Shown here piece by piece: positions 1-64,000 of a stretch of 64,000 nt of DNA; position 1 is the first letter of the stretch; every line of letters starts with the position of its first letter. Made by a program: the position numbers and the translations under genes. Below the pieces are notes generated by a model. That model ran no database searches, was not told where the DNA came from, and was given only the letters and a program-made list of their open reading frames with translations. The DNA is from a virus: IMG/VR virus record IMGVR_UViG_3300024231_000003, positions 23,709 to 87,708 of that record; one strand, 5' to 3'.

Positions 1-2
1 TA

Positions 3-1556
3 AGTCAAAAAGCAGGTATTGGAATTGGTGCTGGTAGTATACGTGCAATTGGATCTCCTATACGTAATGGTGATACATCACATACAGGCGTTATTCCTTT
101 TTATAAGCATTTTCAGTCAGCAGTAAAATCATGTTCACAAGGCGGTGTTCGTGGTGGTGCAGCTACACTGCATTATCCAATTTGGCATTATGAAGTAGAG
201 GATATGCTTGTACTAAAGAATAACAAAGGTACAGAAGATAATCGAGTACGTCACATGGATTATAGTGTACAATTTAATAAACTAATGTATGAGCGTCTAA
301 TGACAGGTGGAGATATTACATTATTCTCTCCAGCAGATGTTCCTGGTTTATATGATGCATTTTTTAATGATCAAGACGAATTTAAACGTTTATACGAAAC
401 AGCAGAACGTAATACGCATATACGCAAAAAGACTATTAAAGCGGCAGAACTTTTTGGCTTGTTTATGGAAGAACGTAAGAATACAGGCCGTATTTACCTA
501 CAAAATGTAGACCATGCAAATACGCATAGTAGCTTTGATGAATCAGCTGCTGCAATACGCATGAGTAACTTGTGTCAGGAAATTAATTTACCAACTACTC
601 CACTTACAGATTTTACTGATCCAAACGGTGAAATATCACTATGTACACTTGCAGCAATTAATTGGGGTAATATTAAAACTCCAGCAGATTTTGAGAGAGT
701 ATGTACTCTTGCAGTACGTGCATTAGATCAGTTACTAGATTATCAAAATTATCCAGTACTAGCAGCAGAGCTATCAACAATGAAACGCCGTCCATTAGGT
801 ATTGGTATTATCAACTTTGCATATTGGTTAGCTAAGAATGATCATTCTTACCAAGACATTAGTGAAGAAGGACTTGCATTAGTAGACGAATGGGCAGAAG
901 CGTGGAGCTATTACCTTATTAAAGCAAGTGCAGACTTAGCAGCGGAAAAAGGTATTATATCAGGAAAAGACGAAACAAAGTATGGCCAAGGAATCACACC
1001 TAACCAAACATATAAAAAAGACGTAGATGATCTTGTACCTCACGTTGAGCGTATGGATTGGGATAGCCTACGTGAGCAATTAAAAGAAACAGGAACACGC
1101 AATAGTACATTAATGGCACTTATGCCTGCAGAAACATCAGCACAAATTAGTAACAGCACAAACGGTATTGAACCACCACGTGCATATGTAAGTATTAAGC
1201 AATCAAAGCATGGTGTACTAAAGCAAGTTGTTCCAGGTTATCCACGCTTAAAAAACAAATACGATTTACTATGGGATCAACGTAGCCCAGAAGGATATAT
1301 TAAAATTATGGCAGTATTGCAAAAGTATATCGATCAGGGCATTAGTGTAAACACAAGTTATAATCCAGCGTTTTATGAAGATGAAAAGATTCCAATGAGT
1401 ACAATGCTTGGTCACCTATTGACATTTTACAAATATGGCGGCAAGCAATTGTATTACTTTAACACAAATGATGGTCAAGGAGAAATTGACGTAACATCAG
1501 AACCACTTGCACAAGGACTTATCGATGATGAAGCCTGTGATAGTTGCACAATTTAG
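3..1556 (+). CDS. nrdA: Ribonucleotide reductase class Ia alpha subunit (5' truncated by window edge)
   Basis: Frame open from position 3 (SQKAGIGIG...); SNLCQEI catalytic motif, MPAETSAQISNSTNGIEP, C-terminal CDSC. Confidence 0.97.
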   Translation, partial: SQKAGIGIGAGSIRAIGSPIRNGDTSHTGVIPFYKHFQSAVKSCSQGGVRGGAATLHYPIWHYEVEDMLVLKNNKGTEDNRVRHMDYSVQFNKLMYERLMTGGDITLFSPADVPGLYDAFFNDQDEFKRLYETAERNTHIRKKTIKAAELFGLFMEERKNTGRIYLQNVDHANTHSSFDESAAAIRMSNLCQEINLPTTPLTDFTDPNGEISLCTLAAINWGNIKTPADFERVCTLAVRALDQLLDYQNYPVLAAELSTMKRRPLGIGIINFAYWLAKNDHSYQDISEEGLALVDEWAEAWSYYLIKASADLAAEKGIISGKDETKYGQGITPNQTYKKDVDDLVPHVERMDWDSLREQLKETGTRNSTLMALMPAETSAQISNSTNGIEPPRAYVSIKQSKHGVLKQVVPGYPRLKNKYDLLWDQRSPEGYIKIMAVLQKYIDQGISVNTSYNPAFYEDEKIPMSTMLGHLLTFYKYGGKQLYYFNTNDGQGEIDVTSEPLAQGLIDDEACDSCTI

Positions 1557-1565
1557 GAAAAACAA

Positions 1566-2693
1566 ATGTCAGTACTTAACATAAAGAATGAAAAACACCA
1601 CACAGAAGCAAATGCATTTTTAGATGAAGGTCTAGGAATGCAACGATACGATTTAATGAAATACAAGCAATTTGATAAATTAACAGAAAAGCAATTAGGC
1701 TTCTTTTGGCTACCACAAGAAGTTGATGTAAGTAAAGATTCCAAAGACTTTAAAAATCTAACGGATCATGAACAGCATATCTTTACATCAAATCTAAAGC
1801 GACAAATTTTACTAGACAGTGTGCAAGGACGCTCTCCTAATTTGGCATTGTTGCCAATTGTTAGTCTACCTGAATTAGAAACGTGGATTGAAACTTGGGC
1901 ATTTAGTGAAACAATCCACTCACGTAGTTACACTCATATTATTCGTAATGTATACAATGATCCTAGTAAAGTATTTGATACACTGACGGATAGTAAAGAG
2001 ATTACTGATTGTGCAGATGACATTTCAAAGTATTATGATGATCTTATTGAGTATACAAACTTACATGATCTATTAGGTTACGGTACACATACTATTAATG
2101 GTGAAACTGTAGTAATTGATCGTTTGGAACATAAACGTAAAATCTGGATGTGCATTAATAGTGTTAACGTATTAGAAGGTATACGCTTTTACGTATCATT
2201 TGCATGTAGTTGGGCATTTGCAGAACTTAAAAAGATGGAAGGCAATGCCAAAATCATTAAGTTCATCGCACGTGACGAAAACATTCACTTAGCAAGTACA
2301 CAATACTTGTTAGCAAAAGTATTACCAAAAGAAGATCCAGAGTTTGCACAAATTGCAAAAGAGATGGAACCACAAATTACACAAATGTTTGTAGATGCAG
2401 TTGAGCAAGAAAAACAGTGGGCTGATTACTTGTTTAAAGACGGATCAATGATTGGTCTAAATGCAGAACTATTACATAACTACATTGAATGGATTGCATG
2501 TAAGCGTATGACCGCACTTGGAATGAAATGCCCATACACAACTAGTCAAGCAAATCCACTGCCGTGGACACAGAAGTGGATTAGTGGAGCAGATGTACAA
2601 GTAGCACCGCAAGAAACAGAAATTAGTTCATATGTTCAGGGTGGAGTGAAACAAGACGTTTCAGAAGATACATTTAAAGGATTCAGTTTATGA
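1566..2693 (+). CDS. nrdB: Ribonucleotide reductase class Ia beta subunit
   Basis: ETIHSRSY, LEGIRFYVSF, RDENIH diiron motifs; VAPQETEISSY tail. Confidence 0.97.
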   Translation: MSVLNIKNEKHHTEANAFLDEGLGMQRYDLMKYKQFDKLTEKQLGFFWLPQEVDVSKDSKDFKNLTDHEQHIFTSNLKRQILLDSVQGRSPNLALLPIVSLPELETWIETWAFSETIHSRSYTHIIRNVYNDPSKVFDTLTDSKEITDCADDISKYYDDLIEYTNLHDLLGYGTHTINGETVVIDRLEHKRKIWMCINSVNVLEGIRFYVSFACSWAFAELKKMEGNAKIIKFIARDENIHLASTQYLLAKVLPKEDPEFAQIAKEMEPQITQMFVDAVEQEKQWADYLFKDGSMIGLNAELLHNYIEWIACKRMTALGMKCPYTTSQANPLPWTQKWISGADVQVAPQETEISSYVQGGVKQDVSEDTFKGFSL

Positions 2694-2944
2694 GCATAGA
2701 AATTTATGGAAAACCACAATGTCCATTTTGTGACAGAGCAAAGACATTATGTGAAACTAGACAACTGTCATACAAGTATTATCAGCTTGGCACGGACTTT
2801 ACACGTGAGGAAGTTTTAGAAATGTTCCCAGGAGCAAGAACATTCCCACAAATTAAAGTAAATGGTAAATCAATTGGTGGATACGATGGGTTTCCACAAT
2901 ACTTAGAAGAAACAAATTATAACGGAACAGGAAATACAATATGA
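2690..2944 (+). CDS. Glutaredoxin
   Basis: CPFC active site, RTFPQI, IGGY; follows nrdB. Confidence 0.93.
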   Translation: MSIEIYGKPQCPFCDRAKTLCETRQLSYKYYQLGTDFTREEVLEMFPGARTFPQIKVNGKSIGGYDGFPQYLEETNYNGTGNTI

Positions 2945-3231
2945 TTATAGAAGCACCATATACAGTGAACGACATTGTTAGTCTTAAACTAGCAAGTGGC
3001 GAGGAAATGATTGCCCGCCTAGTAGCTGAAGATGCAACACACGCAACAGTAACAAAGCCACTAATGCTTATTGCTGCAGACAATGGAATGGGCCTAGCAC
3101 CGTTTATGTTTACAGTTAGCCCAGAAGCTAAAATTAAACTAAAAATAAATAGTATTATATGTATAGTTAAATCAGCTAAAGATGCTGTTGATATCTATAC
3201 AAAACAAACATCAGGATTGGCAACAGTATAA
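2941..3231 (+). CDS. Hypothetical protein (Sm-like fold candidate)
   Basis: Coupled ORF; IVSLKLASGEEMIARL pattern. Confidence 0.6.
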   Translation: MIIEAPYTVNDIVSLKLASGEEMIARLVAEDATHATVTKPLMLIAADNGMGLAPFMFTVSPEAKIKLKINSIICIVKSAKDAVDIYTKQTSGLATV

Positions 3232-3518
3232 TGGCAGGAGTTCACAGAAACGGCGATAGTAGAGCATGCGGTGCTAGCACAATAGCAAGTAACCCTAACG
3301 TCTTTGTGAACAACAAACTAGCGGCTGTTGACGGAAATCCAAATTCACACGGTGGTGGCAATTTAAATGCTGCAAACCCAAATGTGTTTATTGGAAATAA
3401 ACTTGTGGTAATTAATGGAAACAGTGCGTCACCTGATGCATTGTGTCCTTTGCCAGGAGGGGCTCATTGTGCGCCTAGTGCAACCAGTGCTAGCGGCGAT
3501 GTATTCATAGGCGGATAA
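3231..3518 (+). CDS. PAAR-repeat spike tip protein (gp5.4-like)
   Basis: HRNGD..CG, NVFVNNKLAAVDG, NVFIGNK, GDVFIGG repeats. Confidence 0.85.
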   Translation: MAGVHRNGDSRACGASTIASNPNVFVNNKLAAVDGNPNSHGGGNLNAANPNVFIGNKLVVINGNSASPDALCPLPGGAHCAPSATSASGDVFIGG

Positions 3519-3519
3519 T

Positions 3520-4815
3520 ATGGCAGATTTTACTAATGGTATAGAAAATGCCCAACACTATTTAAATGCAGTTGATCAAGCAAGTATAGAAGTACCAACA
3601 TCTGTTACTTCTAATTTGTTATCAGGTACAGTATCTTCAAGCACAACAAGCTTTAGTATACGAGAAATTATATGTAGTTTACTTGCTGGAAATGGCATAA
3701 AGCTACCTAATTTACAAATATGTTTAAAAGTTAATATTGGCAGACTATTAAGTATCAGTGGACTTCCACTATCTATAAAAAATGCATTACTTTCTGTAGA
3801 AAAAGCATTAGATGACTTTATTACACATACTGGTATAGACAATGTGCTAGGTAGATTAAACTCTGCCATTGGTGAATTTGCCGCTATTGCTAACATGATT
3901 AATTTTTGTGGAACACCAGTAGTACCACGTGCTATTCCAAATGTACTAAAAGATGTATTTGGAGCATACTTAGGTAAAGGACAAGATTTAATGGATCGAT
4001 TAGGCGTAATGCTTGATAATGATATTGGATTATGTTTGGGAGACGGTGGATTTAATGTAAGCATTTTTCAGTCAGGATTATTAAAAGATATTGGAGATTG
4101 GGTAGATGATTTTGGAAATATGCCAACTGCAACAATTAATAGTATTACTAACAGTTTAAAAAATCTATCTTCTGATATTAATGACTTAATTAAATTTGAA
4201 AATAACTTTAGCGGCACAGATAATGCTGGCGGTAGTACATTTAGTCCTACAGAAGGCAGAGTGCATACTGGTATTGGTACAGCACTTCCTGAAAACATGA
4301 CACTTGCTGAAAGTCAAAAATATGCAAGTTTATTAAAAGCATTGTATTCAGCTACAAGTGCTTATCCTGTTGATGATGCTGGTAATAATATTATGCATTA
4401 CTTACTAGAACCAGAACTTATATCTAAACTGGAATTAGATAGCAATCCCACATATACACTGGAAGAAAACGAACCAGTTTATGATCATTGTGGAGTTATT
4501 ACTGGTTATACAAAATCCACAATACAGGCTCCTGCACCAACAAGCACAGGCGGACCAACAGCATCAGCAACACAGCCAGGTGTAGTTGGTCTTGCAGAAA
4601 GCGGAATAGTTCTTAATAACTCTCCTGCATCAACCGTAAATCTAGGAACGACGAACCCCAATGTTCAGTCAAGTGTACCAGATACTCCTATTGGTAAAAA
4701 TGGCGATAAAAAAGGTGATATGGCAGTTAATAGTACACATACATTTATTGCAATTGCTAATTATGATGGTACAACAGCAATATGGTCAAAATCAGCAAAT
4801 AATACTAGTTGGTAA
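3520..4815 (+). CDS. Hypothetical, possibly virion structural protein
   Basis: 431 aa, S/T/G/N-rich, follows PAAR gene. Confidence 0.5.
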   Translation: MADFTNGIENAQHYLNAVDQASIEVPTSVTSNLLSGTVSSSTTSFSIREIICSLLAGNGIKLPNLQICLKVNIGRLLSISGLPLSIKNALLSVEKALDDFITHTGIDNVLGRLNSAIGEFAAIANMINFCGTPVVPRAIPNVLKDVFGAYLGKGQDLMDRLGVMLDNDIGLCLGDGGFNVSIFQSGLLKDIGDWVDDFGNMPTATINSITNSLKNLSSDINDLIKFENNFSGTDNAGGSTFSPTEGRVHTGIGTALPENMTLAESQKYASLLKALYSATSAYPVDDAGNNIMHYLLEPELISKLELDSNPTYTLEENEPVYDHCGVITGYTKSTIQAPAPTSTGGPTASATQPGVVGLAESGIVLNNSPASTVNLGTTNPNVQSSVPDTPIGKNGDKKGDMAVNSTHTFIAIANYDGTTAIWSKSANNTSW

Positions 4816-4833
4816 AATAATTAAAATTAATGC

Positions 4834-4862
4834 TTGACAAGCTGATATCTTAATGCTATAGT
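4834..4862 (+). promoter_or_regulatory. Sigma70-type promoter
   Basis: TTGACA-17bp-TATAGT with extended TG. Confidence 0.75.
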
Positions 4863-4890
4863 GTAGCTATAGTAACAAAAAGGTAAAAAC

Positions 4891-5415
4891 ATGAAAAATT
4901 CAATCCTACTAGCAACAGTTGCAACACTTCTGTCAACAGCAGTAAGTGCATCAGAAATTGTACGAACAGGCATTGTACTTAGAAGTGAACCAATTTACAC
5001 TACAAGAACAGAATCAACTCCATCTACATCATGCAAAACAATTGATGTACCAATTTACGGAAGATCTAACACAACCTCAAATGCAGGCGAAGGTGCTTTC
5101 CTTGGTATGCTATTAGGTGGTATTGGTGGCAAAGTAATTGGTGGTAACGACAAAGGCGCCGCAGCAGGTGCTATACTGGGCGGTATTATTGGTGCTGATA
5201 AAGCACAGAAAAATACAACACGCCAGATTGTTGGATATAACCAAGAACAAAGATGTACAACAGTTTATACTAACAAAAAATTACGTACTCTTGATGGATA
5301 TTTTACAGTAGTAGAAGTAAGAGAACTTGATTACTTTCGTTATGATTTTGTAAGCAATACACAGTATGCACAAGGTCAAGAACTTAAAACACGTATCAAA
5401 CTTGAAGTAAAATAA
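4891..5415 (+). CDS. Exported glycine-zipper 2TM domain protein (YcfJ-like)
   Basis: Signal peptide; GAFLGMLLGGIGG..GAAAGAILGGIIG; two Cys. Confidence 0.75.
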   Translation: MKNSILLATVATLLSTAVSASEIVRTGIVLRSEPIYTTRTESTPSTSCKTIDVPIYGRSNTTSNAGEGAFLGMLLGGIGGKVIGGNDKGAAAGAILGGIIGADKAQKNTTRQIVGYNQEQRCTTVYTNKKLRTLDGYFTVVEVRELDYFRYDFVSNTQYAQGQELKTRIKLEVK

Positions 5416-5457
5416 AAAGATAAATAAAACTGTAGATAATTAATATACTAAAAAGTG

Positions 5458-5486
5458 TTGACACTAACTCTTACATGTAGTATATT
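5458..5486 (+). promoter_or_regulatory. Sigma70-type promoter of tRNA cluster 1
   Basis: TTGACA-17bp-TATATT. Confidence 0.75.
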
Positions 5487-5520
5487 AATTATACAAATAC
5501 CAAAAACTGTTAACAGTTTT

Positions 5521-5596
5521 GCTCCTATAGCTCAGTTGGTAGAGCAACTGATTTGTAATCAGTAGGTCCGCGGTTCAAGTCCGTGTGGGAGCACCA
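5521..5596 (+). tRNA. tRNA-Thr(TGT)
   Basis: Cloverleaf, ACTGA-TT-TGT-AA-TCAGT, CCA end. Confidence 0.95.
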
Positions 5597-5602
5597 GTTA
5601 AT

Positions 5603-5686
5603 GCGGATGTGGTGGAATGGTAGACACGCAGGTTTTAGGTACCTGTGCTTCACGGCGTGAGAGTTCGAGTCTCTCCATCCGCACCA
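5603..5686 (+). tRNA. tRNA-Leu(TAG)
   Basis: CAGGT-TT-TAG-GT-ACCTG, long variable arm, CCA. Confidence 0.95.
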
Positions 5687-5777
5687 AGATGGTTAGCAAC
5701 CAGAAATAGCTCGGGTTGGCCATGGTAAGTCAACACTATTATAGGTATTTGTATAAATACTTATAACAACAGTTAAT

Positions 5778-5853
5778 GGGGCATTAGCTCAGCTGGGAGA
5801 GCACCTGCTTTGCAAGCAGGGGGTCAACGGTTCGATCCCGTTATGCTCCACCA
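5778..5853 (+). tRNA. tRNA-Ala(TGC)
   Basis: CCTGC-TT-TGC-AA-GCAGG, G3:U70, CCA. Confidence 0.95.
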
Positions 5854-5862
5854 TTAATAATC

Positions 5863-5908
5863 GCCTTTTGGTAAAGGTAGTCTTGGGAGCAGACTTTAAA
5901 CGCTCTCA
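5863..5908 (+). ncRNA. Candidate hairpin plus H-type pseudoknot RNA in tRNA spacer
   Basis: GCCTTT/AAAGGT hairpin; AGTCT/AGACT stem whose loop TGGGAGC pairs with downstream GCTCTCA. Confidence 0.45.
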
Positions 5909-5918
5909 TTTTTTTTAT

Positions 5919-5994
5919 TCCTTGTTAGCTCAGCTGGTAGAGCAACTGACTGTTAATCAGTAGGTCGTTGGTTCGAGCCCAACACAAGGAGCCA
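5919..5994 (+). tRNA. tRNA-Asn(GTT)
   Basis: ACTGA-CT-GTT-AA-TCAGT, CCA. Confidence 0.95.
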
Positions 5995-5999
5995 ATACA

Positions 6000-6087
6000 G
6001 GAGAGGTGGCAGAGTGGTCGAATGCGGCGGTCTTGAAAACCGTTGAACTGCGAGGTTCCCAGGGTTCGAATCCCTGTCTCTCCGCCA
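6000..6087 (+). tRNA. tRNA-Ser(TGA)
   Basis: GCGGT-CT-TGA-AA-ACCGT, long variable arm, G73-CCA. Confidence 0.95.
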
Positions 6088-6089
6088 TA

Positions 6090-6165
6090 GGGTGATTAGC
6101 TCAGTTGGTAGAGCGTCTCGTTTACACCGAGAATGTCAGGAGTTCGAGTCTCTTATCACCCACCA
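6090..6165 (+). tRNA. tRNA-Val(TAC)
   Basis: TCTCG-TT-TAC-AC-CGAGA, CCA. Confidence 0.95.
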
Positions 6166-6168
6166 TAT

Positions 6169-6245
6169 AGAGACATAGCTCAGTTGGTTAGAGCATTCGC
6201 CTGATAAGCGAAAGGTCGGTGGTTCGAGTCCACTTGTCTCTACCA
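6169..6245 (+). tRNA. tRNA-Ile(GAT)
   Basis: TTCGC-CT-GAT-AA-GCGAA, CCA. Confidence 0.95.
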
Positions 6246-6255
6246 ATTTAGATAT

Positions 6256-6330
6256 GCGGGTGTAGCTCAGTGGTAGAGCCTTTCGTTGCCAACGAAACTG
6301 TCGACAGTTCGAATCTGTTCACCCGCTCCA
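6256..6330 (+). tRNA. tRNA-Gly(GCC)
   Basis: TTTCG-TT-GCC-AA-CGAAA, U73-CCA. Confidence 0.95.
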
Positions 6331-6346
6331 TAAATATAAAGTATAC

Positions 6347-6423
6347 GCGGTTGTAGCTCAGTTGGTTAGAGTGCCGGCCTGTCACGCCGGAGGTCGCGGG
6401 TTCGAGTCCCGTCAACCGCGCCA
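6347..6423 (+). tRNA. tRNA-Asp(GTC)
   Basis: CCGGC-CT-GTC-AC-GCCGG, CCA. Confidence 0.95.
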
Positions 6424-6444
6424 TTAAATTAGGAGTAAGATGAA

Positions 6445-6882
6445 ATGAAATATATAACCACATTAATAATTGCATGCTTAATTGCAACAAGTACATTTGC
6501 TAAAGAGCCAGTAATGGTTGAATACGATTTTCCTATTACTAGAGTTATTGATGGAGACACAGTGGCATTTGAAGCAAACTTTTTGCCAGACCCATTCAAG
6601 AAAGAATTAAGTATTCGTGTGTATGGTGTTGACACTCCTGAAAAAAGCTGGAGAGCAGAATGTGATAAAGAAGCACAATGGGGTGCAGAAGCTAGTGCAT
6701 TTACAAAAAACATGATTAACGAATCACGTAACATTAAAATTGCTATTTACAAATGGGACAAATACGGTGGACGTGTGTTAGGTGATATTATACTTGATGG
6801 ATTTAGTTTACGTCAACTATTAATTGAAAATGGCTATGCACGTGAATATTACGGAGACAAGAAAGAATCATGGTGTGACTAA
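6445..6882 (+). CDS. Thermonuclease (SNase-like) with signal peptide
   Basis: RVIDGDT, RVYGVDTPE, DKYGGRVLG; AGGAG RBS. Confidence 0.9.
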   Translation: MKYITTLIIACLIATSTFAKEPVMVEYDFPITRVIDGDTVAFEANFLPDPFKKELSIRVYGVDTPEKSWRAECDKEAQWGAEASAFTKNMINESRNIKIAIYKWDKYGGRVLGDIILDGFSLRQLLIENGYAREYYGDKKESWCD

Positions 6883-8077
6883 TCCCAAAGATGAAAAAGG
6901 ATTTTGTGTAATACCATTTACACAATCGTTCATACAAGATAATCGATCCAGGCTATGTTGTGAAAGTAAACAAACAGACGTATTTTATTTAACAGAAGAT
7001 GTAAATTTTTCTGATATATGGAATAATGATTTTCATCAGAGCATTAGAAAACAAATGTTATCAGGTTCTGGCGTATTGCCAACATGTTGTGAAATTTGCA
7101 CAATGGATGAAGAATCTGGCGAAGAAAGTATGCGCCAATTTCAAAACAAGTATCAAAACGCAAGCATTGCTGATTTTAATAGTGTAATAGCTCCCCCTCC
7201 GATTAGTTACGATATTAGAGCAAATAATAAATGCAATCTTGAATGTGTAATGTGTGATGGACGTCTTAGTACAGCTATCCATAAAAGACTTAACGACTAT
7301 GGTTTAACTGATGATGATGATTTTCCTGTTACATTTGGTGAAGAGTGGAAACAACAAGCATATATTATTGACCATGTTAAAGAAAATAGTAGCAATATTA
7401 CTAGTATGAGATTTGCTGGAGGTGAGCCTTTTTTAATGCCAGAAGTATTAGACATGCTTGAATATTTTGCCAACACTGGAGATAGCAAAAATATTGATTT
7501 ACAAATTCTTACTAATGGTACTACAGTGAGAACTAAATGGTTTTCCAATATACTTACCAAATACAAAAAAGTAAGATTAAAAATTAGTATAGACGGCATT
7601 GGTGAAACTGGAGAGTATGTAAGATACCCTTCTAAGTGGAGCGTAGTTGATAAAAATATACAACGTCTACTAAAAATATCAAAAGAAAACGACAATATAA
7701 ATGTTGATCTAGTGCCAGTAATTCATTTGCTTAATGCATTAGAAATGGATAAAGTTATAGAGTATGCAGCAATCAATGAAGTTGATATGGCATTAACACC
7801 AGTATATACAGCAAGCAGTAATTATCATATAACAGCTGATTTACTTACTAATGATCTTAGAAAGATAGCACATGATAAAATGATGAATATGCTAGACAAA
7901 TATCCAGATATGTCATTTAGTGTAGGTAAAGGATTTATAACAAATTTGTTAAACATGAAGCAACGAACAGACCCTCGACCAATACAGCAACTTAATCAAG
8001 TTGTAAAATATTGGGATAGTCATAGAGAAGTTAAGTTCCTTGATCGATACCCATATTTGGATTATCTAATTAAATAG
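6824..8077 (+). CDS. Radical SAM protein with N-terminal Twitch-like Cys domain
   Basis: CVIPF..LCC..CxxC, CNLECVMC, FAGGEPF, TNGT, YVRYPSKW; true start may be GTG near 6874. Confidence 0.88.
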   Translation: MKMAMHVNITETRKNHGVTNPKDEKGFCVIPFTQSFIQDNRSRLCCESKQTDVFYLTEDVNFSDIWNNDFHQSIRKQMLSGSGVLPTCCEICTMDEESGEESMRQFQNKYQNASIADFNSVIAPPPISYDIRANNKCNLECVMCDGRLSTAIHKRLNDYGLTDDDDFPVTFGEEWKQQAYIIDHVKENSSNITSMRFAGGEPFLMPEVLDMLEYFANTGDSKNIDLQILTNGTTVRTKWFSNILTKYKKVRLKISIDGIGETGEYVRYPSKWSVVDKNIQRLLKISKENDNINVDLVPVIHLLNALEMDKVIEYAAINEVDMALTPVYTASSNYHITADLLTNDLRKIAHDKMMNMLDKYPDMSFSVGKGFITNLLNMKQRTDPRPIQQLNQVVKYWDSHREVKFLDRYPYLDYLIK

Positions 8078-8081
8078 TAAT

Positions 8082-8624
8082 ATGCGTATAGGACTCACAC
8101 AACGAGTATTTGAACACAACGGCCAATCATATGATGCAACAGATCAAGACTGGTATACATACTTTGACGACCACGAGATTATACCCATACCAAATTACCC
8201 ACAGAATTTTATAAGTTTAGCAGACAGTTTAGACTTGCTAGTTATTACAGGAGGCAATGCTCCTGCTGAACGAGTTAAAACAGAACTACACCTAGTTCGT
8301 GCTATGATGGATAATAATAAACCTATATTGGGAGTTTGTCATGGAGCGTTTTTCTTAACTGAACTATTTGGTGGCAAGGTTGTTGAATGTAGTGGGCATC
8401 ATAATACTATACACAATGTTACAATGGATAATGCTACAGTACAAGTAAACAGTTTTCATAATTTACAGATAAAAAATGCACCAGAAATGGCTAAAGTGTT
8501 AGCAGTAGACGAAGATGGTTTTTGCGAAAGTTGGACATATGGATCTATTGGTACAGTTGTTTGGCATCCTGAGCGTGGAAATATATCAATACCAAATGAC
8601 ATAACACTATTGTTAAATTTATAA
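8082..8624 (+). CDS. Class I glutamine amidotransferase (peptidase C26-like)
   Basis: PILGVCHG nucleophile, VNSFH, WHPE. Confidence 0.9.
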   Translation: MRIGLTQRVFEHNGQSYDATDQDWYTYFDDHEIIPIPNYPQNFISLADSLDLLVITGGNAPAERVKTELHLVRAMMDNNKPILGVCHGAFFLTELFGGKVVECSGHHNTIHNVTMDNATVQVNSFHNLQIKNAPEMAKVLAVDEDGFCESWTYGSIGTVVWHPERGNISIPNDITLLLNL

Positions 8625-8632
8625 TTTAAAAG

Positions 8633-8706
8633 TATAAATATAGTTGTAGCACAGAGTTGTGCTATTCATCAAGTATGATTCACATGTTTATAGCAGAGTT
8701 GCTATA
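8633..8706 (+). promoter_or_regulatory. T4-late-like promoter followed by twin hairpins
   Basis: TATAAATA at 8633; TAGCACA-GAGT-TGTGCTA (8647-8664) and TATAGCA-GAGT-TGCTATA (8689-8706). Confidence 0.6.
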
Positions 8707-8804
8707 TTATTTAAGGTGTGACTCATTTATTATAAAAATAAATGTTTTATTCAAATTGTCTACATAGTAGACAACATTACAAAGTTAAAATGGAGAATAA
8801 TACA

Positions 8805-9509
8805 ATGGCTTTAACAGGTAAACAATTCGTAGAACAAGTAGCAGCAGATAACGCAGCACTATTCACAGCATCAAAAATGAACGTAAAAGCGTATTTTGAG
8901 AGCAAAAACAACTCAACAGAAGAACTAGTTGAGCACTTCATCGGTCGTATGGTTAACGAACGTATGAACATGGTAGAGATCAGTAAGCAAGTAGCAGCAA
9001 TGCCAGCAAATGCAGATCCAATGGAACTACAAAATCTATCAAAGCAAGCACACGATGAAGCAGTACACTTCCGTATGGTTAAAGAGTGCATCGAAAAAAT
9101 CACAGGCGAAGAACTAGACGTAGACGCAGCAATCGCAGCAGAAGCAGCTAAGCCACAAGCTAAAGGTGCTGATCTTTTAGACAAGTACGAAGCATCAAAT
9201 GATGAAGCAGCACTAGCAGTATACCAAATGGTTGCTGAAGGTCGTGCAGAAGCAGTATGGAACCAAATGGCTGACTCAATTGAAGATTCATTCATTGCTA
9301 AATCTTATGCAAAAATCGCAAAAGACGAAGGTTTCCACTCAACTATCGGCGCAATGAAACTAGAAACAATTGCAACAGATGCAGATACACAAGCACGTAT
9401 CCTAGCAATCGTTGACGGAATGCGTAAAGACTTATTCAACGTATCATGTGAAAACACACTAGAAGCTGAAGGTTCAAAAGAACTAGTAGCTGAAGCATAC
9501 GGTTGGTAA
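8805..9509 (+). CDS. Ferritin-like diiron protein
   Basis: DEAVH and DEGFH ExxH motifs plus NE and AEG ligands; GGAG RBS before ATG 8805. Confidence 0.8.
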   Translation: MALTGKQFVEQVAADNAALFTASKMNVKAYFESKNNSTEELVEHFIGRMVNERMNMVEISKQVAAMPANADPMELQNLSKQAHDEAVHFRMVKECIEKITGEELDVDAAIAAEAAKPQAKGADLLDKYEASNDEAALAVYQMVAEGRAEAVWNQMADSIEDSFIAKSYAKIAKDEGFHSTIGAMKLETIATDADTQARILAIVDGMRKDLFNVSCENTLEAEGSKELVAEAYGW

Positions 9510-9537
9510 GTTATACTTAACAATTTTTGTTTAATTA

Positions 9538-9563
9538 AACCCAGTCTTTATGGCTGGGTTTTC
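9538..9563. terminator. Bidirectional intrinsic terminator
   Basis: AAACCCAGTC-TTTAT-GGCTGGGTTTT between convergent genes. Confidence 0.8.
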
Positions 9564-9566
9564 TTA

Positions 9567-9953
9567 TTATAAGGCAGTAAGCATTGCCATAATATCCAAT
9601 ACATCGCTAGGCTTTGCATAATATTCATCTTGTATCCATTCACGCTTTGGTGTAATATACTGACAGTCAAAACTATGATCTCCATTACCATTGCTAAATG
9701 CACAATAATTCCATACTCTACATATAACTGGTAAGTGAGTCATGCCTAATCGAGGTGCTAGGTATATTCTATGATTGCCAGTGTCTAGTCTAGCTTTTCT
9801 ACTCCAAACACCTACACTTAATACAATAGGGTCTTGTACACCATTTTCCATGATGTCGCTCATTAATGCTAGATCATCAGTTGGACTGAAATCTGGATTA
9901 CGATATGGAGCCAACATTTGTATTGGCATTTGTTGTATTAAGGTGCTATCCAT
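9567..9953 (-). CDS. ParB/sulfiredoxin N-terminal-like domain protein
   Basis: DIMENGVQDPIV..DTGNHR..LGMTHLPV. Confidence 0.65.
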   Translation of the reverse strand: MDSTLIQQMPIQMLAPYRNPDFSPTDDLALMSDIMENGVQDPIVLSVGVWSRKARLDTGNHRIYLAPRLGMTHLPVICRVWNYCAFSNGNGDHSFDCQYITPKREWIQDEYYAKPSDVLDIMAMLTAL

Positions 9954-10513
9954 CTTTGCATAAAGCTCTTTCTTACATAACCACGTTGTTGCACTCTGTG
10001 CCAGCTCTTTTCATTATTAAAGAAGATGCTGCAGTAATTAGGTCTTAATGGGAGTTCAATAACGTCAGTATCATAATCAGACATTATGATTGTTCCTCCA
10101 TCAGCATATTCTTCTTCTTGTAAAAATATTTGCAATGTAACCATAAATTCACCTTTGTCACGATGTGGAGGTTGTAATTGATTACTAGGCAAGTCTAATT
10201 TATACGACTGTTTAGCCACGTATGGATGAAAGTCTTGTTCAAATTTGTTAAACACTGCTACAGCAAATTCATTGCTTTTTAATGGATCAGTCATTATGAT
10301 ATCGTTATACTGGTGGTTACTCTTATTAGCTAAATTACACCAATTGCTTTCATCATCCATGTGATCAGACCAATCAATACTATCATATATACGTTGTTGT
10401 TCAATCAACATATCTGGTGGCAAAAATTCTGGTATTACTATATGATTCCATGGATTATTGATAATCTCAGTATCATTTATTTTTTGTAATATGTGTGTTA
10501 GAAAATCAGTCAT
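9938..10513 (-). CDS. 2OG-Fe(II) oxygenase
   Basis: PHRD, DGGT, SWHRV, RKS. Confidence 0.8.
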   Translation of the reverse strand: MTDFLTHILQKINDTEIINNPWNHIVIPEFLPPDMLIEQQRIYDSIDWSDHMDDESNWCNLANKSNHQYNDIIMTDPLKSNEFAVAVFNKFEQDFHPYVAKQSYKLDLPSNQLQPPHRDKGEFMVTLQIFLQEEEYADGGTIIMSDYDTDVIELPLRPNYCSIFFNNEKSWHRVQQRGYVRKSFMQRWIAP

Positions 10514-11273
10514 TTATATCCTTTATTATAAAGTTGGTCCAGTTTTTATTTGTATCAGGTCCTGCATGTTCACCATCTCTGCCCTTATCAACATAATACT
10601 CTTCTTCAAGTGTAGGCCATGATTTTATAGGTATAGTTGTATCTATCCCTTGTGGTCTATCAAAACAATGTACTTCTACATTATGTAACTTCCATGTATT
10701 AATAATAGATTGCTGCATTAAATATGATTTAGTCATGTAGTTACTTTCATAGTATACATATCTTTCCCAAAATTCTATGATGTCATTACCAGACCAGTGA
10801 CCAAGTTGTTGTATCTTATCATCTTTATATATCAGATATCTTGAAGGACATGGGAACATAATTATAACTTTTTTTGGAATATAATTAGACTGTATTAGGG
10901 CATGTGTATTATGGTGTAAAGTATCAACACTTGCACCAGACACACCCATATTTATGGTAGTATTATTTGTGATCTGTTCATATATATTTGGAATAGTATG
11001 CTTGTTATGCACGCCTTGACCAAATATATGACTGCATCCAAGAAATAGTACACATTCTTTCCAGTCAAATTCTTGTAATTCCTTTGTTCTATATCCGTGT
11101 GAATTAAGTCTATAATTCAGGTCCTGGGAATTAAAATATCTCCAATCAGTGCCTAGCTCTTTCTTTGTCTTAATCCAATTTGATTTGTGGTCATCATGTA
11201 ACCATTCGAGTGTAAGATTTGGAGTTTTTTTCTTATTTTCTAAATTTAAAATATCTATTTTATTAAACATCAA
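10506..11273 (-). CDS. SGNH-like hypothetical protein
   Basis: LNSHGYR, FLGCSHIFG, INMGVSG, RDGEHAG. Confidence 0.65.
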   Translation of the reverse strand: MMFNKIDILNLENKKKTPNLTLEWLHDDHKSNWIKTKKELGTDWRYFNSQDLNYRLNSHGYRTKELQEFDWKECVLFLGCSHIFGQGVHNKHTIPNIYEQITNNTTINMGVSGASVDTLHHNTHALIQSNYIPKKVIIMFPCPSRYLIYKDDKIQQLGHWSGNDIIEFWERYVYYESNYMTKSYLMQQSIINTWKLHNVEVHCFDRPQGIDTTIPIKSWPTLEEEYYVDKGRDGEHAGPDTNKNWTNFIIKDIND

Positions 11274-12369
11274 AATGATCCTTCCAATTTAATCCTCTGA
11301 TATTATTCAGTGTTTCAAAATAGGACAACATCTTTTCTCTTAACTTCCCCCGTTCATCTTGGCTACTATTGAATTTGACTATTTTTGTCAATTTTTTATT
11401 ATTTAAATCTAGTATTGTTTGTATTATTTCAGGACTGGCTAAAAATGGTTGTAAGTGCTTTGGTTCATAAACACTCATGCCTGCCCAATGTATATCCCGC
11501 TCATCACACCATTCTATTAATTTAGGTAGTGACTGCAAACTAGCAGCCTGGACACTAGTTTCAACATTAACTTTAATATTATCGTATGATATCATTTTAT
11601 CTACATTGCGTTCTAATTTGTCCCATTTGATAGGCCATCTTATAAAATCATTAGCTTTTCCATATCCATCTATACTAACATTTATTCGTACATCTTCAAA
11701 TTTAGATAGTACATCTTGTAGTTTTTTTCCAAAGCTGCCCCCGTTAGATGTGATTTGTATAATTGAATGGTTTTTATTTTCTTGTTGTGCTTCTAGTACA
11801 ATTTCTAAAAAGTCACTTAACAATCCTCTAACAGTAGGTTCACCACCAGCAAATCTTATTTTACGTGCTTTAGATGCTTCTACTGCAATAGTTCTAAATT
11901 TAGCAGGATCGTCAAACCAATTAACTTCTGGAGAATGATGTTGTGGTCTAAATATTTTAAGTTGTGGATTTTTATTGTGTTCTTCTTCCATCAAACTACT
12001 ATTGTAACTACCACACATAATACATCCAGCATTGCATATATTACCAAATTTAATCTCTGTGTCGAATAAACTAAACTCGCCTTCATTAGTATATCTCTGA
12101 TCGCCGTTATATATCATTCCGTCAATATTGGCTTTTTCATCTAGGACACATTCATTGCATCCTTGGCCAAACCTATTGTTTTTCATATCATTCATTAGTT
12201 TTTTATAAAAATCACTATTTAGATAATCTTGTATTGTATTTTCAGATACTAGAACTTGATCAGGCTGCTCTTGCCAAGCACAACATGGACGATAAACGCC
12301 TGTACTACTGATACTAATATGATTTACTGGCCATTTACACTTCATAAACATATTTATACTTGTTGACAT
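11263..12369 (-). CDS. Radical SAM protein with N-terminal Twitch-like domain
   Basis: CKWP..RPCC..CNEC, CNAGCIMC, FAGGEPT, FIRWPIKW. Confidence 0.88.
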   Translation of the reverse strand: MSTSINMFMKCKWPVNHISISSTGVYRPCCAWQEQPDQVLVSENTIQDYLNSDFYKKLMNDMKNNRFGQGCNECVLDEKANIDGMIYNGDQRYTNEGEFSLFDTEIKFGNICNAGCIMCGSYNSSLMEEEHNKNPQLKIFRPQHHSPEVNWFDDPAKFRTIAVEASKARKIRFAGGEPTVRGLLSDFLEIVLEAQQENKNHSIIQITSNGGSFGKKLQDVLSKFEDVRINVSIDGYGKANDFIRWPIKWDKLERNVDKMISYDNIKVNVETSVQAASLQSLPKLIEWCDERDIHWAGMSVYEPKHLQPFLASPEIIQTILDLNNKKLTKIVKFNSSQDERGKLREKMLSYFETLNNIRGLNWKDHFDV

Positions 12370-12391
12370 TGACTATCTATTATGCTAATAT
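12363..12391 (+). promoter_or_regulatory. Sigma70-type promoter for candidate ncRNA
   Basis: TTGACA-17bp-TAATAT with extended TG. Confidence 0.7.
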
Positions 12392-12397
12392 ATGTAC

Positions 12398-12576
12398 AGA
12401 CAGTATGCTAGTAGGATGACACGGACGCAATTTACTTGCAGCATCGAATACATATTGTCTAGTGGGGGAATAAAGCTTTTAGTTGACTGTTATGTATCTG
12501 GCCAGCATCATAACCAACTGTAAGAGTTAGGTAATAAAAACGGATTAGCTATCCTGATAGATCCTTGGACCCCCAC
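12398..12576 (+). ncRNA. Candidate two-domain structured ncRNA (~180 nt)
   Basis: AGACAGTATG/CATATTGTCT and GTGGGGG/CCCCCAC closing helices with nested stems; no ORF in track; own promoter. Confidence 0.6.
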
Positions 12577-12594
12577 ATATATTAAATAAAAGTG

Positions 12595-12628
12595 TTGACA
12601 CTCTAATTAATATGTAGTATTATAAATA
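12595..12628 (+). promoter_or_regulatory. Sigma70-type plus late-type promoter of tRNA cluster 2
   Basis: TTGACA-17bp-TATTAT with overlapping TATAAATA; shares AAAAGTGTTGACACT..ATGTAGTAT with the cluster 1 promoter. Confidence 0.75.
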
Positions 12629-12642
12629 CATAATATAAATTA

Positions 12643-12733
12643 GGACAGGTGGGTGAGTGGCTTAAACCAGGGGATTACTAATCCTCCGAACGTTCATAGC
12701 GTTCCGTGGGTTCGAATCCCACCCTGTCTGCCA
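12643..12733 (+). tRNA. tRNA-Ser(ACT), A34 anticodon
   Basis: GGGGA-TT-ACT-AA-TCCTC, long variable arm, G73-CCA. Confidence 0.88.
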
Positions 12734-12739
12734 AAGTTT

Positions 12740-12814
12740 TGGAACGTAGCATAATGGTAATGCACCGCTTTTTGGTAGCGTAGAGTATAGGTTCGAGTCC
12801 TATCGTTCCAGCCA
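12740..12814 (+). tRNA. tRNA-Gln(TTG)
   Basis: U1:A72, G73, CCGCT-TT-TTG-GT-AGCGT, CCA. Confidence 0.85.
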
Positions 12815-12819
12815 AGTTT

Positions 12820-12894
12820 GGTCCCTTCGTCTATCGGTTAGGACGCCAGGTTTTCAACCTGGAAAGACGGGTTCGATTCCCGTAGGGACTACCA
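12820..12894 (+). tRNA. tRNA-Glu(TTC)
   Basis: CCAGG-TT-TTC-AA-CCTGG, CCA. Confidence 0.95.
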
Positions 12895-12983
12895 TATCAG
12901 TGCAGGTTTGCTAACAGTATTAGATATTCCCCCAGGCGTCAATATCGCCACTGCGGTAAGGTTCGAGTCCTTAGCTGATACCA
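12895..12983 (+). ncRNA. Non-canonical tRNA-like RNA
   Basis: Acceptor TATCAGT/GCTGATA plus CCA and T-arm TAAGG-TTCGAGT-CCTTA, but no standard D-arm or 7-nt anticodon loop. Confidence 0.65.
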
Positions 12984-12998
12984 GAAATAAATACAACT

Positions 12999-14084
12999 AT
13001 GATAAAATTAGATACAGTACACGTTGAAATAACTAACAGATGTAATGCAATGTGTCCAGGATGCACTAGGCAAGATCCTGATACTGGAAAGTTACTCGAT
13101 TTTTTTCATACAACTAATGAAGTTGATTGGTCATTATCTGACTTTAAAAATATACTTCCTCCTCATATTGTTAAAGATACAAACATATTTTTTGGAGTAA
13201 CAGTTGATGAGCCATTAATGAATCCAAACTTTTTAGATATTGCAAAATATGTAATTGCGTCTGGAGGTAATATTGAACTTGATACTAATGCAGGTGCTGG
13301 AACAGAAAAAACATGGACTGAATTTGGTAGATTATCACGTGACAATCCTGGAAGAATAAGAGTTGGATTTTCAGTAGATGGATATGAAGATACAAATCAT
13401 ATATATCGTGTTAATGTCAAGTGGAATACAGTTGTAAGAAATATGAAAGCATTTGCACAGAATTGTAAAGATGCAACTTGGGTATATCTAGCATTTGATC
13501 ATAATGAGCATGATATACCAAAGGCAGAAAAACTAGCAACAAAAATGGGTATCAAATTTAAAGTACGTGCAAATACTCGAAATATTAAATCTTGGGTATC
13601 AAATACTACTATTAAAAAAGATAAAAAGATAGTTAAAGAAACAAAAATAGTCAAAGTAGACTCTGATAGTAAATTTAAACATAGCGACTTTGAAAAGATA
13701 AAAAAATTAACAAGTCGTAAATCTGACGAATATACTAAAAGTGAACTTGACACCATATCTTGTTTATTAATAGATCAACAAGAAGTTATGATTGATTGGT
13801 CAAAGAGAATGTGGCCATGTTGTTGGTGGGGAGATGCATATCTTTCAAAAAACAAAAGATGGATGAAAAACATTATTTCTCAATATGGAGATGATTGGAA
13901 TCGGGTAGATTTAACATCAATAGATAAAATACTAGATCATGAATATTATGCTAGTATATTAGGTGGTGAAGCTAGATATGATAATACTAGTAAATTCTAC
14001 TGTGGTGATAGTTGCTTTAAGCACTGTGGTGATAAAGGCAAAAGAAATTACGAATACTTTGATAAAGATGGCAAATCAGTCTAG
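12999..14084 (+). CDS. Radical SAM protein with C-terminal SPASM/Twitch-like domain
   Basis: EITNRCNAMCPGC, FSVDG..NHIYR, MWPCC, CFKHC. Confidence 0.88.
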   Translation: MIKLDTVHVEITNRCNAMCPGCTRQDPDTGKLLDFFHTTNEVDWSLSDFKNILPPHIVKDTNIFFGVTVDEPLMNPNFLDIAKYVIASGGNIELDTNAGAGTEKTWTEFGRLSRDNPGRIRVGFSVDGYEDTNHIYRVNVKWNTVVRNMKAFAQNCKDATWVYLAFDHNEHDIPKAEKLATKMGIKFKVRANTRNIKSWVSNTTIKKDKKIVKETKIVKVDSDSKFKHSDFEKIKKLTSRKSDEYTKSELDTISCLLIDQQEVMIDWSKRMWPCCWWGDAYLSKNKRWMKNIISQYGDDWNRVDLTSIDKILDHEYYASILGGEARYDNTSKFYCGDSCFKHCGDKGKRNYEYFDKDGKSV

Positions 14085-14113
14085 TCAAATAGATAAATAA
14101 AACTATAAGATAC

Positions 14114-14182
14114 TGCCGTTAACACGGCAAGCTGGACATACAGCTTAAACTAATTAAGGCGTTTGGGCGCCATCTAGACCCA
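14114..14182 (+). promoter_or_regulatory. Candidate structured 5' leader (two hairpins plus pseudoknot)
   Basis: TGCCGT/ACGGCA, AAGCTG/CAGCTT, GGCG-TTTGGG-CGCC with downstream CCCA. Confidence 0.4.
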
Positions 14183-14209
14183 TTTATAATACTTTAATTA
14201 GGAAGATCT

Positions 14210-16084
14210 ATGAATATATATTTAACACAAATTAATAACACCATAGCAGATGCAATCTTTCTGCCTCTTTCTGTTGGCTACGTGTGGGAATATGTTAAAA
14301 CTCAAAAAGACTTGAAGAAATGTAAATTGGGTGGTATCATATTTGAAAGAGATACTATAGAAAATTATATGGACCAGATAAAAGACCCTGATGTAATAGC
14401 AATTAGTACATATGTGTGGAACTGGACAATTAGCCAAGAACTAGCTCGTGCTGTTAAGAAGAAATATCCAAAATGCTTAATTGTTATGGGCGGACCACAA
14501 GTACCATTCAAGAAGCAATGGCTTGAGGAAAATAGAGATATGTGTGACGTTATTGTTACATATGCTGGCGAGCGTACATTTGCAGAAGTGCTTAGAGGAA
14601 ACTTAACAGCGCCAGGTATTATGAGTGAACACGGATACATTCCTCCCAAGCCAGATAGAGATATATCAGATATTCCAAGTCCATATTTAAGTGGACTAAT
14701 GGATAGTTTAATGGATCCTGATAAGAACTATAGTGCTATTGTAGAAACAAATAGAGGATGTCCTTATAGTTGTACATTCTGTGATCAAGAAGCAGTGTAT
14801 TATAACAAGATTGCCAAGTTTGATTATGATAGAGTTATTGCAGAAATAGATTGGGTAGTCAAACATAAAATTGACTTCTTATATTTTGCTGATAGTAACT
14901 TGGGAATATTTGATAGAGATGTAGACTTTATGAGATATATTGCAAAATGTAGAAACGAAACTGGATACCCTAGAAATATCGATTACTCAACAGCAAAGCA
15001 ATCTCCTGATCGAGTAACAGAACTTGGAAAAATATTAAATCAAGAAGCAGGCATTACACGTGGTATGACAATTGCACTACAGAGTATGAATCCTGATACA
15101 CTTAGTGCAATTAAAAGAATAAACGCTGCTAATGATAAACTAAAGAAAACTATAGATGATTTTCATGCAAATGGTGTTGATAATTATTGTGAGCTTATAT
15201 TAGGATTACCAGAGGAAAGTTTTGACAGTTGGGTTAAAGGTACTGGTGAAATACTTGACATAGGCAGTGATCACGCATTACAAATGCACCCACTAAGTGT
15301 TGTGCCTAACACTCCATTTATGGATGAAGATTATGTACAAAAATATGGTTTAAAATATACACCCACTCAAGCACCTGCAGGAGGAAATACGTATCCTGGT
15401 GATAGTAATGGTGAGATTGATTACATTTGCTATGAGACAAATACAATGACTCGTGATGAATGGATAGATGCATACTTCTTTACAAAAGGAATAGTTATAC
15501 CTCACCATTATCATGGATTTAGTCAAGTGTTAGCAACCTATCTAAACAGAGAGCTAGGTATTCCTTTTATTGAATACTATACCTTTTTGTTTAATTGGAG
15601 TAAAGTAAGTAGTGGAATTTTACACTCAGAATACATGGCACATACAAATAGTGTTCGTGAAAGCTTATTTGAAAATAAAACTTGGGGTCGCCCTGTAGAT
15701 GATACTGATAATTTCCACCTACAAGATAATGGTGCAACTGCATCTTGGTTATATGAAAATATAGATGCAGTATATAATGAGTTACTTATGATATGCAGTG
15801 TTAAGTGGGAAATAGATGTATCTGAAGTACTAAGATACAACAAGCACATACTAGATAGATATAATGAAACAACTCAAGATGCTGAATATGATAAAAATTG
15901 GCATGGATGGTTTAATAATAATGAAACATTAAAAGATGAAAATACTACTGTATCTATTACCACACGTAAAGAATATACAAGTAAATTAGATCACGCCAAA
16001 CATTTATTTTGGTATGGTAGAAAAGCCAAACGTTGCTTCTTAGCAGCAAATGAAAGGAAAACACAATATGATACGAGTAGCTGA
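14210..16084 (+). CDS. B12-binding (class B-like) radical SAM protein
   Basis: N-terminal cobalamin-binding-like domain (STYVWN..IVMGGPQ), ETNRGCPYSCTFC, ELILGLPEES. Confidence 0.88.
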   Translation: MNIYLTQINNTIADAIFLPLSVGYVWEYVKTQKDLKKCKLGGIIFERDTIENYMDQIKDPDVIAISTYVWNWTISQELARAVKKKYPKCLIVMGGPQVPFKKQWLEENRDMCDVIVTYAGERTFAEVLRGNLTAPGIMSEHGYIPPKPDRDISDIPSPYLSGLMDSLMDPDKNYSAIVETNRGCPYSCTFCDQEAVYYNKIAKFDYDRVIAEIDWVVKHKIDFLYFADSNLGIFDRDVDFMRYIAKCRNETGYPRNIDYSTAKQSPDRVTELGKILNQEAGITRGMTIALQSMNPDTLSAIKRINAANDKLKKTIDDFHANGVDNYCELILGLPEESFDSWVKGTGEILDIGSDHALQMHPLSVVPNTPFMDEDYVQKYGLKYTPTQAPAGGNTYPGDSNGEIDYICYETNTMTRDEWIDAYFFTKGIVIPHHYHGFSQVLATYLNRELGIPFIEYYTFLFNWSKVSSGILHSEYMAHTNSVRESLFENKTWGRPVDDTDNFHLQDNGATASWLYENIDAVYNELLMICSVKWEIDVSEVLRYNKHILDRYNETTQDAEYDKNWHGWFNNNETLKDENTTVSITTRKEYTSKLDHAKHLFWYGRKAKRCFLAANERKTQYDTSS

Positions 16085-16637
16085 TACTATTCCAAATGTA
16101 AGAACTATGCATAAAGTAGGGGTTCAAAATTTATGGTTAGAGACACATGAATTATTTGCAAACAAGAAGATTTTGCTTTTTGGTGTTCCAGGATCATTTA
16201 TTGTCGAGTACGCATCAAGTCAAATGCGCACATATGAATTCTTTTATGAAAAGTTTAAAGATTTAGGTATTGATGAAATATGGGTAACTAGTACTGAAGA
16301 CACTTATATACAACGTGCATGGTTAAACAGTGAAGGTATTGAGCAAATAAAAGCATTGCCAGATCCAGCTCTTGAATGGGCAAGTAGTATTGGTATGCTA
16401 GAGGATATGACCAAAGAAGGATTAGGTCCCAATCGTAGTCACAGATATGCAATGATTATTGATAACCTTATATGCAAAGTTGTGCATTATGAGGATTTTA
16501 CACACAACCCAATGACATGTTTTCAGGTAAGTGATGCAAACAGTATGATGAATTACTTAGAGAAGATACAAACAAATTATGAAAGGTTTAATAATGAAGC
16601 AAGAGATACAGTTACCGCTGAAGGAAAAATCAGGTGA
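16068..16637 (+). CDS. Peroxiredoxin (Prx5)-like protein lacking peroxidatic Cys
   Basis: KKILLFGVPGSF, GIDEIWV, RSHRYAMIIDN, VSDA; PxxxTxxC motif absent. Confidence 0.7.
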   Translation: MIRVADTIPNVRTMHKVGVQNLWLETHELFANKKILLFGVPGSFIVEYASSQMRTYEFFYEKFKDLGIDEIWVTSTEDTYIQRAWLNSEGIEQIKALPDPALEWASSIGMLEDMTKEGLGPNRSHRYAMIIDNLICKVVHYEDFTHNPMTCFQVSDANSMMNYLEKIQTNYERFNNEARDTVTAEGKIR

Positions 16638-17229
16638 GTATGCATGTGAACTCCCAACGCTTTGGTTTGATAGAGAATATTTATTAGACCATGTAAATGG
16701 AGTTGCGCTGGATAATTGGTATATTTTTGATTGTGGGCATATTAGATGGACAGTACAAGAAGCATTTGAGCCGCGGCTAGAATGTAAAAATTATAAGTTT
16801 AACGAATTTCATAAAGAACTAGCTGAGCTATTTAATCCGCCAATTATGCCAGATACAATGCTATACACTAGTACGCCTATAGGGGGAACACCTCCGCATC
16901 AAGATAGAAATAGATTAGGGATAATTAATTTTCCTGTCAAAGGAAAGTTTAATGAAAGCAGTCCACAGACGTTCTATAGTGATTTTGATAGAGATACATT
17001 AGAATACACTATGCACTACACAGAGAGCCAAGCTACAAATGAACTTGCTCCTTGGTTGTTTAGTGGTCCTAAAATTCATGGTGTTGAGAACATAGACGAT
17101 GCTGATAGAACAATTATTACTACGTGTTGGAGACACCATACTTACCAGCAAGTAGTAGACGGATTAAAAGACGGATCTCTTGTAAATTGGGATGTTAACG
17201 AAAAGAATAAGAGGGTTAAATTTATATAA
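16579..17229 (+). CDS. Hypothetical cupin/2OG-oxygenase-like protein
   Basis: PHQD, INFP, IHGVEN, R motif. Confidence 0.6.
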   Translation: MKGLIMKQEIQLPLKEKSGEYACELPTLWFDREYLLDHVNGVALDNWYIFDCGHIRWTVQEAFEPRLECKNYKFNEFHKELAELFNPPIMPDTMLYTSTPIGGTPPHQDRNRLGIINFPVKGKFNESSPQTFYSDFDRDTLEYTMHYTESQATNELAPWLFSGPKIHGVENIDDADRTIITTCWRHHTYQQVVDGLKDGSLVNWDVNEKNKRVKFI

Positions 17230-17870
17230 TGGAAAAAGTCGATAAAGCATTAATGAGATTACACTCTATGGATGATTGGATGCAAATGCAATCCTTCAAT
17301 AGTAATAATTTAATGAAAGAGATGGAACGATATAAAAATGATTGGAAGCCGTATAATGTAAGAAAGCCTAATAATCGTTGGGGACTTAGTATTACTAGTT
17401 TGGATGGCGAACTGAGCGGCATTCCAGATTTAGATAGTCTTTATGAGTATAATAAAAAGCACAATACTAATATTGCAAACCAAGATATTAAAACATATAC
17501 AGACGTTTATTATGATAGCCCAGAATTACAAAAAATTATAGAACCTTGGAAGCCATGGTTAGGAAGATGTCATTATTTGAGATTAGACAGCGGTGGATTT
17601 TTTCCAGAGCATTATGACATAAACAAACTTGATTATGAATTTGAGGACGCAAGGCTTATTGGTTTTGTTAATCGAACTAGCAAAGATACTATGAAATTTA
17701 TATATGGCGATACTGTTATGGATGTTAAAGAGGGTAGTCTGTATTACTTCAATGCAAGTAAGCGACATAGTGTCTTTAGCATGATGGATGATTGCATAAT
17801 GATTGTTTTTTGCTTGAAGTTTGATGACAAACTATTTGAAACAATGATGAATAACTACAGATTAAAATAA
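17229..17870 (+). CDS. Aspartyl/asparaginyl beta-hydroxylase-like oxygenase
   Basis: RLDSGGFFPEHYD, GSLYYFNASKRHSV. Confidence 0.72.
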   Translation: MEKVDKALMRLHSMDDWMQMQSFNSNNLMKEMERYKNDWKPYNVRKPNNRWGLSITSLDGELSGIPDLDSLYEYNKKHNTNIANQDIKTYTDVYYDSPELQKIIEPWKPWLGRCHYLRLDSGGFFPEHYDINKLDYEFEDARLIGFVNRTSKDTMKFIYGDTVMDVKEGSLYYFNASKRHSVFSMMDDCIMIVFCLKFDDKLFETMMNNYRLK

Positions 17871-17877
17871 ACTATAC

Positions 17878-17906
17878 TTGACAATTAAAGTGAAGTAGAG
17901 TATAAT
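17878..17906 (+). promoter_or_regulatory. Consensus sigma70 promoter
   Basis: TTGACA-17bp-TATAAT. Confidence 0.85.
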
Positions 17907-17935
17907 TATTAAAGATAGAAAAGGTATTAATACAA

Positions 17936-18850
17936 ATGTATAATAATCCACTTAACAAGCTAATATGGGATAAGGTACAAGAGATGTTTGGATGGAATAT
18001 TGCTCCTGAATCTCCTATTGCTCAGTTACCATTCAATCAAGATTTTATTACTGCATGCGAGAAAGAATTCTCAATGCAAGTACGTGACACGTTCTACCCT
18101 ATTGAATTAGGACAAGTGGAACAGTGGAACAGAAAGCGCATGGAAGACTTTGTTAAAGAAATTGATAAACAGTATCAGCATAACTACTTTGTTGGAGAAA
18201 ATGGTACTAGTACAACTGGTGTTGTTGGAGAAATATGTGATGTAAATGATAAGCCTATTGCTAATAAATGGAATATAAGAGGAAATGCACTTGTTGAAAG
18301 ATTACAAGCAATGCAAGCAGAAAATCCTGATCTTACTATTTTGGATATAGGTTGTGGTGTTAATGAATACAAAAAGTACCTTAATAATGTAACTGGTGTT
18401 GATCCATACAGACCTGAAGCAGATATACTTGCTAAACAAGCTGACTTTGATCCACAAGGACAAACATGGGACGTAATAATATGTTTTGGCCCAATGAACT
18501 GGTATACATATGATGAACAGTTTCGTAATATGGCAAAGCTAAAGGAATGTTTAGCACCCAATGGATTATTATTATGGAGTCATAATCATAACTATTACAA
18601 ACTATTTCAGCCAGATGCAGAACATGCGCACACATGGCTTCATGGAAACTTGGAAGATGCACAACGTAATAGTGCTTTCTTTTTTGTAGATAGAGATTGG
18701 AAATATACTTGGTATTTTAACAATACAGAACACAGTATGTCAACATTAGCTACACACGTAGGACTCAAAGTATCTAAAATTGATTACGATCATTGTAACT
18801 TGTATCGTCCACCAATGTGGAGACTATTTGTGGAGATGACTCATGAATAG
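17936..18850 (+). CDS. Class I SAM-dependent methyltransferase with N-terminal extension
   Basis: ILDIGCG, TGVDP, WDVIIC, LAPNG. Confidence 0.78.
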   Translation: MYNNPLNKLIWDKVQEMFGWNIAPESPIAQLPFNQDFITACEKEFSMQVRDTFYPIELGQVEQWNRKRMEDFVKEIDKQYQHNYFVGENGTSTTGVVGEICDVNDKPIANKWNIRGNALVERLQAMQAENPDLTILDIGCGVNEYKKYLNNVTGVDPYRPEADILAKQADFDPQGQTWDVIICFGPMNWYTYDEQFRNMAKLKECLAPNGLLLWSHNHNYYKLFQPDAEHAHTWLHGNLEDAQRNSAFFFVDRDWKYTWYFNNTEHSMSTLATHVGLKVSKIDYDHCNLYRPPMWRLFVEMTHE

Positions 18851-19505
18851 ATGGGAAATGACTGTAGATCAAAGTAACTACGATTTTAACCCGTTTAGAG
18901 AAAGTGATCACGGAGCTGGTTTTCGAACAATAGGCAATATAGAGCCTACATGGAAACAAGAAATACCTATTGCAAATTCAAACCAGTATGATTTTTATTG
19001 GCCATCGCCAGTATCGCCTGACGGCGATAGTTTTAATTACGACTACGAAGAACTGTTATGCAAAGACTGGGGTATTCCTTTAGACTATGTCGTATACAGA
19101 CAATGGACAACTACAGAAGAAACTCCTATACTACATAGCATTGCAGAACAAATTGGTCTTGCTGATGCACAAACTAATGTACAGACACAACACACAGGCA
19201 TGATGCTACATTTACACATTGATAGTTTAACTGGCCTACGTAAAGAACGCACAGACCAAAGTAGTAGTAGATCCACAGACATTGAATGGGGAAGAGTCTT
19301 TGTAATGTTAGACGATTGGGCACCAGGACATATTATACAGTTTGGTAATACATATGTACCTCCTTGGAGAGCAGGAGATATTATATGGTTTGATTGGGCA
19401 AATATTCCACATAGTACAGCAAATACTGGACCATGGCCTCGTAACATACTAAAAATTACAGGCAAAGTTACAGACAAATACACAGAGTTAATTAATAATG
19501 GATGA
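18843..19505 (+). CDS. Fe-dependent oxygenase-like protein (paralogue family A)
   Basis: LHID..RVFVMLDDWAPGH..WRAGD..PHSTANTG. Confidence 0.65.
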   Translation: MNRWEMTVDQSNYDFNPFRESDHGAGFRTIGNIEPTWKQEIPIANSNQYDFYWPSPVSPDGDSFNYDYEELLCKDWGIPLDYVVYRQWTTTEETPILHSIAEQIGLADAQTNVQTQHTGMMLHLHIDSLTGLRKERTDQSSSRSTDIEWGRVFVMLDDWAPGHIIQFGNTYVPPWRAGDIIWFDWANIPHSTANTGPWPRNILKITGKVTDKYTELINNG

Positions 19506-20760
19506 TTTTGGAGAAAACTATTGTGTATATCCGTTTGTTAGTATGACGATTAGTCCAACTGGTCGTTGGAAGATTTGTTGTGTAGATGAGGACGGTGACG
19601 ATATTCCTACAACAAAAATTACTGATTTTGAAGGAGGAAAATATTACAAATGTTCTGACTATAGCCTAATGGATTTTTGGAAAAGCGACTATATGGATCA
19701 CATACGTGAAAAAATGTTAAAAGACCAACCAGTACATGAGTGTAGAAGTTGCAAATATAATGAAAAAAAAGGTACCAAAAGTTATAGACAGCGAGCTAAT
19801 GAAGAATGGGGATATATAAGTGAAACTATGGAATCTCCAACATACATAGATCTCAAACTAGGAAATACATGTAATCTAAATTGTGTATTTTGTGATCCTA
19901 ACAGTAGTAGTAAAGTATTACAAGAATGGAAAAAGATAGGATGGATTACTGCAGAAACTGCACCGTTTGGAGAAGGCATCATGGGTCCTATTGAAGAACT
20001 AGGAACAGAAAAGGTAGACTACAATTGGGTAAATCATAATAACTTTTGGGATAATGTAGATGAAGTTTCTCCATACTTAACTAAATTAAAGTTTACAGGT
20101 GGGGAACCAATGCTTAACAAAAAAATGTTTAAGTTGTTGCAAAGTATAATTGACCAAGATAGGGCCAAAGATATCAGCGTACAAATTACAACAAATGGTA
20201 CTGTAGTTAGCGAAAAGATATGTAATATGCTTAACCAGTTTAAAATGGTACAATTAAATTTTAGTTGTGATGGATTAAAAGGAACAAACGAATATATTAG
20301 ATGGCCACTTGAACATGATAAATGGTTGGAAAATATAGATATGTTTGAAAAATTTACTAACGAGGAAACAGTAACATTAAGTATGCAGCACAGTTATGGT
20401 GCGTTAACAATGCTAAGTCTTGCTGAATACTTTAGATGGGTATTTACAAAAAAGAGATTTGGTTGGCACACATTTAAGGTTTGGAAACCAGAATTTATGC
20501 AAATGGAAGTTTTAGAACCAGCTACTCTTAATGAAGCCAAAACTGATTTGCAGAATTTAGTAGATGAACTAACTCCTCAGATCAAACTCAGTAGAGACGA
20601 GCATCTTGTACAAGATATTACAGGTATAATTCAAGCCATCGATAATGCAGTCAATTTAACACATTTAAGACCAAAACTATTAGAATACACAAATGCTTTG
20701 GACAAGAGCAGAGGTATAAATATCTATGATTATATACCAAGACTTAAAAATCATTTGTAA
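19498..20760 (+). CDS. Radical SAM protein with N-terminal Twitch-like domain
   Basis: CVYPF..ICC..CRSC, CNLNCVFC, FTGGEP, YIRWP. Confidence 0.88.
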   Translation: MDDFGENYCVYPFVSMTISPTGRWKICCVDEDGDDIPTTKITDFEGGKYYKCSDYSLMDFWKSDYMDHIREKMLKDQPVHECRSCKYNEKKGTKSYRQRANEEWGYISETMESPTYIDLKLGNTCNLNCVFCDPNSSSKVLQEWKKIGWITAETAPFGEGIMGPIEELGTEKVDYNWVNHNNFWDNVDEVSPYLTKLKFTGGEPMLNKKMFKLLQSIIDQDRAKDISVQITTNGTVVSEKICNMLNQFKMVQLNFSCDGLKGTNEYIRWPLEHDKWLENIDMFEKFTNEETVTLSMQHSYGALTMLSLAEYFRWVFTKKRFGWHTFKVWKPEFMQMEVLEPATLNEAKTDLQNLVDELTPQIKLSRDEHLVQDITGIIQAIDNAVNLTHLRPKLLEYTNALDKSRGINIYDYIPRLKNHL

Positions 20761-20784
20761 AGGATAAATAAAGTTAATAACAGC

Positions 20785-20814
20785 TTGACATACTAAGCGA
20801 TTGTAGTATACAAT
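20785..20814 (+). promoter_or_regulatory. Sigma70-type promoter of proX
   Basis: TTGACA-18bp-TACAAT. Confidence 0.55.
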
Positions 20815-20909
20815 AACCCTATGAAACTGACCGTCCTGGTCGGCCCAACAAACAGGCCATTACGGATAATTGCAAAGCAATTATAATCAATATTTCAAGG
20901 AAAAAAATT

Positions 20910-21893
20910 ATGAAATTATTAAACCTAAAAGCCGCCGCAATGGCGACTATCGTAGCCTTTACGGCAAGTGCATCTGCAGCAGCAGAGTGCGAAGTAACTA
21001 TCGCTGAACCTAATTGGAGTTCAGGTCAATTTATGGCATATCTAGATAAGTTTGTTGTAGAAACAGCATTTGGCTGTGAAGCAGAACTAATGCCAGCAGC
21101 TTCTATTGCAGTAGCAACAAGTATGACTGAAAAAGGCACACCGCATATTGCTGGTGAATTTATTTCAGTAAGTGTTGGCGATGTTGTGGACCAAGCAATT
21201 GCTGAAGGAAAAATCCTTATTGCAAATGACGACCCATACCAAGGCGGCGCACAAGAAGGATTTTATGTATCTAAAAGTGTATTAGATGCAAACCCAGAAA
21301 TTAAAACAGTAGAAGATCTATTAGAACGTCCAGAACTAGTTGGCGGTAAAGTATTTTCTTGTCCAGGCGGTTGGGGTTGTAATGCTACAATGCGTAACAA
21401 TCTATTAGCACTTGATGTTGAATCAAAAGGCTTTGAAATTGTTGTTCCAGGATCAGGTGCAGCATTTGACGGTTCAATTGCAAACGCAGCACAACGTGGT
21501 ACTGGTTGGTTTGGTTTTTACTGGGCACCAGCAGGCATGTTAAGTAAGTTTGGAATGGTTCCATTACCAACTCGTGCAGGTTTTGCAGGTACAGATTATT
21601 GGACAAATTGTGCTACTGATTTAGAGTGTACTAATCCACAAGTATCAGATTTTCCAAAACCAACAATCCGTTCACTAACAGTACCAGAATTTGCAAATGC
21701 TAACCCAGCAATTGTAGCGTACTTAGCAAAACGTGACTTCTCAATTGAACAAATTAACTCATACTTAATTCAAATGGAAGCATCACAAGAAACAGCAGAA
21801 GAAGCAGTTGTATCATTCTTTAAAAATAACGAAGATGTATGGACAACATGGTTTACTGCAGAAACTGTTGCAAAAATTAAAGCAGCACTATAA
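20910..21893 (+). CDS. proX: Glycine betaine/proline ABC transporter substrate-binding protein
   Basis: Signal peptide; IAEPNWSS, CPGGWGC, PGSGAA, FYWAP. Confidence 0.85.
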   Translation: MKLLNLKAAAMATIVAFTASASAAAECEVTIAEPNWSSGQFMAYLDKFVVETAFGCEAELMPAASIAVATSMTEKGTPHIAGEFISVSVGDVVDQAIAEGKILIANDDPYQGGAQEGFYVSKSVLDANPEIKTVEDLLERPELVGGKVFSCPGGWGCNATMRNNLLALDVESKGFEIVVPGSGAAFDGSIANAAQRGTGWFGFYWAPAGMLSKFGMVPLPTRAGFAGTDYWTNCATDLECTNPQVSDFPKPTIRSLTVPEFANANPAIVAYLAKRDFSIEQINSYLIQMEASQETAEEAVVSFFKNNEDVWTTWFTAETVAKIKAAL

Positions 21894-21896
21894 CTA

Positions 21897-22787
21897 ATGG
21901 ATAGCAAGTTTTTAACTGAGTTTCCTGGACTAGATACAAGTACACTAAAGTACATCAGAAGAACATTGGATAATGCGTTTTTTGAATTTTCTAGAAACTG
22001 GGGAGAGCAGATTGAAAACTTGCTATATCCTTTAGAATATATTCTAGAAGTATCAGAGGACTTCCTCGTAGATACTCCTTGGTTAGTAATACTATTGTTA
22101 TTAACCACTTTTTGTTATCTTACTACATCCAATAAAAGATTTACTTTTGTTTTCTCGAGCATTTTGTTTTTAATTGGATATTTTGGAATGTGGGAAGATG
22201 CAATGATTACACTTAGTATTGTTATTATTGGTGTTTCATTATGCGTTATCAGTGGAATACCAATAGGCATAGCAATGTCTTCAAGTAATAGAGTTAGATC
22301 TATAATGTTGCCTATATTAGATTTTGCACAAGCAGTACCAACATTTGTCTACTTAATTCCAATTATTATGTTATTAGGTATTGGTGATCTTCCTGGACTC
22401 ATTGCTATATGTGTATATGCTGTTCCGCCTATAATTAGATTTACTGACTTGGGAATACGTGAAGTAGATACAGGATCAATCGAAGCTGCAGAATCTCTTG
22501 GTATGAATAAATGGCAAGTTTTACGAAAAATAAAAATACCACTAGCATACACTAGTATATTTGCTGGGCTTAATCAAACAATTATGATGGCATTGGGTAT
22601 GGTAGTTATTGCAAGTATGATTGGATTACAAGGACTTGGTAGTAACGTACTAACTGCAATTAATCAACAAAGACTAACAATAGGTTTACTTAATGGTATG
22701 GCTATTGTTAGTTTAGCAATAATATTAGATCGAATGACACAACAATGGGCTAAGAAATTACAAGCCTGGAAATATGTTGACAAGTAG
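21897..22787 (+). CDS. proW: Glycine betaine/proline ABC transporter permease
   Basis: PILDFAQAVPTFVYLIP, EAA loop, GLNQTIMMALGMVVIASMIG. Confidence 0.92.
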   Translation: MDSKFLTEFPGLDTSTLKYIRRTLDNAFFEFSRNWGEQIENLLYPLEYILEVSEDFLVDTPWLVILLLLTTFCYLTTSNKRFTFVFSSILFLIGYFGMWEDAMITLSIVIIGVSLCVISGIPIGIAMSSSNRVRSIMLPILDFAQAVPTFVYLIPIIMLLGIGDLPGLIAICVYAVPPIIRFTDLGIREVDTGSIEAAESLGMNKWQVLRKIKIPLAYTSIFAGLNQTIMMALGMVVIASMIGLQGLGSNVLTAINQQRLTIGLLNGMAIVSLAIILDRMTQQWAKKLQAWKYVDK

Positions 22788-24113
22788 TTATTCGTATTCT
22801 ATACAATCCTGTAACATACTGTTAACTTCTCTATACTTGTCGAATAACTCTTGTTCAGTTGCACCAGTTAAATCAAAGTTTACGTTGAATGCCTTGTTTT
22901 GTAAATTTTGCCATTTTGGAATAAAAGCTCCAACCTCTAATCCAACATTTTGCGCATTAAAGTATTTACTTACTTTGTCTAGGTTATGCAACGCTTTAAT
23001 CTTTCCAGGCTTTAATAAAGCACAGCCCCAGAGTAAATTATTTTTAATGACAAGAGGTTCTCCTTTAACAAAATTGGTAATAATGTTATTGTCATTAACA
23101 CTGTCTAGGATATTAACAAATTGTCCAGGTCTTGGATTTAAGTCAATAGCAATAATTTTACCATCATCGCAGGTATGAAAGTCTGGGCCAGCAAAGAACA
23201 TTTCTTTAACTTTTAAATGATCCACTAATGTTTGTAAGTATTCAATAGAAGCTTCTTCTATTTCTTTACCAACTTCACTAGCATTGGCAATCCATACACA
23301 TCTATCTCTAACAATGTCACTAGATTCACTAATTGAGTGACTTGAAATAGGATCATCCTGTGGATCCATTACATCGCCATATTTAATTTTACTATTCTTT
23401 ACATAGAACTCAATATGTACTTTTCCGTTCTTAACGTATCCTATAGGGGAAACAGTAGGCATTGAACTCCAATGGTACTCTTGAAACATAATTCTACAAG
23501 CCTTGTTGTTGAACTTCTTAAGGTATATTCCTTGTCCATTAAGTTCAAAAAACTTATTGTGTGATTCCTTGTCTTTTAGGTGTTTTAGGAAATGATGCCT
23601 ATTGTTCCAACGTCTGTATTCCACTGAAGGAGCACTATTGTCATCACCAGGAAAGAATACATTACTTCCTGTACCAATATCTGGTTTACTAAACACTTGT
23701 TTATTTTTAAAGATACTTAGTTGACTATGGGTTCTAGGTGTTATACTTTTTGGTGTATACTTTTCTAAACCAATTGTTCTACAAAAGTCATCCATTAACT
23801 GTTTATTACTTAATATCTCAGCCGCAAAAGGTGTTAAGTTGTTAATGCCATAATAGCTCTCCAGTTGAGAAGCAACAGGCAATAAGTTTTCACTTACACA
23901 CAGTACTTTATCACAGTTGGGAATATCTTTTACAATTTCTGCTATATTGAATAACTTTGAAATTACAAGAGTATTAGCCATTTTTACATATTTTTTAGAT
24001 TCATTAGGTTTATTATCAGTGATAAGGATAACATTATCATCTTTATATGCAGACAATAAACCTTCTGATTTATTTAGGCTTCTTTCGTGTGATAGAATTA
24101 CAATATTCATCAT
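22788..24113 (-). CDS. ATP-grasp domain protein
   Basis: ILSNKQLM, FSKPDIGTGS, MFQEY, IDLNPRPG. Confidence 0.75.
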   Translation of the reverse strand: MMNIVILSHERSLNKSEGLLSAYKDDNVILITDNKPNESKKYVKMANTLVISKLFNIAEIVKDIPNCDKVLCVSENLLPVASQLESYYGINNLTPFAAEILSNKQLMDDFCRTIGLEKYTPKSITPRTHSQLSIFKNKQVFSKPDIGTGSNVFFPGDDNSAPSVEYRRWNNRHHFLKHLKDKESHNKFFELNGQGIYLKKFNNKACRIMFQEYHWSSMPTVSPIGYVKNGKVHIEFYVKNSKIKYGDVMDPQDDPISSHSISESSDIVRDRCVWIANASEVGKEIEEASIEYLQTLVDHLKVKEMFFAGPDFHTCDDGKIIAIDLNPRPGQFVNILDSVNDNNIITNFVKGEPLVIKNNLLWGCALLKPGKIKALHNLDKVSKYFNAQNVGLEVGAFIPKWQNLQNKAFNVNFDLTGATEQELFDKYREVNSMLQDCIEYE

Positions 24114-24871
24114 AAGTATGCTATTTCCTTTAATATCTGGTTTATACACATTATACTATACTTCTCATTACTTTGCAAGACAATTGTTTGGTTATTCTTT
24201 TCAGAGAAATGTTCAGCAAAGCTATGTGTATTAGGCTTTAGTGTATCAAATTCGCTGTTTGACAAAATCTTAGATGTTGTGTTATACTTAGTTATAAGTA
24301 TTTCTCTATTCTTATTTGGAATCATAAATCCGTGGTGTGTATTTGGTACTGTAGTACTTATGGGAGGCATCAAACAATGAGCCTCAAAATCATTATAGTT
24401 GTCACACCAATTATCATTTTTAGCTAAGAATACAGTAGTATTTACATAGTCATTAGACATTAACCTTGGAGTAAGTGCAATAATACCAGGATAAAAGCAA
24501 TAATTCTTAACAAAATGATTACTATGATATAGCCCAAGATAACCACCTAAGCTACTACCTATATGTACAATCTTATCGTATTGTGGCATCGTAAAATCAA
24601 ACATATCACTAAATGTACATTCATGCAAATCAATATAAGGTCCATGATCAATCCATCCTAGTGAATCAATACCAAATTTAGAAAAGTAATCAAGCAATCC
24701 TATATTATAACCTTTGGACAGAAACGTTTCAGCTAAACGTAGTTCATTACCGCCAATACCTCCACTGCCATGACTAATTAAAATAAGCACATCAGGGCTC
24801 TTACAATTATGAGGAATAAATATACTTATGTTATCACGTATTACAGATTTTGAAATTAAAAGATTAGACAT
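24110..24871 (-). CDS. Dienelactone hydrolase-like alpha/beta hydrolase
   Basis: SHGSGG, IGSSLGG, FYPG, THHGF. Confidence 0.75.
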   Translation of the reverse strand: MSNLLISKSVIRDNISIFIPHNCKSPDVLILISHGSGGIGGNELRLAETFLSKGYNIGLLDYFSKFGIDSLGWIDHGPYIDLHECTFSDMFDFTMPQYDKIVHIGSSLGGYLGLYHSNHFVKNYCFYPGIIALTPRLMSNDYVNTTVFLAKNDNWCDNYNDFEAHCLMPPISTTVPNTHHGFMIPNKNREILITKYNTTSKILSNSEFDTLKPNTHSFAEHFSEKNNQTIVLQSNEKYSIMCINQILKEIAYL

Positions 24872-25370
24872 GGATAATCTCCCTGATGAACTTTATACAT
24901 TTGCTGACACTTGTGCTGAACAAGGTATGCAAAATAATATAAGTGTTGCTGCAATGAAGATTGGCAAATGGGGAAATGAGGCATGGTGGTGTACCTGGGC
25001 TGACGGCAAAATTATTAGCATTAGCGGATGTCACCAAATGGACCAATACGAAAAAGGTTGTTGGCGTCTCATGGTAAGAACAGCCACACTTTTGGAATAC
25101 AGAGGCAGAGCACCTGGTAGCATACGTACTATTCGAACTGATTTCAATTGGGGTCATGTTTTGCCTTATCAAGTTAATTATGCAGTATTGCAAGGAGCAA
25201 CAAAGGTAGTTTTTACTACTAATAGTGATTCTGACGGAGATAAAAATAGTTTGCGTACAAATAGAGTAGTGCGTAAAGTTCTAGAACCACAAGGGCTAGT
25301 AAAGCTTGATGCACAGGATGTTGAAATATTTTATACCCGTCAAAATGTGTGGGAAATTATAATTTCCTAA
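24828..25370 (+). CDS. GNAT-like hypothetical protein (start uncertain, alternative ATG 24870)
   Basis: IISISGC, RTATLLEYRG pattern. Confidence 0.5.
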   Translation: MLSRITDFEIKRLDMDNLPDELYTFADTCAEQGMQNNISVAAMKIGKWGNEAWWCTWADGKIISISGCHQMDQYEKGCWRLMVRTATLLEYRGRAPGSIRTIRTDFNWGHVLPYQVNYAVLQGATKVVFTTNSDSDGDKNSLRTNRVVRKVLEPQGLVKLDAQDVEIFYTRQNVWEIIIS

Positions 25371-25933
25371 TCAATAATTTGTATTGGGTCAATACTAATA
25401 TTATTAATATTTATTTCTTTGGGTTGTTCTAATATCCAGTCAATATAACTGGCAGCTTGCTCCATAGGTAATACTGTTCTTCCAGGATTCTTATGTGCTT
25501 TATTTTGCAGCGTACCAAAACTAATATGCGTTACTTTGGGTGCATTTTGCCAATTACCCATGATAGCAAGGCCATTGGACATTTCGTTTAGAGCTAATTT
25601 TTCATAGTGGTACAAGTTACCCTTACCACGCCTAACAGTATCAGTAGTAGAACCAACATTGATAATTCTTTTGTCAAAGCCACCTTCAGCTAACCATTTA
25701 TGCCATATAGTATGCAATAGCATAGATTGTTTAAAATAAAAGTTTGCATACATATTAATAAAAACGTCACAATCTTGTGATAACCGAGCTACTTGTTTAA
25801 TAGCACCATCATCATTAAAGTCGTATCCATTATCTCGACTAGCTGTTACTATTTCATGACCTCTAGCTTCCAACATAGGAACAAGATACCCAGTTAAGTC
25901 TTTGTCTCTATTACCTGTTATTAAAATTTTCAT
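25367..25933 (-). CDS. Short-chain dehydrogenase/reductase-like protein
   Basis: MKILITG, CDVFIN, IINVGS, YHYEK; AGGAG RBS. Confidence 0.75.
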   Translation of the reverse strand: MKILITGNRDKDLTGYLVPMLEARGHEIVTASRDNGYDFNDDGAIKQVARLSQDCDVFINMYANFYFKQSMLLHTIWHKWLAEGGFDKRIINVGSTTDTVRRGKGNLYHYEKLALNEMSNGLAIMGNWQNAPKVTHISFGTLQNKAHKNPGRTVLPMEQAASYIDWILEQPKEININNISIDPIQIID

Positions 25934-25992
25934 ATTATACTCCTTGTATATATTTATAATAAATAACATAGTACTTAATTAGAAAGAAAATC

Positions 25993-26760
25993 ATGCCAAT
26001 TATTAAAGAAACAGTTTTAGAAGTAAAGCATTACACAGATAGATTATTCCATATTACAACTACCAGAGATCCTAGTATACGTTTTAGAGATGGTGAGTTT
26101 TTAATGATAGGAATTGAAGTAGATGGAAAGCCATTACTTAGAGCATATAGTGTAGCAAGTCCAAGCCATCAAGAGACTCTAGAGTTTTTTAGTATTAAAG
26201 TACCAGACGGTCCACTTACCAGTCGTTTACAACATATACAGGTAGGCGATGAATTTTTAGTGAATTCCAAAGCAGTTGGCACACTAGTAGCTGATAACTT
26301 AAAACCAGGACGTAACTTATATCTTATGGGCACAGGTACTGGAGTTGCACCATTTTTATCAGTAGCACGTGGATTCGAAGCATATGAAAATTATGATCGT
26401 GTTATATTGATGTGGGGTACACGAGAAGTTGCAGAACTCCCGTTCATTGAATACTTTGATAATCTCAATGAAGATGAAACTTATGGTGAATTAACAGAAG
26501 GTAAGTTCTTGTTCTACCCAACATGTACTCGTGAGGAATTTAAAAATCAAGGACGAGTAACAACTGCAATGTATGAAGGTAAAGTACAACAAGTATTAGG
26601 TCTAGAGCCATTTGATGCAGAACATGATCGTGTAATGATATGTGGATCTCAGGAAATGAATATGGAATTACGCAAGTATTTTATAGATGATATGGGTTGT
26701 ACTGAAGGGAACGCAAATCATCGAGGAGAATTTGTGTTAGAGAAGGCATTTGTAGGATGA
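25993..26760 (+). CDS. fpr: Ferredoxin/flavodoxin-NADP+ reductase
   Basis: RAYSVAS, IKVPDGPLTSRL, GTGTGVAPF, MICGS, EKAFV. Confidence 0.95.
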   Translation: MPIIKETVLEVKHYTDRLFHITTTRDPSIRFRDGEFLMIGIEVDGKPLLRAYSVASPSHQETLEFFSIKVPDGPLTSRLQHIQVGDEFLVNSKAVGTLVADNLKPGRNLYLMGTGTGVAPFLSVARGFEAYENYDRVILMWGTREVAELPFIEYFDNLNEDETYGELTEGKFLFYPTCTREEFKNQGRVTTAMYEGKVQQVLGLEPFDAEHDRVMICGSQEMNMELRKYFIDDMGCTEGNANHRGEFVLEKAFVG

Positions 26761-27524
26761 ACTATACTAAAGGTGTAAAGCAAGAAAAACAAAATATCAT
26801 AGATAGGTTCTCTCCAGCAAAAATATTAGAAAATGTACTAACAGATGAACAAGTACATGAATTGCTTTTATTTCAATTCCAAAATGCTGACCGTATTAAG
26901 TGGACAGCAACTAGCAGTAATATACAGCCATCAATAAACATTGTAAAAATGTTAGAGAAATTTGATTGGCTAAAGGATATAATAGCTAAAGAGATAGGTG
27001 ACTTTTGGGAAGGACAACATAGTGGTAATTACTTTATTACTACTCAGTTGCATGATGCTCATGCAGATCTATTAACTGAAAAAGAAACAGACGAAGATTG
27101 GGCGCAAGGCTTTATACCATACAAAAGCGCAGTAATTCCAATAATTATTACTGCTAGAGCAAAAGCATATACTGCATTTTTTAATCAAAGACATATTGGA
27201 CATAGTATAACACTGGATAGAGAGTTTGTCACATCGCAAGACGATAGTATGTACGAAATATCCAGAGACTATCCAGATTTTTATATGGGAGATGGCAGTG
27301 TTAGTACATTTGCTGATATTGAAAAGCACCCTAAATATATATTCCCTCATATACACCCTGAAAATAACAGAGGACTATCAATTGAAAATGTATTTGAATT
27401 TAAACCAGGAAACATAATGATATTTGATGCGTGTCAAATCCATGCAAGTTGCGTAACTACTGACCGTCCAAATTTCCATTGGTTAAAAAGCGGAATTAAT
27501 ATACAGTTTTATAAAAAGTTATAA
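26757..27524 (+). CDS. Oxygenase-like hypothetical protein
   Basis: HAD, KPGNIMIFDACQIHAS. Confidence 0.55.
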   Translation: MNYTKGVKQEKQNIIDRFSPAKILENVLTDEQVHELLLFQFQNADRIKWTATSSNIQPSINIVKMLEKFDWLKDIIAKEIGDFWEGQHSGNYFITTQLHDAHADLLTEKETDEDWAQGFIPYKSAVIPIIITARAKAYTAFFNQRHIGHSITLDREFVTSQDDSMYEISRDYPDFYMGDGSVSTFADIEKHPKYIFPHIHPENNRGLSIENVFEFKPGNIMIFDACQIHASCVTTDRPNFHWLKSGINIQFYKKL

Positions 27525-27532
27525 ATATATAC

Positions 27533-27614
27533 ACATGATACGATAGGTCAGTGACCAGGAATAGCAAATGCCTGAGAGTGGAATTAGTCAGCGGAATACC
27601 TTATCATATCATGT
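27533..27614 (+). ncRNA. Candidate structured RNA after late-type promoter
   Basis: TATAAATA at 27520; ACATGATA.GATAGG/CCTTATC.TATCATGT closing stem with internal hairpins. Confidence 0.45.
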
Positions 27615-27634
27615 AAAAGAAAATAGGAGAACGG

Positions 27635-27910
27635 ATGGGTATAATTGGCCATAATGACGATGATCAAAATAATTTAAGTGATTCTGAACCTAAAGGTAAA
27701 CTTATTATAGATATTACTGATATCTATGACAGAAGAACACGCAAGAAAAAAGAACTAGAATTTTACACCAAAGAGCTTGATAAAATGATGTTGAGATTAT
27801 CACTAATACAGCACGAAATTGGTGTAACAGAAACTATTATTACTATGATAGAGAATGAACAAATAGTAGATTTGAGAGAATCAATCAAAGAGAAGAGAAA
27901 TAAAGAATGA
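27635..27910 (+). CDS. Hypothetical coiled-coil protein
   Basis: AGGAG RBS; 91 aa ORF. Confidence 0.6.
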   Translation: MGIIGHNDDDQNNLSDSEPKGKLIIDITDIYDRRTRKKKELEFYTKELDKMMLRLSLIQHEIGVTETIITMIENEQIVDLRESIKEKRNKE

Positions 27911-28671
27911 ATACATTGTATCTTGTATGTAGTCGCAGTTGCATAAATCAAATGGAAATACCATACTTACTTAATAACAGTCCTGATTTGCATGGTGAAA
28001 GCAAAGCTGGAGAACACTATGCAGGATACGAGCTTGATGGACAGCCTATTGATCATGAACCAGGAATACTTGGAAAAGTAAGAGTACATGATGATTATTG
28101 GAACTTGTCAGAAGAGGACTTTCAATATTATAACTTTGATGTAAGAAATGAATTAAACATTACTACTGATATGTTAGATAATCTACTTAACATTATTGAA
28201 GATAAAAGTATTGCAGTATTATTGCATGCACATAATTTAAACGATATATGGAAGTGGAGTAGAGACAAGCCAGTGATTGTAATTAACACAAAAATTGGTG
28301 ATTGGGAAGGCAACATTGAAACATGGGCTCCTAGGGAATATAATGTTCTAATGGAAGATGATAGAAATGCTAATTATAGTGGTACTGATCATGCGTGGCC
28401 AGGTTGTGAAGAGGTTGCCGCAGAATTTGTATCAAGAATGCATTTAGATAGCGAACTTGGTAGGGAACAAGCTGATAGATTAGTTACACAATCACAATGG
28501 ATGATAGCACCAGATATATACACACTATGGGATACAGTTGGTATTGCTCCACCTAGTAAAGAATGGATTGACGCATATTTGCAAGATTATACTGAGCACC
28601 AGGAATATAATCACGATTTATTAGTTGAGCTTAGAATAGCATATGACAATCATACTGGTAGATATGATTAA
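27907..28671 (+). CDS. Hypothetical protein
   Basis: Coupled 254 aa ORF. Confidence 0.6.
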   Translation: MNTLYLVCSRSCINQMEIPYLLNNSPDLHGESKAGEHYAGYELDGQPIDHEPGILGKVRVHDDYWNLSEEDFQYYNFDVRNELNITTDMLDNLLNIIEDKSIAVLLHAHNLNDIWKWSRDKPVIVINTKIGDWEGNIETWAPREYNVLMEDDRNANYSGTDHAWPGCEEVAAEFVSRMHLDSELGREQADRLVTQSQWMIAPDIYTLWDTVGIAPPSKEWIDAYLQDYTEHQEYNHDLLVELRIAYDNHTGRYD

Positions 28672-29008
28672 TTTTGATCTACCTATAAAAATATTTGTAT
28701 TTAAAGATGATAGTGAAGTCAAAGTATGCTTTAAAATATCTGATACATGTGTATTAAATAAATTTATTAGTATTGAAGATTTCCAGTATATTTGCAATAA
28801 CTGGCGTAATGGGGTAAATGGACTTGAAACTAATATGGGCAAAGTTTGGTGGGAACACAGAACCTCTGGGCCACGACCAAAATGTGAACCTGCAGATTTT
28901 GTATCAATTAACTTTAGTGATTGGAGTTTTAGAATAACAACTCTTGAAATGGAACAATTGGTACAGGAATTTAATAAACAGTTAATTGCAAAAAATCACT
29001 GGGATTAA
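28643..29008 (+). CDS. Hypothetical protein
   Basis: ORF in operon context. Confidence 0.5.
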   Translation: MTIILVDMINFDLPIKIFVFKDDSEVKVCFKISDTCVLNKFISIEDFQYICNNWRNGVNGLETNMGKVWWEHRTSGPRPKCEPADFVSINFSDWSFRITTLEMEQLVQEFNKQLIAKNHWD

Positions 29009-29020
29009 CTAAATACTATT

Positions 29021-29512
29021 ATGCAAAACTTGCTTCAAAGATTAAATTTAATTAACTTGTTACTAGTAGTGTCATTATCAGTACTGCTATGTTCACATGT
29101 CTGGTTAATTAAATCATTTTCGCATTTAAGAAACGCTAATCCACTTCATAATTTAAGAGCTCACGCAGTTGAGCCTATTTTTGAAGGTGACAAAGCTATT
29201 AAATTTACTGGTACTTTTGATCGCCATATTAAATGTACATTACTAAATTTTGACCTAAATCTAGTAAACGACAAATCAAATGACTCACTTTTACTAGGAC
29301 CACAACATTTAATTCAATCACCACCTCCAGCAACTGGTCCAGGAGAAAATATTGCAATATCTTTTACTCTTAAGATGCCAGAAATGATGACAATAGGTTT
29401 ATGGAACACTAAATTTACAGGATACTATCAGTGTTCACATGGTATATTTAATGACTATAAAGTGGTAGTAGTAGAAGTTGAACCTTTTTTAATCCAACCA
29501 TTAACACCTTGA
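29021..29512 (+). CDS. Hypothetical membrane-anchored protein
   Basis: N-terminal hydrophobic helix. Confidence 0.55.
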   Translation: MQNLLQRLNLINLLLVVSLSVLLCSHVWLIKSFSHLRNANPLHNLRAHAVEPIFEGDKAIKFTGTFDRHIKCTLLNFDLNLVNDKSNDSLLLGPQHLIQSPPPATGPGENIAISFTLKMPEMMTIGLWNTKFTGYYQCSHGIFNDYKVVVVEVEPFLIQPLTP

Positions 29513-29578
29513 CATACTGTCAGAATATGCTAATATATAAGGACTTAGCATTTATTTAACATATAGTGAAAAAATATG

Positions 29579-29607
29579 TTGACATAATCTAAATATATCT
29601 ATATAAT
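29579..29607 (+). promoter_or_regulatory. Consensus sigma70 promoter (second TTGACA promoter at 29509)
   Basis: TTGACA-17bp-TATAAT. Confidence 0.8.
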
Positions 29608-29638
29608 AATATTATTAACATCTTTAAAGGAGATATGT

Positions 29639-30394
29639 ATGACTATGACTATAAGAGACGTAGTGCAAGACGTTGTCAAGCACACAGCGGGCTTAGGTTT
29701 TATTAATTGCGTCAAAGTTACTGGCGCTGAACAAGAAACAACACTAGACGCAATGGATAGTGATCGAACAGTTATTTTGCAAGCAAAATTGCATAATGAT
29801 GTGCCAGAATTTGCTGGTGAATTTGGCTTAGGAAATCTAGGCTTTTTAAGTGGCATTACTAACCTTGGTAACTATCAAGCAGATGATGCAACAATAGAAG
29901 TTAGTAAACGTGATCGCAATGGTGTATCTACACCAGACGCATTATTGTTTAAAGACGCAGAAGGCAATACAGACCAATATCGTTTTATGAGCAAGGAAAT
30001 TATTGACCAAACACTACAAACTGTAAAGTTTAAAGGTGCTGAATGGGACGTAACATTTGAGCCAACAAAAGCAAAAGTAAGTGAACTACAACAAGTAGCA
30101 GGCATTTACGGTGGTATTGAACCTAACTTTACTGTTAAGACAGAAAACGGTAATTTAATTGTAACTGTTGGCGCAAGCGATGGTAGCTATACAGGTAAGC
30201 GTACATTTGCACAAAATGTAAATGGCGAACTTAACGAAGGTTATGCATGGCCATTATCACAAGTACTAGCAATTTTAAAACTAGGAATGAGCGGAGCATG
30301 TGTAATGCAAATCTCAAAGCGTGGCGCACTAATGATTAGTGTAGACTCAGGCATTGGCAAATACGATTATATTCTTCCAGCATTAACGGTGTAA
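29639..30394 (+). CDS. Probable DNA polymerase sliding clamp (gp45/PCNA-like)
   Basis: 251 aa two-domain alpha/beta pattern, AMDSDRTVIL, C-terminal YDYILPA; strong RBS. Confidence 0.6.
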   Translation: MTMTIRDVVQDVVKHTAGLGFINCVKVTGAEQETTLDAMDSDRTVILQAKLHNDVPEFAGEFGLGNLGFLSGITNLGNYQADDATIEVSKRDRNGVSTPDALLFKDAEGNTDQYRFMSKEIIDQTLQTVKFKGAEWDVTFEPTKAKVSELQQVAGIYGGIEPNFTVKTENGNLIVTVGASDGSYTGKRTFAQNVNGELNEGYAWPLSQVLAILKLGMSGACVMQISKRGALMISVDSGIGKYDYILPALTV

Positions 30395-30399
30395 ACATT

Positions 30400-31905
30400 A
30401 TGGCGACTAAGGTAAATTTAACTGAACGTAATAAAGATTATAGTGTCTTTTTACCAAGTATTAGTAGTTTTTATGATCGTACAATTAGTAAGTATCGTGA
30501 ATTGGGATCAGACTTTTATCCAGATTCACGTATACCTGCTGCATTTGAAAATGGTATCGAAGGATGTGATTTTCTAAAAACAGATGCCTATTATAATTAT
30601 AAATGGGGATTGTATTCAGCAGGACATGCTCAACTAGACTTAGCTAAAGCTAACACGCATGATAATATGGTACAAGGTCGTGAGAGAGACAAAACATTTA
30701 TCTTAGGCGACTCAGGTGGTTTCCAGATCATTAAAGGAGTTATCCAATGTGATTGGCCTAACTTTAAAACAGATGATACTTTGCGTAAAACAATTCTTAA
30801 TTGGTTGGAACATACTGCAGACTATTCAATGATCTTGGATATTCCAACACTTGCTGCTGATCCAACATTTAGTAAACGAACTGGCATTACTAGTTTTAAT
30901 GAATGTTTAGATTATACTGATTTTAATGTAAATTGGTTCAAAGCTAATCGTAAGTGGAATACAAAATACCTTAATGTTATGCAAGGCCGTAATTGGCAAG
31001 AAGCAGAGTATTGGTATGAGAATATGAAGCACCATGACTTGGATGGTTTTGCATTTGGAGGTGACGCTAAGAACGACATTAACATTATTCTACGTACATT
31101 AATTAAAATGCGTGATGATAAGCAATTAGAAAAAGGCAAACGAGATTTACTACACTACCTAGGTATTAGTAAACTTGAGTGGGCAGCAGCTTATACACAA
31201 ATTAAACGTAGTTTACGTGAAACTGTTAACAGTGATATCGAAGTTATGTTTGATTGTGCCTCTCCTTTTATTGCAACTGCCAAAGGACAAATTTACACAC
31301 AACACAATCACAAAGCTGATAAATTTGGTTATGTGATGGAAAGTGCGGTAGATGATAAACGCCTTGCTGGAAGTCAAATTCCATTCCCTTGGGGCAGTCC
31401 AGTTGGTGAGCGTATGAATATGGGAGACATTTGTCACTATGCGCCAGGTATGCTTAATAAAATTGGTAAAGAAGGTAAAACTTCTTGGGATAGTTTAACA
31501 TATTTCTTGTTAATGTCTCACAATGTTTATCAGCATATCGAAAGTGTACAACGTGCAAACGTATTGGTAGATACTGCAAAAGTACGTTATGACACAAATC
31601 ATAACAACTGGCGCAAACTTAAACATGGTAGCCGTGATGAGCAATTTGATGCTTGGGTACCACGCAATACTTTATATATGGTTAACTTTATTGATGAACT
31701 ATTTAAAAGTGAAACTCCAATGCAAATGTTAGATGAAGCGGCTCCTATGCTTGCTAACTTTAACGGTAAGAAAACTTTAACAACAAGCAACAATAGCTTT
31801 AATAGCTTGTTTGATGTTCAAGAAGTGCAATCATCAATTAATGAAGAATACTCAGAAGAGGAACAAGCAAAAGCTGCTGACTTCCTTGAAACTCTAGAAA
31901 ACTAA
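30400..31905 (+). CDS. TGT-fold guanine transglycosylase (DpdA-like)
   Basis: GDSGGFQ, MILD, VMQG, GFAFGG, HYLG, MFDCASP, SHN motifs of the TGT family. Confidence 0.8.
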   Translation: MATKVNLTERNKDYSVFLPSISSFYDRTISKYRELGSDFYPDSRIPAAFENGIEGCDFLKTDAYYNYKWGLYSAGHAQLDLAKANTHDNMVQGRERDKTFILGDSGGFQIIKGVIQCDWPNFKTDDTLRKTILNWLEHTADYSMILDIPTLAADPTFSKRTGITSFNECLDYTDFNVNWFKANRKWNTKYLNVMQGRNWQEAEYWYENMKHHDLDGFAFGGDAKNDINIILRTLIKMRDDKQLEKGKRDLLHYLGISKLEWAAAYTQIKRSLRETVNSDIEVMFDCASPFIATAKGQIYTQHNHKADKFGYVMESAVDDKRLAGSQIPFPWGSPVGERMNMGDICHYAPGMLNKIGKEGKTSWDSLTYFLLMSHNVYQHIESVQRANVLVDTAKVRYDTNHNNWRKLKHGSRDEQFDAWVPRNTLYMVNFIDELFKSETPMQMLDEAAPMLANFNGKKTLTTSNNSFNSLFDVQEVQSSINEEYSEEEQAKAADFLETLEN

Positions 31906-31916
31906 AGGAAAATAAT

Positions 31917-32105
31917 ATGACTAAAAAAATTAGACTTGTTGACGAAGGCGATATTTCAGATACAGAAAATAATGTAAAAACTAAAGCCCCATCTGCTTCA
32001 ACTGAAACAGTACACATTACTCAAATGCTAAAATATGCAGAAGCTATTGACTGGAAGCTTTGGGAAATCTTAAAGATCCTGAAACATCAAACAGGGGAAG
32101 ATTGA
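31917..32105 (+). CDS. Hypothetical protein
   Basis: AAGGA RBS; IDWKLWE motif. Confidence 0.6.
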   Translation: MTKKIRLVDEGDISDTENNVKTKAPSASTETVHITQMLKYAEAIDWKLWEILKILKHQTGED

Positions 32106-32106
32106 T

Positions 32107-32505
32107 ATGGCTCTAGCCGTAGCAAAACGCCAAATATGGGTAACATTTCAAAAAGAGGGTGTACACTTATATCCTGCGGCGAAAGACGACCCAGCATTGG
32201 CAACTGGAGGATGGGATGATGTATCATTCTTAGGAGTGGCACACCGTCACATTTTCCATTTTCGTGTAGCAATTGACGTATTCCATGATGACCGAGATAT
32301 TGAATTTATTCAATTCAAACGTTGGTTGGAATCATTATATGCTACTAATATACTTGAGCTTAATCATCGTAGTTGTGAGATGATTGCTGAAGAACTAGCA
32401 CAACAAATTCACAACAAATATCAAGGCCGTTCAATCACTATCACTGTAGCAGAAGATAATGAAAACGGTGCAACAATGACATTCAACCCTGAAGAGGAAA
32501 AATAA
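32107..32505 (+). CDS. queD: QueD-like (6-pyruvoyl-tetrahydropterin synthase, T-fold)
   Basis: EGVH, HRHIFHF, DRDIEF, SCEMIA, EDNENGA. Confidence 0.75.
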   Translation: MALAVAKRQIWVTFQKEGVHLYPAAKDDPALATGGWDDVSFLGVAHRHIFHFRVAIDVFHDDRDIEFIQFKRWLESLYATNILELNHRSCEMIAEELAQQIHNKYQGRSITITVAEDNENGATMTFNPEEEK

Positions 32506-32506
32506 A

Positions 32507-32848
32507 ATGTCCAATACTAAAACTTATACAAGTCCTGCTGAAAAGTACAGCATTGGCGGAGTATATTCACTGCAAGACATTAAATATGACTTGCTGAAAA
32601 TTATTGAGCCACATGACGGCTTAATGTATAATCGTAAAGATACTGAGAAAGTAAAACAGATCTTTTCGTCATATCTTACAGATCTACAACGATCTTGGAA
32701 GATGCGTGATCACTCAATTTATATTTCAGAAAAAGCAAATGCTTTTACCTTTGATATTGAAATTCGTATTCACAAAGATCGCAGCCCTAAGAAGCTGAAG
32801 ATCCACGTAGGTAAACTTGTTCACTATCGTGATCGTAAGACAGCCTAA
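32507..32848 (+). CDS. Hypothetical protein
   Basis: Operonic ORF with GAGG RBS. Confidence 0.6.
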   Translation: MSNTKTYTSPAEKYSIGGVYSLQDIKYDLLKIIEPHDGLMYNRKDTEKVKQIFSSYLTDLQRSWKMRDHSIYISEKANAFTFDIEIRIHKDRSPKKLKIHVGKLVHYRDRKTA

Positions 32849-33615
32849 TGAAAACCATTGTTCTAGTCACCGGTGGATTTGATCCACTACACAAAGGCCA
32901 TATCGCTTATTTTGAAGCGGCACGTACTTTGGGCGATGAACTTTGGGTAGGCGTAAACAGTGATGAATGGTTGACCCGTAAGAAAGGTCAACCGTTTATG
33001 CCTATGCAAGACCGTTGTGCAATTGTTAATGCACTTGGATGTGTTGATCAAGTTATTGGATTTAATGACGATGATAACAGCGCAAGCGGTGCAATATTTA
33101 CTACTCAATCAATGAATGGTAACATAAAATTAATCTTTGCTAATGGCGGAGATAGAAATGCAGGAAATATACCAGAAATGGACGCATATAGTCATGACCC
33201 CAATGTTGAATTTGCATTCGGTGTAGGTGGCGAAGATAAAAAGAATAGTTCATCTTGGATTTTAAAAGAGTGGCAAAAGCCAAATACTACTCGACTATGG
33301 GGCAATTATACTGTATTAGATAAACAAGACACTTGGCAAGTTAAAGAGCTATGCTTTGATGTTGGCAAATCATTATCAGATCAGCGTCACTTTGTTCGTA
33401 GTGAACATTGGTGTGTAGTTGATGGACTAGTTAAAATGGAACTAGAATACCCTAATGGTGATAAACTATCAAAAACATATGGTCCAGGTGAGAGTATTGA
33501 TATCCCTACAATGACATGGCATAAAGCCACTAATAGTGGAGATGTACCTGCTAAAGTGGTAGAAGTTTGGATGGGTACTACATTACAAGAAGATGATATT
33601 GAAAGAAGAGATTGA
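32848..33615 (+). CDS. Cytidylyltransferase (RfaE-II-like) fused to type II PMI-like cupin
   Basis: TGGFDPLHKGH, GVNSD, FANGGDR; LSDQRHFVRSEHW, EDDIER. Confidence 0.88.
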   Translation: MKTIVLVTGGFDPLHKGHIAYFEAARTLGDELWVGVNSDEWLTRKKGQPFMPMQDRCAIVNALGCVDQVIGFNDDDNSASGAIFTTQSMNGNIKLIFANGGDRNAGNIPEMDAYSHDPNVEFAFGVGGEDKKNSSSWILKEWQKPNTTRLWGNYTVLDKQDTWQVKELCFDVGKSLSDQRHFVRSEHWCVVDGLVKMELEYPNGDKLSKTYGPGESIDIPTMTWHKATNSGDVPAKVVEVWMGTTLQEDDIERRD

Positions 33616-34421
33616 TGGATACTAGATTTATTGCGGCACTAGATCAGAGTGGTGGATCAACACCAGGTGCATTAGACAACTATGGTGTAGAATACACTGA
33701 ACATAATATGTTTGATAAGATTCATGACATGCGTATGCGTATGGTTAACTCACCAGACTTTAATGACAAAAACATCTGGGCGGCAATCCTCTACCAAGAC
33801 ACAGTCACCCGTGGCATGGTTAATGTGCTTGACGAAAAAGGTATTGACACGTTCCTAAAGATTGACAGTGGTTGCGAGGAAAGCGGATTGCTCAAACAGT
33901 TTCCAGTAAAGCAGATGTTGGAGTGGGCTACTAACGGTATTGGTCCTAAGATTTATGGTACAAAGATGCGTAGCATTGTTAAAGGTGTAAGCATGGTACA
34001 TCCTGTACTCAAACAACAGTTTACACTTGCTCGTACTATTTGGGAGCATGGGCTTGTACCAATCATTGAGCCCGAAGTACCTATCGACAATCCTATTAAA
34101 GCTAAAGTTGAATCAGCTCTTATGCATCACTTGCAAGAGTTCTTGGATGAGTTTCCAGGTAAATGTATTCTCAAACTAACACCGCCAGAAGTACCTAACT
34201 TGTATCACAACCTTACCGTGTTTCCTAATGTAGAACGTGTTGTGTTCCTTAGTGGCGGATATGCTACAGCAGAAGCATGTAACAAACTTGGATTAAACGA
34301 CAATGTCACTGCCAGTTTTAGTAGAGCATTAAGTGAGGGTCTAAAGTATTCATTGACAGACGAAGAGTTTGATGTTAAAATAAGACAAAATATTAAAATG
34401 ATAACAGAGGCAAGTGCATGA
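33612..34421 (+). CDS. Fructose-bisphosphate aldolase class I
   Basis: FIAALDQSGGSTP, GTKMRS, PIIEPEV, LKLT, LSGGY, SFSRAL. Confidence 0.92.
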   Translation: MMDTRFIAALDQSGGSTPGALDNYGVEYTEHNMFDKIHDMRMRMVNSPDFNDKNIWAAILYQDTVTRGMVNVLDEKGIDTFLKIDSGCEESGLLKQFPVKQMLEWATNGIGPKIYGTKMRSIVKGVSMVHPVLKQQFTLARTIWEHGLVPIIEPEVPIDNPIKAKVESALMHHLQEFLDEFPGKCILKLTPPEVPNLYHNLTVFPNVERVVFLSGGYATAEACNKLGLNDNVTASFSRALSEGLKYSLTDEEFDVKIRQNIKMITEASA

Positions 34422-35482
34422 CAAATACAATTTACATTATTCCAATTGAGCCAATTGATCAACGCTATACAAAACAATGGTATGACAATATTCCACAGGT
34501 ACTTTTACAAGAGATCTCCAATAGAGAATTAGATTATAAAGTTATGACTATTGATGGTGAAGACTTTGCACCAGAGCAACGTACTGAAGGTGCTTTCCTA
34601 GACTTTGGCGCAACCAATGTATACAAAGCTAGCCAGACAGTATCAGTAAGCAAATTGTTTAGTAATGGTTTAGTTAAGCCAGGTGATAAGTTTTTAATTA
34701 CTGATGCTTGGAACTTTATTATTACACCAATTAAATATATGAGTGACTTGTTGGATATTCCAGTAGAGATACACAGTATTTGGCATGCAGGTGCATATGA
34801 TCCTAGTGATATTCTTGGATACAAAATGAGCAAGCCTTGGCCTTGGCTACAAGAACAGAGCTGGTTTATGAGTAGTGATTACAATTACTATGCAACTAAC
34901 AGTCACAAGGACATGTTCTTAAAGAACTTAGACATTCCAGAAAAATATGAACATAAAGCAATACGTAGTGGACAACCACATGAGCTTATCGTTGAACCTT
35001 TGTTACAGCGCCAAAACAGCGAGCGTTTTAACACAGTAATGTGGCCACATCGTTACAATGCAGACAAGCAACCTGAAATTGCTGAAGATATGGCATCAGC
35101 TTTTGATATGATTATTACACAAAAGATGGACTTAGATAAAAATGCATATTATGATTTAATGGCAACAAGTAAAGTTATCTTTAGTTGTGCATTGCATGAG
35201 AACTTAGGCATTAGTGTTATGGAAGCAGTACTTACAGGTGCAATTCCAATATTGCCAGATCGTTGTAGTTATGCTGAAATGTATTTGCCAGAGTTTAAAT
35301 ATCCAAGTGAATGGACTGAAAGTTTTGACTCTTACGAACAACACAAAGACAAGCTCAACGCATTTGTACAAGACAAGATTGATAACTATGATAATTATAA
35401 AAACATGGTGAAACAACAACAACAAATACTAATAGATGACTACTTAAATGCATCTATTATGATAGATAAATTATTAGAATAA
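34418..35482 (+). CDS. GT-B glycosyltransferase resembling the queuosine alpha-mannosyltransferase (GTDC1/QTMAN) family
   Basis: VMWPHRYNADKQPE, SCALHENLGISVMEA, PDRCSYAE. Confidence 0.75.
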   Translation: MTNTIYIIPIEPIDQRYTKQWYDNIPQVLLQEISNRELDYKVMTIDGEDFAPEQRTEGAFLDFGATNVYKASQTVSVSKLFSNGLVKPGDKFLITDAWNFIITPIKYMSDLLDIPVEIHSIWHAGAYDPSDILGYKMSKPWPWLQEQSWFMSSDYNYYATNSHKDMFLKNLDIPEKYEHKAIRSGQPHELIVEPLLQRQNSERFNTVMWPHRYNADKQPEIAEDMASAFDMIITQKMDLDKNAYYDLMATSKVIFSCALHENLGISVMEAVLTGAIPILPDRCSYAEMYLPEFKYPSEWTESFDSYEQHKDKLNAFVQDKIDNYDNYKNMVKQQQQILIDDYLNASIMIDKLLE

Positions 35483-35502
35483 TAAAGAAAAGGAGATGTA
35501 AT

Positions 35503-35712
35503 ATGACACCTATCGCAGACGGACTACTAGAAGCAGCTCGCAAACATGCTGAAGGAGTAATAGCATTACATAAAGCAAATGTAATGGTATATTTAAATAA
35601 CCCTGCTGGTATTGGCGAACATAGTGATGTAATGGAAGCTATCCAATCAGAATTAGATAAAATGGCATCCGCACACGACCAACTAGAAATGCTTGATGAA
35701 TATTTCAAATAA
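35503..35712 (+). CDS. Hypothetical phage protein
   Basis: YLNNPAGIGEHSD motif; AGGAG RBS. Confidence 0.7.
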   Translation: MTPIADGLLEAARKHAEGVIALHKANVMVYLNNPAGIGEHSDVMEAIQSELDKMASAHDQLEMLDEYFK

Positions 35713-35760
35713 ATTAAGATATATCAGTAGATATATATATACAAAAGGAACATAGTATAA

Positions 35761-36447
35761 ATGACAAAGACTTCCCAAATTAAACAACGTTTGCTTGATG
35801 CAAATATCCGCCACTGGGCAGGAGATAATATATCTTCAGTACTAGAAGATGGTGACAAAGAAGCACTAATTGATGATGCAACTGTAGCATTTGAAGGTGT
35901 ACTAGATGCACTACTAATTGACAGATTTAACGATCCTAACTCACATGGTACAGCAAAGCGTCTTGCCAAGATGTATTTTAATGAGATTATGGCAGGTCGA
36001 TATGAAGAAGCTCCAGCCGCGACAGCATTTCCAAATGATAACGGACATACATATAAAGGTATGTTAGTGGTACGTAGTGAACTTAAATCAATGTGTTCAC
36101 ACCATCATCAGCCTGTAGCTGGAGTTGCATACATAGGTATAATTCCTGGTGAGAAAGTTATTGGACTTTCAAAGTACACACGTATAGCGCAGTGGTGCGC
36201 ACGTCGAGGTACACTACAAGAAGAACTATGTAATGATATTATGCGAGAAATTATAAAGGCTACTGATAGTGAACACGTTGGTGTTTACATTCAAGCAACA
36301 CACGGCTGTTGTGAGAACAGAGGCATTATGGCACACAGTAGTTTAACACAAACTACAGTTCTTAATGGTGGGTTCTTAGATGATCCTAGTGTTAAGGAAG
36401 AGTTTTTCAATAACATTAAATTACAGCAAGAATTTGCACCACGATAA
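35761..36447 (+). CDS. folE: GTP cyclohydrolase I
   Basis: SMCSHHHQP, IGLSK, RRGTLQE, HGCCENRG. Confidence 0.95.
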   Translation: MTKTSQIKQRLLDANIRHWAGDNISSVLEDGDKEALIDDATVAFEGVLDALLIDRFNDPNSHGTAKRLAKMYFNEIMAGRYEEAPAATAFPNDNGHTYKGMLVVRSELKSMCSHHHQPVAGVAYIGIIPGEKVIGLSKYTRIAQWCARRGTLQEELCNDIMREIIKATDSEHVGVYIQATHGCCENRGIMAHSSLTQTTVLNGGFLDDPSVKEEFFNNIKLQQEFAPR

Positions 36448-36466
36448 ACAAGAACTGGAGAAAACA

Positions 36467-37015
36467 ATGATTAAAAAAGTACACTATACCTGGAAAGATG
36501 TTGAACACATGATCCAGTCAATCAATAACCTTATGTTTGCAGATAATTGGAGACCAGATTATGTAGTAGGACTCACACGTGGTGGCTTAGTACCGTCAGT
36601 TATTTTATCTAACATGACTGGTATTCCAATGCATGCCTTAGATGTAAGGTTCCGTGATACAAACGATACATATGGTCCAGAGAGTAATCTTTGGATGGCA
36701 GAAGATGCACTAGGATACAAGGGAGATGGATTAACACACAAACAGCACCGTAAAAATATTCTTATTATGGATGATATTAATGATAGCGGTCGTACATTGT
36801 CTTGGATTAAAGACGATTGGCGTGGGGGTTGTTTACCAAATGATCCAGCATGGAATGATATCTGGGGAGATACAGTACGCACTGCATGTCTAATAGATAA
36901 TGCTGGCAGTGAATTTGGTGACTGTGATTATACTGCCTTAGAAATTAATAAAAACGAAGAAGACGTTTGGGTAGTATTTCCTTGGGAAGGCGAACGTAAT
37001 TATGGCAACTGCTAA
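36467..37015 (+). CDS. Purine phosphoribosyltransferase (Gpt-like)
   Basis: VGLTRGGLVP, ILIMDDINDSGRT, WVVFPWE. Confidence 0.88.
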   Translation: MIKKVHYTWKDVEHMIQSINNLMFADNWRPDYVVGLTRGGLVPSVILSNMTGIPMHALDVRFRDTNDTYGPESNLWMAEDALGYKGDGLTHKQHRKNILIMDDINDSGRTLSWIKDDWRGGCLPNDPAWNDIWGDTVRTACLIDNAGSEFGDCDYTALEINKNEEDVWVVFPWEGERNYGNC

Positions 37016-37023
37016 ATAGAGCA

Positions 37024-37605
37024 ATGCACACATACAAAATTATTATTAGAGGATATGGTTCACAAGTAAATATTGGAACCATATCTTCTGATATGTATAG
37101 TTACTGGACATCTATAACTGATAGTAACTTAATAACAGATCAACTATTTCCAAATTTTGATAATGGCGGTTATGCTGATGACGTTGAAATAGATCCAGAT
37201 GATATAACTCAAATTGGAATGTGGAAAAGACATAACGATATTTTAACATTATGTAGTCCACTTATAGATTATTTGCACATACTAGTTTATGATGAATCTA
37301 ATAAGATAATACATACTCAAGATTCAATTGATCCAAAATCGTGCAGAACAGTTAATAGTGATGAAATAGGCAGTGGATACTTTATAAAAACAACTTTTGA
37401 TAAAAAAGGAGAGTTTGTAAGTATTGAACTTGAAGCAGAAGAATTTGATCCAACTAAGTTAAGTTTTCATAGCAAATCAGTAGATGGCGATGAATATCTA
37501 GATCGTGTAATGTACGATGGCAAGATGAAGAAAAACAAGCTAGATGACAGTCAAAGGCAGTCAGACGATGATAAACGCACATATCATTTAATAAAAAACA
37601 AATAA
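37024..37605 (+). CDS. Hypothetical protein
   Basis: 193 aa ORF; KGEF..EFDPTKL. Confidence 0.6.
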   Translation: MHTYKIIIRGYGSQVNIGTISSDMYSYWTSITDSNLITDQLFPNFDNGGYADDVEIDPDDITQIGMWKRHNDILTLCSPLIDYLHILVYDESNKIIHTQDSIDPKSCRTVNSDEIGSGYFIKTTFDKKGEFVSIELEAEEFDPTKLSFHSKSVDGDEYLDRVMYDGKMKKNKLDDSQRQSDDDKRTYHLIKNK

Positions 37606-37609
37606 ACAC

Positions 37610-37638
37610 TTGACAATCCAGTACACTGGTGCTATATT
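37610..37638 (+). promoter_or_regulatory. Sigma70-type promoter
   Basis: TTGACA-17bp-TATATT. Confidence 0.75.
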
Positions 37639-37674
37639 ATACGCATAACTAAAGTAACCATACTGGAGACAGAG

Positions 37675-40374
37675 ATGAAGAAACTATTAGCTACTATGGC
37701 AATTGCAATAACATTGTTATCTGCAACAACGCCTGTACAAGCATCACAATTTAAAAGTTATTACGCATTGGCTGCTAATTGGCGTCCAGCACAGCAGGTT
37801 AGCTTTGCTAACAGCATGATAGGTGTATACGAACGTAGTAACAGAATGTATTCAAACTTTATTAACAAGTACTCACGTTATGCAGGTGCAAGCTGGTATG
37901 ACAATATGAAGGCACGACATGCATTCCAAGTTAATGAAATTGCAAAGTACAAATTATTAATAGAACAAAGTTCTGCGCCAAAGGTAACATTAGTTGATAC
38001 AGTTGTTACAACAGACGATAGAACACTTGTTAATCGTAAAGCAACTGTGGTTACTAGTAATACGTCAACAGTTGAAGTTGAAACTACTGAAACAATGGTA
38101 AGTGAGTATGCAGTAGTAACACAAATATTGACAACGCCAGTTCATACGATTTATTATACAGTTACTAATACAACTAAAGTATATAGTGATGGTACACGTC
38201 AATCATCAAATGCAGTAAAGGTTAACAGACAAGAAACTGTTGATGAAACAGAAACAAAAATTACACGTGAACTAGTGCGTCAATACGCAGTTGTAATTAA
38301 GCAAGAACCTACTCTATCAGATCCAATTGCTACTGTAGATATTCTAACAGTTGATGAATATTTGGCACGTGCAGATGTAGACTATTCAGGCACACAAGCA
38401 TATATTGATGCAGTACATTCAGTAAACTCTCGCATTAATTCTGCATACATTACAGAAGATCGCGGACTTGCAAAATTTGGTAACTCACTAGCTGCAATTA
38501 ATGCTCCAGAAGCATGGGCACGTGGCTGGACAGGTAAAGGTAGTACTATTGCTATACTAGATACTGGTATTGATACAGATCATACTGAATTTACAGATAG
38601 TATTGCTGATATGAAATGTTTTACTCGTGCATGTAGTACTGGTTACGAAACAATAGAAGACAAAAATCGCTATGCACATGGCACTCATGTTGCAGGCATT
38701 GCAGCAGGTAATTTAGATGGCAATGGCTCAACAGGTGTTGCATATGATGCAGAATTATTAATTGCTAAAACAGCACATGATTTTGGAATGTTTGACTTCA
38801 GTGTTGCAGATGATGCAATTGAATGGGCAGTAGAACGTGGAGCAGATGCTATTAATATTAGTGCAAATTACAATGTAGACCGTACATACAAGTATAGTAT
38901 GAAAGAAATTGCACCTGGTATGTTCCGTTCAAATGACAAACGTGGACGTGATGGTATCACTTATGATAATTATGGATACTCAAATATCTACAACGATCCA
39001 TCATATTATGCTGATATCGTAGAAGCTATGACAGGACATGAAGCAGTATTGGTATTAGCCGCAGGTAATCAGCGTTTAGATTTTGCAGGACAGCCAGCAA
39101 GTTTAGCACTTGATGATGAAATTGGCAATCGTGTACTAGTTGTTGGTAACTATGATATTAAATTTAACAAAATGGCATCTAGCTCAAACAAAGCGGGAAC
39201 TGTATGTTATGACTTTAATGAAACAACACAACAATGTAATAATACTAAACGTGTTTCAGATCGCTTTATCCTTGCTCCTGGTCAGTGGATAATGAGTGCA
39301 GACAATAATGGTGAATATAGAACTAACAGTGGTACATCAATGGCTGCTCCAATAGTATCAGGAGCAGTAGGAATAGTTCATCAAATGTGGCCACATATGA
39401 CAGGTGCAAATATAGCTAAACTACTTCTAGATACTGCAAGCACTGATGAAATTATTGATTATGATGTAAATGTACATGGACAAGGACTGTTGGATTTAAA
39501 TGAAGCTACTACTCCACAAGGAGTACTTGGCATTCCAACAACAGGACGTATTGATGGTAAAAGCACAAGTGTTGATAGAACAGGTACAATTGCAATCAGT
39601 GGAGCAAGTATTAGCGCACTACAAGAAGTTATGGTTGTTGATGATTACGACAGAGACTTTTATTTTGACGCAAATGCATCTATAGCAGTAAATGATACTC
39701 GAACAGCAAGTGCTACACAATCAGCACAGAGCGGGTTTACTCCAGATTATTATATTGGTTATACTGGCGGTAAAATTGTTCCAATATCAAACGGTGCAAT
39801 TAGTATTAATTCAGAAAACAATGAATTTGCATTAGTACAACAGTTTGGTGGCTTTACAGTAGGGTTAGCAAGTGAACAAGATAGTTTCCTTGGTAATGTA
39901 GCAAATAGTGATCTAATGAGAGTAACTGGCGCAACTACAGCATATGTTGGATATGGTTTTGACACTGGCTTACTATTTGGTAATGCACAGTTAGGCGCTA
40001 CTGACTTAGATGTTGACAATACAAGTTTCCTTAAATCTGCAAGCACGTTAATGAGTTATAGTGCAACAGTTGGTACAAAGAAAACAATTGGCAATTCAAC
40101 GTTTGGATTTGTAACAAGTCTTCCAGTATCAATATCAAGTGGACAAGCAAACTTTAATATGCCATCTAGTGTAAGTGCAGACGGTGCAATTCTTAATAGT
40201 GACGCATCAAGCTCATTAGCTACACAGTATCAAGAAGTAGACTTTGGTGTATTTTACAATAATCAAATAACTGATTCAGTAGCATTTGATAGTTTTGCAG
40301 AATTGCGTACAAACTATGCAGGTACAACTAATGATGCAGTACAAGTTGGATTTAACTTTAAGGTAGCATTTTAA
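37675..40374 (+). CDS. Secreted S8 subtilisin-like protease with C-terminal beta-barrel-like domain
   Basis: Signal peptide; LDTG, HGTHVAG, AAGN, SGTSMAAP; ends VGFNFKVAF. Confidence 0.9.
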   Translation: MKKLLATMAIAITLLSATTPVQASQFKSYYALAANWRPAQQVSFANSMIGVYERSNRMYSNFINKYSRYAGASWYDNMKARHAFQVNEIAKYKLLIEQSSAPKVTLVDTVVTTDDRTLVNRKATVVTSNTSTVEVETTETMVSEYAVVTQILTTPVHTIYYTVTNTTKVYSDGTRQSSNAVKVNRQETVDETETKITRELVRQYAVVIKQEPTLSDPIATVDILTVDEYLARADVDYSGTQAYIDAVHSVNSRINSAYITEDRGLAKFGNSLAAINAPEAWARGWTGKGSTIAILDTGIDTDHTEFTDSIADMKCFTRACSTGYETIEDKNRYAHGTHVAGIAAGNLDGNGSTGVAYDAELLIAKTAHDFGMFDFSVADDAIEWAVERGADAINISANYNVDRTYKYSMKEIAPGMFRSNDKRGRDGITYDNYGYSNIYNDPSYYADIVEAMTGHEAVLVLAAGNQRLDFAGQPASLALDDEIGNRVLVVGNYDIKFNKMASSSNKAGTVCYDFNETTQQCNNTKRVSDRFILAPGQWIMSADNNGEYRTNSGTSMAAPIVSGAVGIVHQMWPHMTGANIAKLLLDTASTDEIIDYDVNVHGQGLLDLNEATTPQGVLGIPTTGRIDGKSTSVDRTGTIAISGASISALQEVMVVDDYDRDFYFDANASIAVNDTRTASATQSAQSGFTPDYYIGYTGGKIVPISNGAISINSENNEFALVQQFGGFTVGLASEQDSFLGNVANSDLMRVTGATTAYVGYGFDTGLLFGNAQLGATDLDVDNTSFLKSASTLMSYSATVGTKKTIGNSTFGFVTSLPVSISSGQANFNMPSSVSADGAILNSDASSSLATQYQEVDFGVFYNNQITDSVAFDSFAELRTNYAGTTNDAVQVGFNFKVAF

Positions 40375-40940
40375 TGGTAGGAACATACCAAAGGGGTCAG
40401 CTAGAAATTATAGCTGGCCCTATGTTTGCAGGTAAAAGTAGTGAGCTTTTAAAGAGGCTACTTTATCTTGAACACAGTGGACATAAAGTATTGGTGCTTA
40501 AACCAGTTATAGATGATCGTTATGATGCAAATAGTATAGTAACACACAACCAATTAAAGCACGATGCAATAGCAGTAATTGATTTGGAATTAGTAAAAGA
40601 TAATTACACAATTAAACCTTATAACTTTCACACAGTATTCATTGACGAGGTACAATTCTTTGATCCAAAAGAAACACTATGGTTTGTAGAAGAAGGTTTG
40701 CGTGAAGGAGTTAATTTTGTATGTGCAGGACTTGACCAGGACAGTAGAGGTGTACCATTTGACACAACCGCCCGTATGCTTGCACTAGCAGATAATATTA
40801 TGAAGATAAGGGCATATTGTACTGTATGTGGGCAAAATGCAAGTAAAACACAACGCTTAAGAAGTACTGGTGGCAGAGTAAATGTAGGCGGTACAGAAAC
40901 ATATGAACCACGCTGTCGTAATCATTGGGAAAGTAAGTAA
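40374..40940 (+). CDS. tdk: Thymidine kinase
   Basis: GPMFAGKS, IDEVQFF, CTVC, YEPRCR. Confidence 0.95.
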   Translation: MVGTYQRGQLEIIAGPMFAGKSSELLKRLLYLEHSGHKVLVLKPVIDDRYDANSIVTHNQLKHDAIAVIDLELVKDNYTIKPYNFHTVFIDEVQFFDPKETLWFVEEGLREGVNFVCAGLDQDSRGVPFDTTARMLALADNIMKIRAYCTVCGQNASKTQRLRSTGGRVNVGGTETYEPRCRNHWESK

Positions 40941-41605
40941 TGACATACGAGTACACCCAGGAATGGGATAGGAATAAAATTAACATAATATTTCGTGGCG
41001 GTGCTGGTGGAAACTTTATACATTATGCATTATCTAAGCATATTTTAAAAGAGCAAAATGTAGAATATAATTACAGCAGTGATAGATCAGAATATCATAT
41101 TGACACTTCTGATTGTACTATTATTGCTAATGCTCATATTAATTTATGGTTTCGTGACATTAACCATACTATAAAATATAACGATGAAATATATACAAAA
41201 CAGCAATACCGTAAAGCAATAAGTCATTATAAAGGCACCAAAGTTGTATTTGTACAATTATCCGTTGATAATTATGCGTATACTGAACATTTATCAAGAG
41301 CCAAGGCAACTGATTTAAAAAAAGATGAAATTGTAGATAACTTACCTGATCTTTATGATGAACAGTTGGCGTATAATCGACATTATAAATTTGCTTCTAA
41401 AATATTTAAGCAGTCTGGTATTGACGTATTTAACTTAGACTATGCTAAATTATTAAAATATGATACTATAAGTGAAAGTCGTCGTCTATGTAATTGGCTA
41501 GGGTATGCGTACAATGAAGATTTTGCAAATGAAATACAAAATTATTACACAGATAACAATATGCTATTGAATAAAAAATATAAAAAACCACCAACACTAC
41601 TATAA
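40940..41605 (+). CDS. Hypothetical, sulfotransferase/P-loop-like
   Basis: FRGGAGGNF, LDYAKL..LCNWLG. Confidence 0.5.
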   Translation: MTYEYTQEWDRNKINIIFRGGAGGNFIHYALSKHILKEQNVEYNYSSDRSEYHIDTSDCTIIANAHINLWFRDINHTIKYNDEIYTKQQYRKAISHYKGTKVVFVQLSVDNYAYTEHLSRAKATDLKKDEIVDNLPDLYDEQLAYNRHYKFASKIFKQSGIDVFNLDYAKLLKYDTISESRRLCNWLGYAYNEDFANEIQNYYTDNNMLLNKKYKKPPTLL

Positions 41606-41616
41606 GGAAAGATACA

Positions 41617-41784
41617 ATGAATATAGAAGACTCAGATTATGCAATTATAATAACACATGATGGAAAACTAAGAGGAGTTATGCTCTCTGAAGATCCAAAT
41701 CATAAGATGCCTCCAGAAATAGTAAGAATGATACAGCTAGTATATGGTGATGAATTATTTAATCAAGAGAGAGTACTACATTGA
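41617..41784 (+). CDS. Small hypothetical protein (55 aa, not in ORF track)
   Basis: AAGGA RBS, MNIEDSDYAIII...ERVLH; stop overlaps next ATG. Confidence 0.6.
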   Translation: MNIEDSDYAIIITHDGKLRGVMLSEDPNHKMPPEIVRMIQLVYGDELFNQERVLH

Positions 41785-42065
41785 TGGAAAATAGTCCCAT
41801 CAATGCGTTCCAGCAACTAATGGCTATAACTGCAGAAGAATGTAGTGAGCTCACACAAGTTGCAATGAAGCAAATACGCAAATATGATGATGTTAACCAA
41901 ATGGACGACAACATGCATAGACAGTTAATTGAAGAAGTTGGAGATGTTATGTGTATGATTGACCTTATGATTGAATATGGTATAATATCAAAAGATGATA
42001 TAGACGCTAGGATACAGATTAAGCGAGATAAGCTAAAAGTATGGAGTACATTGATACCTCAATGA
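41784..42065 (+). CDS. MazG-like nucleotide pyrophosphohydrolase
   Basis: AEECSEL..IEEVGDV. Confidence 0.78.
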   Translation: MENSPINAFQQLMAITAEECSELTQVAMKQIRKYDDVNQMDDNMHRQLIEEVGDVMCMIDLMIEYGIISKDDIDARIQIKRDKLKVWSTLIPQ

Positions 42066-42073
42066 TAAATGCC

Positions 42074-42102
42074 TTGACACGTTTAATAGAATATTGTATA
42101 AT
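42074..42102 (+). promoter_or_regulatory. Consensus sigma70 promoter
   Basis: TTGACA-17bp-TATAAT. Confidence 0.85.
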
Positions 42103-42143
42103 AACTGAAACTAGTAATACTTTAGGATACCAGGAGAATAATA

Positions 42144-43040
42144 ATGAAACTAAGATATAGTGAAGCATTTTATAGTGTGCAAGGCGAAGGTAAATTTGTA
42201 GGAGTACCTAGCGTATTCTTACGTACATTTGGTTGTAACTTACGTTGTATGAATTTTGGCCTTGGCAGAGATGAACCATCTCGTGCAGAAAAACATGCAG
42301 GCGGTCAACGCTATAATGAAGAAGTGAAAGCACTGTTAGATGCAGGTGTAGATAAAACAACTAAAGAGTTTAACGACTTGCCCATTATACATACTGGTTG
42401 TGATACGTATGCAAGTATATATCCAGAGTTTAAACATTTTAATAAAGAAGCAACTATTGACGAAGTAGTTGAACATTTACTATCACTTACTCCTAATGGA
42501 AAGTGGGTACAGGATAATGGACAGGATGTCCATTTAATTTTAACGGGTGGAGAACCGTTGCTAGCCTGGCAACGACTTTACGTAGAACTATTTGAACACC
42601 CTAGAATGAAGGATTTAAAAAATGTTACTTTTGAAACAAATACAACACAACATCTCCATGATGATTTTTTCCATTACCTCAACAGCACAGATAGGTTTAC
42701 AGTTACTTGGAGTTGTTCGCCTAAACTCAGCACCTCAGGAGAAGATTGGAATGATGCTATTAAGCCTCTTGTTGCTAACGAGTATTCCCGTGTTAATGGC
42801 AGTGAGCTTTACTTTAAATTTGTCGTTGCTAATAATGCAGATTTTGATGAAGTGGAAAAAGCTGTCAGTGCTTATCAGAATGCCGGGCTTCAATGTCCAG
42901 TATATCTTATGCCAATGGGCGGACGCAGTGAAGAATACAATCTCAACGTTACTGACGTGGCTGAAATATGTATGGAAAAAGGATGGAGATTTACACCAAG
43001 ACTCCACATATCACTCTTCGGAAATGCCTGGGGAACTTAA
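42144..43040 (+). CDS. queE: 7-carboxy-7-deazaguanine synthase
   Basis: FYSVQGEG, FLRTFGCNLRC...GCDT, TGGEP, SPKL, RLH. Confidence 0.9.
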   Translation: MKLRYSEAFYSVQGEGKFVGVPSVFLRTFGCNLRCMNFGLGRDEPSRAEKHAGGQRYNEEVKALLDAGVDKTTKEFNDLPIIHTGCDTYASIYPEFKHFNKEATIDEVVEHLLSLTPNGKWVQDNGQDVHLILTGGEPLLAWQRLYVELFEHPRMKDLKNVTFETNTTQHLHDDFFHYLNSTDRFTVTWSCSPKLSTSGEDWNDAIKPLVANEYSRVNGSELYFKFVVANNADFDEVEKAVSAYQNAGLQCPVYLMPMGGRSEEYNLNVTDVAEICMEKGWRFTPRLHISLFGNAWGT

Positions 43041-43106
43041 ACAAAACGAACAATTACGTAGAGCTATGGAAGCTCCTATTAATTACGACAATATAAGGAA
43101 AATGTT

Positions 43107-43253
43107 ATGAGCAAAATGAAAGATCAAGAACCCTATCACAACAAAGGTGCCATTGGAGCATTTTTAATTATCGCTTTTATGATGATTGGTGTTCCAATTA
43201 TTATGGGTACAGCAATGGGTTGGTTTAATTTATTTGGGATATTGGGATTATGA
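43107..43253 (+). CDS. Small membrane protein (48 aa, not in ORF track)
   Basis: MSKMKDQEPYHNKGAIGAFLIIAF...; overlaps next start. Confidence 0.5.
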   Translation: MSKMKDQEPYHNKGAIGAFLIIAFMMIGVPIIMGTAMGWFNLFGILGL

Positions 43254-43447
43254 ATAATTTTTGGTTAGCATGTAAATTTTGGTTAGTATGTTGCCTTATA
43301 GCAGCAGTTTGGATTCCAACAAATAGAGACCCATCAAATGGTTGGTTTGTATCTCTTTTAGGTGATACTGCTTTTTATGCAGGTAGAAGTTTACGTATGG
43401 TATATGACTACACATTGGGTTCAGGTGGAATAGGATCATATTTTTAG
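43250..43447 (+). CDS. Small hypothetical membrane protein
   Basis: Hydrophobic N-terminus; operonic. Confidence 0.5.
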   Translation: MNNFWLACKFWLVCCLIAAVWIPTNRDPSNGWFVSLLGDTAFYAGRSLRMVYDYTLGSGGIGSYF

Positions 43448-43449
43448 TA

Positions 43450-44568
43450 ATGAGTATGATAGATAAAATTTATAAATTTTGGGGAATAAAAGATGAACAT
43501 ATTTTTAGTGATGAATTCACAGGGTATGAAGACCTTTATCCAGAGTTTGATAAATTTAATAAAGATGTTTATGCTTTGGATCCTGCTGGCACTATTGATG
43601 ACGTGTTTAACCTTTATCGTAATAGGGGCATTGTTCCTATTACATACTACACTGAACAAGGAATCAGAGATGCAGTTCGAGCCTTTAGAAAGAAGTCTTA
43701 TAACGGAGTGCAAGCTGGACGAATTGGACTTGGAAACAATGCAGGGCAAACTCTTAACAGATTTATCTTTACAAACATGCAAACAGCAGAGCCAAAAGGA
43801 CGTGGATCAAATTCACTAAAAGATAGGTTCTTTGACGATAAAAAACTTAAACGTGCTATACGTATTTGCTTTGAGTTTCGTGAAGGAAACAAGCTGGTCT
43901 ATCCTTCAGCAATGCGCAGAGCGTTAGAACTTGTTACAGGTGAAAATGTTACTAACTTTAAAGCACAGAATGCACGTGCTATTGTAGAACATTTGTGTCC
44001 TGTAATGTGGGGCAGAGTATACGATTACAGTTGTGGGTATGGTGGTCGTTTACTAGGAACAAGTAGTAGTAACATGGCGTACACTTATATTGGTACAGAT
44101 CCAAATACTGAAACGTTTGAATACTTAAACTATATGGATACCTTTCTAAATAGTAATAGCGAAATCATACAAAGTGTAAGTGAAGATTATCAAAGTGAAA
44201 ACATTGATTTAGCATTTAGTAGTCCTCCTTATTTTAACTTAGAAAAGTATAGCGATGAACCCACACAGTGTATGGTAAATTATACGACATTAGATCAATG
44301 GTTTGAAGGATATGTTGAGCCTACTATGCAGAGTATATATAAAGGACTTAACAGTGACGGTATATTTGCTACAAATATTGCAGACTATAAAACATACAGT
44401 CAAAAAGAACCAGTCGAAGTATGTGAACGTTGGATTAAGACGGCAGAGAAAATAGGTTTTCAACATAGTGATACAATTAAAATGATGCTTAATACAAGGC
44501 CAGGTGCCGGTAATGATAAATTAGCAGGTAGAGAGAAATGGGAGGGTGTTTATGTCTTCACTAAATAA
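43450..44568 (+). CDS. DNA amino-methyltransferase (N4-C/N6-A type)
   Basis: YDYSCGYGGRLLG motif I, FSSPPYF motif IV. Confidence 0.82.
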   Translation: MSMIDKIYKFWGIKDEHIFSDEFTGYEDLYPEFDKFNKDVYALDPAGTIDDVFNLYRNRGIVPITYYTEQGIRDAVRAFRKKSYNGVQAGRIGLGNNAGQTLNRFIFTNMQTAEPKGRGSNSLKDRFFDDKKLKRAIRICFEFREGNKLVYPSAMRRALELVTGENVTNFKAQNARAIVEHLCPVMWGRVYDYSCGYGGRLLGTSSSNMAYTYIGTDPNTETFEYLNYMDTFLNSNSEIIQSVSEDYQSENIDLAFSSPPYFNLEKYSDEPTQCMVNYTTLDQWFEGYVEPTMQSIYKGLNSDGIFATNIADYKTYSQKEPVEVCERWIKTAEKIGFQHSDTIKMMLNTRPGAGNDKLAGREKWEGVYVFTK

Positions 44569-44959
44569 GATAGACGAGTATGCTGAAGAATTTAGTTTTT
44601 TAGATGATGATGATAGATTAGTGCATCTCATTGATATGGCTAAAAACTCACCAACTAGTTTACCAGAAGAATTACGTACTGATGATAGACTAGTAACTGG
44701 ATGCATGAGTCAAATATGGGTTGATGTAGGAGTAAAAGATAACATTGTTAACGTTTATTACGATAGTGATGCAATCATTACTAAAGGCATAACCAAAGTA
44801 GTATGTGACTGTTTTAGCGACATAACTGTAGAACAGGCAAAAACTATTACCAAAGATGACTTTGAAAAATTACAAATTAAAGAACTATTATCAGCAGTAC
44901 GCAGAAATGGTTTGGGAAGTTTAATTTCCACAATTACAAATAAGGTAAAACAATTATGA
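44552..44959 (+). CDS. sufE: Fe-S assembly sulfur acceptor SufE
   Basis: LVTGCMSQIWV, DSDAIITKG, LSAVRRNG. Confidence 0.9.
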   Translation: MSSLNKIDEYAEEFSFLDDDDRLVHLIDMAKNSPTSLPEELRTDDRLVTGCMSQIWVDVGVKDNIVNVYYDSDAIITKGITKVVCDCFSDITVEQAKTITKDDFEKLQIKELLSAVRRNGLGSLISTITNKVKQL

Positions 44960-46059
44960 ATCAGAACTATATTTTTACGAGCGAAAGTGTTAGCGCAGGA
45001 CATCCAGATAAGGTTGCAGACCAAATCAGTGATGCTCTAGTTGATGCCGGGTTCAAAGCAGGCGATGAAACAACTCGTGTTGCTGTTGAAACACTTGTAA
45101 CTACCAATCATGTAACATTGGCGGGCGAAGTAAAAAACTTTAACGTAACTACGGAAGAAGTTGAACAAATTATCCGTAACAAGGTTAAAGAGATTGGTTA
45201 CGAACAAGATGGATTCCATTGGGAAAAGTTAACTATTAATAATCAAACTATTAATAATAAACTACACAGCCAAAGTGCAGATATTGCTCTAGGCACAGAC
45301 GACTTTGGTGCAGGCGATCAGGGTATTATGTTTGGTTATGCATGTAACGACAACGATGCATACCTTCCAGCTCCTATCTACTACGCACACGAAGTTTTAA
45401 AAGAGTTAAATAAAGAACGTGCAATTACAAATATTCTTGGACCAGATGCCAAGTCACAAGTAAGTGTACAATACGAAGGTGGCAAAGTACAACGTATCGA
45501 TCAAGTTGTAGTTAGTACACAACATACAGAAGGCAATGTAGAACTAGCACGTGATTTATGCAAACAGTCTGCAATGGAAGTCCTTGGAGATTTAATTGAT
45601 GAACAAACTACATGGCATCTTAACCCTACTGGAAACTTTGTTATTGGCGGTCCTGACGGTGATGCTGGTCTTACTGGGCGAAAAATTATTGTTGATACTT
45701 ATGGGGGTTTTGCTCCTCATGGTGGCGGTGCGTTTAGTGGCAAAGACCCAACAAAAGTAGACCGTAGTGCAGCTTATATGGCACGTTGGTTAGCAAAGAA
45801 CGTAGTAGCAGATGAAATGGCAGACTGGTGTAACATTCAGTTGTCGTATGCTATTGGTGTAAAGCAACCAACTAGTATCTATGTTGAGTCTAATGGATAT
45901 AGTAAGAGCATTGAAAAGTTTATTCGTGAGAATATTGATTTATCACCAAAAGGAATCATTGACAGATTTGATATGTTCAACTATTATAGTTATAGTGAAA
46001 ATTGTACATATGGGCATTTTGGCGATAAAAATGTACCGTGGGAAAAGATAGGATGGTAA
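44956..46059 (+). CDS. metK: S-adenosylmethionine synthetase
   Basis: FTSESVSAGHPDK, GAGDQG, GGGAFSGKDPTKVDRSAAY. Confidence 0.97.
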   Translation: MNQNYIFTSESVSAGHPDKVADQISDALVDAGFKAGDETTRVAVETLVTTNHVTLAGEVKNFNVTTEEVEQIIRNKVKEIGYEQDGFHWEKLTINNQTINNKLHSQSADIALGTDDFGAGDQGIMFGYACNDNDAYLPAPIYYAHEVLKELNKERAITNILGPDAKSQVSVQYEGGKVQRIDQVVVSTQHTEGNVELARDLCKQSAMEVLGDLIDEQTTWHLNPTGNFVIGGPDGDAGLTGRKIIVDTYGGFAPHGGGAFSGKDPTKVDRSAAYMARWLAKNVVADEMADWCNIQLSYAIGVKQPTSIYVESNGYSKSIEKFIRENIDLSPKGIIDRFDMFNYYSYSENCTYGHFGDKNVPWEKIGW

Positions 46060-46062
46060 ATT

Positions 46063-46350
46063 ATGGGTTGGTGGAATAAACTAGTCAGAGACAGGATTGC
46101 AGCGAAACAAACTGCTGAATTAATGTCTGAAAAAGAAAAACTTACTTCAAAAGGAATGCCCTTTGTTAGAGTAGTAAATGTAAATTTAGATGAAGAAAAT
46201 CCAGGAGATGGATATTTTGAACTAGATTGGAATCATTACTTTATTAAAAAGCTACAAGAAGCTGGATATAGTGGAAGTAGTGAAGAAGAAATTATTGATT
46301 CTTGGTTTACTAATCTATGTAGAGGTATTGCAGAAGATGTTTCTAATTGA
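46063..46350 (+). CDS. Hypothetical phage protein
   Basis: GYFELDWN..WFTNLCR. Confidence 0.65.
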   Translation: MGWWNKLVRDRIAAKQTAELMSEKEKLTSKGMPFVRVVNVNLDEENPGDGYFELDWNHYFIKKLQEAGYSGSSEEEIIDSWFTNLCRGIAEDVSN

Positions 46351-46358
46351 TATTTTAC

Positions 46359-46387
46359 TTGACATTAATATCACAATATGCTAAATT
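46359..46387 (+). promoter_or_regulatory. Sigma70-type promoter
   Basis: TTGACA-17bp-TAAATT with extended TG. Confidence 0.7.
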
Positions 46388-46423
46388 ACACATTAAGAAA
46401 CAACAAAAAGGATTACCTTTAAC

Positions 46424-47416
46424 ATGAGTAGCACTTATATATTAGTAGACGCCGCAAATATGTTTATGCGGGCAAGACACGTAGTACGTGGTAGTGACAT
46501 GAGCGAAAAGATTGGCATGGCATATCATATTATGTTTAATAGCATTAATAAGGTATGGCGTGACCAGAATGGCACTCATGTTGTATTTTGTTTAGAAGGC
46601 CGTAGTTGGCGCAAAGACATTTATACTCCATATAAAGCCAATCGTAAAGTTGCAGCACAAGCTAAAACTGAACAAGAGCAAATAGAGGATCAACAGTTTT
46701 GGGACGCATTTGATGACTTCCAGAATTTTATGACAACTAAAACTAATTGTACGGTTCTACAACACAAGCAATGTGAAGCAGATGACTTTATCGCACGTTG
46801 GATACAAAATCATCCTGAGGATAAGCACGTTATTGTAAGTAGTGATAGTGACTTTTATCAGTTATTGAATCCTAATGTACAACAGTATAATGGCATTACA
46901 GGACAACTTATTACAACTGATGGCATATTTGATGATCGTGGTAAGCCAGTTAAAGACAAGAAAACTAAAGAGCCTAAGCAAATTGGTGATCCTGAATGGT
47001 TGTTGTTTGAAAAGTGCATACGTGGTGATAGTGCTGACAATGTGTTTAGTGCATGTCCAGGTGCTCGTAAGAAAGGTACTAAGAATAAAGTAGGTATGTT
47101 AGAAGCCTTTGCAGATAGAAACACTAAAGGATATAACTGGAATAACTTTATGCTACAACGTTGGGTTGACCATAATAAAGTAGAGCATCGTGTATTAGAA
47201 GACTATCAGCGTAATGTACAGATAATTGATCTTACAGCACAGCCTGCTGATATTAAGCAAGCACTAGATGAGGTTATTATTGAACAAGTACAAAAAGACC
47301 GCAAAGGTCAAATTGGTATACATCTAATGAAACTATGTGGTAAATGGGATATGATAAAAGTCGCAGACAAAGCCCAAGACCATGCAACATACTTGAATGC
47401 ATCTTATGGAGGATAA
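46424..47416 (+). CDS. T4 RNase H-like 5'-3' exonuclease
   Basis: LVDAAN, WRKDIYTPYKANR, EADD, SSDSDFYQL, GDSADN. Confidence 0.9.
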   Translation: MSSTYILVDAANMFMRARHVVRGSDMSEKIGMAYHIMFNSINKVWRDQNGTHVVFCLEGRSWRKDIYTPYKANRKVAAQAKTEQEQIEDQQFWDAFDDFQNFMTTKTNCTVLQHKQCEADDFIARWIQNHPEDKHVIVSSDSDFYQLLNPNVQQYNGITGQLITTDGIFDDRGKPVKDKKTKEPKQIGDPEWLLFEKCIRGDSADNVFSACPGARKKGTKNKVGMLEAFADRNTKGYNWNNFMLQRWVDHNKVEHRVLEDYQRNVQIIDLTAQPADIKQALDEVIIEQVQKDRKGQIGIHLMKLCGKWDMIKVADKAQDHATYLNASYGG

Positions 47417-47417
47417 A

Positions 47418-47744
47418 ATGACACACGCAGAATATACACGTAAACTACAAGTTGGTATTTTTGAGGTCAGCTTTACAAAAATTAATGGTGAAAAGAGAAC
47501 AATGACATGTACACTTAGTGAGCATATTTTGCCTAAAGCAACAAAAGAAGATCCACTATCTCAAAAGAAAGTACGTGCAATCAATGAAGAAGTTGTAAGC
47601 ACATGGGACGTAAATGCAAACGGATGGCGTGCGTTTCGTGTAGAAAATGTAACTGAATTTAAACGTATTGGCGGCGCCTGTTGGTGCGGACGCACTGGTA
47701 GCGAAATTAAAAAGTGCGATGGCACACACAATACGCCTGCATAA
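47418..47744 (+). CDS. WYL_2/SH3-like domain fused to a CDGSH Fe-S motif
   Basis: FTKINGEKRTMTCTL..WDVNANGWRAFR plus CWCGRT..CDGTH; GGAGG RBS. Confidence 0.75.
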   Translation: MTHAEYTRKLQVGIFEVSFTKINGEKRTMTCTLSEHILPKATKEDPLSQKKVRAINEEVVSTWDVNANGWRAFRVENVTEFKRIGGACWCGRTGSEIKKCDGTHNTPA

Positions 47745-48187
47745 TGTATACAACTAGAGAACTCATATCTGAAAAGTTTTGGATTGTGGATAGTAAACAC
47801 GGAAAAGTAGGTACTATTCGTAAGACAGGAGACAGTTATGAGTTTTTTGATCAGACAAATAATACCACAAAGATGCTTGAGTCATTAGATGACTTTTCCA
47901 AAGTAGACCGTGTAGCTGAAATGGATACTGTATCTAAAAGTTGTAATGGTTTTCCTACTAACAGTTCTATAGTAATTGTTGGAGAACACGAAACACTACC
48001 AGTTTTTTACAAAAAGAAAACAAGCCGCACATTGCATGGTGCAGGATACTATATTATTAAATTTGAAAAATGGTTACCTAGTTTTTGTCCAAAGCTAAAT
48101 ACATTAGAAAAATACACATATCAAGGACCATTCCTGACTGAATGGGATATGAATTTAACTCTCAAGAAAGCTAAAAAAGAATCATGA
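47744..48187 (+). CDS. Hypothetical phage protein
   Basis: KFWIV, AGYY, SFCPKLNTL..YQGPF. Confidence 0.65.
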   Translation: MYTTRELISEKFWIVDSKHGKVGTIRKTGDSYEFFDQTNNTTKMLESLDDFSKVDRVAEMDTVSKSCNGFPTNSSIVIVGEHETLPVFYKKKTSRTLHGAGYYIIKFEKWLPSFCPKLNTLEKYTYQGPFLTEWDMNLTLKKAKKES

Positions 48188-48525
48188 AAAATATTATAGC
48201 GGCTATATTCCTATGCCTAATAGGTACTAATGCCCACACTCAAACACTCGCACAAACTACTCCAGAAAGTACAACGCCAAGACTACAGCCTATACAAGTA
48301 GGCATACTTTGTGGTGATCTAGACTTTATAAGAACTGGATTAGAAGAAATAGGACAAACAGTCTTTATAAGTGGTAACGAAACAGAACAAAATAAAACAC
48401 CATTTGATTTTACTGCAATTACACTAAATCCTGAAACTGACGAATTTACATTCTTGCTAATTTCATCAGAAAATAGACTGGCATGCATTTTACATCAAGG
48501 TACAAACTTTAAAATAATGCCATAA
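48184..48525 (+). CDS. Hypothetical exported protein
   Basis: Signal peptide; ACILHQG. Confidence 0.6.
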   Translation: MKNIIAAIFLCLIGTNAHTQTLAQTTPESTTPRLQPIQVGILCGDLDFIRTGLEEIGQTVFISGNETEQNKTPFDFTAITLNPETDEFTFLLISSENRLACILHQGTNFKIMP

Positions 48526-48653
48526 TTATATACGGTTTTCTAGTATATTAACTGCTTTATATCTTAAAAAACGCATAAATACATGTAACAAGAGATAAGA
48601 ACTTATCTCATTTAAAAGATATGAATGTATCACAAAGATGGAGCAGTTATTGG

Positions 48654-48950
48654 ATGGCAAGACCTAAACCAAATATATTACTTGAGTACGTAGATAAGAA
48701 TTATAACAGTGAACAAATCCTAGAAGCATCAGCAATCTTTGCGGTATATTATCAAGGTAAACCAATTAATTTAAGAACATTAAACACATTAGTAAACTAC
48801 CCTGGACCAAAGTATAAAAAGATAGGTTTTTCAAATAGCGGTCATGCATTTAATCTTGCAGACAGACTAAACAAACAGTTTAATACAGACGATTTTGATG
48901 TTAGAAGACTTTACGAGGGAGAAATAATTACCCGTGGATCAAACCCATAA
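48654..48950 (+). CDS. Hypothetical phage protein
   Basis: MARPKPNILLE..PGPKYKK..HAFNLA. Confidence 0.65.
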   Translation: MARPKPNILLEYVDKNYNSEQILEASAIFAVYYQGKPINLRTLNTLVNYPGPKYKKIGFSNSGHAFNLADRLNKQFNTDDFDVRRLYEGEIITRGSNP

Positions 48951-49239
48951 AGATAGGTTGTTATCAACTTTGGACAATGTGTCAACAGACATTAAAGTAT
49001 TCCAGAGTAAAAACTCATTACGCCTAACTGCTTATGGATGTAAACTATTTAAACGTAACTTTGATCATTGGATATTTGAATCTCCAAAAATAATAACATC
49101 TGGACAGATTATACATTTACAAAGAACAGTAACTTATCCGTATTATTTTGATAAACGCAAAATAATATTATTTAACGAAAAGGATGCATTTATAGCAAAA
49201 CTAGGTGGTATTGACCAATGGTTAGTTATTAGCAAATAA
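48934..49239 (+). CDS. Hypothetical protein
   Basis: LRLTAYG..YPYY; operonic. Confidence 0.6.
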   Translation: MDQTHKDRLLSTLDNVSTDIKVFQSKNSLRLTAYGCKLFKRNFDHWIFESPKIITSGQIIHLQRTVTYPYYFDKRKIILFNEKDAFIAKLGGIDQWLVISK

Positions 49240-49242
49240 GAC

Positions 49243-49446
49243 ATGGCAAAATTTGATTACCAACCTGATGAAGAAGTAAAAGTAGTTTGTACTGACACTG
49301 ACCGTGAAAGTATGGGAATTATCATATCAACATCTCATGATAGAATAACAGTATTACTTGACGGAGGAATAACACTATCATTCCATAAAAAAGGTAAAGT
49401 ATATGTGGCTAATATGAGTGGATTAGAATTCGTAGTAACATTATGA
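49243..49446 (+). CDS. Hypothetical protein
   Basis: Operonic 67 aa ORF. Confidence 0.55.
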   Translation: MAKFDYQPDEEVKVVCTDTDRESMGIIISTSHDRITVLLDGGITLSFHKKGKVYVANMSGLEFVVTL

Positions 49447-49745
49447 GGTTAGACTTACATGGATATACAGTACATAATGCATGGATTGTATTTAAAGATC
49501 ATATAACAAACTGTTATTTGGATGGGCACAAGACCACTGTAGTTATTACAGGATATGGAAAAATGGCTAATGAAATTGAAACCTGGTGCAGTTATCAAGA
49601 TCATATATTATCATGCGAACGATTAGATCCAAATCAAGGTGCCTTCCGTATCAAAATAAAGAAAAAACCAGTAAGCAAAAATATACAACCTGCAACTAAT
49701 ATATCTAATAGTTTATCTGCATTACAGAAAAAATTCCAAAAATAA
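49443..49745 (+). CDS. Stand-alone Smr domain protein
   Basis: LDLHG..VITGYG..NQGA. Confidence 0.8.
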   Translation: MRLDLHGYTVHNAWIVFKDHITNCYLDGHKTTVVITGYGKMANEIETWCSYQDHILSCERLDPNQGAFRIKIKKKPVSKNIQPATNISNSLSALQKKFQK

Positions 49746-49860
49746 TTCTTAACCCATTGAAAAACAACAAAACCTTTTTTTATTTTTGTTCTGTTTTTTA
49801 TTGACTATATGATCTAGAACTGCTAGAACATGTATATTAGTTAAAACAAAGGAATACAAA

Positions 49861-50145
49861 ATGACAAATGTAAATACAGCAATTAACGCAATCCAAAACA
49901 GTGACCGTGATGAACTAAATCAAATCATTGCAGCAGTTAAATTGCGTCAAACATTCCTTGCTCGTCAAGCATCACGTTCGTTTATGGTAGGTGACATTGT
50001 ATCATTTACAGGACGCCGCAATGCTACAGTAACAGGCCGTGTTACTAAAGTTAACCAAAAGACAGTTGTTGTACTTGATAACAATTCTAGAACACAGTGG
50101 AAAGTTACAGCATCAATGTTAACACCATTAAGCATAGGAGCATAA
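49861..50145 (+). CDS. Hypothetical protein (SH3/KOW-like)
   Basis: AAGGA RBS; VGDIVSF..GRVTKVNQKT; TTGACT promoter at 49801. Confidence 0.65.
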   Translation: MTNVNTAINAIQNSDRDELNQIIAAVKLRQTFLARQASRSFMVGDIVSFTGRRNATVTGRVTKVNQKTVVVLDNNSRTQWKVTASMLTPLSIGA

Positions 50146-50150
50146 AAAGG

Positions 50151-50179
50151 TTGACAATAGTTGTCAAATCGCTTAAACT
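50151..50179 (+). promoter_or_regulatory. Sigma70-type promoter with overlapping inverted repeat
   Basis: TTGACA-17bp-TAAACT; TTGACAA-TAG-TTGTCAA. Confidence 0.65.
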
Positions 50180-50209
50180 AATTAAAGTAGCTAATTGAAG
50201 GAATATAAT

Positions 50210-51316
50210 ATGTCTATATCAGAATCAAGAACTGTTAAAATGAGTGAAGCAGGAATACTTATTACTAGAGCGTTTAAAAAGAAACGTCCTGTATTTTTAT
50301 GGGGACCTCCTGGTATTGGTAAGTCAGAGCTAGTACAAGGTATTGGTGATTCAGGAACTCTTGGAACTACTAAAGTAATTGACATGCGTCTTGCATTATT
50401 TGAGCCTACAGACTTGCGTGGGTATCCTGTACCAAATGTAGAAACAGGTGTTATGCAATGGTTACCACCATCAGACCTTCCTAGTGCAGAATTAGCTGCA
50501 CAATACGATACAGTTATTTTATTTTTAGACGAAATGAACTCAGCGGCACCTAGTGTACAAGCTGCAGGTTATCAGCTTATTCTAAACCGCCGCATCGGAC
50601 AATATGTATTGCCAGACAATGTGGTAATTATCGCGGCAGGTAATCGTGAGACAGATAAAGGTGTTACGTACCGTATGCCTAAGCCACTTGAGAATCGTTT
50701 TGTACACTTTGAATTACGTGTAGATTTCCAAGATTGGTTAAACTGGGCTGTTAACCACGACATAGATGCAGATGTTGTAGGTTACATATCATTTGCCAAA
50801 GGTGATCTTTATAACTTCGATCCTATGTCTAGCTCACGTGGTTTTGCTACTCCTCGTTCATGGACATTTGTTAGTGAAATGCTAGAAGATGGAGATGACT
50901 TGACTACAGGTTTGCAAACTGATTTAGTTGCAGGATGTATTGGTGAAGGTACTGCAATTAAATTTATGTCACATCGTGAAATTAGTGGATCTTTACCAGT
51001 ACCAGAAGATGTACTTGATGGCAAAGTTAAGAGCATTGAAACTACTGAAGTTAGTGCAATGTATGCAATGGCTACTAGCTTGTGCTATGAGCTCCGTGAC
51101 CGTAATATTAATGGTGAGAAGTCAGGCAAGATGGATAACTTCCACAAAAGCTTTAGTAACTTTGTTGGTTTTATGATGGATAACTTCGAAACTGAAATGG
51201 TTATTATGGCTAGCCGTATTGCAATGCAACAATACAAGTTGATGCCAAAGCAAGATAAAATTGAACGATTTGAGGAGTTTTTTGATCGTTATGGTCGACT
51301 CGTACTTGACGCCTAA
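50210..51316 (+). CDS. MoxR-like AAA+ ATPase
   Basis: WGPPGIGKS, LFLDE, AAGNR, NRF, TPRSW. Confidence 0.9.
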   Translation: MSISESRTVKMSEAGILITRAFKKKRPVFLWGPPGIGKSELVQGIGDSGTLGTTKVIDMRLALFEPTDLRGYPVPNVETGVMQWLPPSDLPSAELAAQYDTVILFLDEMNSAAPSVQAAGYQLILNRRIGQYVLPDNVVIIAAGNRETDKGVTYRMPKPLENRFVHFELRVDFQDWLNWAVNHDIDADVVGYISFAKGDLYNFDPMSSSRGFATPRSWTFVSEMLEDGDDLTTGLQTDLVAGCIGEGTAIKFMSHREISGSLPVPEDVLDGKVKSIETTEVSAMYAMATSLCYELRDRNINGEKSGKMDNFHKSFSNFVGFMMDNFETEMVIMASRIAMQQYKLMPKQDKIERFEEFFDRYGRLVLDA

Positions 51317-51635
51317 ATTAAAAGAAGGGGAGAGTGTTAATCTCTCCCTTTACTCACCAAGAGAACGAACTAATATTAGACTGTATGGACTAGCGTGTAA
51401 GGATTGGGATATGCACGATGCAGTTAATTATAGAAGGAGTTGGGCAAAAAAAGCTACTGTAGTTAGAATTCGTGGCCAACTAGATACTGCAAAAAAGTGG
51501 TGTAGAACAAATTGTTTTCATCAAGACTTTGAAATACATAAACACCCAGGTGGTGATCCAACTTGTAACATGATAGCTTTTAAAAATCCACAAGAAGCAA
51601 TGTTATTTAAGCTTTCACATAAATTTATAGGTTGA
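51261..51635 (+). CDS. Hypothetical protein (start uncertain)
   Basis: KKWC..FKNPQEAMLFKL pattern. Confidence 0.5.
   Translation: MNDLRSFLIVMVDSYLTPKLKEGESVNLSLYSPRERTNIRLYGLACKDWDMHDAVNYRRSWAKKATVVRIRGQLDTAKKWCRTNCFHQDFEIHKHPGGDPTCNMIAFKNPQEAMLFKLSHKFIG
51323..51351 (+). terminator. Hairpin after AAA ATPase (probable terminator)
   Basis: GGGAGAG-TGTTAAT-CTCTCCC followed by TTT. Confidence 0.5.
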
Positions 51636-51660
51636 CATACTGTTTTAACGATGCTATAAT
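51632..51660 (+). promoter_or_regulatory. Consensus sigma70 promoter
   Basis: TTGACA-17bp-TATAAT. Confidence 0.85.
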
Positions 51661-51692
51661 GATATACATAAACTAATTAGAGGACGATTGCC

Positions 51693-52871
51693 ATGAATAA
51701 AACTGCAGAAGAACGCATTACTCAATCACGTGTAAGACTACTTTTGACTAAGCCTTGGTTTGGACAGTTAGCTATTCGTCTAAAAATAGTAGATTCCTCA
51801 GAGTGGATACCTACAGCCGCAACAGATGGCCGTCAATTATTATTTAATCGTAAATTTGTAGATAGTTTGGATGATCCAGAACTTGACTTTTTAGTAGGAC
51901 ACGAAGTATTGCATTGTGTATTTGATCATATGGAAGCACGTGGTGATCGCGATCATCAGTTGTATAACGCAGCGGCAGACTTTAATATTAATATGACCCT
52001 TATTGAACAAGGTGTTGGTGCTATGATTAGCAGTGATAAATTGGATGGTGGTTCAGCTTGTTTGGATTGGAAATATAAAGGTTGGAATAGTTATGAGATT
52101 TATGACGATCTGGTAAAAAATTCTCCAGAGCAACAAGGCATGGATGTACACTTGGAAGGCGAAGGTGATGGAGAAGGTGACGGCAGTGGTGGTGAATCCA
52201 AAGGTAATGCCACACCTATGTCAGCAGAAGAACGCAAGACACTTGCTGATGAGATTAAACAGGCAGTAATACAAGCAACTCAGGCAGCAGGTGGTGAAGC
52301 ACCAGAAGCTGTTAAGCGTTTGATTACTGAGCTAATTGCACCTAAAATGGATTGGCGTGATGTACTACGTACTCAACTTGAAAGTTCATTAAAAAGTGAC
52401 TTTACATTTATGCGCCCTAGTAAACGCAGTGGAGAAGTATTATTTCCAGGCATGAATAAAGATGAAGAGCTAAATATATGTGTGGCACTAGACACAAGTG
52501 GTAGTATTAGCAAGGACATGCTTCGAGACTTCCTTAGTGAAGTACAAGGCATCATGGGCCAATACCAGAGCTACCGTATCCATGTGGTACAGTTTGATAC
52601 AAACGTTTATGGCGCAGAAACTTTTACAAGTGATGATGGCCGTACAATGGCTGAATACGAACTTACTGGAGGCGGTGGCACTGATTTTGAAGTAGTATTC
52701 CGGTATATGGAGGAATACAATATAGAACCTGACCAGTTGGTTATGTTCACTGATGGACAGCCGTGGGGCTCATGGGGTAACCCAGATTATTGCGATACAT
52801 TATTTGTAGTGCATTCAGACCCAAGGCATAGCATTCAGTCACCGTTTGGAGTTACAATTCATTATGATTAG
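51693..52871 (+). CDS. Metallopeptidase-like (HEXXH) plus VWA domain protein (DUF2201-like)
   Basis: TAATDG, HEVLH, DTSGS MIDAS, GGGGTDF, FTDG. Confidence 0.88.
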   Translation: MNKTAEERITQSRVRLLLTKPWFGQLAIRLKIVDSSEWIPTAATDGRQLLFNRKFVDSLDDPELDFLVGHEVLHCVFDHMEARGDRDHQLYNAAADFNINMTLIEQGVGAMISSDKLDGGSACLDWKYKGWNSYEIYDDLVKNSPEQQGMDVHLEGEGDGEGDGSGGESKGNATPMSAEERKTLADEIKQAVIQATQAAGGEAPEAVKRLITELIAPKMDWRDVLRTQLESSLKSDFTFMRPSKRSGEVLFPGMNKDEELNICVALDTSGSISKDMLRDFLSEVQGIMGQYQSYRIHVVQFDTNVYGAETFTSDDGRTMAEYELTGGGGTDFEVVFRYMEEYNIEPDQLVMFTDGQPWGSWGNPDYCDTLFVVHSDPRHSIQSPFGVTIHYD

Positions 52872-53157
52872 ATTACTAAGCAACGGTGGCAGTTTGAGCG
52901 AATCAGACCTATCGCTTTTAAGCGGAACAACTATTTTACTTAGTATGATGAGAAATAGAGTTGTCATACTAAAGACTAAGAAGACAAAAATTGAGTGGGA
53001 AGAACTAACAAAGAATGTTAAAGGACTTTATCACGTTAGATCAGTTGACAAGGACAATACTGTATATCAAGTATGGTTTGAACTAGAAGATGATTTAAAA
53101 CAATTTGAAAAAGATGTACTCATGTCGAAACTATCAGATGATGGATTTGGCAAATGA
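52846..53157 (+). CDS. Hypothetical protein
   Basis: Operonic ORF; likely ATG 52864. Confidence 0.55.
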   Translation: MELQFIMIRLLSNGGSLSESDLSLLSGTTILLSMMRNRVVILKTKKTKIEWEELTKNVKGLYHVRSVDKDNTVYQVWFELEDDLKQFEKDVLMSKLSDDGFGK

Positions 53158-53402
53158 ATAACATAATTACTCAGAAGGAGAAAAACATGAGTGAACAAGA
53201 AGTAAACGGTATCGCTATCGCTGACTTAGTACTAGCTGCTAATATTATTGACTTAGCCGTACAGCGCGGTGCATTTAAAGCCGCTGAAGCAACACAGGTT
53301 GGCGATTGTTTCGCTAAAATTGTACAATTTGTAAAAGCAAATACACCTGATGTAGATGAAGCTGCAGATGCAAATGCACCTGAAACAGAAGTAGGAGGCT
53401 AA
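53154..53402 (+). CDS. Hypothetical protein
   Basis: IIDLAVQRGAFKAAE; AAGGAG before internal ATG. Confidence 0.65.
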   Translation: MNNIITQKEKNMSEQEVNGIAIADLVLAANIIDLAVQRGAFKAAEATQVGDCFAKIVQFVKANTPDVDEAADANAPETEVGG

Positions 53403-53403
53403 A

Positions 53404-54054
53404 ATGGCAATGAACACAAAGCACGTAGGACAATTAATTAATACACAAAAACGTATCGTAGTTGTATTCAGAGAATTACCTGATGATCCAACACAATGCT
53501 TGGTAGTAGATACAGACAGTCTACCAGATTGGATGCATGATAATCTTATTGATGCAGTAGAATCTCCAGGCGCACAGAACAGTGCAAACTTTTATGAATA
53601 TGCAGAACGTACCATATTCTCAGACGGTTCAAATATGTTGCAAACTTTGCACAGTACAAACCGCCTACAAAAGCATGCAACTGACAATGTAGTTATGACA
53701 CCAAATAATAGTGTTAATATTGGACTTACTGAACTAAACGGTATTATTCGTGAGCAAAATGGTGGAGCACCAGTTGTTACACCACCAACTGATCAACTTG
53801 GTATGGCAAACAAAACACCAGATATGGAAATTGTTGAAGATGTAACACCATCAGATGCACCAGATATTACTGATGTAGACCTTGCACAAACTATGATTGC
53901 ACAAGCTGATCAATTTGCACAAGAAGCAGATCGTTTACGTAAAGAAGCATATGAATTGAACCCAGACCTAAAACCAAAGAGAGGACGCAAGTCTAAAGCA
54001 CAAGTTGATGCAGAAGCAGCAGCTAAGGCCGCAGTAGCAAAAGTTACTGCCTAA
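53404..54054 (+). CDS. Hypothetical phage protein
   Basis: KHVG..VVVFRELP; basic C-terminal KPKRGRK. Confidence 0.65.
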   Translation: MAMNTKHVGQLINTQKRIVVVFRELPDDPTQCLVVDTDSLPDWMHDNLIDAVESPGAQNSANFYEYAERTIFSDGSNMLQTLHSTNRLQKHATDNVVMTPNNSVNIGLTELNGIIREQNGGAPVVTPPTDQLGMANKTPDMEIVEDVTPSDAPDITDVDLAQTMIAQADQFAQEADRLRKEAYELNPDLKPKRGRKSKAQVDAEAAAKAAVAKVTA

Positions 54055-54071
54055 TTTTAGGAAAATTTAAA

Positions 54072-54920
54072 ATGACTAATAGAAAAGATGATAATAAAGG
54101 CGCCCAATGGGAAACATCAGACAATACTAAGTTTGAAGTTGTATTGGGCGACTATGGCACAGTGCCAGAAGATATTAACTATTACATGAAAGAAAGTGTA
54201 ATGGCACGTTATCCAGAAGTTACATTATTTGACTTCTTACGTGAGCGACCAGATAAAGAATGGATTAAATTCTGTGAAGAAACTGGTGCTAATTTAACTG
54301 ATGAGCACAATGCCGCAGACTATTACCAAGGAAACTTCAAATCAATTGCTGATAACAAAGATAAATGGATTCAGTGGATGTTGGATAACGAAGATACTTG
54401 CCAGAAGAAGTTTACTGAAAAGCGCCCATATCACGCAGGTGTTAATGAGCTTACACTAAACTTACCAATGAAATGTGGATACAACTATGCAAACAATTGC
54501 GAATACAATTGGGGACTATATGGAGACTCTGCAAACCAAATTAAGCAAATGGTTGGGCAAAAGATGTTTGACGAACTTGGAATGGATATGGAAACATGCC
54601 TACCACGTTTGTTAGCATACATGCCTGGACAAACGCTTCCATGGCACTTTGACTTTATGGGCAATTGGTATCGTATTAACGAACACCTAAACCCTAATGC
54701 AGAAACTCGCCGTTGTGATGGCGGTAAGATTGTTCGTTACTTGGTGTTTATTTCAGATTGGCATTGGGGGCATATGTTACAAATGGCAAATACCTTCTAC
54801 CCAAAATGGCAAAGTGGAGATGTTTATGAATTACCTGAACATGTTTATCATCTAAGCACAAATGCTGGTATGAGTGTTAAATTCTCGTTGAGTTTAACAG
54901 GATATTTACCTGGCACCTAA
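54072..54920 (+). CDS. Fe-dependent oxygenase-like protein (paralogue family A)
   Basis: PWHFD..RYLVFISDWHWGH..WQSGD..YHLSTNAG. Confidence 0.65.
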   Translation: MTNRKDDNKGAQWETSDNTKFEVVLGDYGTVPEDINYYMKESVMARYPEVTLFDFLRERPDKEWIKFCEETGANLTDEHNAADYYQGNFKSIADNKDKWIQWMLDNEDTCQKKFTEKRPYHAGVNELTLNLPMKCGYNYANNCEYNWGLYGDSANQIKQMVGQKMFDELGMDMETCLPRLLAYMPGQTLPWHFDFMGNWYRINEHLNPNAETRRCDGGKIVRYLVFISDWHWGHMLQMANTFYPKWQSGDVYELPEHVYHLSTNAGMSVKFSLSLTGYLPGT

Positions 54921-54935
54921 GAAGAAAGTACTAAA

Positions 54936-55226
54936 ATGCCTATTGAGCGTAAAGACAGATCATTTGATCTAATATTTGACCAAGTCAGTATGGATGTTAT
55001 GCCAGCTGAATATATTATTGAAATCTATCTTAGTCTAATTGATGGTTCAAAATTAACGATAACTCGTGATGAACTATCAATGATAGAAGGCGGTAGCAGC
55101 AACGTTATGTCTGCAATTGCTAGAGAAGACTTAATGGATGTTCAAGTTAAATTAGATTACGAAGCTATTAAGCGAGACGTAGTAACTGGTGTAGGCGACT
55201 ACCTTGGTAAATATTTCAACAACTAG
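54936..55226 (+). CDS. Hypothetical protein
   Basis: 96 aa ORF. Confidence 0.55.
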   Translation: MPIERKDRSFDLIFDQVSMDVMPAEYIIEIYLSLIDGSKLTITRDELSMIEGGSSNVMSAIAREDLMDVQVKLDYEAIKRDVVTGVGDYLGKYFNN

Positions 55227-55240
55227 GCAAGTTGTTAATA

Positions 55241-55271
55241 AAAAGAGCATAGCTAACTACTATGCTCTTTT
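55241..55271 (+). terminator. Intrinsic terminator
   Basis: AAAAGAGCATAG-CTAACTA-CTATGCTCTTTT. Confidence 0.8.
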
Positions 55272-55289
55272 AGTATATGGAAATTAAAA

Positions 55290-55940
55290 ATGAAAAATAT
55301 ATGGTTTTGTGGCGTTCCTGGTAGTAAGTGGAGTGGAATTGATATCCAACTACGTAAAGTAGTAGGAGCAGATACTACAGACGAAACACCTGATAGAACT
55401 CAATATCACAGACCTAGAAACCCATCAGACACAAACAATGGACACCGTGGTAGCTATTGGGGACCTGGTATGGGCTGTGGCGAAGACTGGACGGACTTTA
55501 ACTATGTTGAACCTCACAAATTACAAGACGATATTAATAATGTATTCTCTGGCACTGGTCCACGAGTAATTAAAAGTCATTTCTTTGCAAGACATTTTAA
55601 TTTAGACTATTTGTATAATCACTTTCCAGGTGATGATATTGTACTGTGTTATAGAGAAAATCAAAAGAGCTTTGCATGGTGGAGTGAAGTAATGGACTTT
55701 AGTGATGGGCATTACCCAGACTATCGCCCAGGATACACAGACTATAATAATATGCGTCAACATATTTGGAACGAAAATGCAAAGATAACAGACTTTGCAA
55801 TGCGTAAAGATATGAAATGGCAATGTTATAGTCCAGAGTTTTCATTTGCTGAGCTAACAGGTTTCAATCCACAGACAGCTAAATACATGGAAGATAGATG
55901 GGACGATGTATACATCGCAACCTGCAAAATTCCGGAGTAA
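55290..55940 (+). CDS. Sulfotransferase-like/P-loop hypothetical protein
   Basis: FCGVPGSKWSG, VIKSH, LCYR..SFAWW. Confidence 0.55.
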   Translation: MKNIWFCGVPGSKWSGIDIQLRKVVGADTTDETPDRTQYHRPRNPSDTNNGHRGSYWGPGMGCGEDWTDFNYVEPHKLQDDINNVFSGTGPRVIKSHFFARHFNLDYLYNHFPGDDIVLCYRENQKSFAWWSEVMDFSDGHYPDYRPGYTDYNNMRQHIWNENAKITDFAMRKDMKWQCYSPEFSFAELTGFNPQTAKYMEDRWDDVYIATCKIPE

Positions 55941-55943
55941 TAA

Positions 55944-56648
55944 ATGCCCTCACCTTTTAAGCAACCTTGGCACTTTGACAATAATCGTCAAGACAGTGAA
56001 GGTGAATATTCTAAAATTTTTGGAGTATTTACAGGTGATTGGACTAAAGACATTTTAGAAGCTCGTGCTATTGGTGTAAACAAGCAACTATATAATGAAC
56101 AGCGATATGAACATGCTGCAAATAACAAAAGCGAAAATCATATAGAAGAAGATAAAGAAAACCCAGATGGTAAACCATCATCTGTAATGTTTCGCAAAAT
56201 AAATTTTGATAAATATCCAGAACAGTGTAGTACCTTTAACCGTATTACTTCGTTTTTACAATTTAATACAGCAGAAAAACTAACACAAAAATTTAACGAT
56301 CAATATCCAAATGATCAACTCATGTGGCACATTGATAACTTACCAGGCAATCCACGCAAGGAACGAGTTATTGATAATCCAGAGTTTCAATACCAACATT
56401 CAAATAAAATTAGAATTTTAATTATGTTAGAAGATTGGGAACCAGGACAGTTGCTACAATTTGGAAACCGCATGTATACCCAATGGAAAGCCGGAACAGC
56501 TATTACATGGGAATGGAGTACATTGCCACATGCTACCTGGAATGGTAGTTGGAAAAAAAGACCCGCACTCCAACTAACAGGAAGTGCTAGTGATGCAACA
56601 TGGGACATTATTAATAATGGCTCTGCAGAAACTATTTACAATATTTAG
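55944..56648 (+). CDS. Fe-dependent oxygenase-like protein (paralogue family A)
   Basis: WHID..RILIMLEDWEPGQ..WKAGT..PHATWNGS. Confidence 0.65.
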   Translation: MPSPFKQPWHFDNNRQDSEGEYSKIFGVFTGDWTKDILEARAIGVNKQLYNEQRYEHAANNKSENHIEEDKENPDGKPSSVMFRKINFDKYPEQCSTFNRITSFLQFNTAEKLTQKFNDQYPNDQLMWHIDNLPGNPRKERVIDNPEFQYQHSNKIRILIMLEDWEPGQLLQFGNRMYTQWKAGTAITWEWSTLPHATWNGSWKKRPALQLTGSASDATWDIINNGSAETIYNI

Positions 56649-56656
56649 GAATTACA

Positions 56657-58087
56657 ATGAGTGAACAAAAAAAATTACCAAGCGATACATTTTGTATTTT
56701 ACCATGGATTCATTTATCAACAAGACCAGACGGCAGTATGAGAGTATGTTGTACCGCTAACGCTAGTGCTGTTGGTGCAACAAATGATAAAGTACATGGC
56801 GGCAGAGTTGGTATTGTTAAAACAGAAGATGGCAAGCCGGCTAATCTAAACACAACTGATTTAAATACTAGTTGGAATAATACATATATGAGAAGTGTAA
56901 GGCAACAAATGCTTGCAGGTGAAAAACCAGCCAGTTGCTTAAAGTGCTATAAAGAAGAAGATGCAGGACATGTTAGTAAACGTCAGTGGGAAACTGCTTA
57001 TTGGCAACGTGATGGTATTGATGTAGATGAGTTAGTTGCACAAACATTTGAAGATGGCAGTACAACTAGTAAGTTACGTTACATTGATATTCGTATGGGT
57101 ACAAAATGCCAACTAGGTTGCGTTATGTGTAGTCCACATGATTCAAGTGGTTGGATCAAAGACTGGCAAGGTATGTATCCTAAAATTACAAACGAAACTT
57201 TAAAAGAGACAATGGTTTGGGCTAACAAAGGTAAAGAGTTTGGTGCAAGTTATAATTGGCATAAAGATAATCCAGTATTTTGGGATCAGTTTTATGCACA
57301 GATTCCCTATATGCGTCAGCTATATTTTGCAGGTGGCGAAAGTACTGTTATTGAAGAACATTATGAGATCTTAGATAAAGTTATTGAAATGGGATATGCA
57401 CACCAGATTGAAGTACGTTACAATTCAAATGGTATTGAGCTTCCTGATCGTTTACTAGAACAATGGAAACATTTTGAAAAAGTAAGATTCCATTATAGTA
57501 TTGACAGCATTGGCGAGATGAATGATTATATTCGTTACCCAAGTGAATGGTCACATCAACTTAAAATGTTTGAACGTTTAGATACTAAAACATCAAACAA
57601 TGTAGAAATTACAATTGCATGTGCCGTTAACGCTCTTAATATTCATTACATTCCAGACTTCCTAAAGTGGAAGCTAACTGAGAGTGGACTAAAGAAAACA
57701 AATATGTGGCCATTTGGTGCAGGTGGTATTAACTATCACTTTGTATACTGGCCTGGACATTTAAATGTTAAAGTACTACCAGATGAATTCCTAGACAAGA
57801 CTGAAGCCAAGTACGAAGAATTTATTGAATGGTGGAAAGAAAATTGGGAACTTGGTGTTCCTAGTTGGCACAAAGGCAAAGTATCATATGATGATTGGGA
57901 AAATGCAAGCTATGGAATCAAACGCTTACGTGGTATGATTAATTTTGCACGTAGTGAAGATTGGTCAAGACGACTTCCAGAATTTAGAGAATATATTAAC
58001 AAATTAGACGAATTGCGTGGAACAGACTTCCGTGCTACTTTCCCAGAAATGGGTTACTTATTAGACGAACCAGAGGACAAAAAATGA
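56657..58087 (+). CDS. Radical SAM protein with N-terminal Twitch-like domain
   Basis: CILPW..VCC..CLKC, CQLGCVMC, FAGGE, YIRYPSEW. Confidence 0.9.
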   Translation: MSEQKKLPSDTFCILPWIHLSTRPDGSMRVCCTANASAVGATNDKVHGGRVGIVKTEDGKPANLNTTDLNTSWNNTYMRSVRQQMLAGEKPASCLKCYKEEDAGHVSKRQWETAYWQRDGIDVDELVAQTFEDGSTTSKLRYIDIRMGTKCQLGCVMCSPHDSSGWIKDWQGMYPKITNETLKETMVWANKGKEFGASYNWHKDNPVFWDQFYAQIPYMRQLYFAGGESTVIEEHYEILDKVIEMGYAHQIEVRYNSNGIELPDRLLEQWKHFEKVRFHYSIDSIGEMNDYIRYPSEWSHQLKMFERLDTKTSNNVEITIACAVNALNIHYIPDFLKWKLTESGLKKTNMWPFGAGGINYHFVYWPGHLNVKVLPDEFLDKTEAKYEEFIEWWKENWELGVPSWHKGKVSYDDWENASYGIKRLRGMINFARSEDWSRRLPEFREYINKLDELRGTDFRATFPEMGYLLDEPEDKK

Positions 58088-58638
58088 TATATGTATTAGT
58101 AGCTCTAAAAGGCGAATTGCCAGAGCATAATTTAGACCCAGAAACATACAAAGTATGGTATACAGGAGTAGGCAAAGTTAATGCAACTATGTTTGCTACC
58201 ATGGCTTGTATTCAACGTGATTGCACCGCAGTTATTAATTATGGTACAGCAGGAGTAATAAACAAAGATCTTATTGGCAACTTAAACAAGGTTGCAGTAG
58301 TAAGACAGCGTGACATGGATGGACGTCCACAAGCAGAGCTAGGTACAACACCTTTTGAAGAAACAGGTATCCAAGGTGATATTGTTACAGCGAATAGCGG
58401 TGTGGTATTAAGTACAGGTGATAATTTTGTAATGGAAACTCCAGAATTAGAAAGCGATCTAGTTGATATGGAAGGATACGCAATTGCAAAAGTATGCAAA
58501 CACTTTAGTAAATCTTTACTAATGTTAAAGTATGGTAGTGATATGGCAGATAGTGATGCTGCAAAAACTTGGGAAGAAAACCAAGCAGATGGTGCTGAAC
58601 TGTTTTTGGAGCAGCTTAAAGCATTAGAAAATGTCTGA
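58084..58638 (+). CDS. MTA/SAH nucleosidase (PNP/UDP superfamily)
   Basis: TGVGKVNA, INYGTAG, STGDNF, VDMEGYA, SDMAD. Confidence 0.85.
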   Translation: MIYVLVALKGELPEHNLDPETYKVWYTGVGKVNATMFATMACIQRDCTAVINYGTAGVINKDLIGNLNKVAVVRQRDMDGRPQAELGTTPFEETGIQGDIVTANSGVVLSTGDNFVMETPELESDLVDMEGYAIAKVCKHFSKSLLMLKYGSDMADSDAAKTWEENQADGAELFLEQLKALENV

Positions 58639-59896
58639 TAAATCAGGATTTTGCGCACTACCATTTGTACAATACAGTACATATAATGGTGGGCGTTATA
58701 GACTTTGTTGTATGGCAAAGGAACCAGAAACTCTTGTTGACCAAGAGAAGCTAGGTATACAAGGAACATGGAACCACGATTACATTAAAGATGTGCGTAG
58801 ACGCATGGCAGAGGGAGAATGGCTGCCTGAATGTGTTGAATGCCAACACTTGGAACGTAACGACATCGTAAGCTCACGACAGTGGGAAAATGAAGTGTGG
58901 GAAGACGTAATTAACGAAGTAGTGGCTGATGCTTCGGTTAACGATTGGGAGGTTGAACAACCTTTACAATTTGATTTCAGGCTTGGCAATTTGTGCAATT
59001 TACAGTGTCAAATGTGCAACAAAGAAGCATCACATTTAGTGAGCGTAGAGAGAGCAACAATGGTCAAAAGCGGACTCGGGGTGGACCACTCTGATTGGCA
59101 TGGACAAATTGCAGACAAGAAGCGGGCTCTTCTTCAACCTGGAATAGACTGGACGAGCTTCAAGGACATGATAAAAAAAGCTCGAAAAATAAAACTAATA
59201 GGCGGGGAGCCAACTGTAGCAGCAGATATGTTTAAACTGCTGGACATCGCCGTAAACTCCGGACATGCCCATCACATCGAACTTAGTTTTTATACTAATA
59301 TTACTAACATGCAGGACCGTTGGCTCGACCAGCTAAGTAAATTCGAAAAAGTGATCGTAAACTGTAGCTTGGAGGGCATGGAGGACATGAATGATTATTT
59401 GCGTCCACCCTCCAAGTGGTCTTCTGTTTGGAAGAACTTTGATAAGCTAGTTAAGTTTACAAATACCAAAGAAGGCAAAAATATTAAAGTAAGAGTAACC
59501 ACTGTTAACCAAGTTACTAATGCATTGCACATTGCAGACTTCTGGCGCATGATGCACGAATATCAAATGAAAAGCGATAGGGGTATTGGTATGAGTTCTA
59601 ATCAACTTATTGAACCACACTACTACAGTATGGCACACGCTCCTGAATGGCTTAAAGAAGAGCAACGTAAAGGTATACTAGAGTTCCTAAACAGTATTGA
59701 CAATAGTCCACATTTTGAGGATTATGAAGAACCACTGATGGAAATTGTTAATTTTGGATTAGATCCAGAACATCAATACAGTCCTGTTATTATGAAACAG
59801 TATGTTGAAGTAACAGAAAATTACGATATATTCCGTGGGCATGATGTTATGACAGTAGCCCCAGAATTTAAACGTATTAAAGACGATTTAGATTAA
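58631..59896 (+). CDS. Radical SAM protein with N-terminal Twitch-like domain
   Basis: CALPF..LCC..CVEC, CNLQCQMC, IGGEPT, YLRPPSKW. Confidence 0.9.
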   Translation: MSDKSGFCALPFVQYSTYNGGRYRLCCMAKEPETLVDQEKLGIQGTWNHDYIKDVRRRMAEGEWLPECVECQHLERNDIVSSRQWENEVWEDVINEVVADASVNDWEVEQPLQFDFRLGNLCNLQCQMCNKEASHLVSVERATMVKSGLGVDHSDWHGQIADKKRALLQPGIDWTSFKDMIKKARKIKLIGGEPTVAADMFKLLDIAVNSGHAHHIELSFYTNITNMQDRWLDQLSKFEKVIVNCSLEGMEDMNDYLRPPSKWSSVWKNFDKLVKFTNTKEGKNIKVRVTTVNQVTNALHIADFWRMMHEYQMKSDRGIGMSSNQLIEPHYYSMAHAPEWLKEEQRKGILEFLNSIDNSPHFEDYEEPLMEIVNFGLDPEHQYSPVIMKQYVEVTENYDIFRGHDVMTVAPEFKRIKDDLD

Positions 59897-60947
59897 TTTC
59901 TTTAAAATTCATGTAACGCTTTTCTTCAGTATATTTAAATAATATTTCTTCAGCATTAGCAATTTCAGGATATGCTTCTGGTTTTCCAAATACTGCATCT
60001 GCGACTTGCAATTTATTTTCTTCAGTAATACGATGATACTCTTGTGCATCTGTATTCTTTTTAAAGTCAAGTGAACTACCAGTGTATTCCTTGCACACAG
60101 TGCTGTCAGACAGAGCGTCTAAGCTAGATGGCATATAGCCACTTAATACTACTATCACACGCTTATGGTGTTTGGCAGCATACCTGCATACTTTTTTAAG
60201 TGTATCCTCGCAACGCCATCTGGAGTGATAAATGTTTTTTCCACCTAAATTATCAATCCAAGCTTCTGTTAAGTTACCCATACGTAGCCCTAACTTTGCA
60301 TAATGTTGATCATTATGGAAGTTATTATAAATTACATATGCAGTATCATTGTTACTATCTGGTTGTGCTACTGTTTTGTGCTTACGTTTTCCAACTCTAA
60401 ATAATACACTTCTCTTTTCAGTATGTAACTCAGGAACGTCATGCCAACTAAAAGGAGTTGCCTGTAAACTATAAAACATATTAGGTTCACAATTTAATCG
60501 TTTGTTTCCACTTGCATCTCTGTTAAGCAAACGAACACCTTGGTCACTACTATCCATATATATTTGATTAGTAATTAACCATCTAAAATCTTTTAGGTCA
60601 TTGTGTATACCAAGACTACTTCCTGGTAAGTCGTAATGGCAATTTACATAATGATGATCGTATGAATAAACCTTTCCAAGCGAAGCAGTCATTACTTCTG
60701 ATAATACATTATCTCTTATATATTCTACTATTTCTTGATCATACGCTAATTCAGGAGTTTCAGGCCAGGAATCCAAAGGCGCACTAAATGTACCTTCCAA
60801 TGCACTCTCATGTTCTGGAACTTCTGGATTCATACAATAATCTTTGATGTACTGAACTGGATATTCTTCATAATAACGTTTGAAAAACTTTTCAGGTAAA
60901 TAATTTTCACTAATATGGTATTGGAATGGTATATTGTATTCTTTCAT
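59877..60947 (-). CDS. 2OG-Fe(II) oxygenase with C-terminal extension
   Basis: GIHND, SWHDV, KRS. Confidence 0.7.
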   Translation of the reverse strand: MKEYNIPFQYHISENYLPEKFFKRYYEEYPVQYIKDYCMNPEVPEHESALEGTFSAPLDSWPETPELAYDQEIVEYIRDNVLSEVMTASLGKVYSYDHHYVNCHYDLPGSSLGIHNDLKDFRWLITNQIYMDSSDQGVRLLNRDASGNKRLNCEPNMFYSLQATPFSWHDVPELHTEKRSVLFRVGKRKHKTVAQPDSNNDTAYVIYNNFHNDQHYAKLGLRMGNLTEAWIDNLGGKNIYHSRWRCEDTLKKVCRYAAKHHKRVIVVLSGYMPSSLDALSDSTVCKEYTGSSLDFKKNTDAQEYHRITEENKLQVADAVFGKPEAYPEIANAEEILFKYTEEKRYMNFKEINLNRL

Positions 60948-61780
60948 TATAGGCCTCTAATTCTTTCTTTCATACATAATTCTGGAAACTGTAAACTTTC
61001 ATTTAAGATATCTGCTTCGAAACATTGTAGTTTTGTACCAAATACAATTTGATGTGTTATCCACTGTGCATTAAAGAACCATACATCACCTGGATCGAAT
61101 GTAATATAATGAAGAGGGTGGTGGAATTGATCCCATTTCTCTTCATTCCATACGCAACGGTTGCGCATTTCAGTAATAAATTTGTGTATGTCATTTTTAT
61201 CTAATTCCTCTAAGTTAAATTGTTCTTTATATTGATTGTACATTTGCTCCAAGTCTGGTCCAAATGTCAGTACACGTGGACGCTTTTTATCTAATTGAAC
61301 AAACATACGCATTTGTTGTTCATTACCAGTGTGCGCCTCATCTAACTCATCCAAGTGTAGTTTGTTTTCCACTAGTGTATTATATCTGTGAGATAACATA
61401 CGCTCATTTGTTTTGTACTTTGGAAATATTTTATCAAATATCTCATTCCAACCCGTAGTAGCTTGTTTATGTTTCTTGTGAAACTTGTCAATTTGTTCCT
61501 CACTCCAGTTACGTTCATCACGTAGTCTGTCACGCTTTTTAATATGACTGTTATACCAAGGCATAATCCACTTGTTGTCTGGAATAGTCCAATCTGGTAA
61601 ATTATCATAATAGTCGTAGTCTAAGTTTGGAATAGTTAAATTTTTAATAACTACAGGCCAACCACTCTCAAAACACTTGTATATTTCGTCATTATGTGTT
61701 ATACTTTCGATATCACTGGCATCAAACTGATGTACTGTGAAATCCTGAGCGGCCTTTGAATCTAGTGCAATTCTAGTCAT
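60947..61780 (-). CDS. Kdo hydroxylase-like dioxygenase
   Basis: KLHLD, MRMFVQLD..PRV, FDPGDVW, THQIVFG. Confidence 0.6.
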   Translation of the reverse strand: MTRIALDSKAAQDFTVHQFDASDIESITHNDEIYKCFESGWPVVIKNLTIPNLDYDYYDNLPDWTIPDNKWIMPWYNSHIKKRDRLRDERNWSEEQIDKFHKKHKQATTGWNEIFDKIFPKYKTNERMLSHRYNTLVENKLHLDELDEAHTGNEQQMRMFVQLDKKRPRVLTFGPDLEQMYNQYKEQFNLEELDKNDIHKFITEMRNRCVWNEEKWDQFHHPLHYITFDPGDVWFFNAQWITHQIVFGTKLQCFEADILNESLQFPELCMKERIRGL

Positions 61781-61802
61781 GTCGTCTCCATTAATTATAT
61801 TA

Positions 61803-61824
61803 GTTGATAAATATATTTATCAAC
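61803..61824. promoter_or_regulatory. Perfect palindrome containing back-to-back late-type promoters
   Basis: GTTGATAAATATATTTATCAAC between divergent genes. Confidence 0.65.
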
Positions 61825-61841
61825 AATAAAAAGAGGTAAAT

Positions 61842-62906
61842 ATGAAACCAGTAAACGCATGGAGTGAATTCCAGCCACTAAAGAAGGTTGTACTAGGCGC
61901 ACCCTTTCCACCAGAGACATTTGATTGGCATAAAGATGAAGAAACACGCAATGTTATGCGCCAAATTTTTGAAGAGACTGCAGAAGATATAGCAGAGCTA
62001 GAAAAGATTTTAGTTGAGCATGGTGTTGAAGTAGTACGCCCAAAAAATATCTTTACTATTACAGGTGAAGAACAAATACAACTACCATGGATGCATTGTG
62101 GTTTTCCTAATCACCCACTAATGCCACGTGATACACTTATGCCATACGGTAATACAATTTTTGAATGTTTTACTGGTGGTGACAATCGTTACTTTGAGAA
62201 TCTTGCATATTACGATCATTGTAGTAAATGGTTTAGTGAAGGTGCGGATTGGGTTAGTATGCCAGGTGTAATGATTGATAGTAAATCATATGAAGATTAT
62301 GAGAACAAAGGCAGAGTATTATATCACGCAGCTAATATGATTAAATGTGGAGACACAGTATTGTTTAGTCAGACATGGGACGAAGATAATAAAAAAGGCA
62401 AAGGTACTAATCTTGGTAAGCAATGGATGAAGCGTGAACTATCACAGCGTTATCCAGGTACTAAGTTTTTAGATATTCCAGTTGGCGGACATGCTGATGG
62501 TAAAATTGCACTACTCAAGCCAGGTGTACTGATGACATGGAATGCAAAATGGGTTCCAGAAGAAATGAAAAATTGGACTATTATTGAAGTTAACGATAAT
62601 CATGAAATGCCAGAAGATTTCTTAAACACACGTAAACGCCGCTTCTATAAAGACTATGTAGAAAAATGGTTGGGACATTGGGTTGGATATGCAGACGAGA
62701 GTGTATTCGATGTTAACGTATTATCGCTAGATGAAAAAACTGTTATCTGTACAGGACGTAACGAAGCTGCATTTGCAGAAATGAGAGCTAATGGAATTGA
62801 GCCTATTGTATGGCGTTTTCGTCACCAGTATTTCTGGGATGGCGGCATTCATTGTTTAACAAGTGATGTACAACGTGAAGGCGATTGTGAGAGTTATATA
62901 AGCTAA
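61842..62906 (+). CDS. Amidinotransferase (glycine/inosamine-phosphate type)
   Basis: EFQPLKKVVLG, GVEVVRP, MPRD, HADG, DVNVL, GGIHCLT. Confidence 0.88.
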   Translation: MKPVNAWSEFQPLKKVVLGAPFPPETFDWHKDEETRNVMRQIFEETAEDIAELEKILVEHGVEVVRPKNIFTITGEEQIQLPWMHCGFPNHPLMPRDTLMPYGNTIFECFTGGDNRYFENLAYYDHCSKWFSEGADWVSMPGVMIDSKSYEDYENKGRVLYHAANMIKCGDTVLFSQTWDEDNKKGKGTNLGKQWMKRELSQRYPGTKFLDIPVGGHADGKIALLKPGVLMTWNAKWVPEEMKNWTIIEVNDNHEMPEDFLNTRKRRFYKDYVEKWLGHWVGYADESVFDVNVLSLDEKTVICTGRNEAAFAEMRANGIEPIVWRFRHQYFWDGGIHCLTSDVQREGDCESYIS

Positions 62907-63940
62907 TGCTAGACCAAATGAAATGGGCAAGTACTGTAAGAGAGATACAACTTGACGCAACGTCATATTGTAATGCTGGTTGTGGAACATGTGTTCGCTT
63001 TAAAGTGGGATCATGGGACTTACACCAGTCTATAGTACTTGAACATTTTGACATGGATACATGGACAAAGTTAGTAACTAAGGATATTAAGGATACCAGA
63101 ATAGATACTATATTCTTTAATGGTAATTGGGGAGATGCATGTATGCACCCCAAACTAATAGACATGGTTAAGTTAGCTTTGGAAGAAAATCCAAAACTTG
63201 GAATAAAAATATCTACTAATGGTAGTTTGCGTACCACTAAGTGGTGGGAAGAATTAGCACGTGTACTTGGCAAAAGAGGACATGTTATTTTTTGTATAGA
63301 AGGTGTTGATCAAGAAACACATGGTAAATATAGACAGAAGACATTTTATAAAAAAATTATAGAAAATCTTACAGCATTTAATAACGCAGGCGGAAATTCA
63401 GTTTGGATGATGACTGCATTTGATCATAATATCCATCAAATTGATCAAGCACGAGAATTAGCCAAACAACTTGGATGTGCCAGATATACTACTAGACGAA
63501 GTCATGATGATAATATTGTTTTTGAAACACATAATGTAACTACTGATAATGTAAAAAAAGAACATATTGGAATTACAAGTTTTGGTCCAGTTCATTTCTC
63601 GCCAGTAGATGCTAAACAGTTTCCAGATCAAGTATCAACACAATGTTCATTCTACAAAATTGGTAGTATACAAATAGACCCACACGGAACAGTATGGCCA
63701 TGCTGTTATATTAGTCAATACCGTTGGGGCATGGAAGAAGATGGTAAAGATTTAAAAACTCCAGAACTAAATGATAATGCACCATTTCTTTCTGAGAAAT
63801 TTAATTTAAAAAATAAAGCACTTACTGACATATTACAGGATGTATGGTATGCCAACAAATTAGCAGGTGCAATCAATACTGCTAGTTGGGACGTTTGTAC
63901 ACGAAACTGTAAAATAAAACCAGTAGTTGAGGAAATATAA
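62906..63940 (+). CDS. Radical SAM protein with C-terminal SPASM/Twitch-like domain
   Basis: CNAGCGTC, GNWGD, STNG, VWPCC, CTRNC. Confidence 0.88.
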   Translation: MLDQMKWASTVREIQLDATSYCNAGCGTCVRFKVGSWDLHQSIVLEHFDMDTWTKLVTKDIKDTRIDTIFFNGNWGDACMHPKLIDMVKLALEENPKLGIKISTNGSLRTTKWWEELARVLGKRGHVIFCIEGVDQETHGKYRQKTFYKKIIENLTAFNNAGGNSVWMMTAFDHNIHQIDQARELAKQLGCARYTTRRSHDDNIVFETHNVTTDNVKKEHIGITSFGPVHFSPVDAKQFPDQVSTQCSFYKIGSIQIDPHGTVWPCCYISQYRWGMEEDGKDLKTPELNDNAPFLSEKFNLKNKALTDILQDVWYANKLAGAINTASWDVCTRNCKIKPVVEEI

Positions 63941-64000
63941 TGAATATGGATTGGGCCAGAGTTGTTAATAATTTGCAAGTTGACTTAACTAGTTATTGTA
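63940..64000 (+). CDS. Probable radical SAM paralogue, 3' truncated by window edge
   Basis: MNMDWARVVNNLQVDLTSYC aligns with MKWASTVREIQLDATSYC of the preceding gene. Confidence 0.65.
   Translation, partial: MNMDWARVVNNLQVDLTSYC

What the first reader, a model, noticed from the sequence alone, without database searches (positions are those of the whole stretch)
30400..37015. 7-deazaguanine locus with a queuosine-mannosyltransferase-like enzyme: candidate glycosylated deazaguanine hypermodification
Seen: one co-directional run holds a TGT-fold transglycosylase, QueD-like, a cytidylyltransferase-cupin fusion, an aldolase, a GT-B glycosyltransferase with WPHRYNADKQPE and HENLGISVMEA, FolE and a purine PRTase, with QueE 5 kb downstream. 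Established: FolE/QueD/QueE make CDG, and phage DpdA inserts deazaguanines into DNA. By my recollection the WPHR..DK.PE motif matches GTDC1/QTMAN, which mannosylates queuosine. Inference: the phage installs a deazaguanine and then glycosylates it, possibly with a self-made NDP-sugar. I know of no described glycosylated deazaguanine in phage DNA.
Basis: partly seen in the sequence, partly recalled or inferred. Interest (0 to 1): 0.85.

Follow-up and report, generated by a model that had tools for sequence, protein, structure and literature searches.

The report
Sugar transferase inside phage deazaguanine genes
A marine giant phage carries the genes that replace guanine in DNA with 7-deazaguanine, and a sugar-adding enzyme travels with them in many unrelated phages, so its DNA may hold a sugar-bearing purine that I found in no paper.

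Summary
The 501-aa protein has a TGT/DpdA fold. The "QueD-like" gene is DpdL, the QueD paralogue of the QueC-less 7-deazaguanine (dDG) pathway of Cellulophaga phage phiST. The 354-aa protein is an intact GT4 (GT-B) glycosyltransferase.

The new result concerns linkage. GT homologues down to 24% identity lie inside deazaguanine clusters in 5 of 6 cultured-phage regions examined. In four of them the GT directly abuts a TGT-like gene. Of 80 IMG/VR loci, 72 have a TGT-like gene in the flank, and 7 of the other 8 are cut off less than 2 kb upstream of the GT. All 23 loci from more distant GT clades also carry deazaguanine genes.

PA5oct, which has the same module, is reported to have a modified G of unknown structure. 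The QTMAN/GTDC1 likeness was not reproduced: no QTMAN_N domain was found, and the quoted motif aligns with the usual GT4 GRLxxxK motif. No chemistry was tested, and the acceptor atom and the sugar remain unknown.

Ten literature searches found no sugar-bearing deazaguanine described in DNA. This scan has flagged the same module many times on other DNA. My reading: a DpdL-type deazaguanine DNA module with an added glycosylation step (about 0.5).

The parts
29579..29607 (+). sigma-70-like promoter (TTGACA-17-TATAAT, 12 of 12) ahead of the run
   Evidence: The total number of promoter-like sites is not above shuffles (78 against 66.7 +/- 9.3), so only the perfect match is notable.
29639..30394 (+). 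sliding-clamp-like protein, first gene of the run
   Evidence: phrog_12062, 5.1e-54. 39% identical to PAC2 'PCNA' and 41% to the Phosso 'sliding clamp beta'. Present in 56 of 80 loci.
30400..31905 (+). TGT-superfamily transglycosylase, DpdA-like ('type A'), the proposed inserter of the deazaguanine base into DNA
   Evidence: Fold. D104 (DSGGFQ), D147 and D285 (FDCASP) are invariant in 30 relatives. 34% identical to the PA5oct-type protein that abuts its GT. No PF01702 match. No CxCxxC zinc motif (read).
31917..32105 (+). 62-aa ORF of unknown function
   Evidence: tblastn match in 13 of 80 loci. No family match.
32107..32505 (+). DpdL, the QueD paralogue proposed to be a CDG decarboxylase
   Evidence: Carries the signature LxxxHRHxF (L-GVA-HRH-I-F), as defined in PMC10516641 section 16. 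33% identical (E 5e-9) to the phiST DpdL region. 44-68% identical to the partner gene in all 5 cultured GT lineages. Present in 70 of 80 loci.
32507..32848 (+). 113-aa protein of unknown function
   Evidence: No family match. tblastn match in 20 of 80 loci.
32848..33615 (+). nucleotidyltransferase (RfaE domain II / TagD type) fused to a type II phosphomannose-isomerase cupin; proposed NDP-sugar supply
   Evidence: Present in 48 of 80 loci, so optional.
33612..34421 (+). class I aldolase (Fda/PRK05377 type); overlaps both neighbouring genes by 4 nt
   Evidence: NF003784, 3e-77, 259.9 bits against a cut-off of 392. Present in only 9 of 80 loci.
34418..35482 (+). GT4 (GT-B, retaining-type) glycosyltransferase, the enzyme in question
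   Evidence: Model pLDDT 87.0. Z 25.6 to 6kih, 24.2 to BshA and 18.2 to T4 alpha-GT. E261-x7-E269, H123/H211, R212 and K217 are invariant or nearly invariant in 66 relatives with mean column identity 27%. Linked to TGT-like, DpdL, QueE and FolE genes.
35503..35712 (+). 69-aa protein, phrog_1811, unknown function
   Evidence: No match in the 80 loci at 1e-5.
35761..36447 (+). FolE, GTP cyclohydrolase I
   Evidence: PF01227, 1.5e-38. Present in 72 of 80 loci.
36380..37015 (+). purine-type phosphoribosyltransferase
   Evidence: PF00156, 1.1e-11. XPRT model, 1.7e-9, below its cut-off. Present in 56 of 80 loci. Weak match to the PAC2 PRTase (22% identity, E 7e-4).
41781..42065 (+). MazG-like NTP pyrophosphohydrolase (C-terminal half of the profile only)
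   Evidence: phrog_4856, 1.7e-18, profile positions 81-170 of 195. phiST also has a MazG gene next to DpdL.
42074..42102 (+). second perfect sigma-70-like promoter, ahead of queE
42144..43040 (+). divergent QueE (CDG synthase)
   Evidence: phrog_2076, 4.5e-53. NCBIfam QueE models, 6e-13 to 1e-8, all below their cut-offs. 28% identical (E 5e-31) to the PAC2 QueE.

Best explanation
This is the DNA guanine-replacement module of an uncultured marine jumbo phage. The contig is 87.7 kb and CheckV puts its completeness at 24%.

Proposed pathway:
- FolE, a QueD encoded elsewhere in the genome, and QueE make 7-carboxy-7-deazaguanine from GTP.
- There is no QueC, so the pathway does not reach preQ0.
- DpdL converts CDG to 7-deazaguanine, as proposed for phage phiST.
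- The TGT-fold protein exchanges guanine in phage DNA for that base.
- The PRTase most simply salvages the released guanine back towards GTP.

A GT4 glycosyltransferase is fixed to this known core. I propose that it adds a sugar to the deazaguanine base, either on DNA after insertion or on the free base before insertion. This would be a second layer of hypermodification, as glucose is for hmC in T4. In this phage the nucleotidyltransferase-isomerase fusion and the aldolase would feed an NDP-sugar of the mannose or heptose type.

Shown here: the folds, the families, the conserved catalytic residues, the gene linkage across lineages and the lack of QueC. Inferred: the DNA target, the DpdL reaction, every step involving the sugar, the acceptor atom and the role of the PRTase.
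For: Identity of the core:
- TGT fold with invariant Asp motifs.
- DpdL signature and homology to phiST.
- FolE and QueE.
- QueC (PF06508) matched 0 of 5 records: this contig, a 322.6-kb relative that is 90% complete, two further relatives, and the complete PAC2 genome. The control rang in 14 of 14 genomes.

GT linkage in cultured phages:
- PAC2/PA5oct type: TGT-like and GT overlap by 1 nt, followed by DpdL, an SDR epimerase fragment, PRTase and QueE.
- ACP17: QueD, FolE, then a TGT-like gene overlapping the GT by 4 nt, then DpdL and QueE.
- X1: GT directly followed by the annotated queuine tRNA-ribosyltransferase, then DpdL and QueE.
- BCSR5: GT followed by a 446-aa protein carrying DSGGFQ, then QueE and FolE.
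- Phosso: DpdL, GT, FolE and QueE.
- GT identity to the window protein is 24-43% in these phages, while DpdL identity is 44-68%.
- The order TGT then GT is reversed between lineages, so the link is not simple inherited synteny.

GT linkage in uncultured phages:
- 80 IMG/VR loci: FolE 72, DpdL 70, a TGT-like gene 72 (63 type A, 9 type B), QueE 56, PRTase 56.
- 7 of the 8 loci without a TGT-like gene have the GT less than 2 kb from the start of the locus.
- A 92%-complete 166.9-kb relative lacks the type A protein but has a type B TGT-like gene 1.1 kb from its GT.
- 23 loci found from more distant GT clades: all 23 hold at least one of DpdL, QueE or FolE, and 15 hold a TGT-like gene.
- A MAG contig with a 50%-identical GT has the same set.

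GT integrity: the EX7E motif and the donor-binding H, R and K residues are conserved. The N-terminal (acceptor) half is as conserved as the donor half across 66 sequences, which suggests one shared acceptor.

Precedent: a GT with a GT4-type domain (PF13439), HuiG, glycosylates a free 7-deazapurine base (bioRxiv 10.64898/2026.04.15.718813, passages).
Against: - No chemical datum exists for this phage or for any GT-bearing relative. The PA5oct data show a modified G but not its structure.
- 7-deazaguanine has no hydroxyl or amine at C7, so the acceptor atom is not obvious. Candidates are N2, or a C-glycoside at C7 or C8.
- phiST makes plain dDG without any GT. DpdL occurs without the GT in 8 of 13 cultured lineage groups (my grouping). 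The GT is therefore not needed for base replacement.
- The GT model is no closer to a DNA glucosyltransferase (T4 alpha-GT, Z 18.2) than to ordinary small-molecule GT4 enzymes (Z 22-25.6).
- The window protein scores below Pfam's cut-off for Glycos_transf_1 (17.9 against 26.4 bits).
- Two distant GT loci with full 10-kb upstream flanks (L102, L119) showed no TGT-like gene. L007 has 6 kb upstream and none.
- The sugar-supply genes are optional: nucleotidyltransferase-cupin in 48 of 80 loci, aldolase in 9 of 80.
- The most distant cultured homologue (PhiXhv-12, 22% identity, E 1e-8) sits next to GlmS and a BshB-like deacetylase instead.
- A tRNA target is not excluded. The window encodes tRNA-Asn(GTT) and tRNA-Asp(GTC).
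- No canonical QueD lies on this contig.
Confidence: 0.5

Rival explanations
1. The GT glycosylates a free 7-deazapurine base or nucleotide that never enters DNA. This could be a huimycin-like small molecule or a transient protected intermediate. The DNA itself would carry only plain 7-deazaguanine.
For: HuiG carries a GT4-type domain (PF13439) and glycosylates a free 7-deazapurine with UDP-GlcNAc. Tubercidin clusters lack QueC and combine CDG with a PF00156 PRTase, as here. The GT model resembles small-molecule GT4 enzymes best: BshA, LmbT, the pteridine glucosyltransferase 5zer at Z 20.9, and SenB.
Against: In four lineages the GT abuts or overlaps the DNA/RNA transglycosylase gene. It lies in replication-gene neighbourhoods (clamp, polymerase, primase), not next to transporters or regulators. 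A phage has no evident use for a secreted nucleoside antibiotic.
Confidence: 0.14
2. The target is tRNA, not DNA. The TGT-like enzyme would put a deazaguanine at G34 of phage or host GUN tRNAs, and the GT would decorate it, as QTMAN decorates queuosine.
For: The window encodes tRNA-Asn(GTT) and tRNA-Asp(GTC). The model is as close to the tRNA enzymes (ArcTGT Z 18.5, TGT 17.2) as to DpdA (15.7). Earlier notes of this scan report QTMAN-family proteins as the nearest cellular relatives of such GTs; I did not verify this.
Against: PA5oct, with the same module, has restriction-resistant, G-modified DNA. All DpdL phages that have been measured carry dDG in DNA. No QTMAN_N domain was found. The zinc site of the tRNA enzymes is missing.
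Confidence: 0.08
3. The modified base enters DNA at the nucleotide level. The PRTase would make a CDG or deazaguanine ribonucleotide, as in tubercidin biosynthesis. This would be reduced, phosphorylated and used by the phage polymerase, with MazG clearing dGTP. The TGT-like protein and the GT would have other roles.
For: PRTase occurs in 56 of 80 loci and in PAC2. A MazG-like gene lies before queE, and one sits next to DpdL in phiST. Ribonucleotide reductase and thymidine kinase are in the window.
Against: PRTase was not found in the ACP17, X1, BCSR5 or Phosso clusters. A TGT-like gene is present in nearly every locus with enough flank. The authors of PMC10516641 argue that all known cases are post-replicative.
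Confidence: 0.1
4. The GT has nothing to do with the base. It would act on a host surface glycan or on a protein, and sit here only because early auxiliary genes gather in this region.
For: The fold is generic GT4. A distant homologue lies in an amino-sugar context. Unrelated genes (subtilase, thymidine kinase) are also inserted in this run.
Against: Linkage survives 24-43% GT identity, reversed gene order and five host genera. Start and stop codons overlap with those of the TGT-like gene. The nearest ESM Atlas clusters are viral.
Confidence: 0.08

Closest known systems
DpdL/DpdA3 7-deazaguanine (dDG) system of Cellulophaga phage phiST (Cui, Hutinet et al., NAR 2023, PMC10516641)
   Same: FolE, QueE and DpdL with the LxxxHRHxF signature, a MazG-like neighbour, no QueC, a divergent TGT-superfamily gene, and a position beside replication genes.
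   Different: phiST has no GT and no PRTase in the stretch examined. Its putative DpdA3 (gp042, 259 aa) shows no detectable similarity to the 501-aa protein here. It has no sugar-activation genes. The window contig lacks a canonical QueD.
PA5oct / Wroclawvirus jumbo phages of Pseudomonas aeruginosa (modified G reported in PMC12191111)
   Same: Homologous clamp, TGT-like (34% identity), GT (36%), DpdL (58%), QueE (28%) and a PRTase in one run. These are cultured phages in which G modification of DNA has been shown by restriction resistance.
   Different: The TGT-like gene and the GT abut directly. An SDR epimerase fragment takes the place of the nucleotidyltransferase-cupin and the aldolase. 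The structure of the modified base was not determined in the passages I read.
T4 glucosyl-hydroxymethylcytosine (alpha- and beta-glucosyltransferases)
   Same: A base replacement followed by sugar transfer from an NDP-sugar onto DNA. T4 alpha-GT is also GT-B (1y6f, Z 18.2).
   Different: T4 modifies a pyrimidine with a hydroxymethyl handle made at the nucleotide level. Here the base is a purine analogue inserted by transglycosylation and it has no obvious handle.
QTMAN / GTDC1, tRNA-queuosine alpha-mannosyltransferase (Pfam QTMAN_N PF12038 plus Glycos_transf_1)
   Same: A GT4-type enzyme that puts a sugar on a 7-deazaguanine derivative already in a nucleic acid, which is the same logic.
   Different: No QTMAN_N match in the contig or in 96 family members. 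The motif aligns to the generic GT4 GRLxxxK motif. The QTMAN acceptor is the cyclopentenediol of queuosine, which this pathway cannot make.
Huimycin (HuiG) and tubercidin biosynthesis in actinomycetes
   Same: Glycosylation of a 7-deazapurine base by a GT with a GT4-type domain (PF13439). QueC-less use of CDG together with a PF00156 PRTase.
   Different: These are secondary-metabolite clusters with regulators and transporters and no nucleic-acid transglycosylase. The huimycin paper itself was seen only in a search listing.

Membership tests
TGT / DpdA superfamily | TGT-type TIM-barrel fold | tested here: met
   All 50 Foldseek rows listed are TGT chains, E about 1e-7. VIA-align: 1iq8 Z 18.5 (rmsd 4.8, 298 aligned), 7ui4 DpdA Z 15.7 (rmsd 4.4, 302 aligned). 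The next unrelated TIM barrel scores 11.8.
TGT / DpdA superfamily | Catalytic aspartates (DSGGFQ-type motif and the FDC-type nucleophile; their roles are recalled from Z. mobilis TGT) | tested here: met
   D104-S-G-G-F-Q, D147 and D285 (FDCASP) are invariant in 30 relatives. DSGG[FL]Q is also present in the PAC2, ACP17, X1 and BCSR5 neighbours of the GT.
TGT / DpdA superfamily | Match to Pfam TGT (PF01702) | tested here: not met
   No match at E <= 0.01 by hmmscan or at E <= 1 in a six-frame search. The control rang in 14 of 14 genomes.
TGT / DpdA superfamily | CxCxxC...H zinc site (recalled) | tested here: not met
   The protein has five Cys (positions 56, 117, 169, 286, 345) and none lies in a CxCxxC arrangement (read). 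Only C169 is invariant.
TGT / DpdA superfamily | Exchanges guanine in DNA for a 7-deazaguanine | not testable with these tools
   Indirect only: G-modified PA5oct DNA.
Named DpdA subfamilies (DpdA1-4, bDpdA) | Sequence kinship to a named subfamily | tested here: inconclusive
   No tblastn hit at 1e-5 to Cellulophaga or Campylobacter phages, or to any other record outside the 22 listed. hhalign against phiST gp042 gave probability 3.6%. Against the X1 and BCSR5 TGT-like proteins only the DSGGFQ region aligned. No reference set of DpdA1, DpdA2 or DpdA4 sequences was available.
DpdL | Signature LxxxHRHxF replacing the CxxxHGH of QueD | tested here: met
   L-GVA-HRH-I-F in the 132-aa protein. Definition from PMC10516641 section 16.
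DpdL | Homology to phiST DpdL and occurrence with FolE, QueE and a DpdA-type gene but without QueC | tested here: met
   33% identity, E 5e-9, over 91% of the query, to the phiST gp040 region. QueC absent from 5 of 5 records.
DpdL | Decarboxylates CDG | not testable with these tools
   This is only a proposal in the source paper, where reconstitution with the phiST and ACP17 genes failed.
GT4 / GT-B glycosyltransferases | Two-Rossmann-domain GT-B fold | tested here: met
   pLDDT 87.0. 6kih Z 25.6 (rmsd 3.1, 318 aligned), 6n1x Z 24.2, 8dqd Z 23.1. Foldseek E 4e-10 to BshA.
GT4 / GT-B glycosyltransferases | EX7E motif and donor-binding basic residues | tested here: met
   E261-NLGISVM-E269. E269 is invariant; E261, H211, R212 and K217 are conserved in at least 90% of 66 relatives.
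GT4 / GT-B glycosyltransferases | Pfam Glycos_transf_1 above the gathering score | tested here: inconclusive
   The window protein scores 17.9 bits against a cut-off of 26.4. 28 of 30 close relatives (E <= 10) and 41 of 66 distant relatives (E <= 0.01) match the family.
QTMAN / GTDC1 | N-terminal QTMAN_N domain (PF12038) | tested here: not met
   0 matches at E <= 10 in the contig. 0 of 30 relatives at E <= 10. 0 of 66 at E <= 0.01. HMMER's filters drop most matches weaker than about E 0.1.
QTMAN / GTDC1 | Specific kinship of the donor half, or of the WPHR..DK.PE motif | not tested
   No QTMAN sequence could be obtained. None appeared in the PDB search results I saw. PF12038 matched 0 of 88 bacterial genomes searched. 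The motif aligns to FIGRLDHNKNP of WlaC, the generic GT4 motif.
QueE (CDG synthase) | Family-level sequence match | tested here: met
   phrog_2076, 4.5e-53, over residues 1-297. Five NCBIfam QueE models at 6e-13 to 1e-8, all far below their equivalog cut-offs. No Pfam match at 0.01.

The most novel reading that the evidence does not exclude
These phages make a sugar-bearing 7-deazaguanine in their virion DNA. This would be the first glycosylated purine analogue reported in DNA. It would be made by a virus-specific GT4 family that works together with, and perhaps bound to, a DpdA-type transglycosylase. It would be common in marine jumbo and T4-like phages and present in cultured phages of Pseudomonas, Acidovorax, Xanthomonas, Burkholderia and Sinorhizobium. 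The highly conserved DpdL of the GT-bearing lineages (44-68% identical among them, 33% to phiST) may supply a different handle from that of the phiST enzyme.
Probability: 0.45. Interest if true: 0.9.

Novelty: new variant of a known kind. Interest (0 to 1): 0.78.

Why it matters
All sugar-bearing DNA bases described in the papers I read are pyrimidines (glucosyl- and arabinosyl-hmC, glycosylated 5-hydroxycytosine, thymidine derivatives). The eight 7-deazaguanine derivatives listed in PMC10516641 carry no sugar.

A glycosylated deazaguanine would be a new class of DNA hypermodification. It would bear on restriction, CRISPR and DNA-glycosylase defences, on sequencing of environmental phage DNA, and on enzymatic tools for labelling DNA.

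The family is large. 2164 representatives at 50% identity scored E <= 1e-3. The locus occurs in seawater metagenomes from 20 studies.

The idea is cheap to test because at least five groups of cultured phages carry the module. It may also explain two open points: the undetermined G modification of the therapy-candidate phage PA5oct, and the failure to reconstitute the ACP17 DpdL plus DpdA pair in E. coli, where the authors suggested another enzyme might be needed.

Tried and rejected
- Megablast of the locus against cultured phages found nothing.
- Sequence searches of the PDB with single proteins and with profiles gave no meaningful match for the TGT-like protein. For the GT they gave only repeat noise, or weak GT4 matches.
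- QTMAN test. PF12038 did not match the contig or the family members. I tried to obtain bacterial QTMAN_N proteins for a profile comparison and failed: 0 of 88 genomes of the only bacterial phylum I could reach had a match. The recalled motif match therefore stays untested. The earlier notes claiming QTMAN kinship are neither confirmed nor refuted by me.
- No fused, longer forms of the GT were found. The tool itself rates this as weak evidence.
- hhalign of the TGT-like profile against single sequences from X1, BCSR5 and phiST gave only low-probability local matches. I cannot place the protein in a named DpdA subfamily.
- An alignment-based IMG/VR scan with the diverse alignment failed. One single-protein scan found no confirmed relative, and two others found one locus each.
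- Laying public runs showed contigs of three metatranscriptome libraries and one DNA run over the locus. Contigs cannot show base modification, and RNA libraries can hold DNA. I draw no conclusion on expression or modification.
- I considered a pterin-glycoside reading (FolE plus a PTPS-like gene plus a GT, as in cyanobacterial BH4 glucoside; 5zer Z 20.9). I set it aside because QueE and a TGT-like gene are part of the conserved set.
- The 'QueD' label was rejected in favour of DpdL. A canonical QueD was sought on the contig and not found (PF01242 at E <= 1; tblastn best E 0.14).
- Not-in-print claim. The searches were (plus for QTMAN). Only one work, held in two versions, contains both 'DpdL' and 'deazaguanine'. 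The library lacks most subscription journals.
Supplementary Data S1 of PMC10516641 may already list DpdL/DpdA homologues in PA5oct, ACP17 or relatives, and could mention neighbouring genes.

Full report
WHAT IS THERE

The window lies in an 87,708-bp IMG/VR virus record. CheckV rates it 24% complete, which implies a genome of roughly 350 kb. From 29639 to 37605 twelve + strand ORFs are packed almost without gaps. Intergenic distances are 5, 11, 1, 1, -1, -4, -4, 20, 48, -68 and 8 nt. A perfect TTGACA-17-TATAAT lies at 29579-29607, and a second one at 42074-42102 precedes queE.

The genes in order are:
- a sliding-clamp-like protein;
- the 501-aa TGT-like protein;
- a 62-aa ORF;
- the 132-aa T-fold protein;
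- a 113-aa unknown;
- a nucleotidyltransferase fused to a type II phosphomannose-isomerase cupin;
- a class I aldolase;
- the 354-aa glycosyltransferase;
- a 69-aa unknown;
- FolE;
- a purine-type PRTase.

After an inserted subtilase and a thymidine kinase come a MazG-like ORF and a divergent QueE.

THE TRANSGLYCOSYLASE

The 501-aa protein matches no Pfam, NCBIfam, PHROG or PDB sequence. Its AF2 model has pLDDT 87.8 and pTM 0.88. Foldseek listed 50 rows and all are tRNA-guanine transglycosylases. A Foldseek-independent search placed five TGT-superfamily chains on top:
- archaeosine TGT, Z 18.5;
- QTRT2, Z 17.4;
- bacterial TGT, Z 17.2;
- the DNA preQ0 insertase DpdA, Z 15.7;
- Cap10, Z 14.4.

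Other TIM barrels scored 11.8 or less. GDSGGFQ, ILD and FDCASP are invariant in 30 relatives. By recall these correspond to the catalytic and substrate-binding aspartates of TGT. The CxCxxC zinc motif is absent.

The protein is not detectably related to phiST's putative DpdA3. It shares only the DSGG[FL]Q region with the TGT-like proteins of X1 and BCSR5. I call it type A. ACP17, X1 and the relative G004 carry type B. BCSR5 carries a third type.

THE 'QueD-LIKE' GENE IS DpdL

The 132-aa protein carries L-GVA-HRH-I-F. Cui, Hutinet et al. give LxxxHRHxF as the signature that distinguishes DpdL from QueD, which has CxxxHGH (PMC10516641, section 16 read whole). It is 33% identical (E 5e-9) to the phiST gene next to MazG.

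No canonical QueD is on this contig. One is present in two near-complete relatives, in PAC2 and in ACP17. QueC is absent from this contig, from relatives of 322.6 kb (90% complete), 235 kb and 168 kb, and from the complete PAC2 genome. The control rang in 14 of 14 genomes.

The pathway is therefore the QueC-less DpdL type. In phiST that pathway gives 302,000 dDG per 10^6 nucleotides with no dG signal detected.

THE GLYCOSYLTRANSFERASE

The model has pLDDT 87.0 and is a standard GT-B fold of the GT4 kind:
- sucrose-phosphate synthase 6kih, Z 25.6;
- BshA, Z 24.2;
- LmbT, Z 23.2;
- PglA, Z 23.1;
- PimA, Z 22.3;
- the pteridine glucosyltransferase 5zer, Z 20.9;
- T4 alpha-glucosyltransferase, Z 18.2.

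The EX7E motif and the H, R and K residues of the donor site are conserved in 66 relatives whose mean column identity is 27%. The N-terminal half is conserved just as strongly, which suggests a common acceptor.

The family is large. 2164 representatives at 50% identity scored E <= 1e-3, and 328 scored E <= 1e-30. By ESM Atlas features its nearest clusters are viral.

The QTMAN likeness was not reproduced. PF12038 (QTMAN_N) matched nothing in the contig, 0 of 30 close relatives and 0 of 66 distant relatives. In a profile alignment, FPHRxxxEKQP lines up with FIGRLDHNKNP of the GT4 enzyme WlaC, so the quoted motif is a variant of the ordinary GT4 motif. I could not obtain a QTMAN sequence, so the recalled motif identity remains untested. 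Several earlier notes of this scan claim that QTMAN-family proteins are the nearest cellular relatives. I neither confirm nor refute that.

LINKAGE, THE MAIN RESULT

tblastn found the GT in 22 cultured-phage records, and I opened six regions.
- PAC2 (PA5oct type; GT 36% identical): polymerase, clamp, TGT-like (type A), then a GT overlapping it by 1 nt, DpdL, an unknown, an SDR epimerase fragment, PRTase and QueE.
- ACP17 (29%): QueD, FolE, an unknown, TGT-like (type B), then a GT overlapping it by 4 nt, DpdL and QueE.
- X1 (26%): FolE, a PAPS-reductase-like protein, two unknowns, GT, then the annotated queuine tRNA-ribosyltransferase, DpdL and QueE.
- BCSR5 (24%): GT, then a 446-aa protein with DSGGFQ, QueE and FolE, with DpdL upstream.
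- Phosso (43%): clamp, 'glycosylase', DpdL, GT, FolE and QueE, with its TGT-like gene elsewhere in the genome.
- PhiXhv-12 (22%, E 1e-8) is the exception. Its GT lies next to GlmS and a BshB-like deacetylase.

DpdL is the best-conserved partner, at 44-68% identity.

In the other direction, DpdL occurs in 29 records that I group into 13 lineages. Only 5 of these have the GT. phiST and RHph_I1_18 have DpdL without it. The GT is therefore an optional addition to DpdL-type clusters, and in every region I opened it appears only inside them, apart from the borderline PhiXhv group.

Uncultured phages give the same picture. An IMG/VR scan found 139 relatives and kept 80. In flanks of up to 10 kb, phmmer found:
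- FolE in 72 of 80;
- DpdL in 70;
- a TGT-like gene in 72 (63 type A, 9 type B);
- QueE in 56;
- PRTase in 56;
- clamp in 56;
- nucleotidyltransferase-cupin in 48;
- QueD in 37;
- aldolase in 9, by tblastn.

Of the 8 loci without a TGT-like gene, 7 have the GT less than 2 kb from the start of the locus, and one (L007) has 6 kb upstream.

G004 is a 92%-complete 166.9-kb relative. It lacks any type A homologue but encodes a type B protein with DSGGLQ 1.1 kb from the GT.

From four more distant GT clades I recovered 23 loci. All 23 have at least one of DpdL (17), QueE (15) or FolE (18), and 15 have a TGT-like gene. Of the other 8, six are cut off upstream, and two (L102, L119) have full flanks with no TGT-like gene detected.

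A MAG contig labelled Deltaproteobacteria carries the same set.

Many of the 80 loci are close relatives, so they are not independent. The weight of the argument rests on the divergent lineages and on the reversed gene order.

HOW IT PROBABLY WORKS

Established by others:
- FolE, QueD and QueE make CDG, and QueC is needed for preQ0.
- DpdA-type enzymes exchange G in DNA.
- DpdL phages contain dDG (PMC10516641).
- PA5oct DNA resists five restriction enzymes and is attacked by nucleases that sense modified G. The authors infer a deazaguanine and do not report its structure in the passages I read (PMC12191111).

My inferences:
- The phage makes 7-deazaguanine and the type A enzyme inserts it into DNA.
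- The PRTase recycles the released guanine.
- The GT adds a sugar to the base before or after insertion.
- Here the sugar donor would be supplied by the nucleotidyltransferase-isomerase fusion and the aldolase. In PA5oct the SDR epimerase would play a part.

The acceptor atom is unknown, because 7-deazaguanine has no C7 handle. Possibilities are N2 (by recall, the position glycosylated in huimycin-type compounds), a C-glycoside, or a different product of the GT-lineage DpdL.

The authors' failure to reconstitute dDG with ACP17 DpdL plus DpdA, with 'other unknown enzymes' suggested, is compatible with a missing GT step but does not show it.

RIVALS

The rivals are a free-base or nucleotide product, a tRNA target, nucleotide-level incorporation through the PRTase, and an unrelated GT. 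They are set out with their evidence in the Rival explanations section. None is excluded. The tRNA reading is kept alive by the tRNA-Asn(GTT) and tRNA-Asp(GTC) genes in the window.

ENVIRONMENT

The locus is held by 20 runs of seawater samples from 20 studies, six of them RNA libraries. Contigs of three RNA libraries and one DNA run cover it. This shows presence only.

NOVELTY

The core is a known kind of system. The GT-bearing form is not described in any paper I could search. Only one work, held in two versions, mentions DpdL together with deazaguanine. The papers on X1 (passages), on jumbo phages (passages) and on DNA glycosylases (passages) do not address it. Hutinet 2019 contains none of the words ACP17, PA5oct or glycosyl.

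This scan has reached the same reading on many other genomes. That is not independent evidence.

VERDICT

I rate it a new variant of a known kind of system, of high interest because it is surprising if true and directly testable on cultured phages.

Noticed in passing
window 6824-8077, 19498-20760, 56657-58087, 58631-59896: Four separate radical-SAM proteins of about 420-480 aa all match phrog_14086. That is an unusual number for one phage fragment. Their function is unknown and they appear unrelated to QueE.
   Followed up: no
window 37675-40940: An 899-aa subtilase (PF00082, 3.1e-38) and a thymidine kinase are inserted between the PRTase and queE. The subtilase occurs in only 19 of 80 related loci. 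One RNA-library contig joins 36359 directly to 42144 with a short side of 29 letters, which hints at a related strain lacking this block.
   Followed up: partly
window 5521-6423 and 12643-12894: There are twelve tRNA genes in two clusters. They include Asn(GTT) and Asp(GTC), which are normal TGT substrates, and a tRNA-Ser with anticodon ACT.
   Followed up: no
L126 6221-7372 (Vibrio phage Bakedbeans gp176): Here DpdL forms the C-terminal third of a 383-aa protein next to FolE. This is a natural fusion whose N-terminal part might point to DpdL's partner or substrate.
   Followed up: no
L084 6332-6865 (X1) and L085 6152-6799 (BCSR5): A PAPS-reductase-family ATP-pyrophosphatase-like protein (PF01507, 1e-13) is conserved in the GT-bearing clusters of X1 and BCSR5 (42% identical to each other) but is not found in the window. 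It could take a QueC-like or other adenylating role in those lineages.
   Followed up: no
L086 5768-9002 (Xanthomonas phage PhiXhv-12): The most distant cultured GT homologue (22% identity) lies after GlmS and a BshB-like deacetylase, not in a deazaguanine cluster. This may mark the edge of the family or a different amino-sugar modification.
   Followed up: no
L127 (NYUB01000109.1, 15.8-kb contig of a MAG labelled Deltaproteobacteria): The contig carries QueE, a type A TGT-like gene, DpdL, a GT (50% identical), FolE and QueD in one run. It is most likely a phage contig binned into a bacterial MAG.
   Followed up: partly
window 41781-42065: The MazG-like ORF matches only positions 81-170 of a 195-position profile, and its stop-to-stop frame starts at 41763. 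It is either a short form or the remnant of a longer gene.
   Followed up: partly
L001 12422-12934 (PAC2): The 'epimerase' next to the PRTase is only 170 aa and covers only the N-terminal Rossmann part of PF01370 (profile positions 1-112 of 240). Whether it is active is unclear.
   Followed up: no
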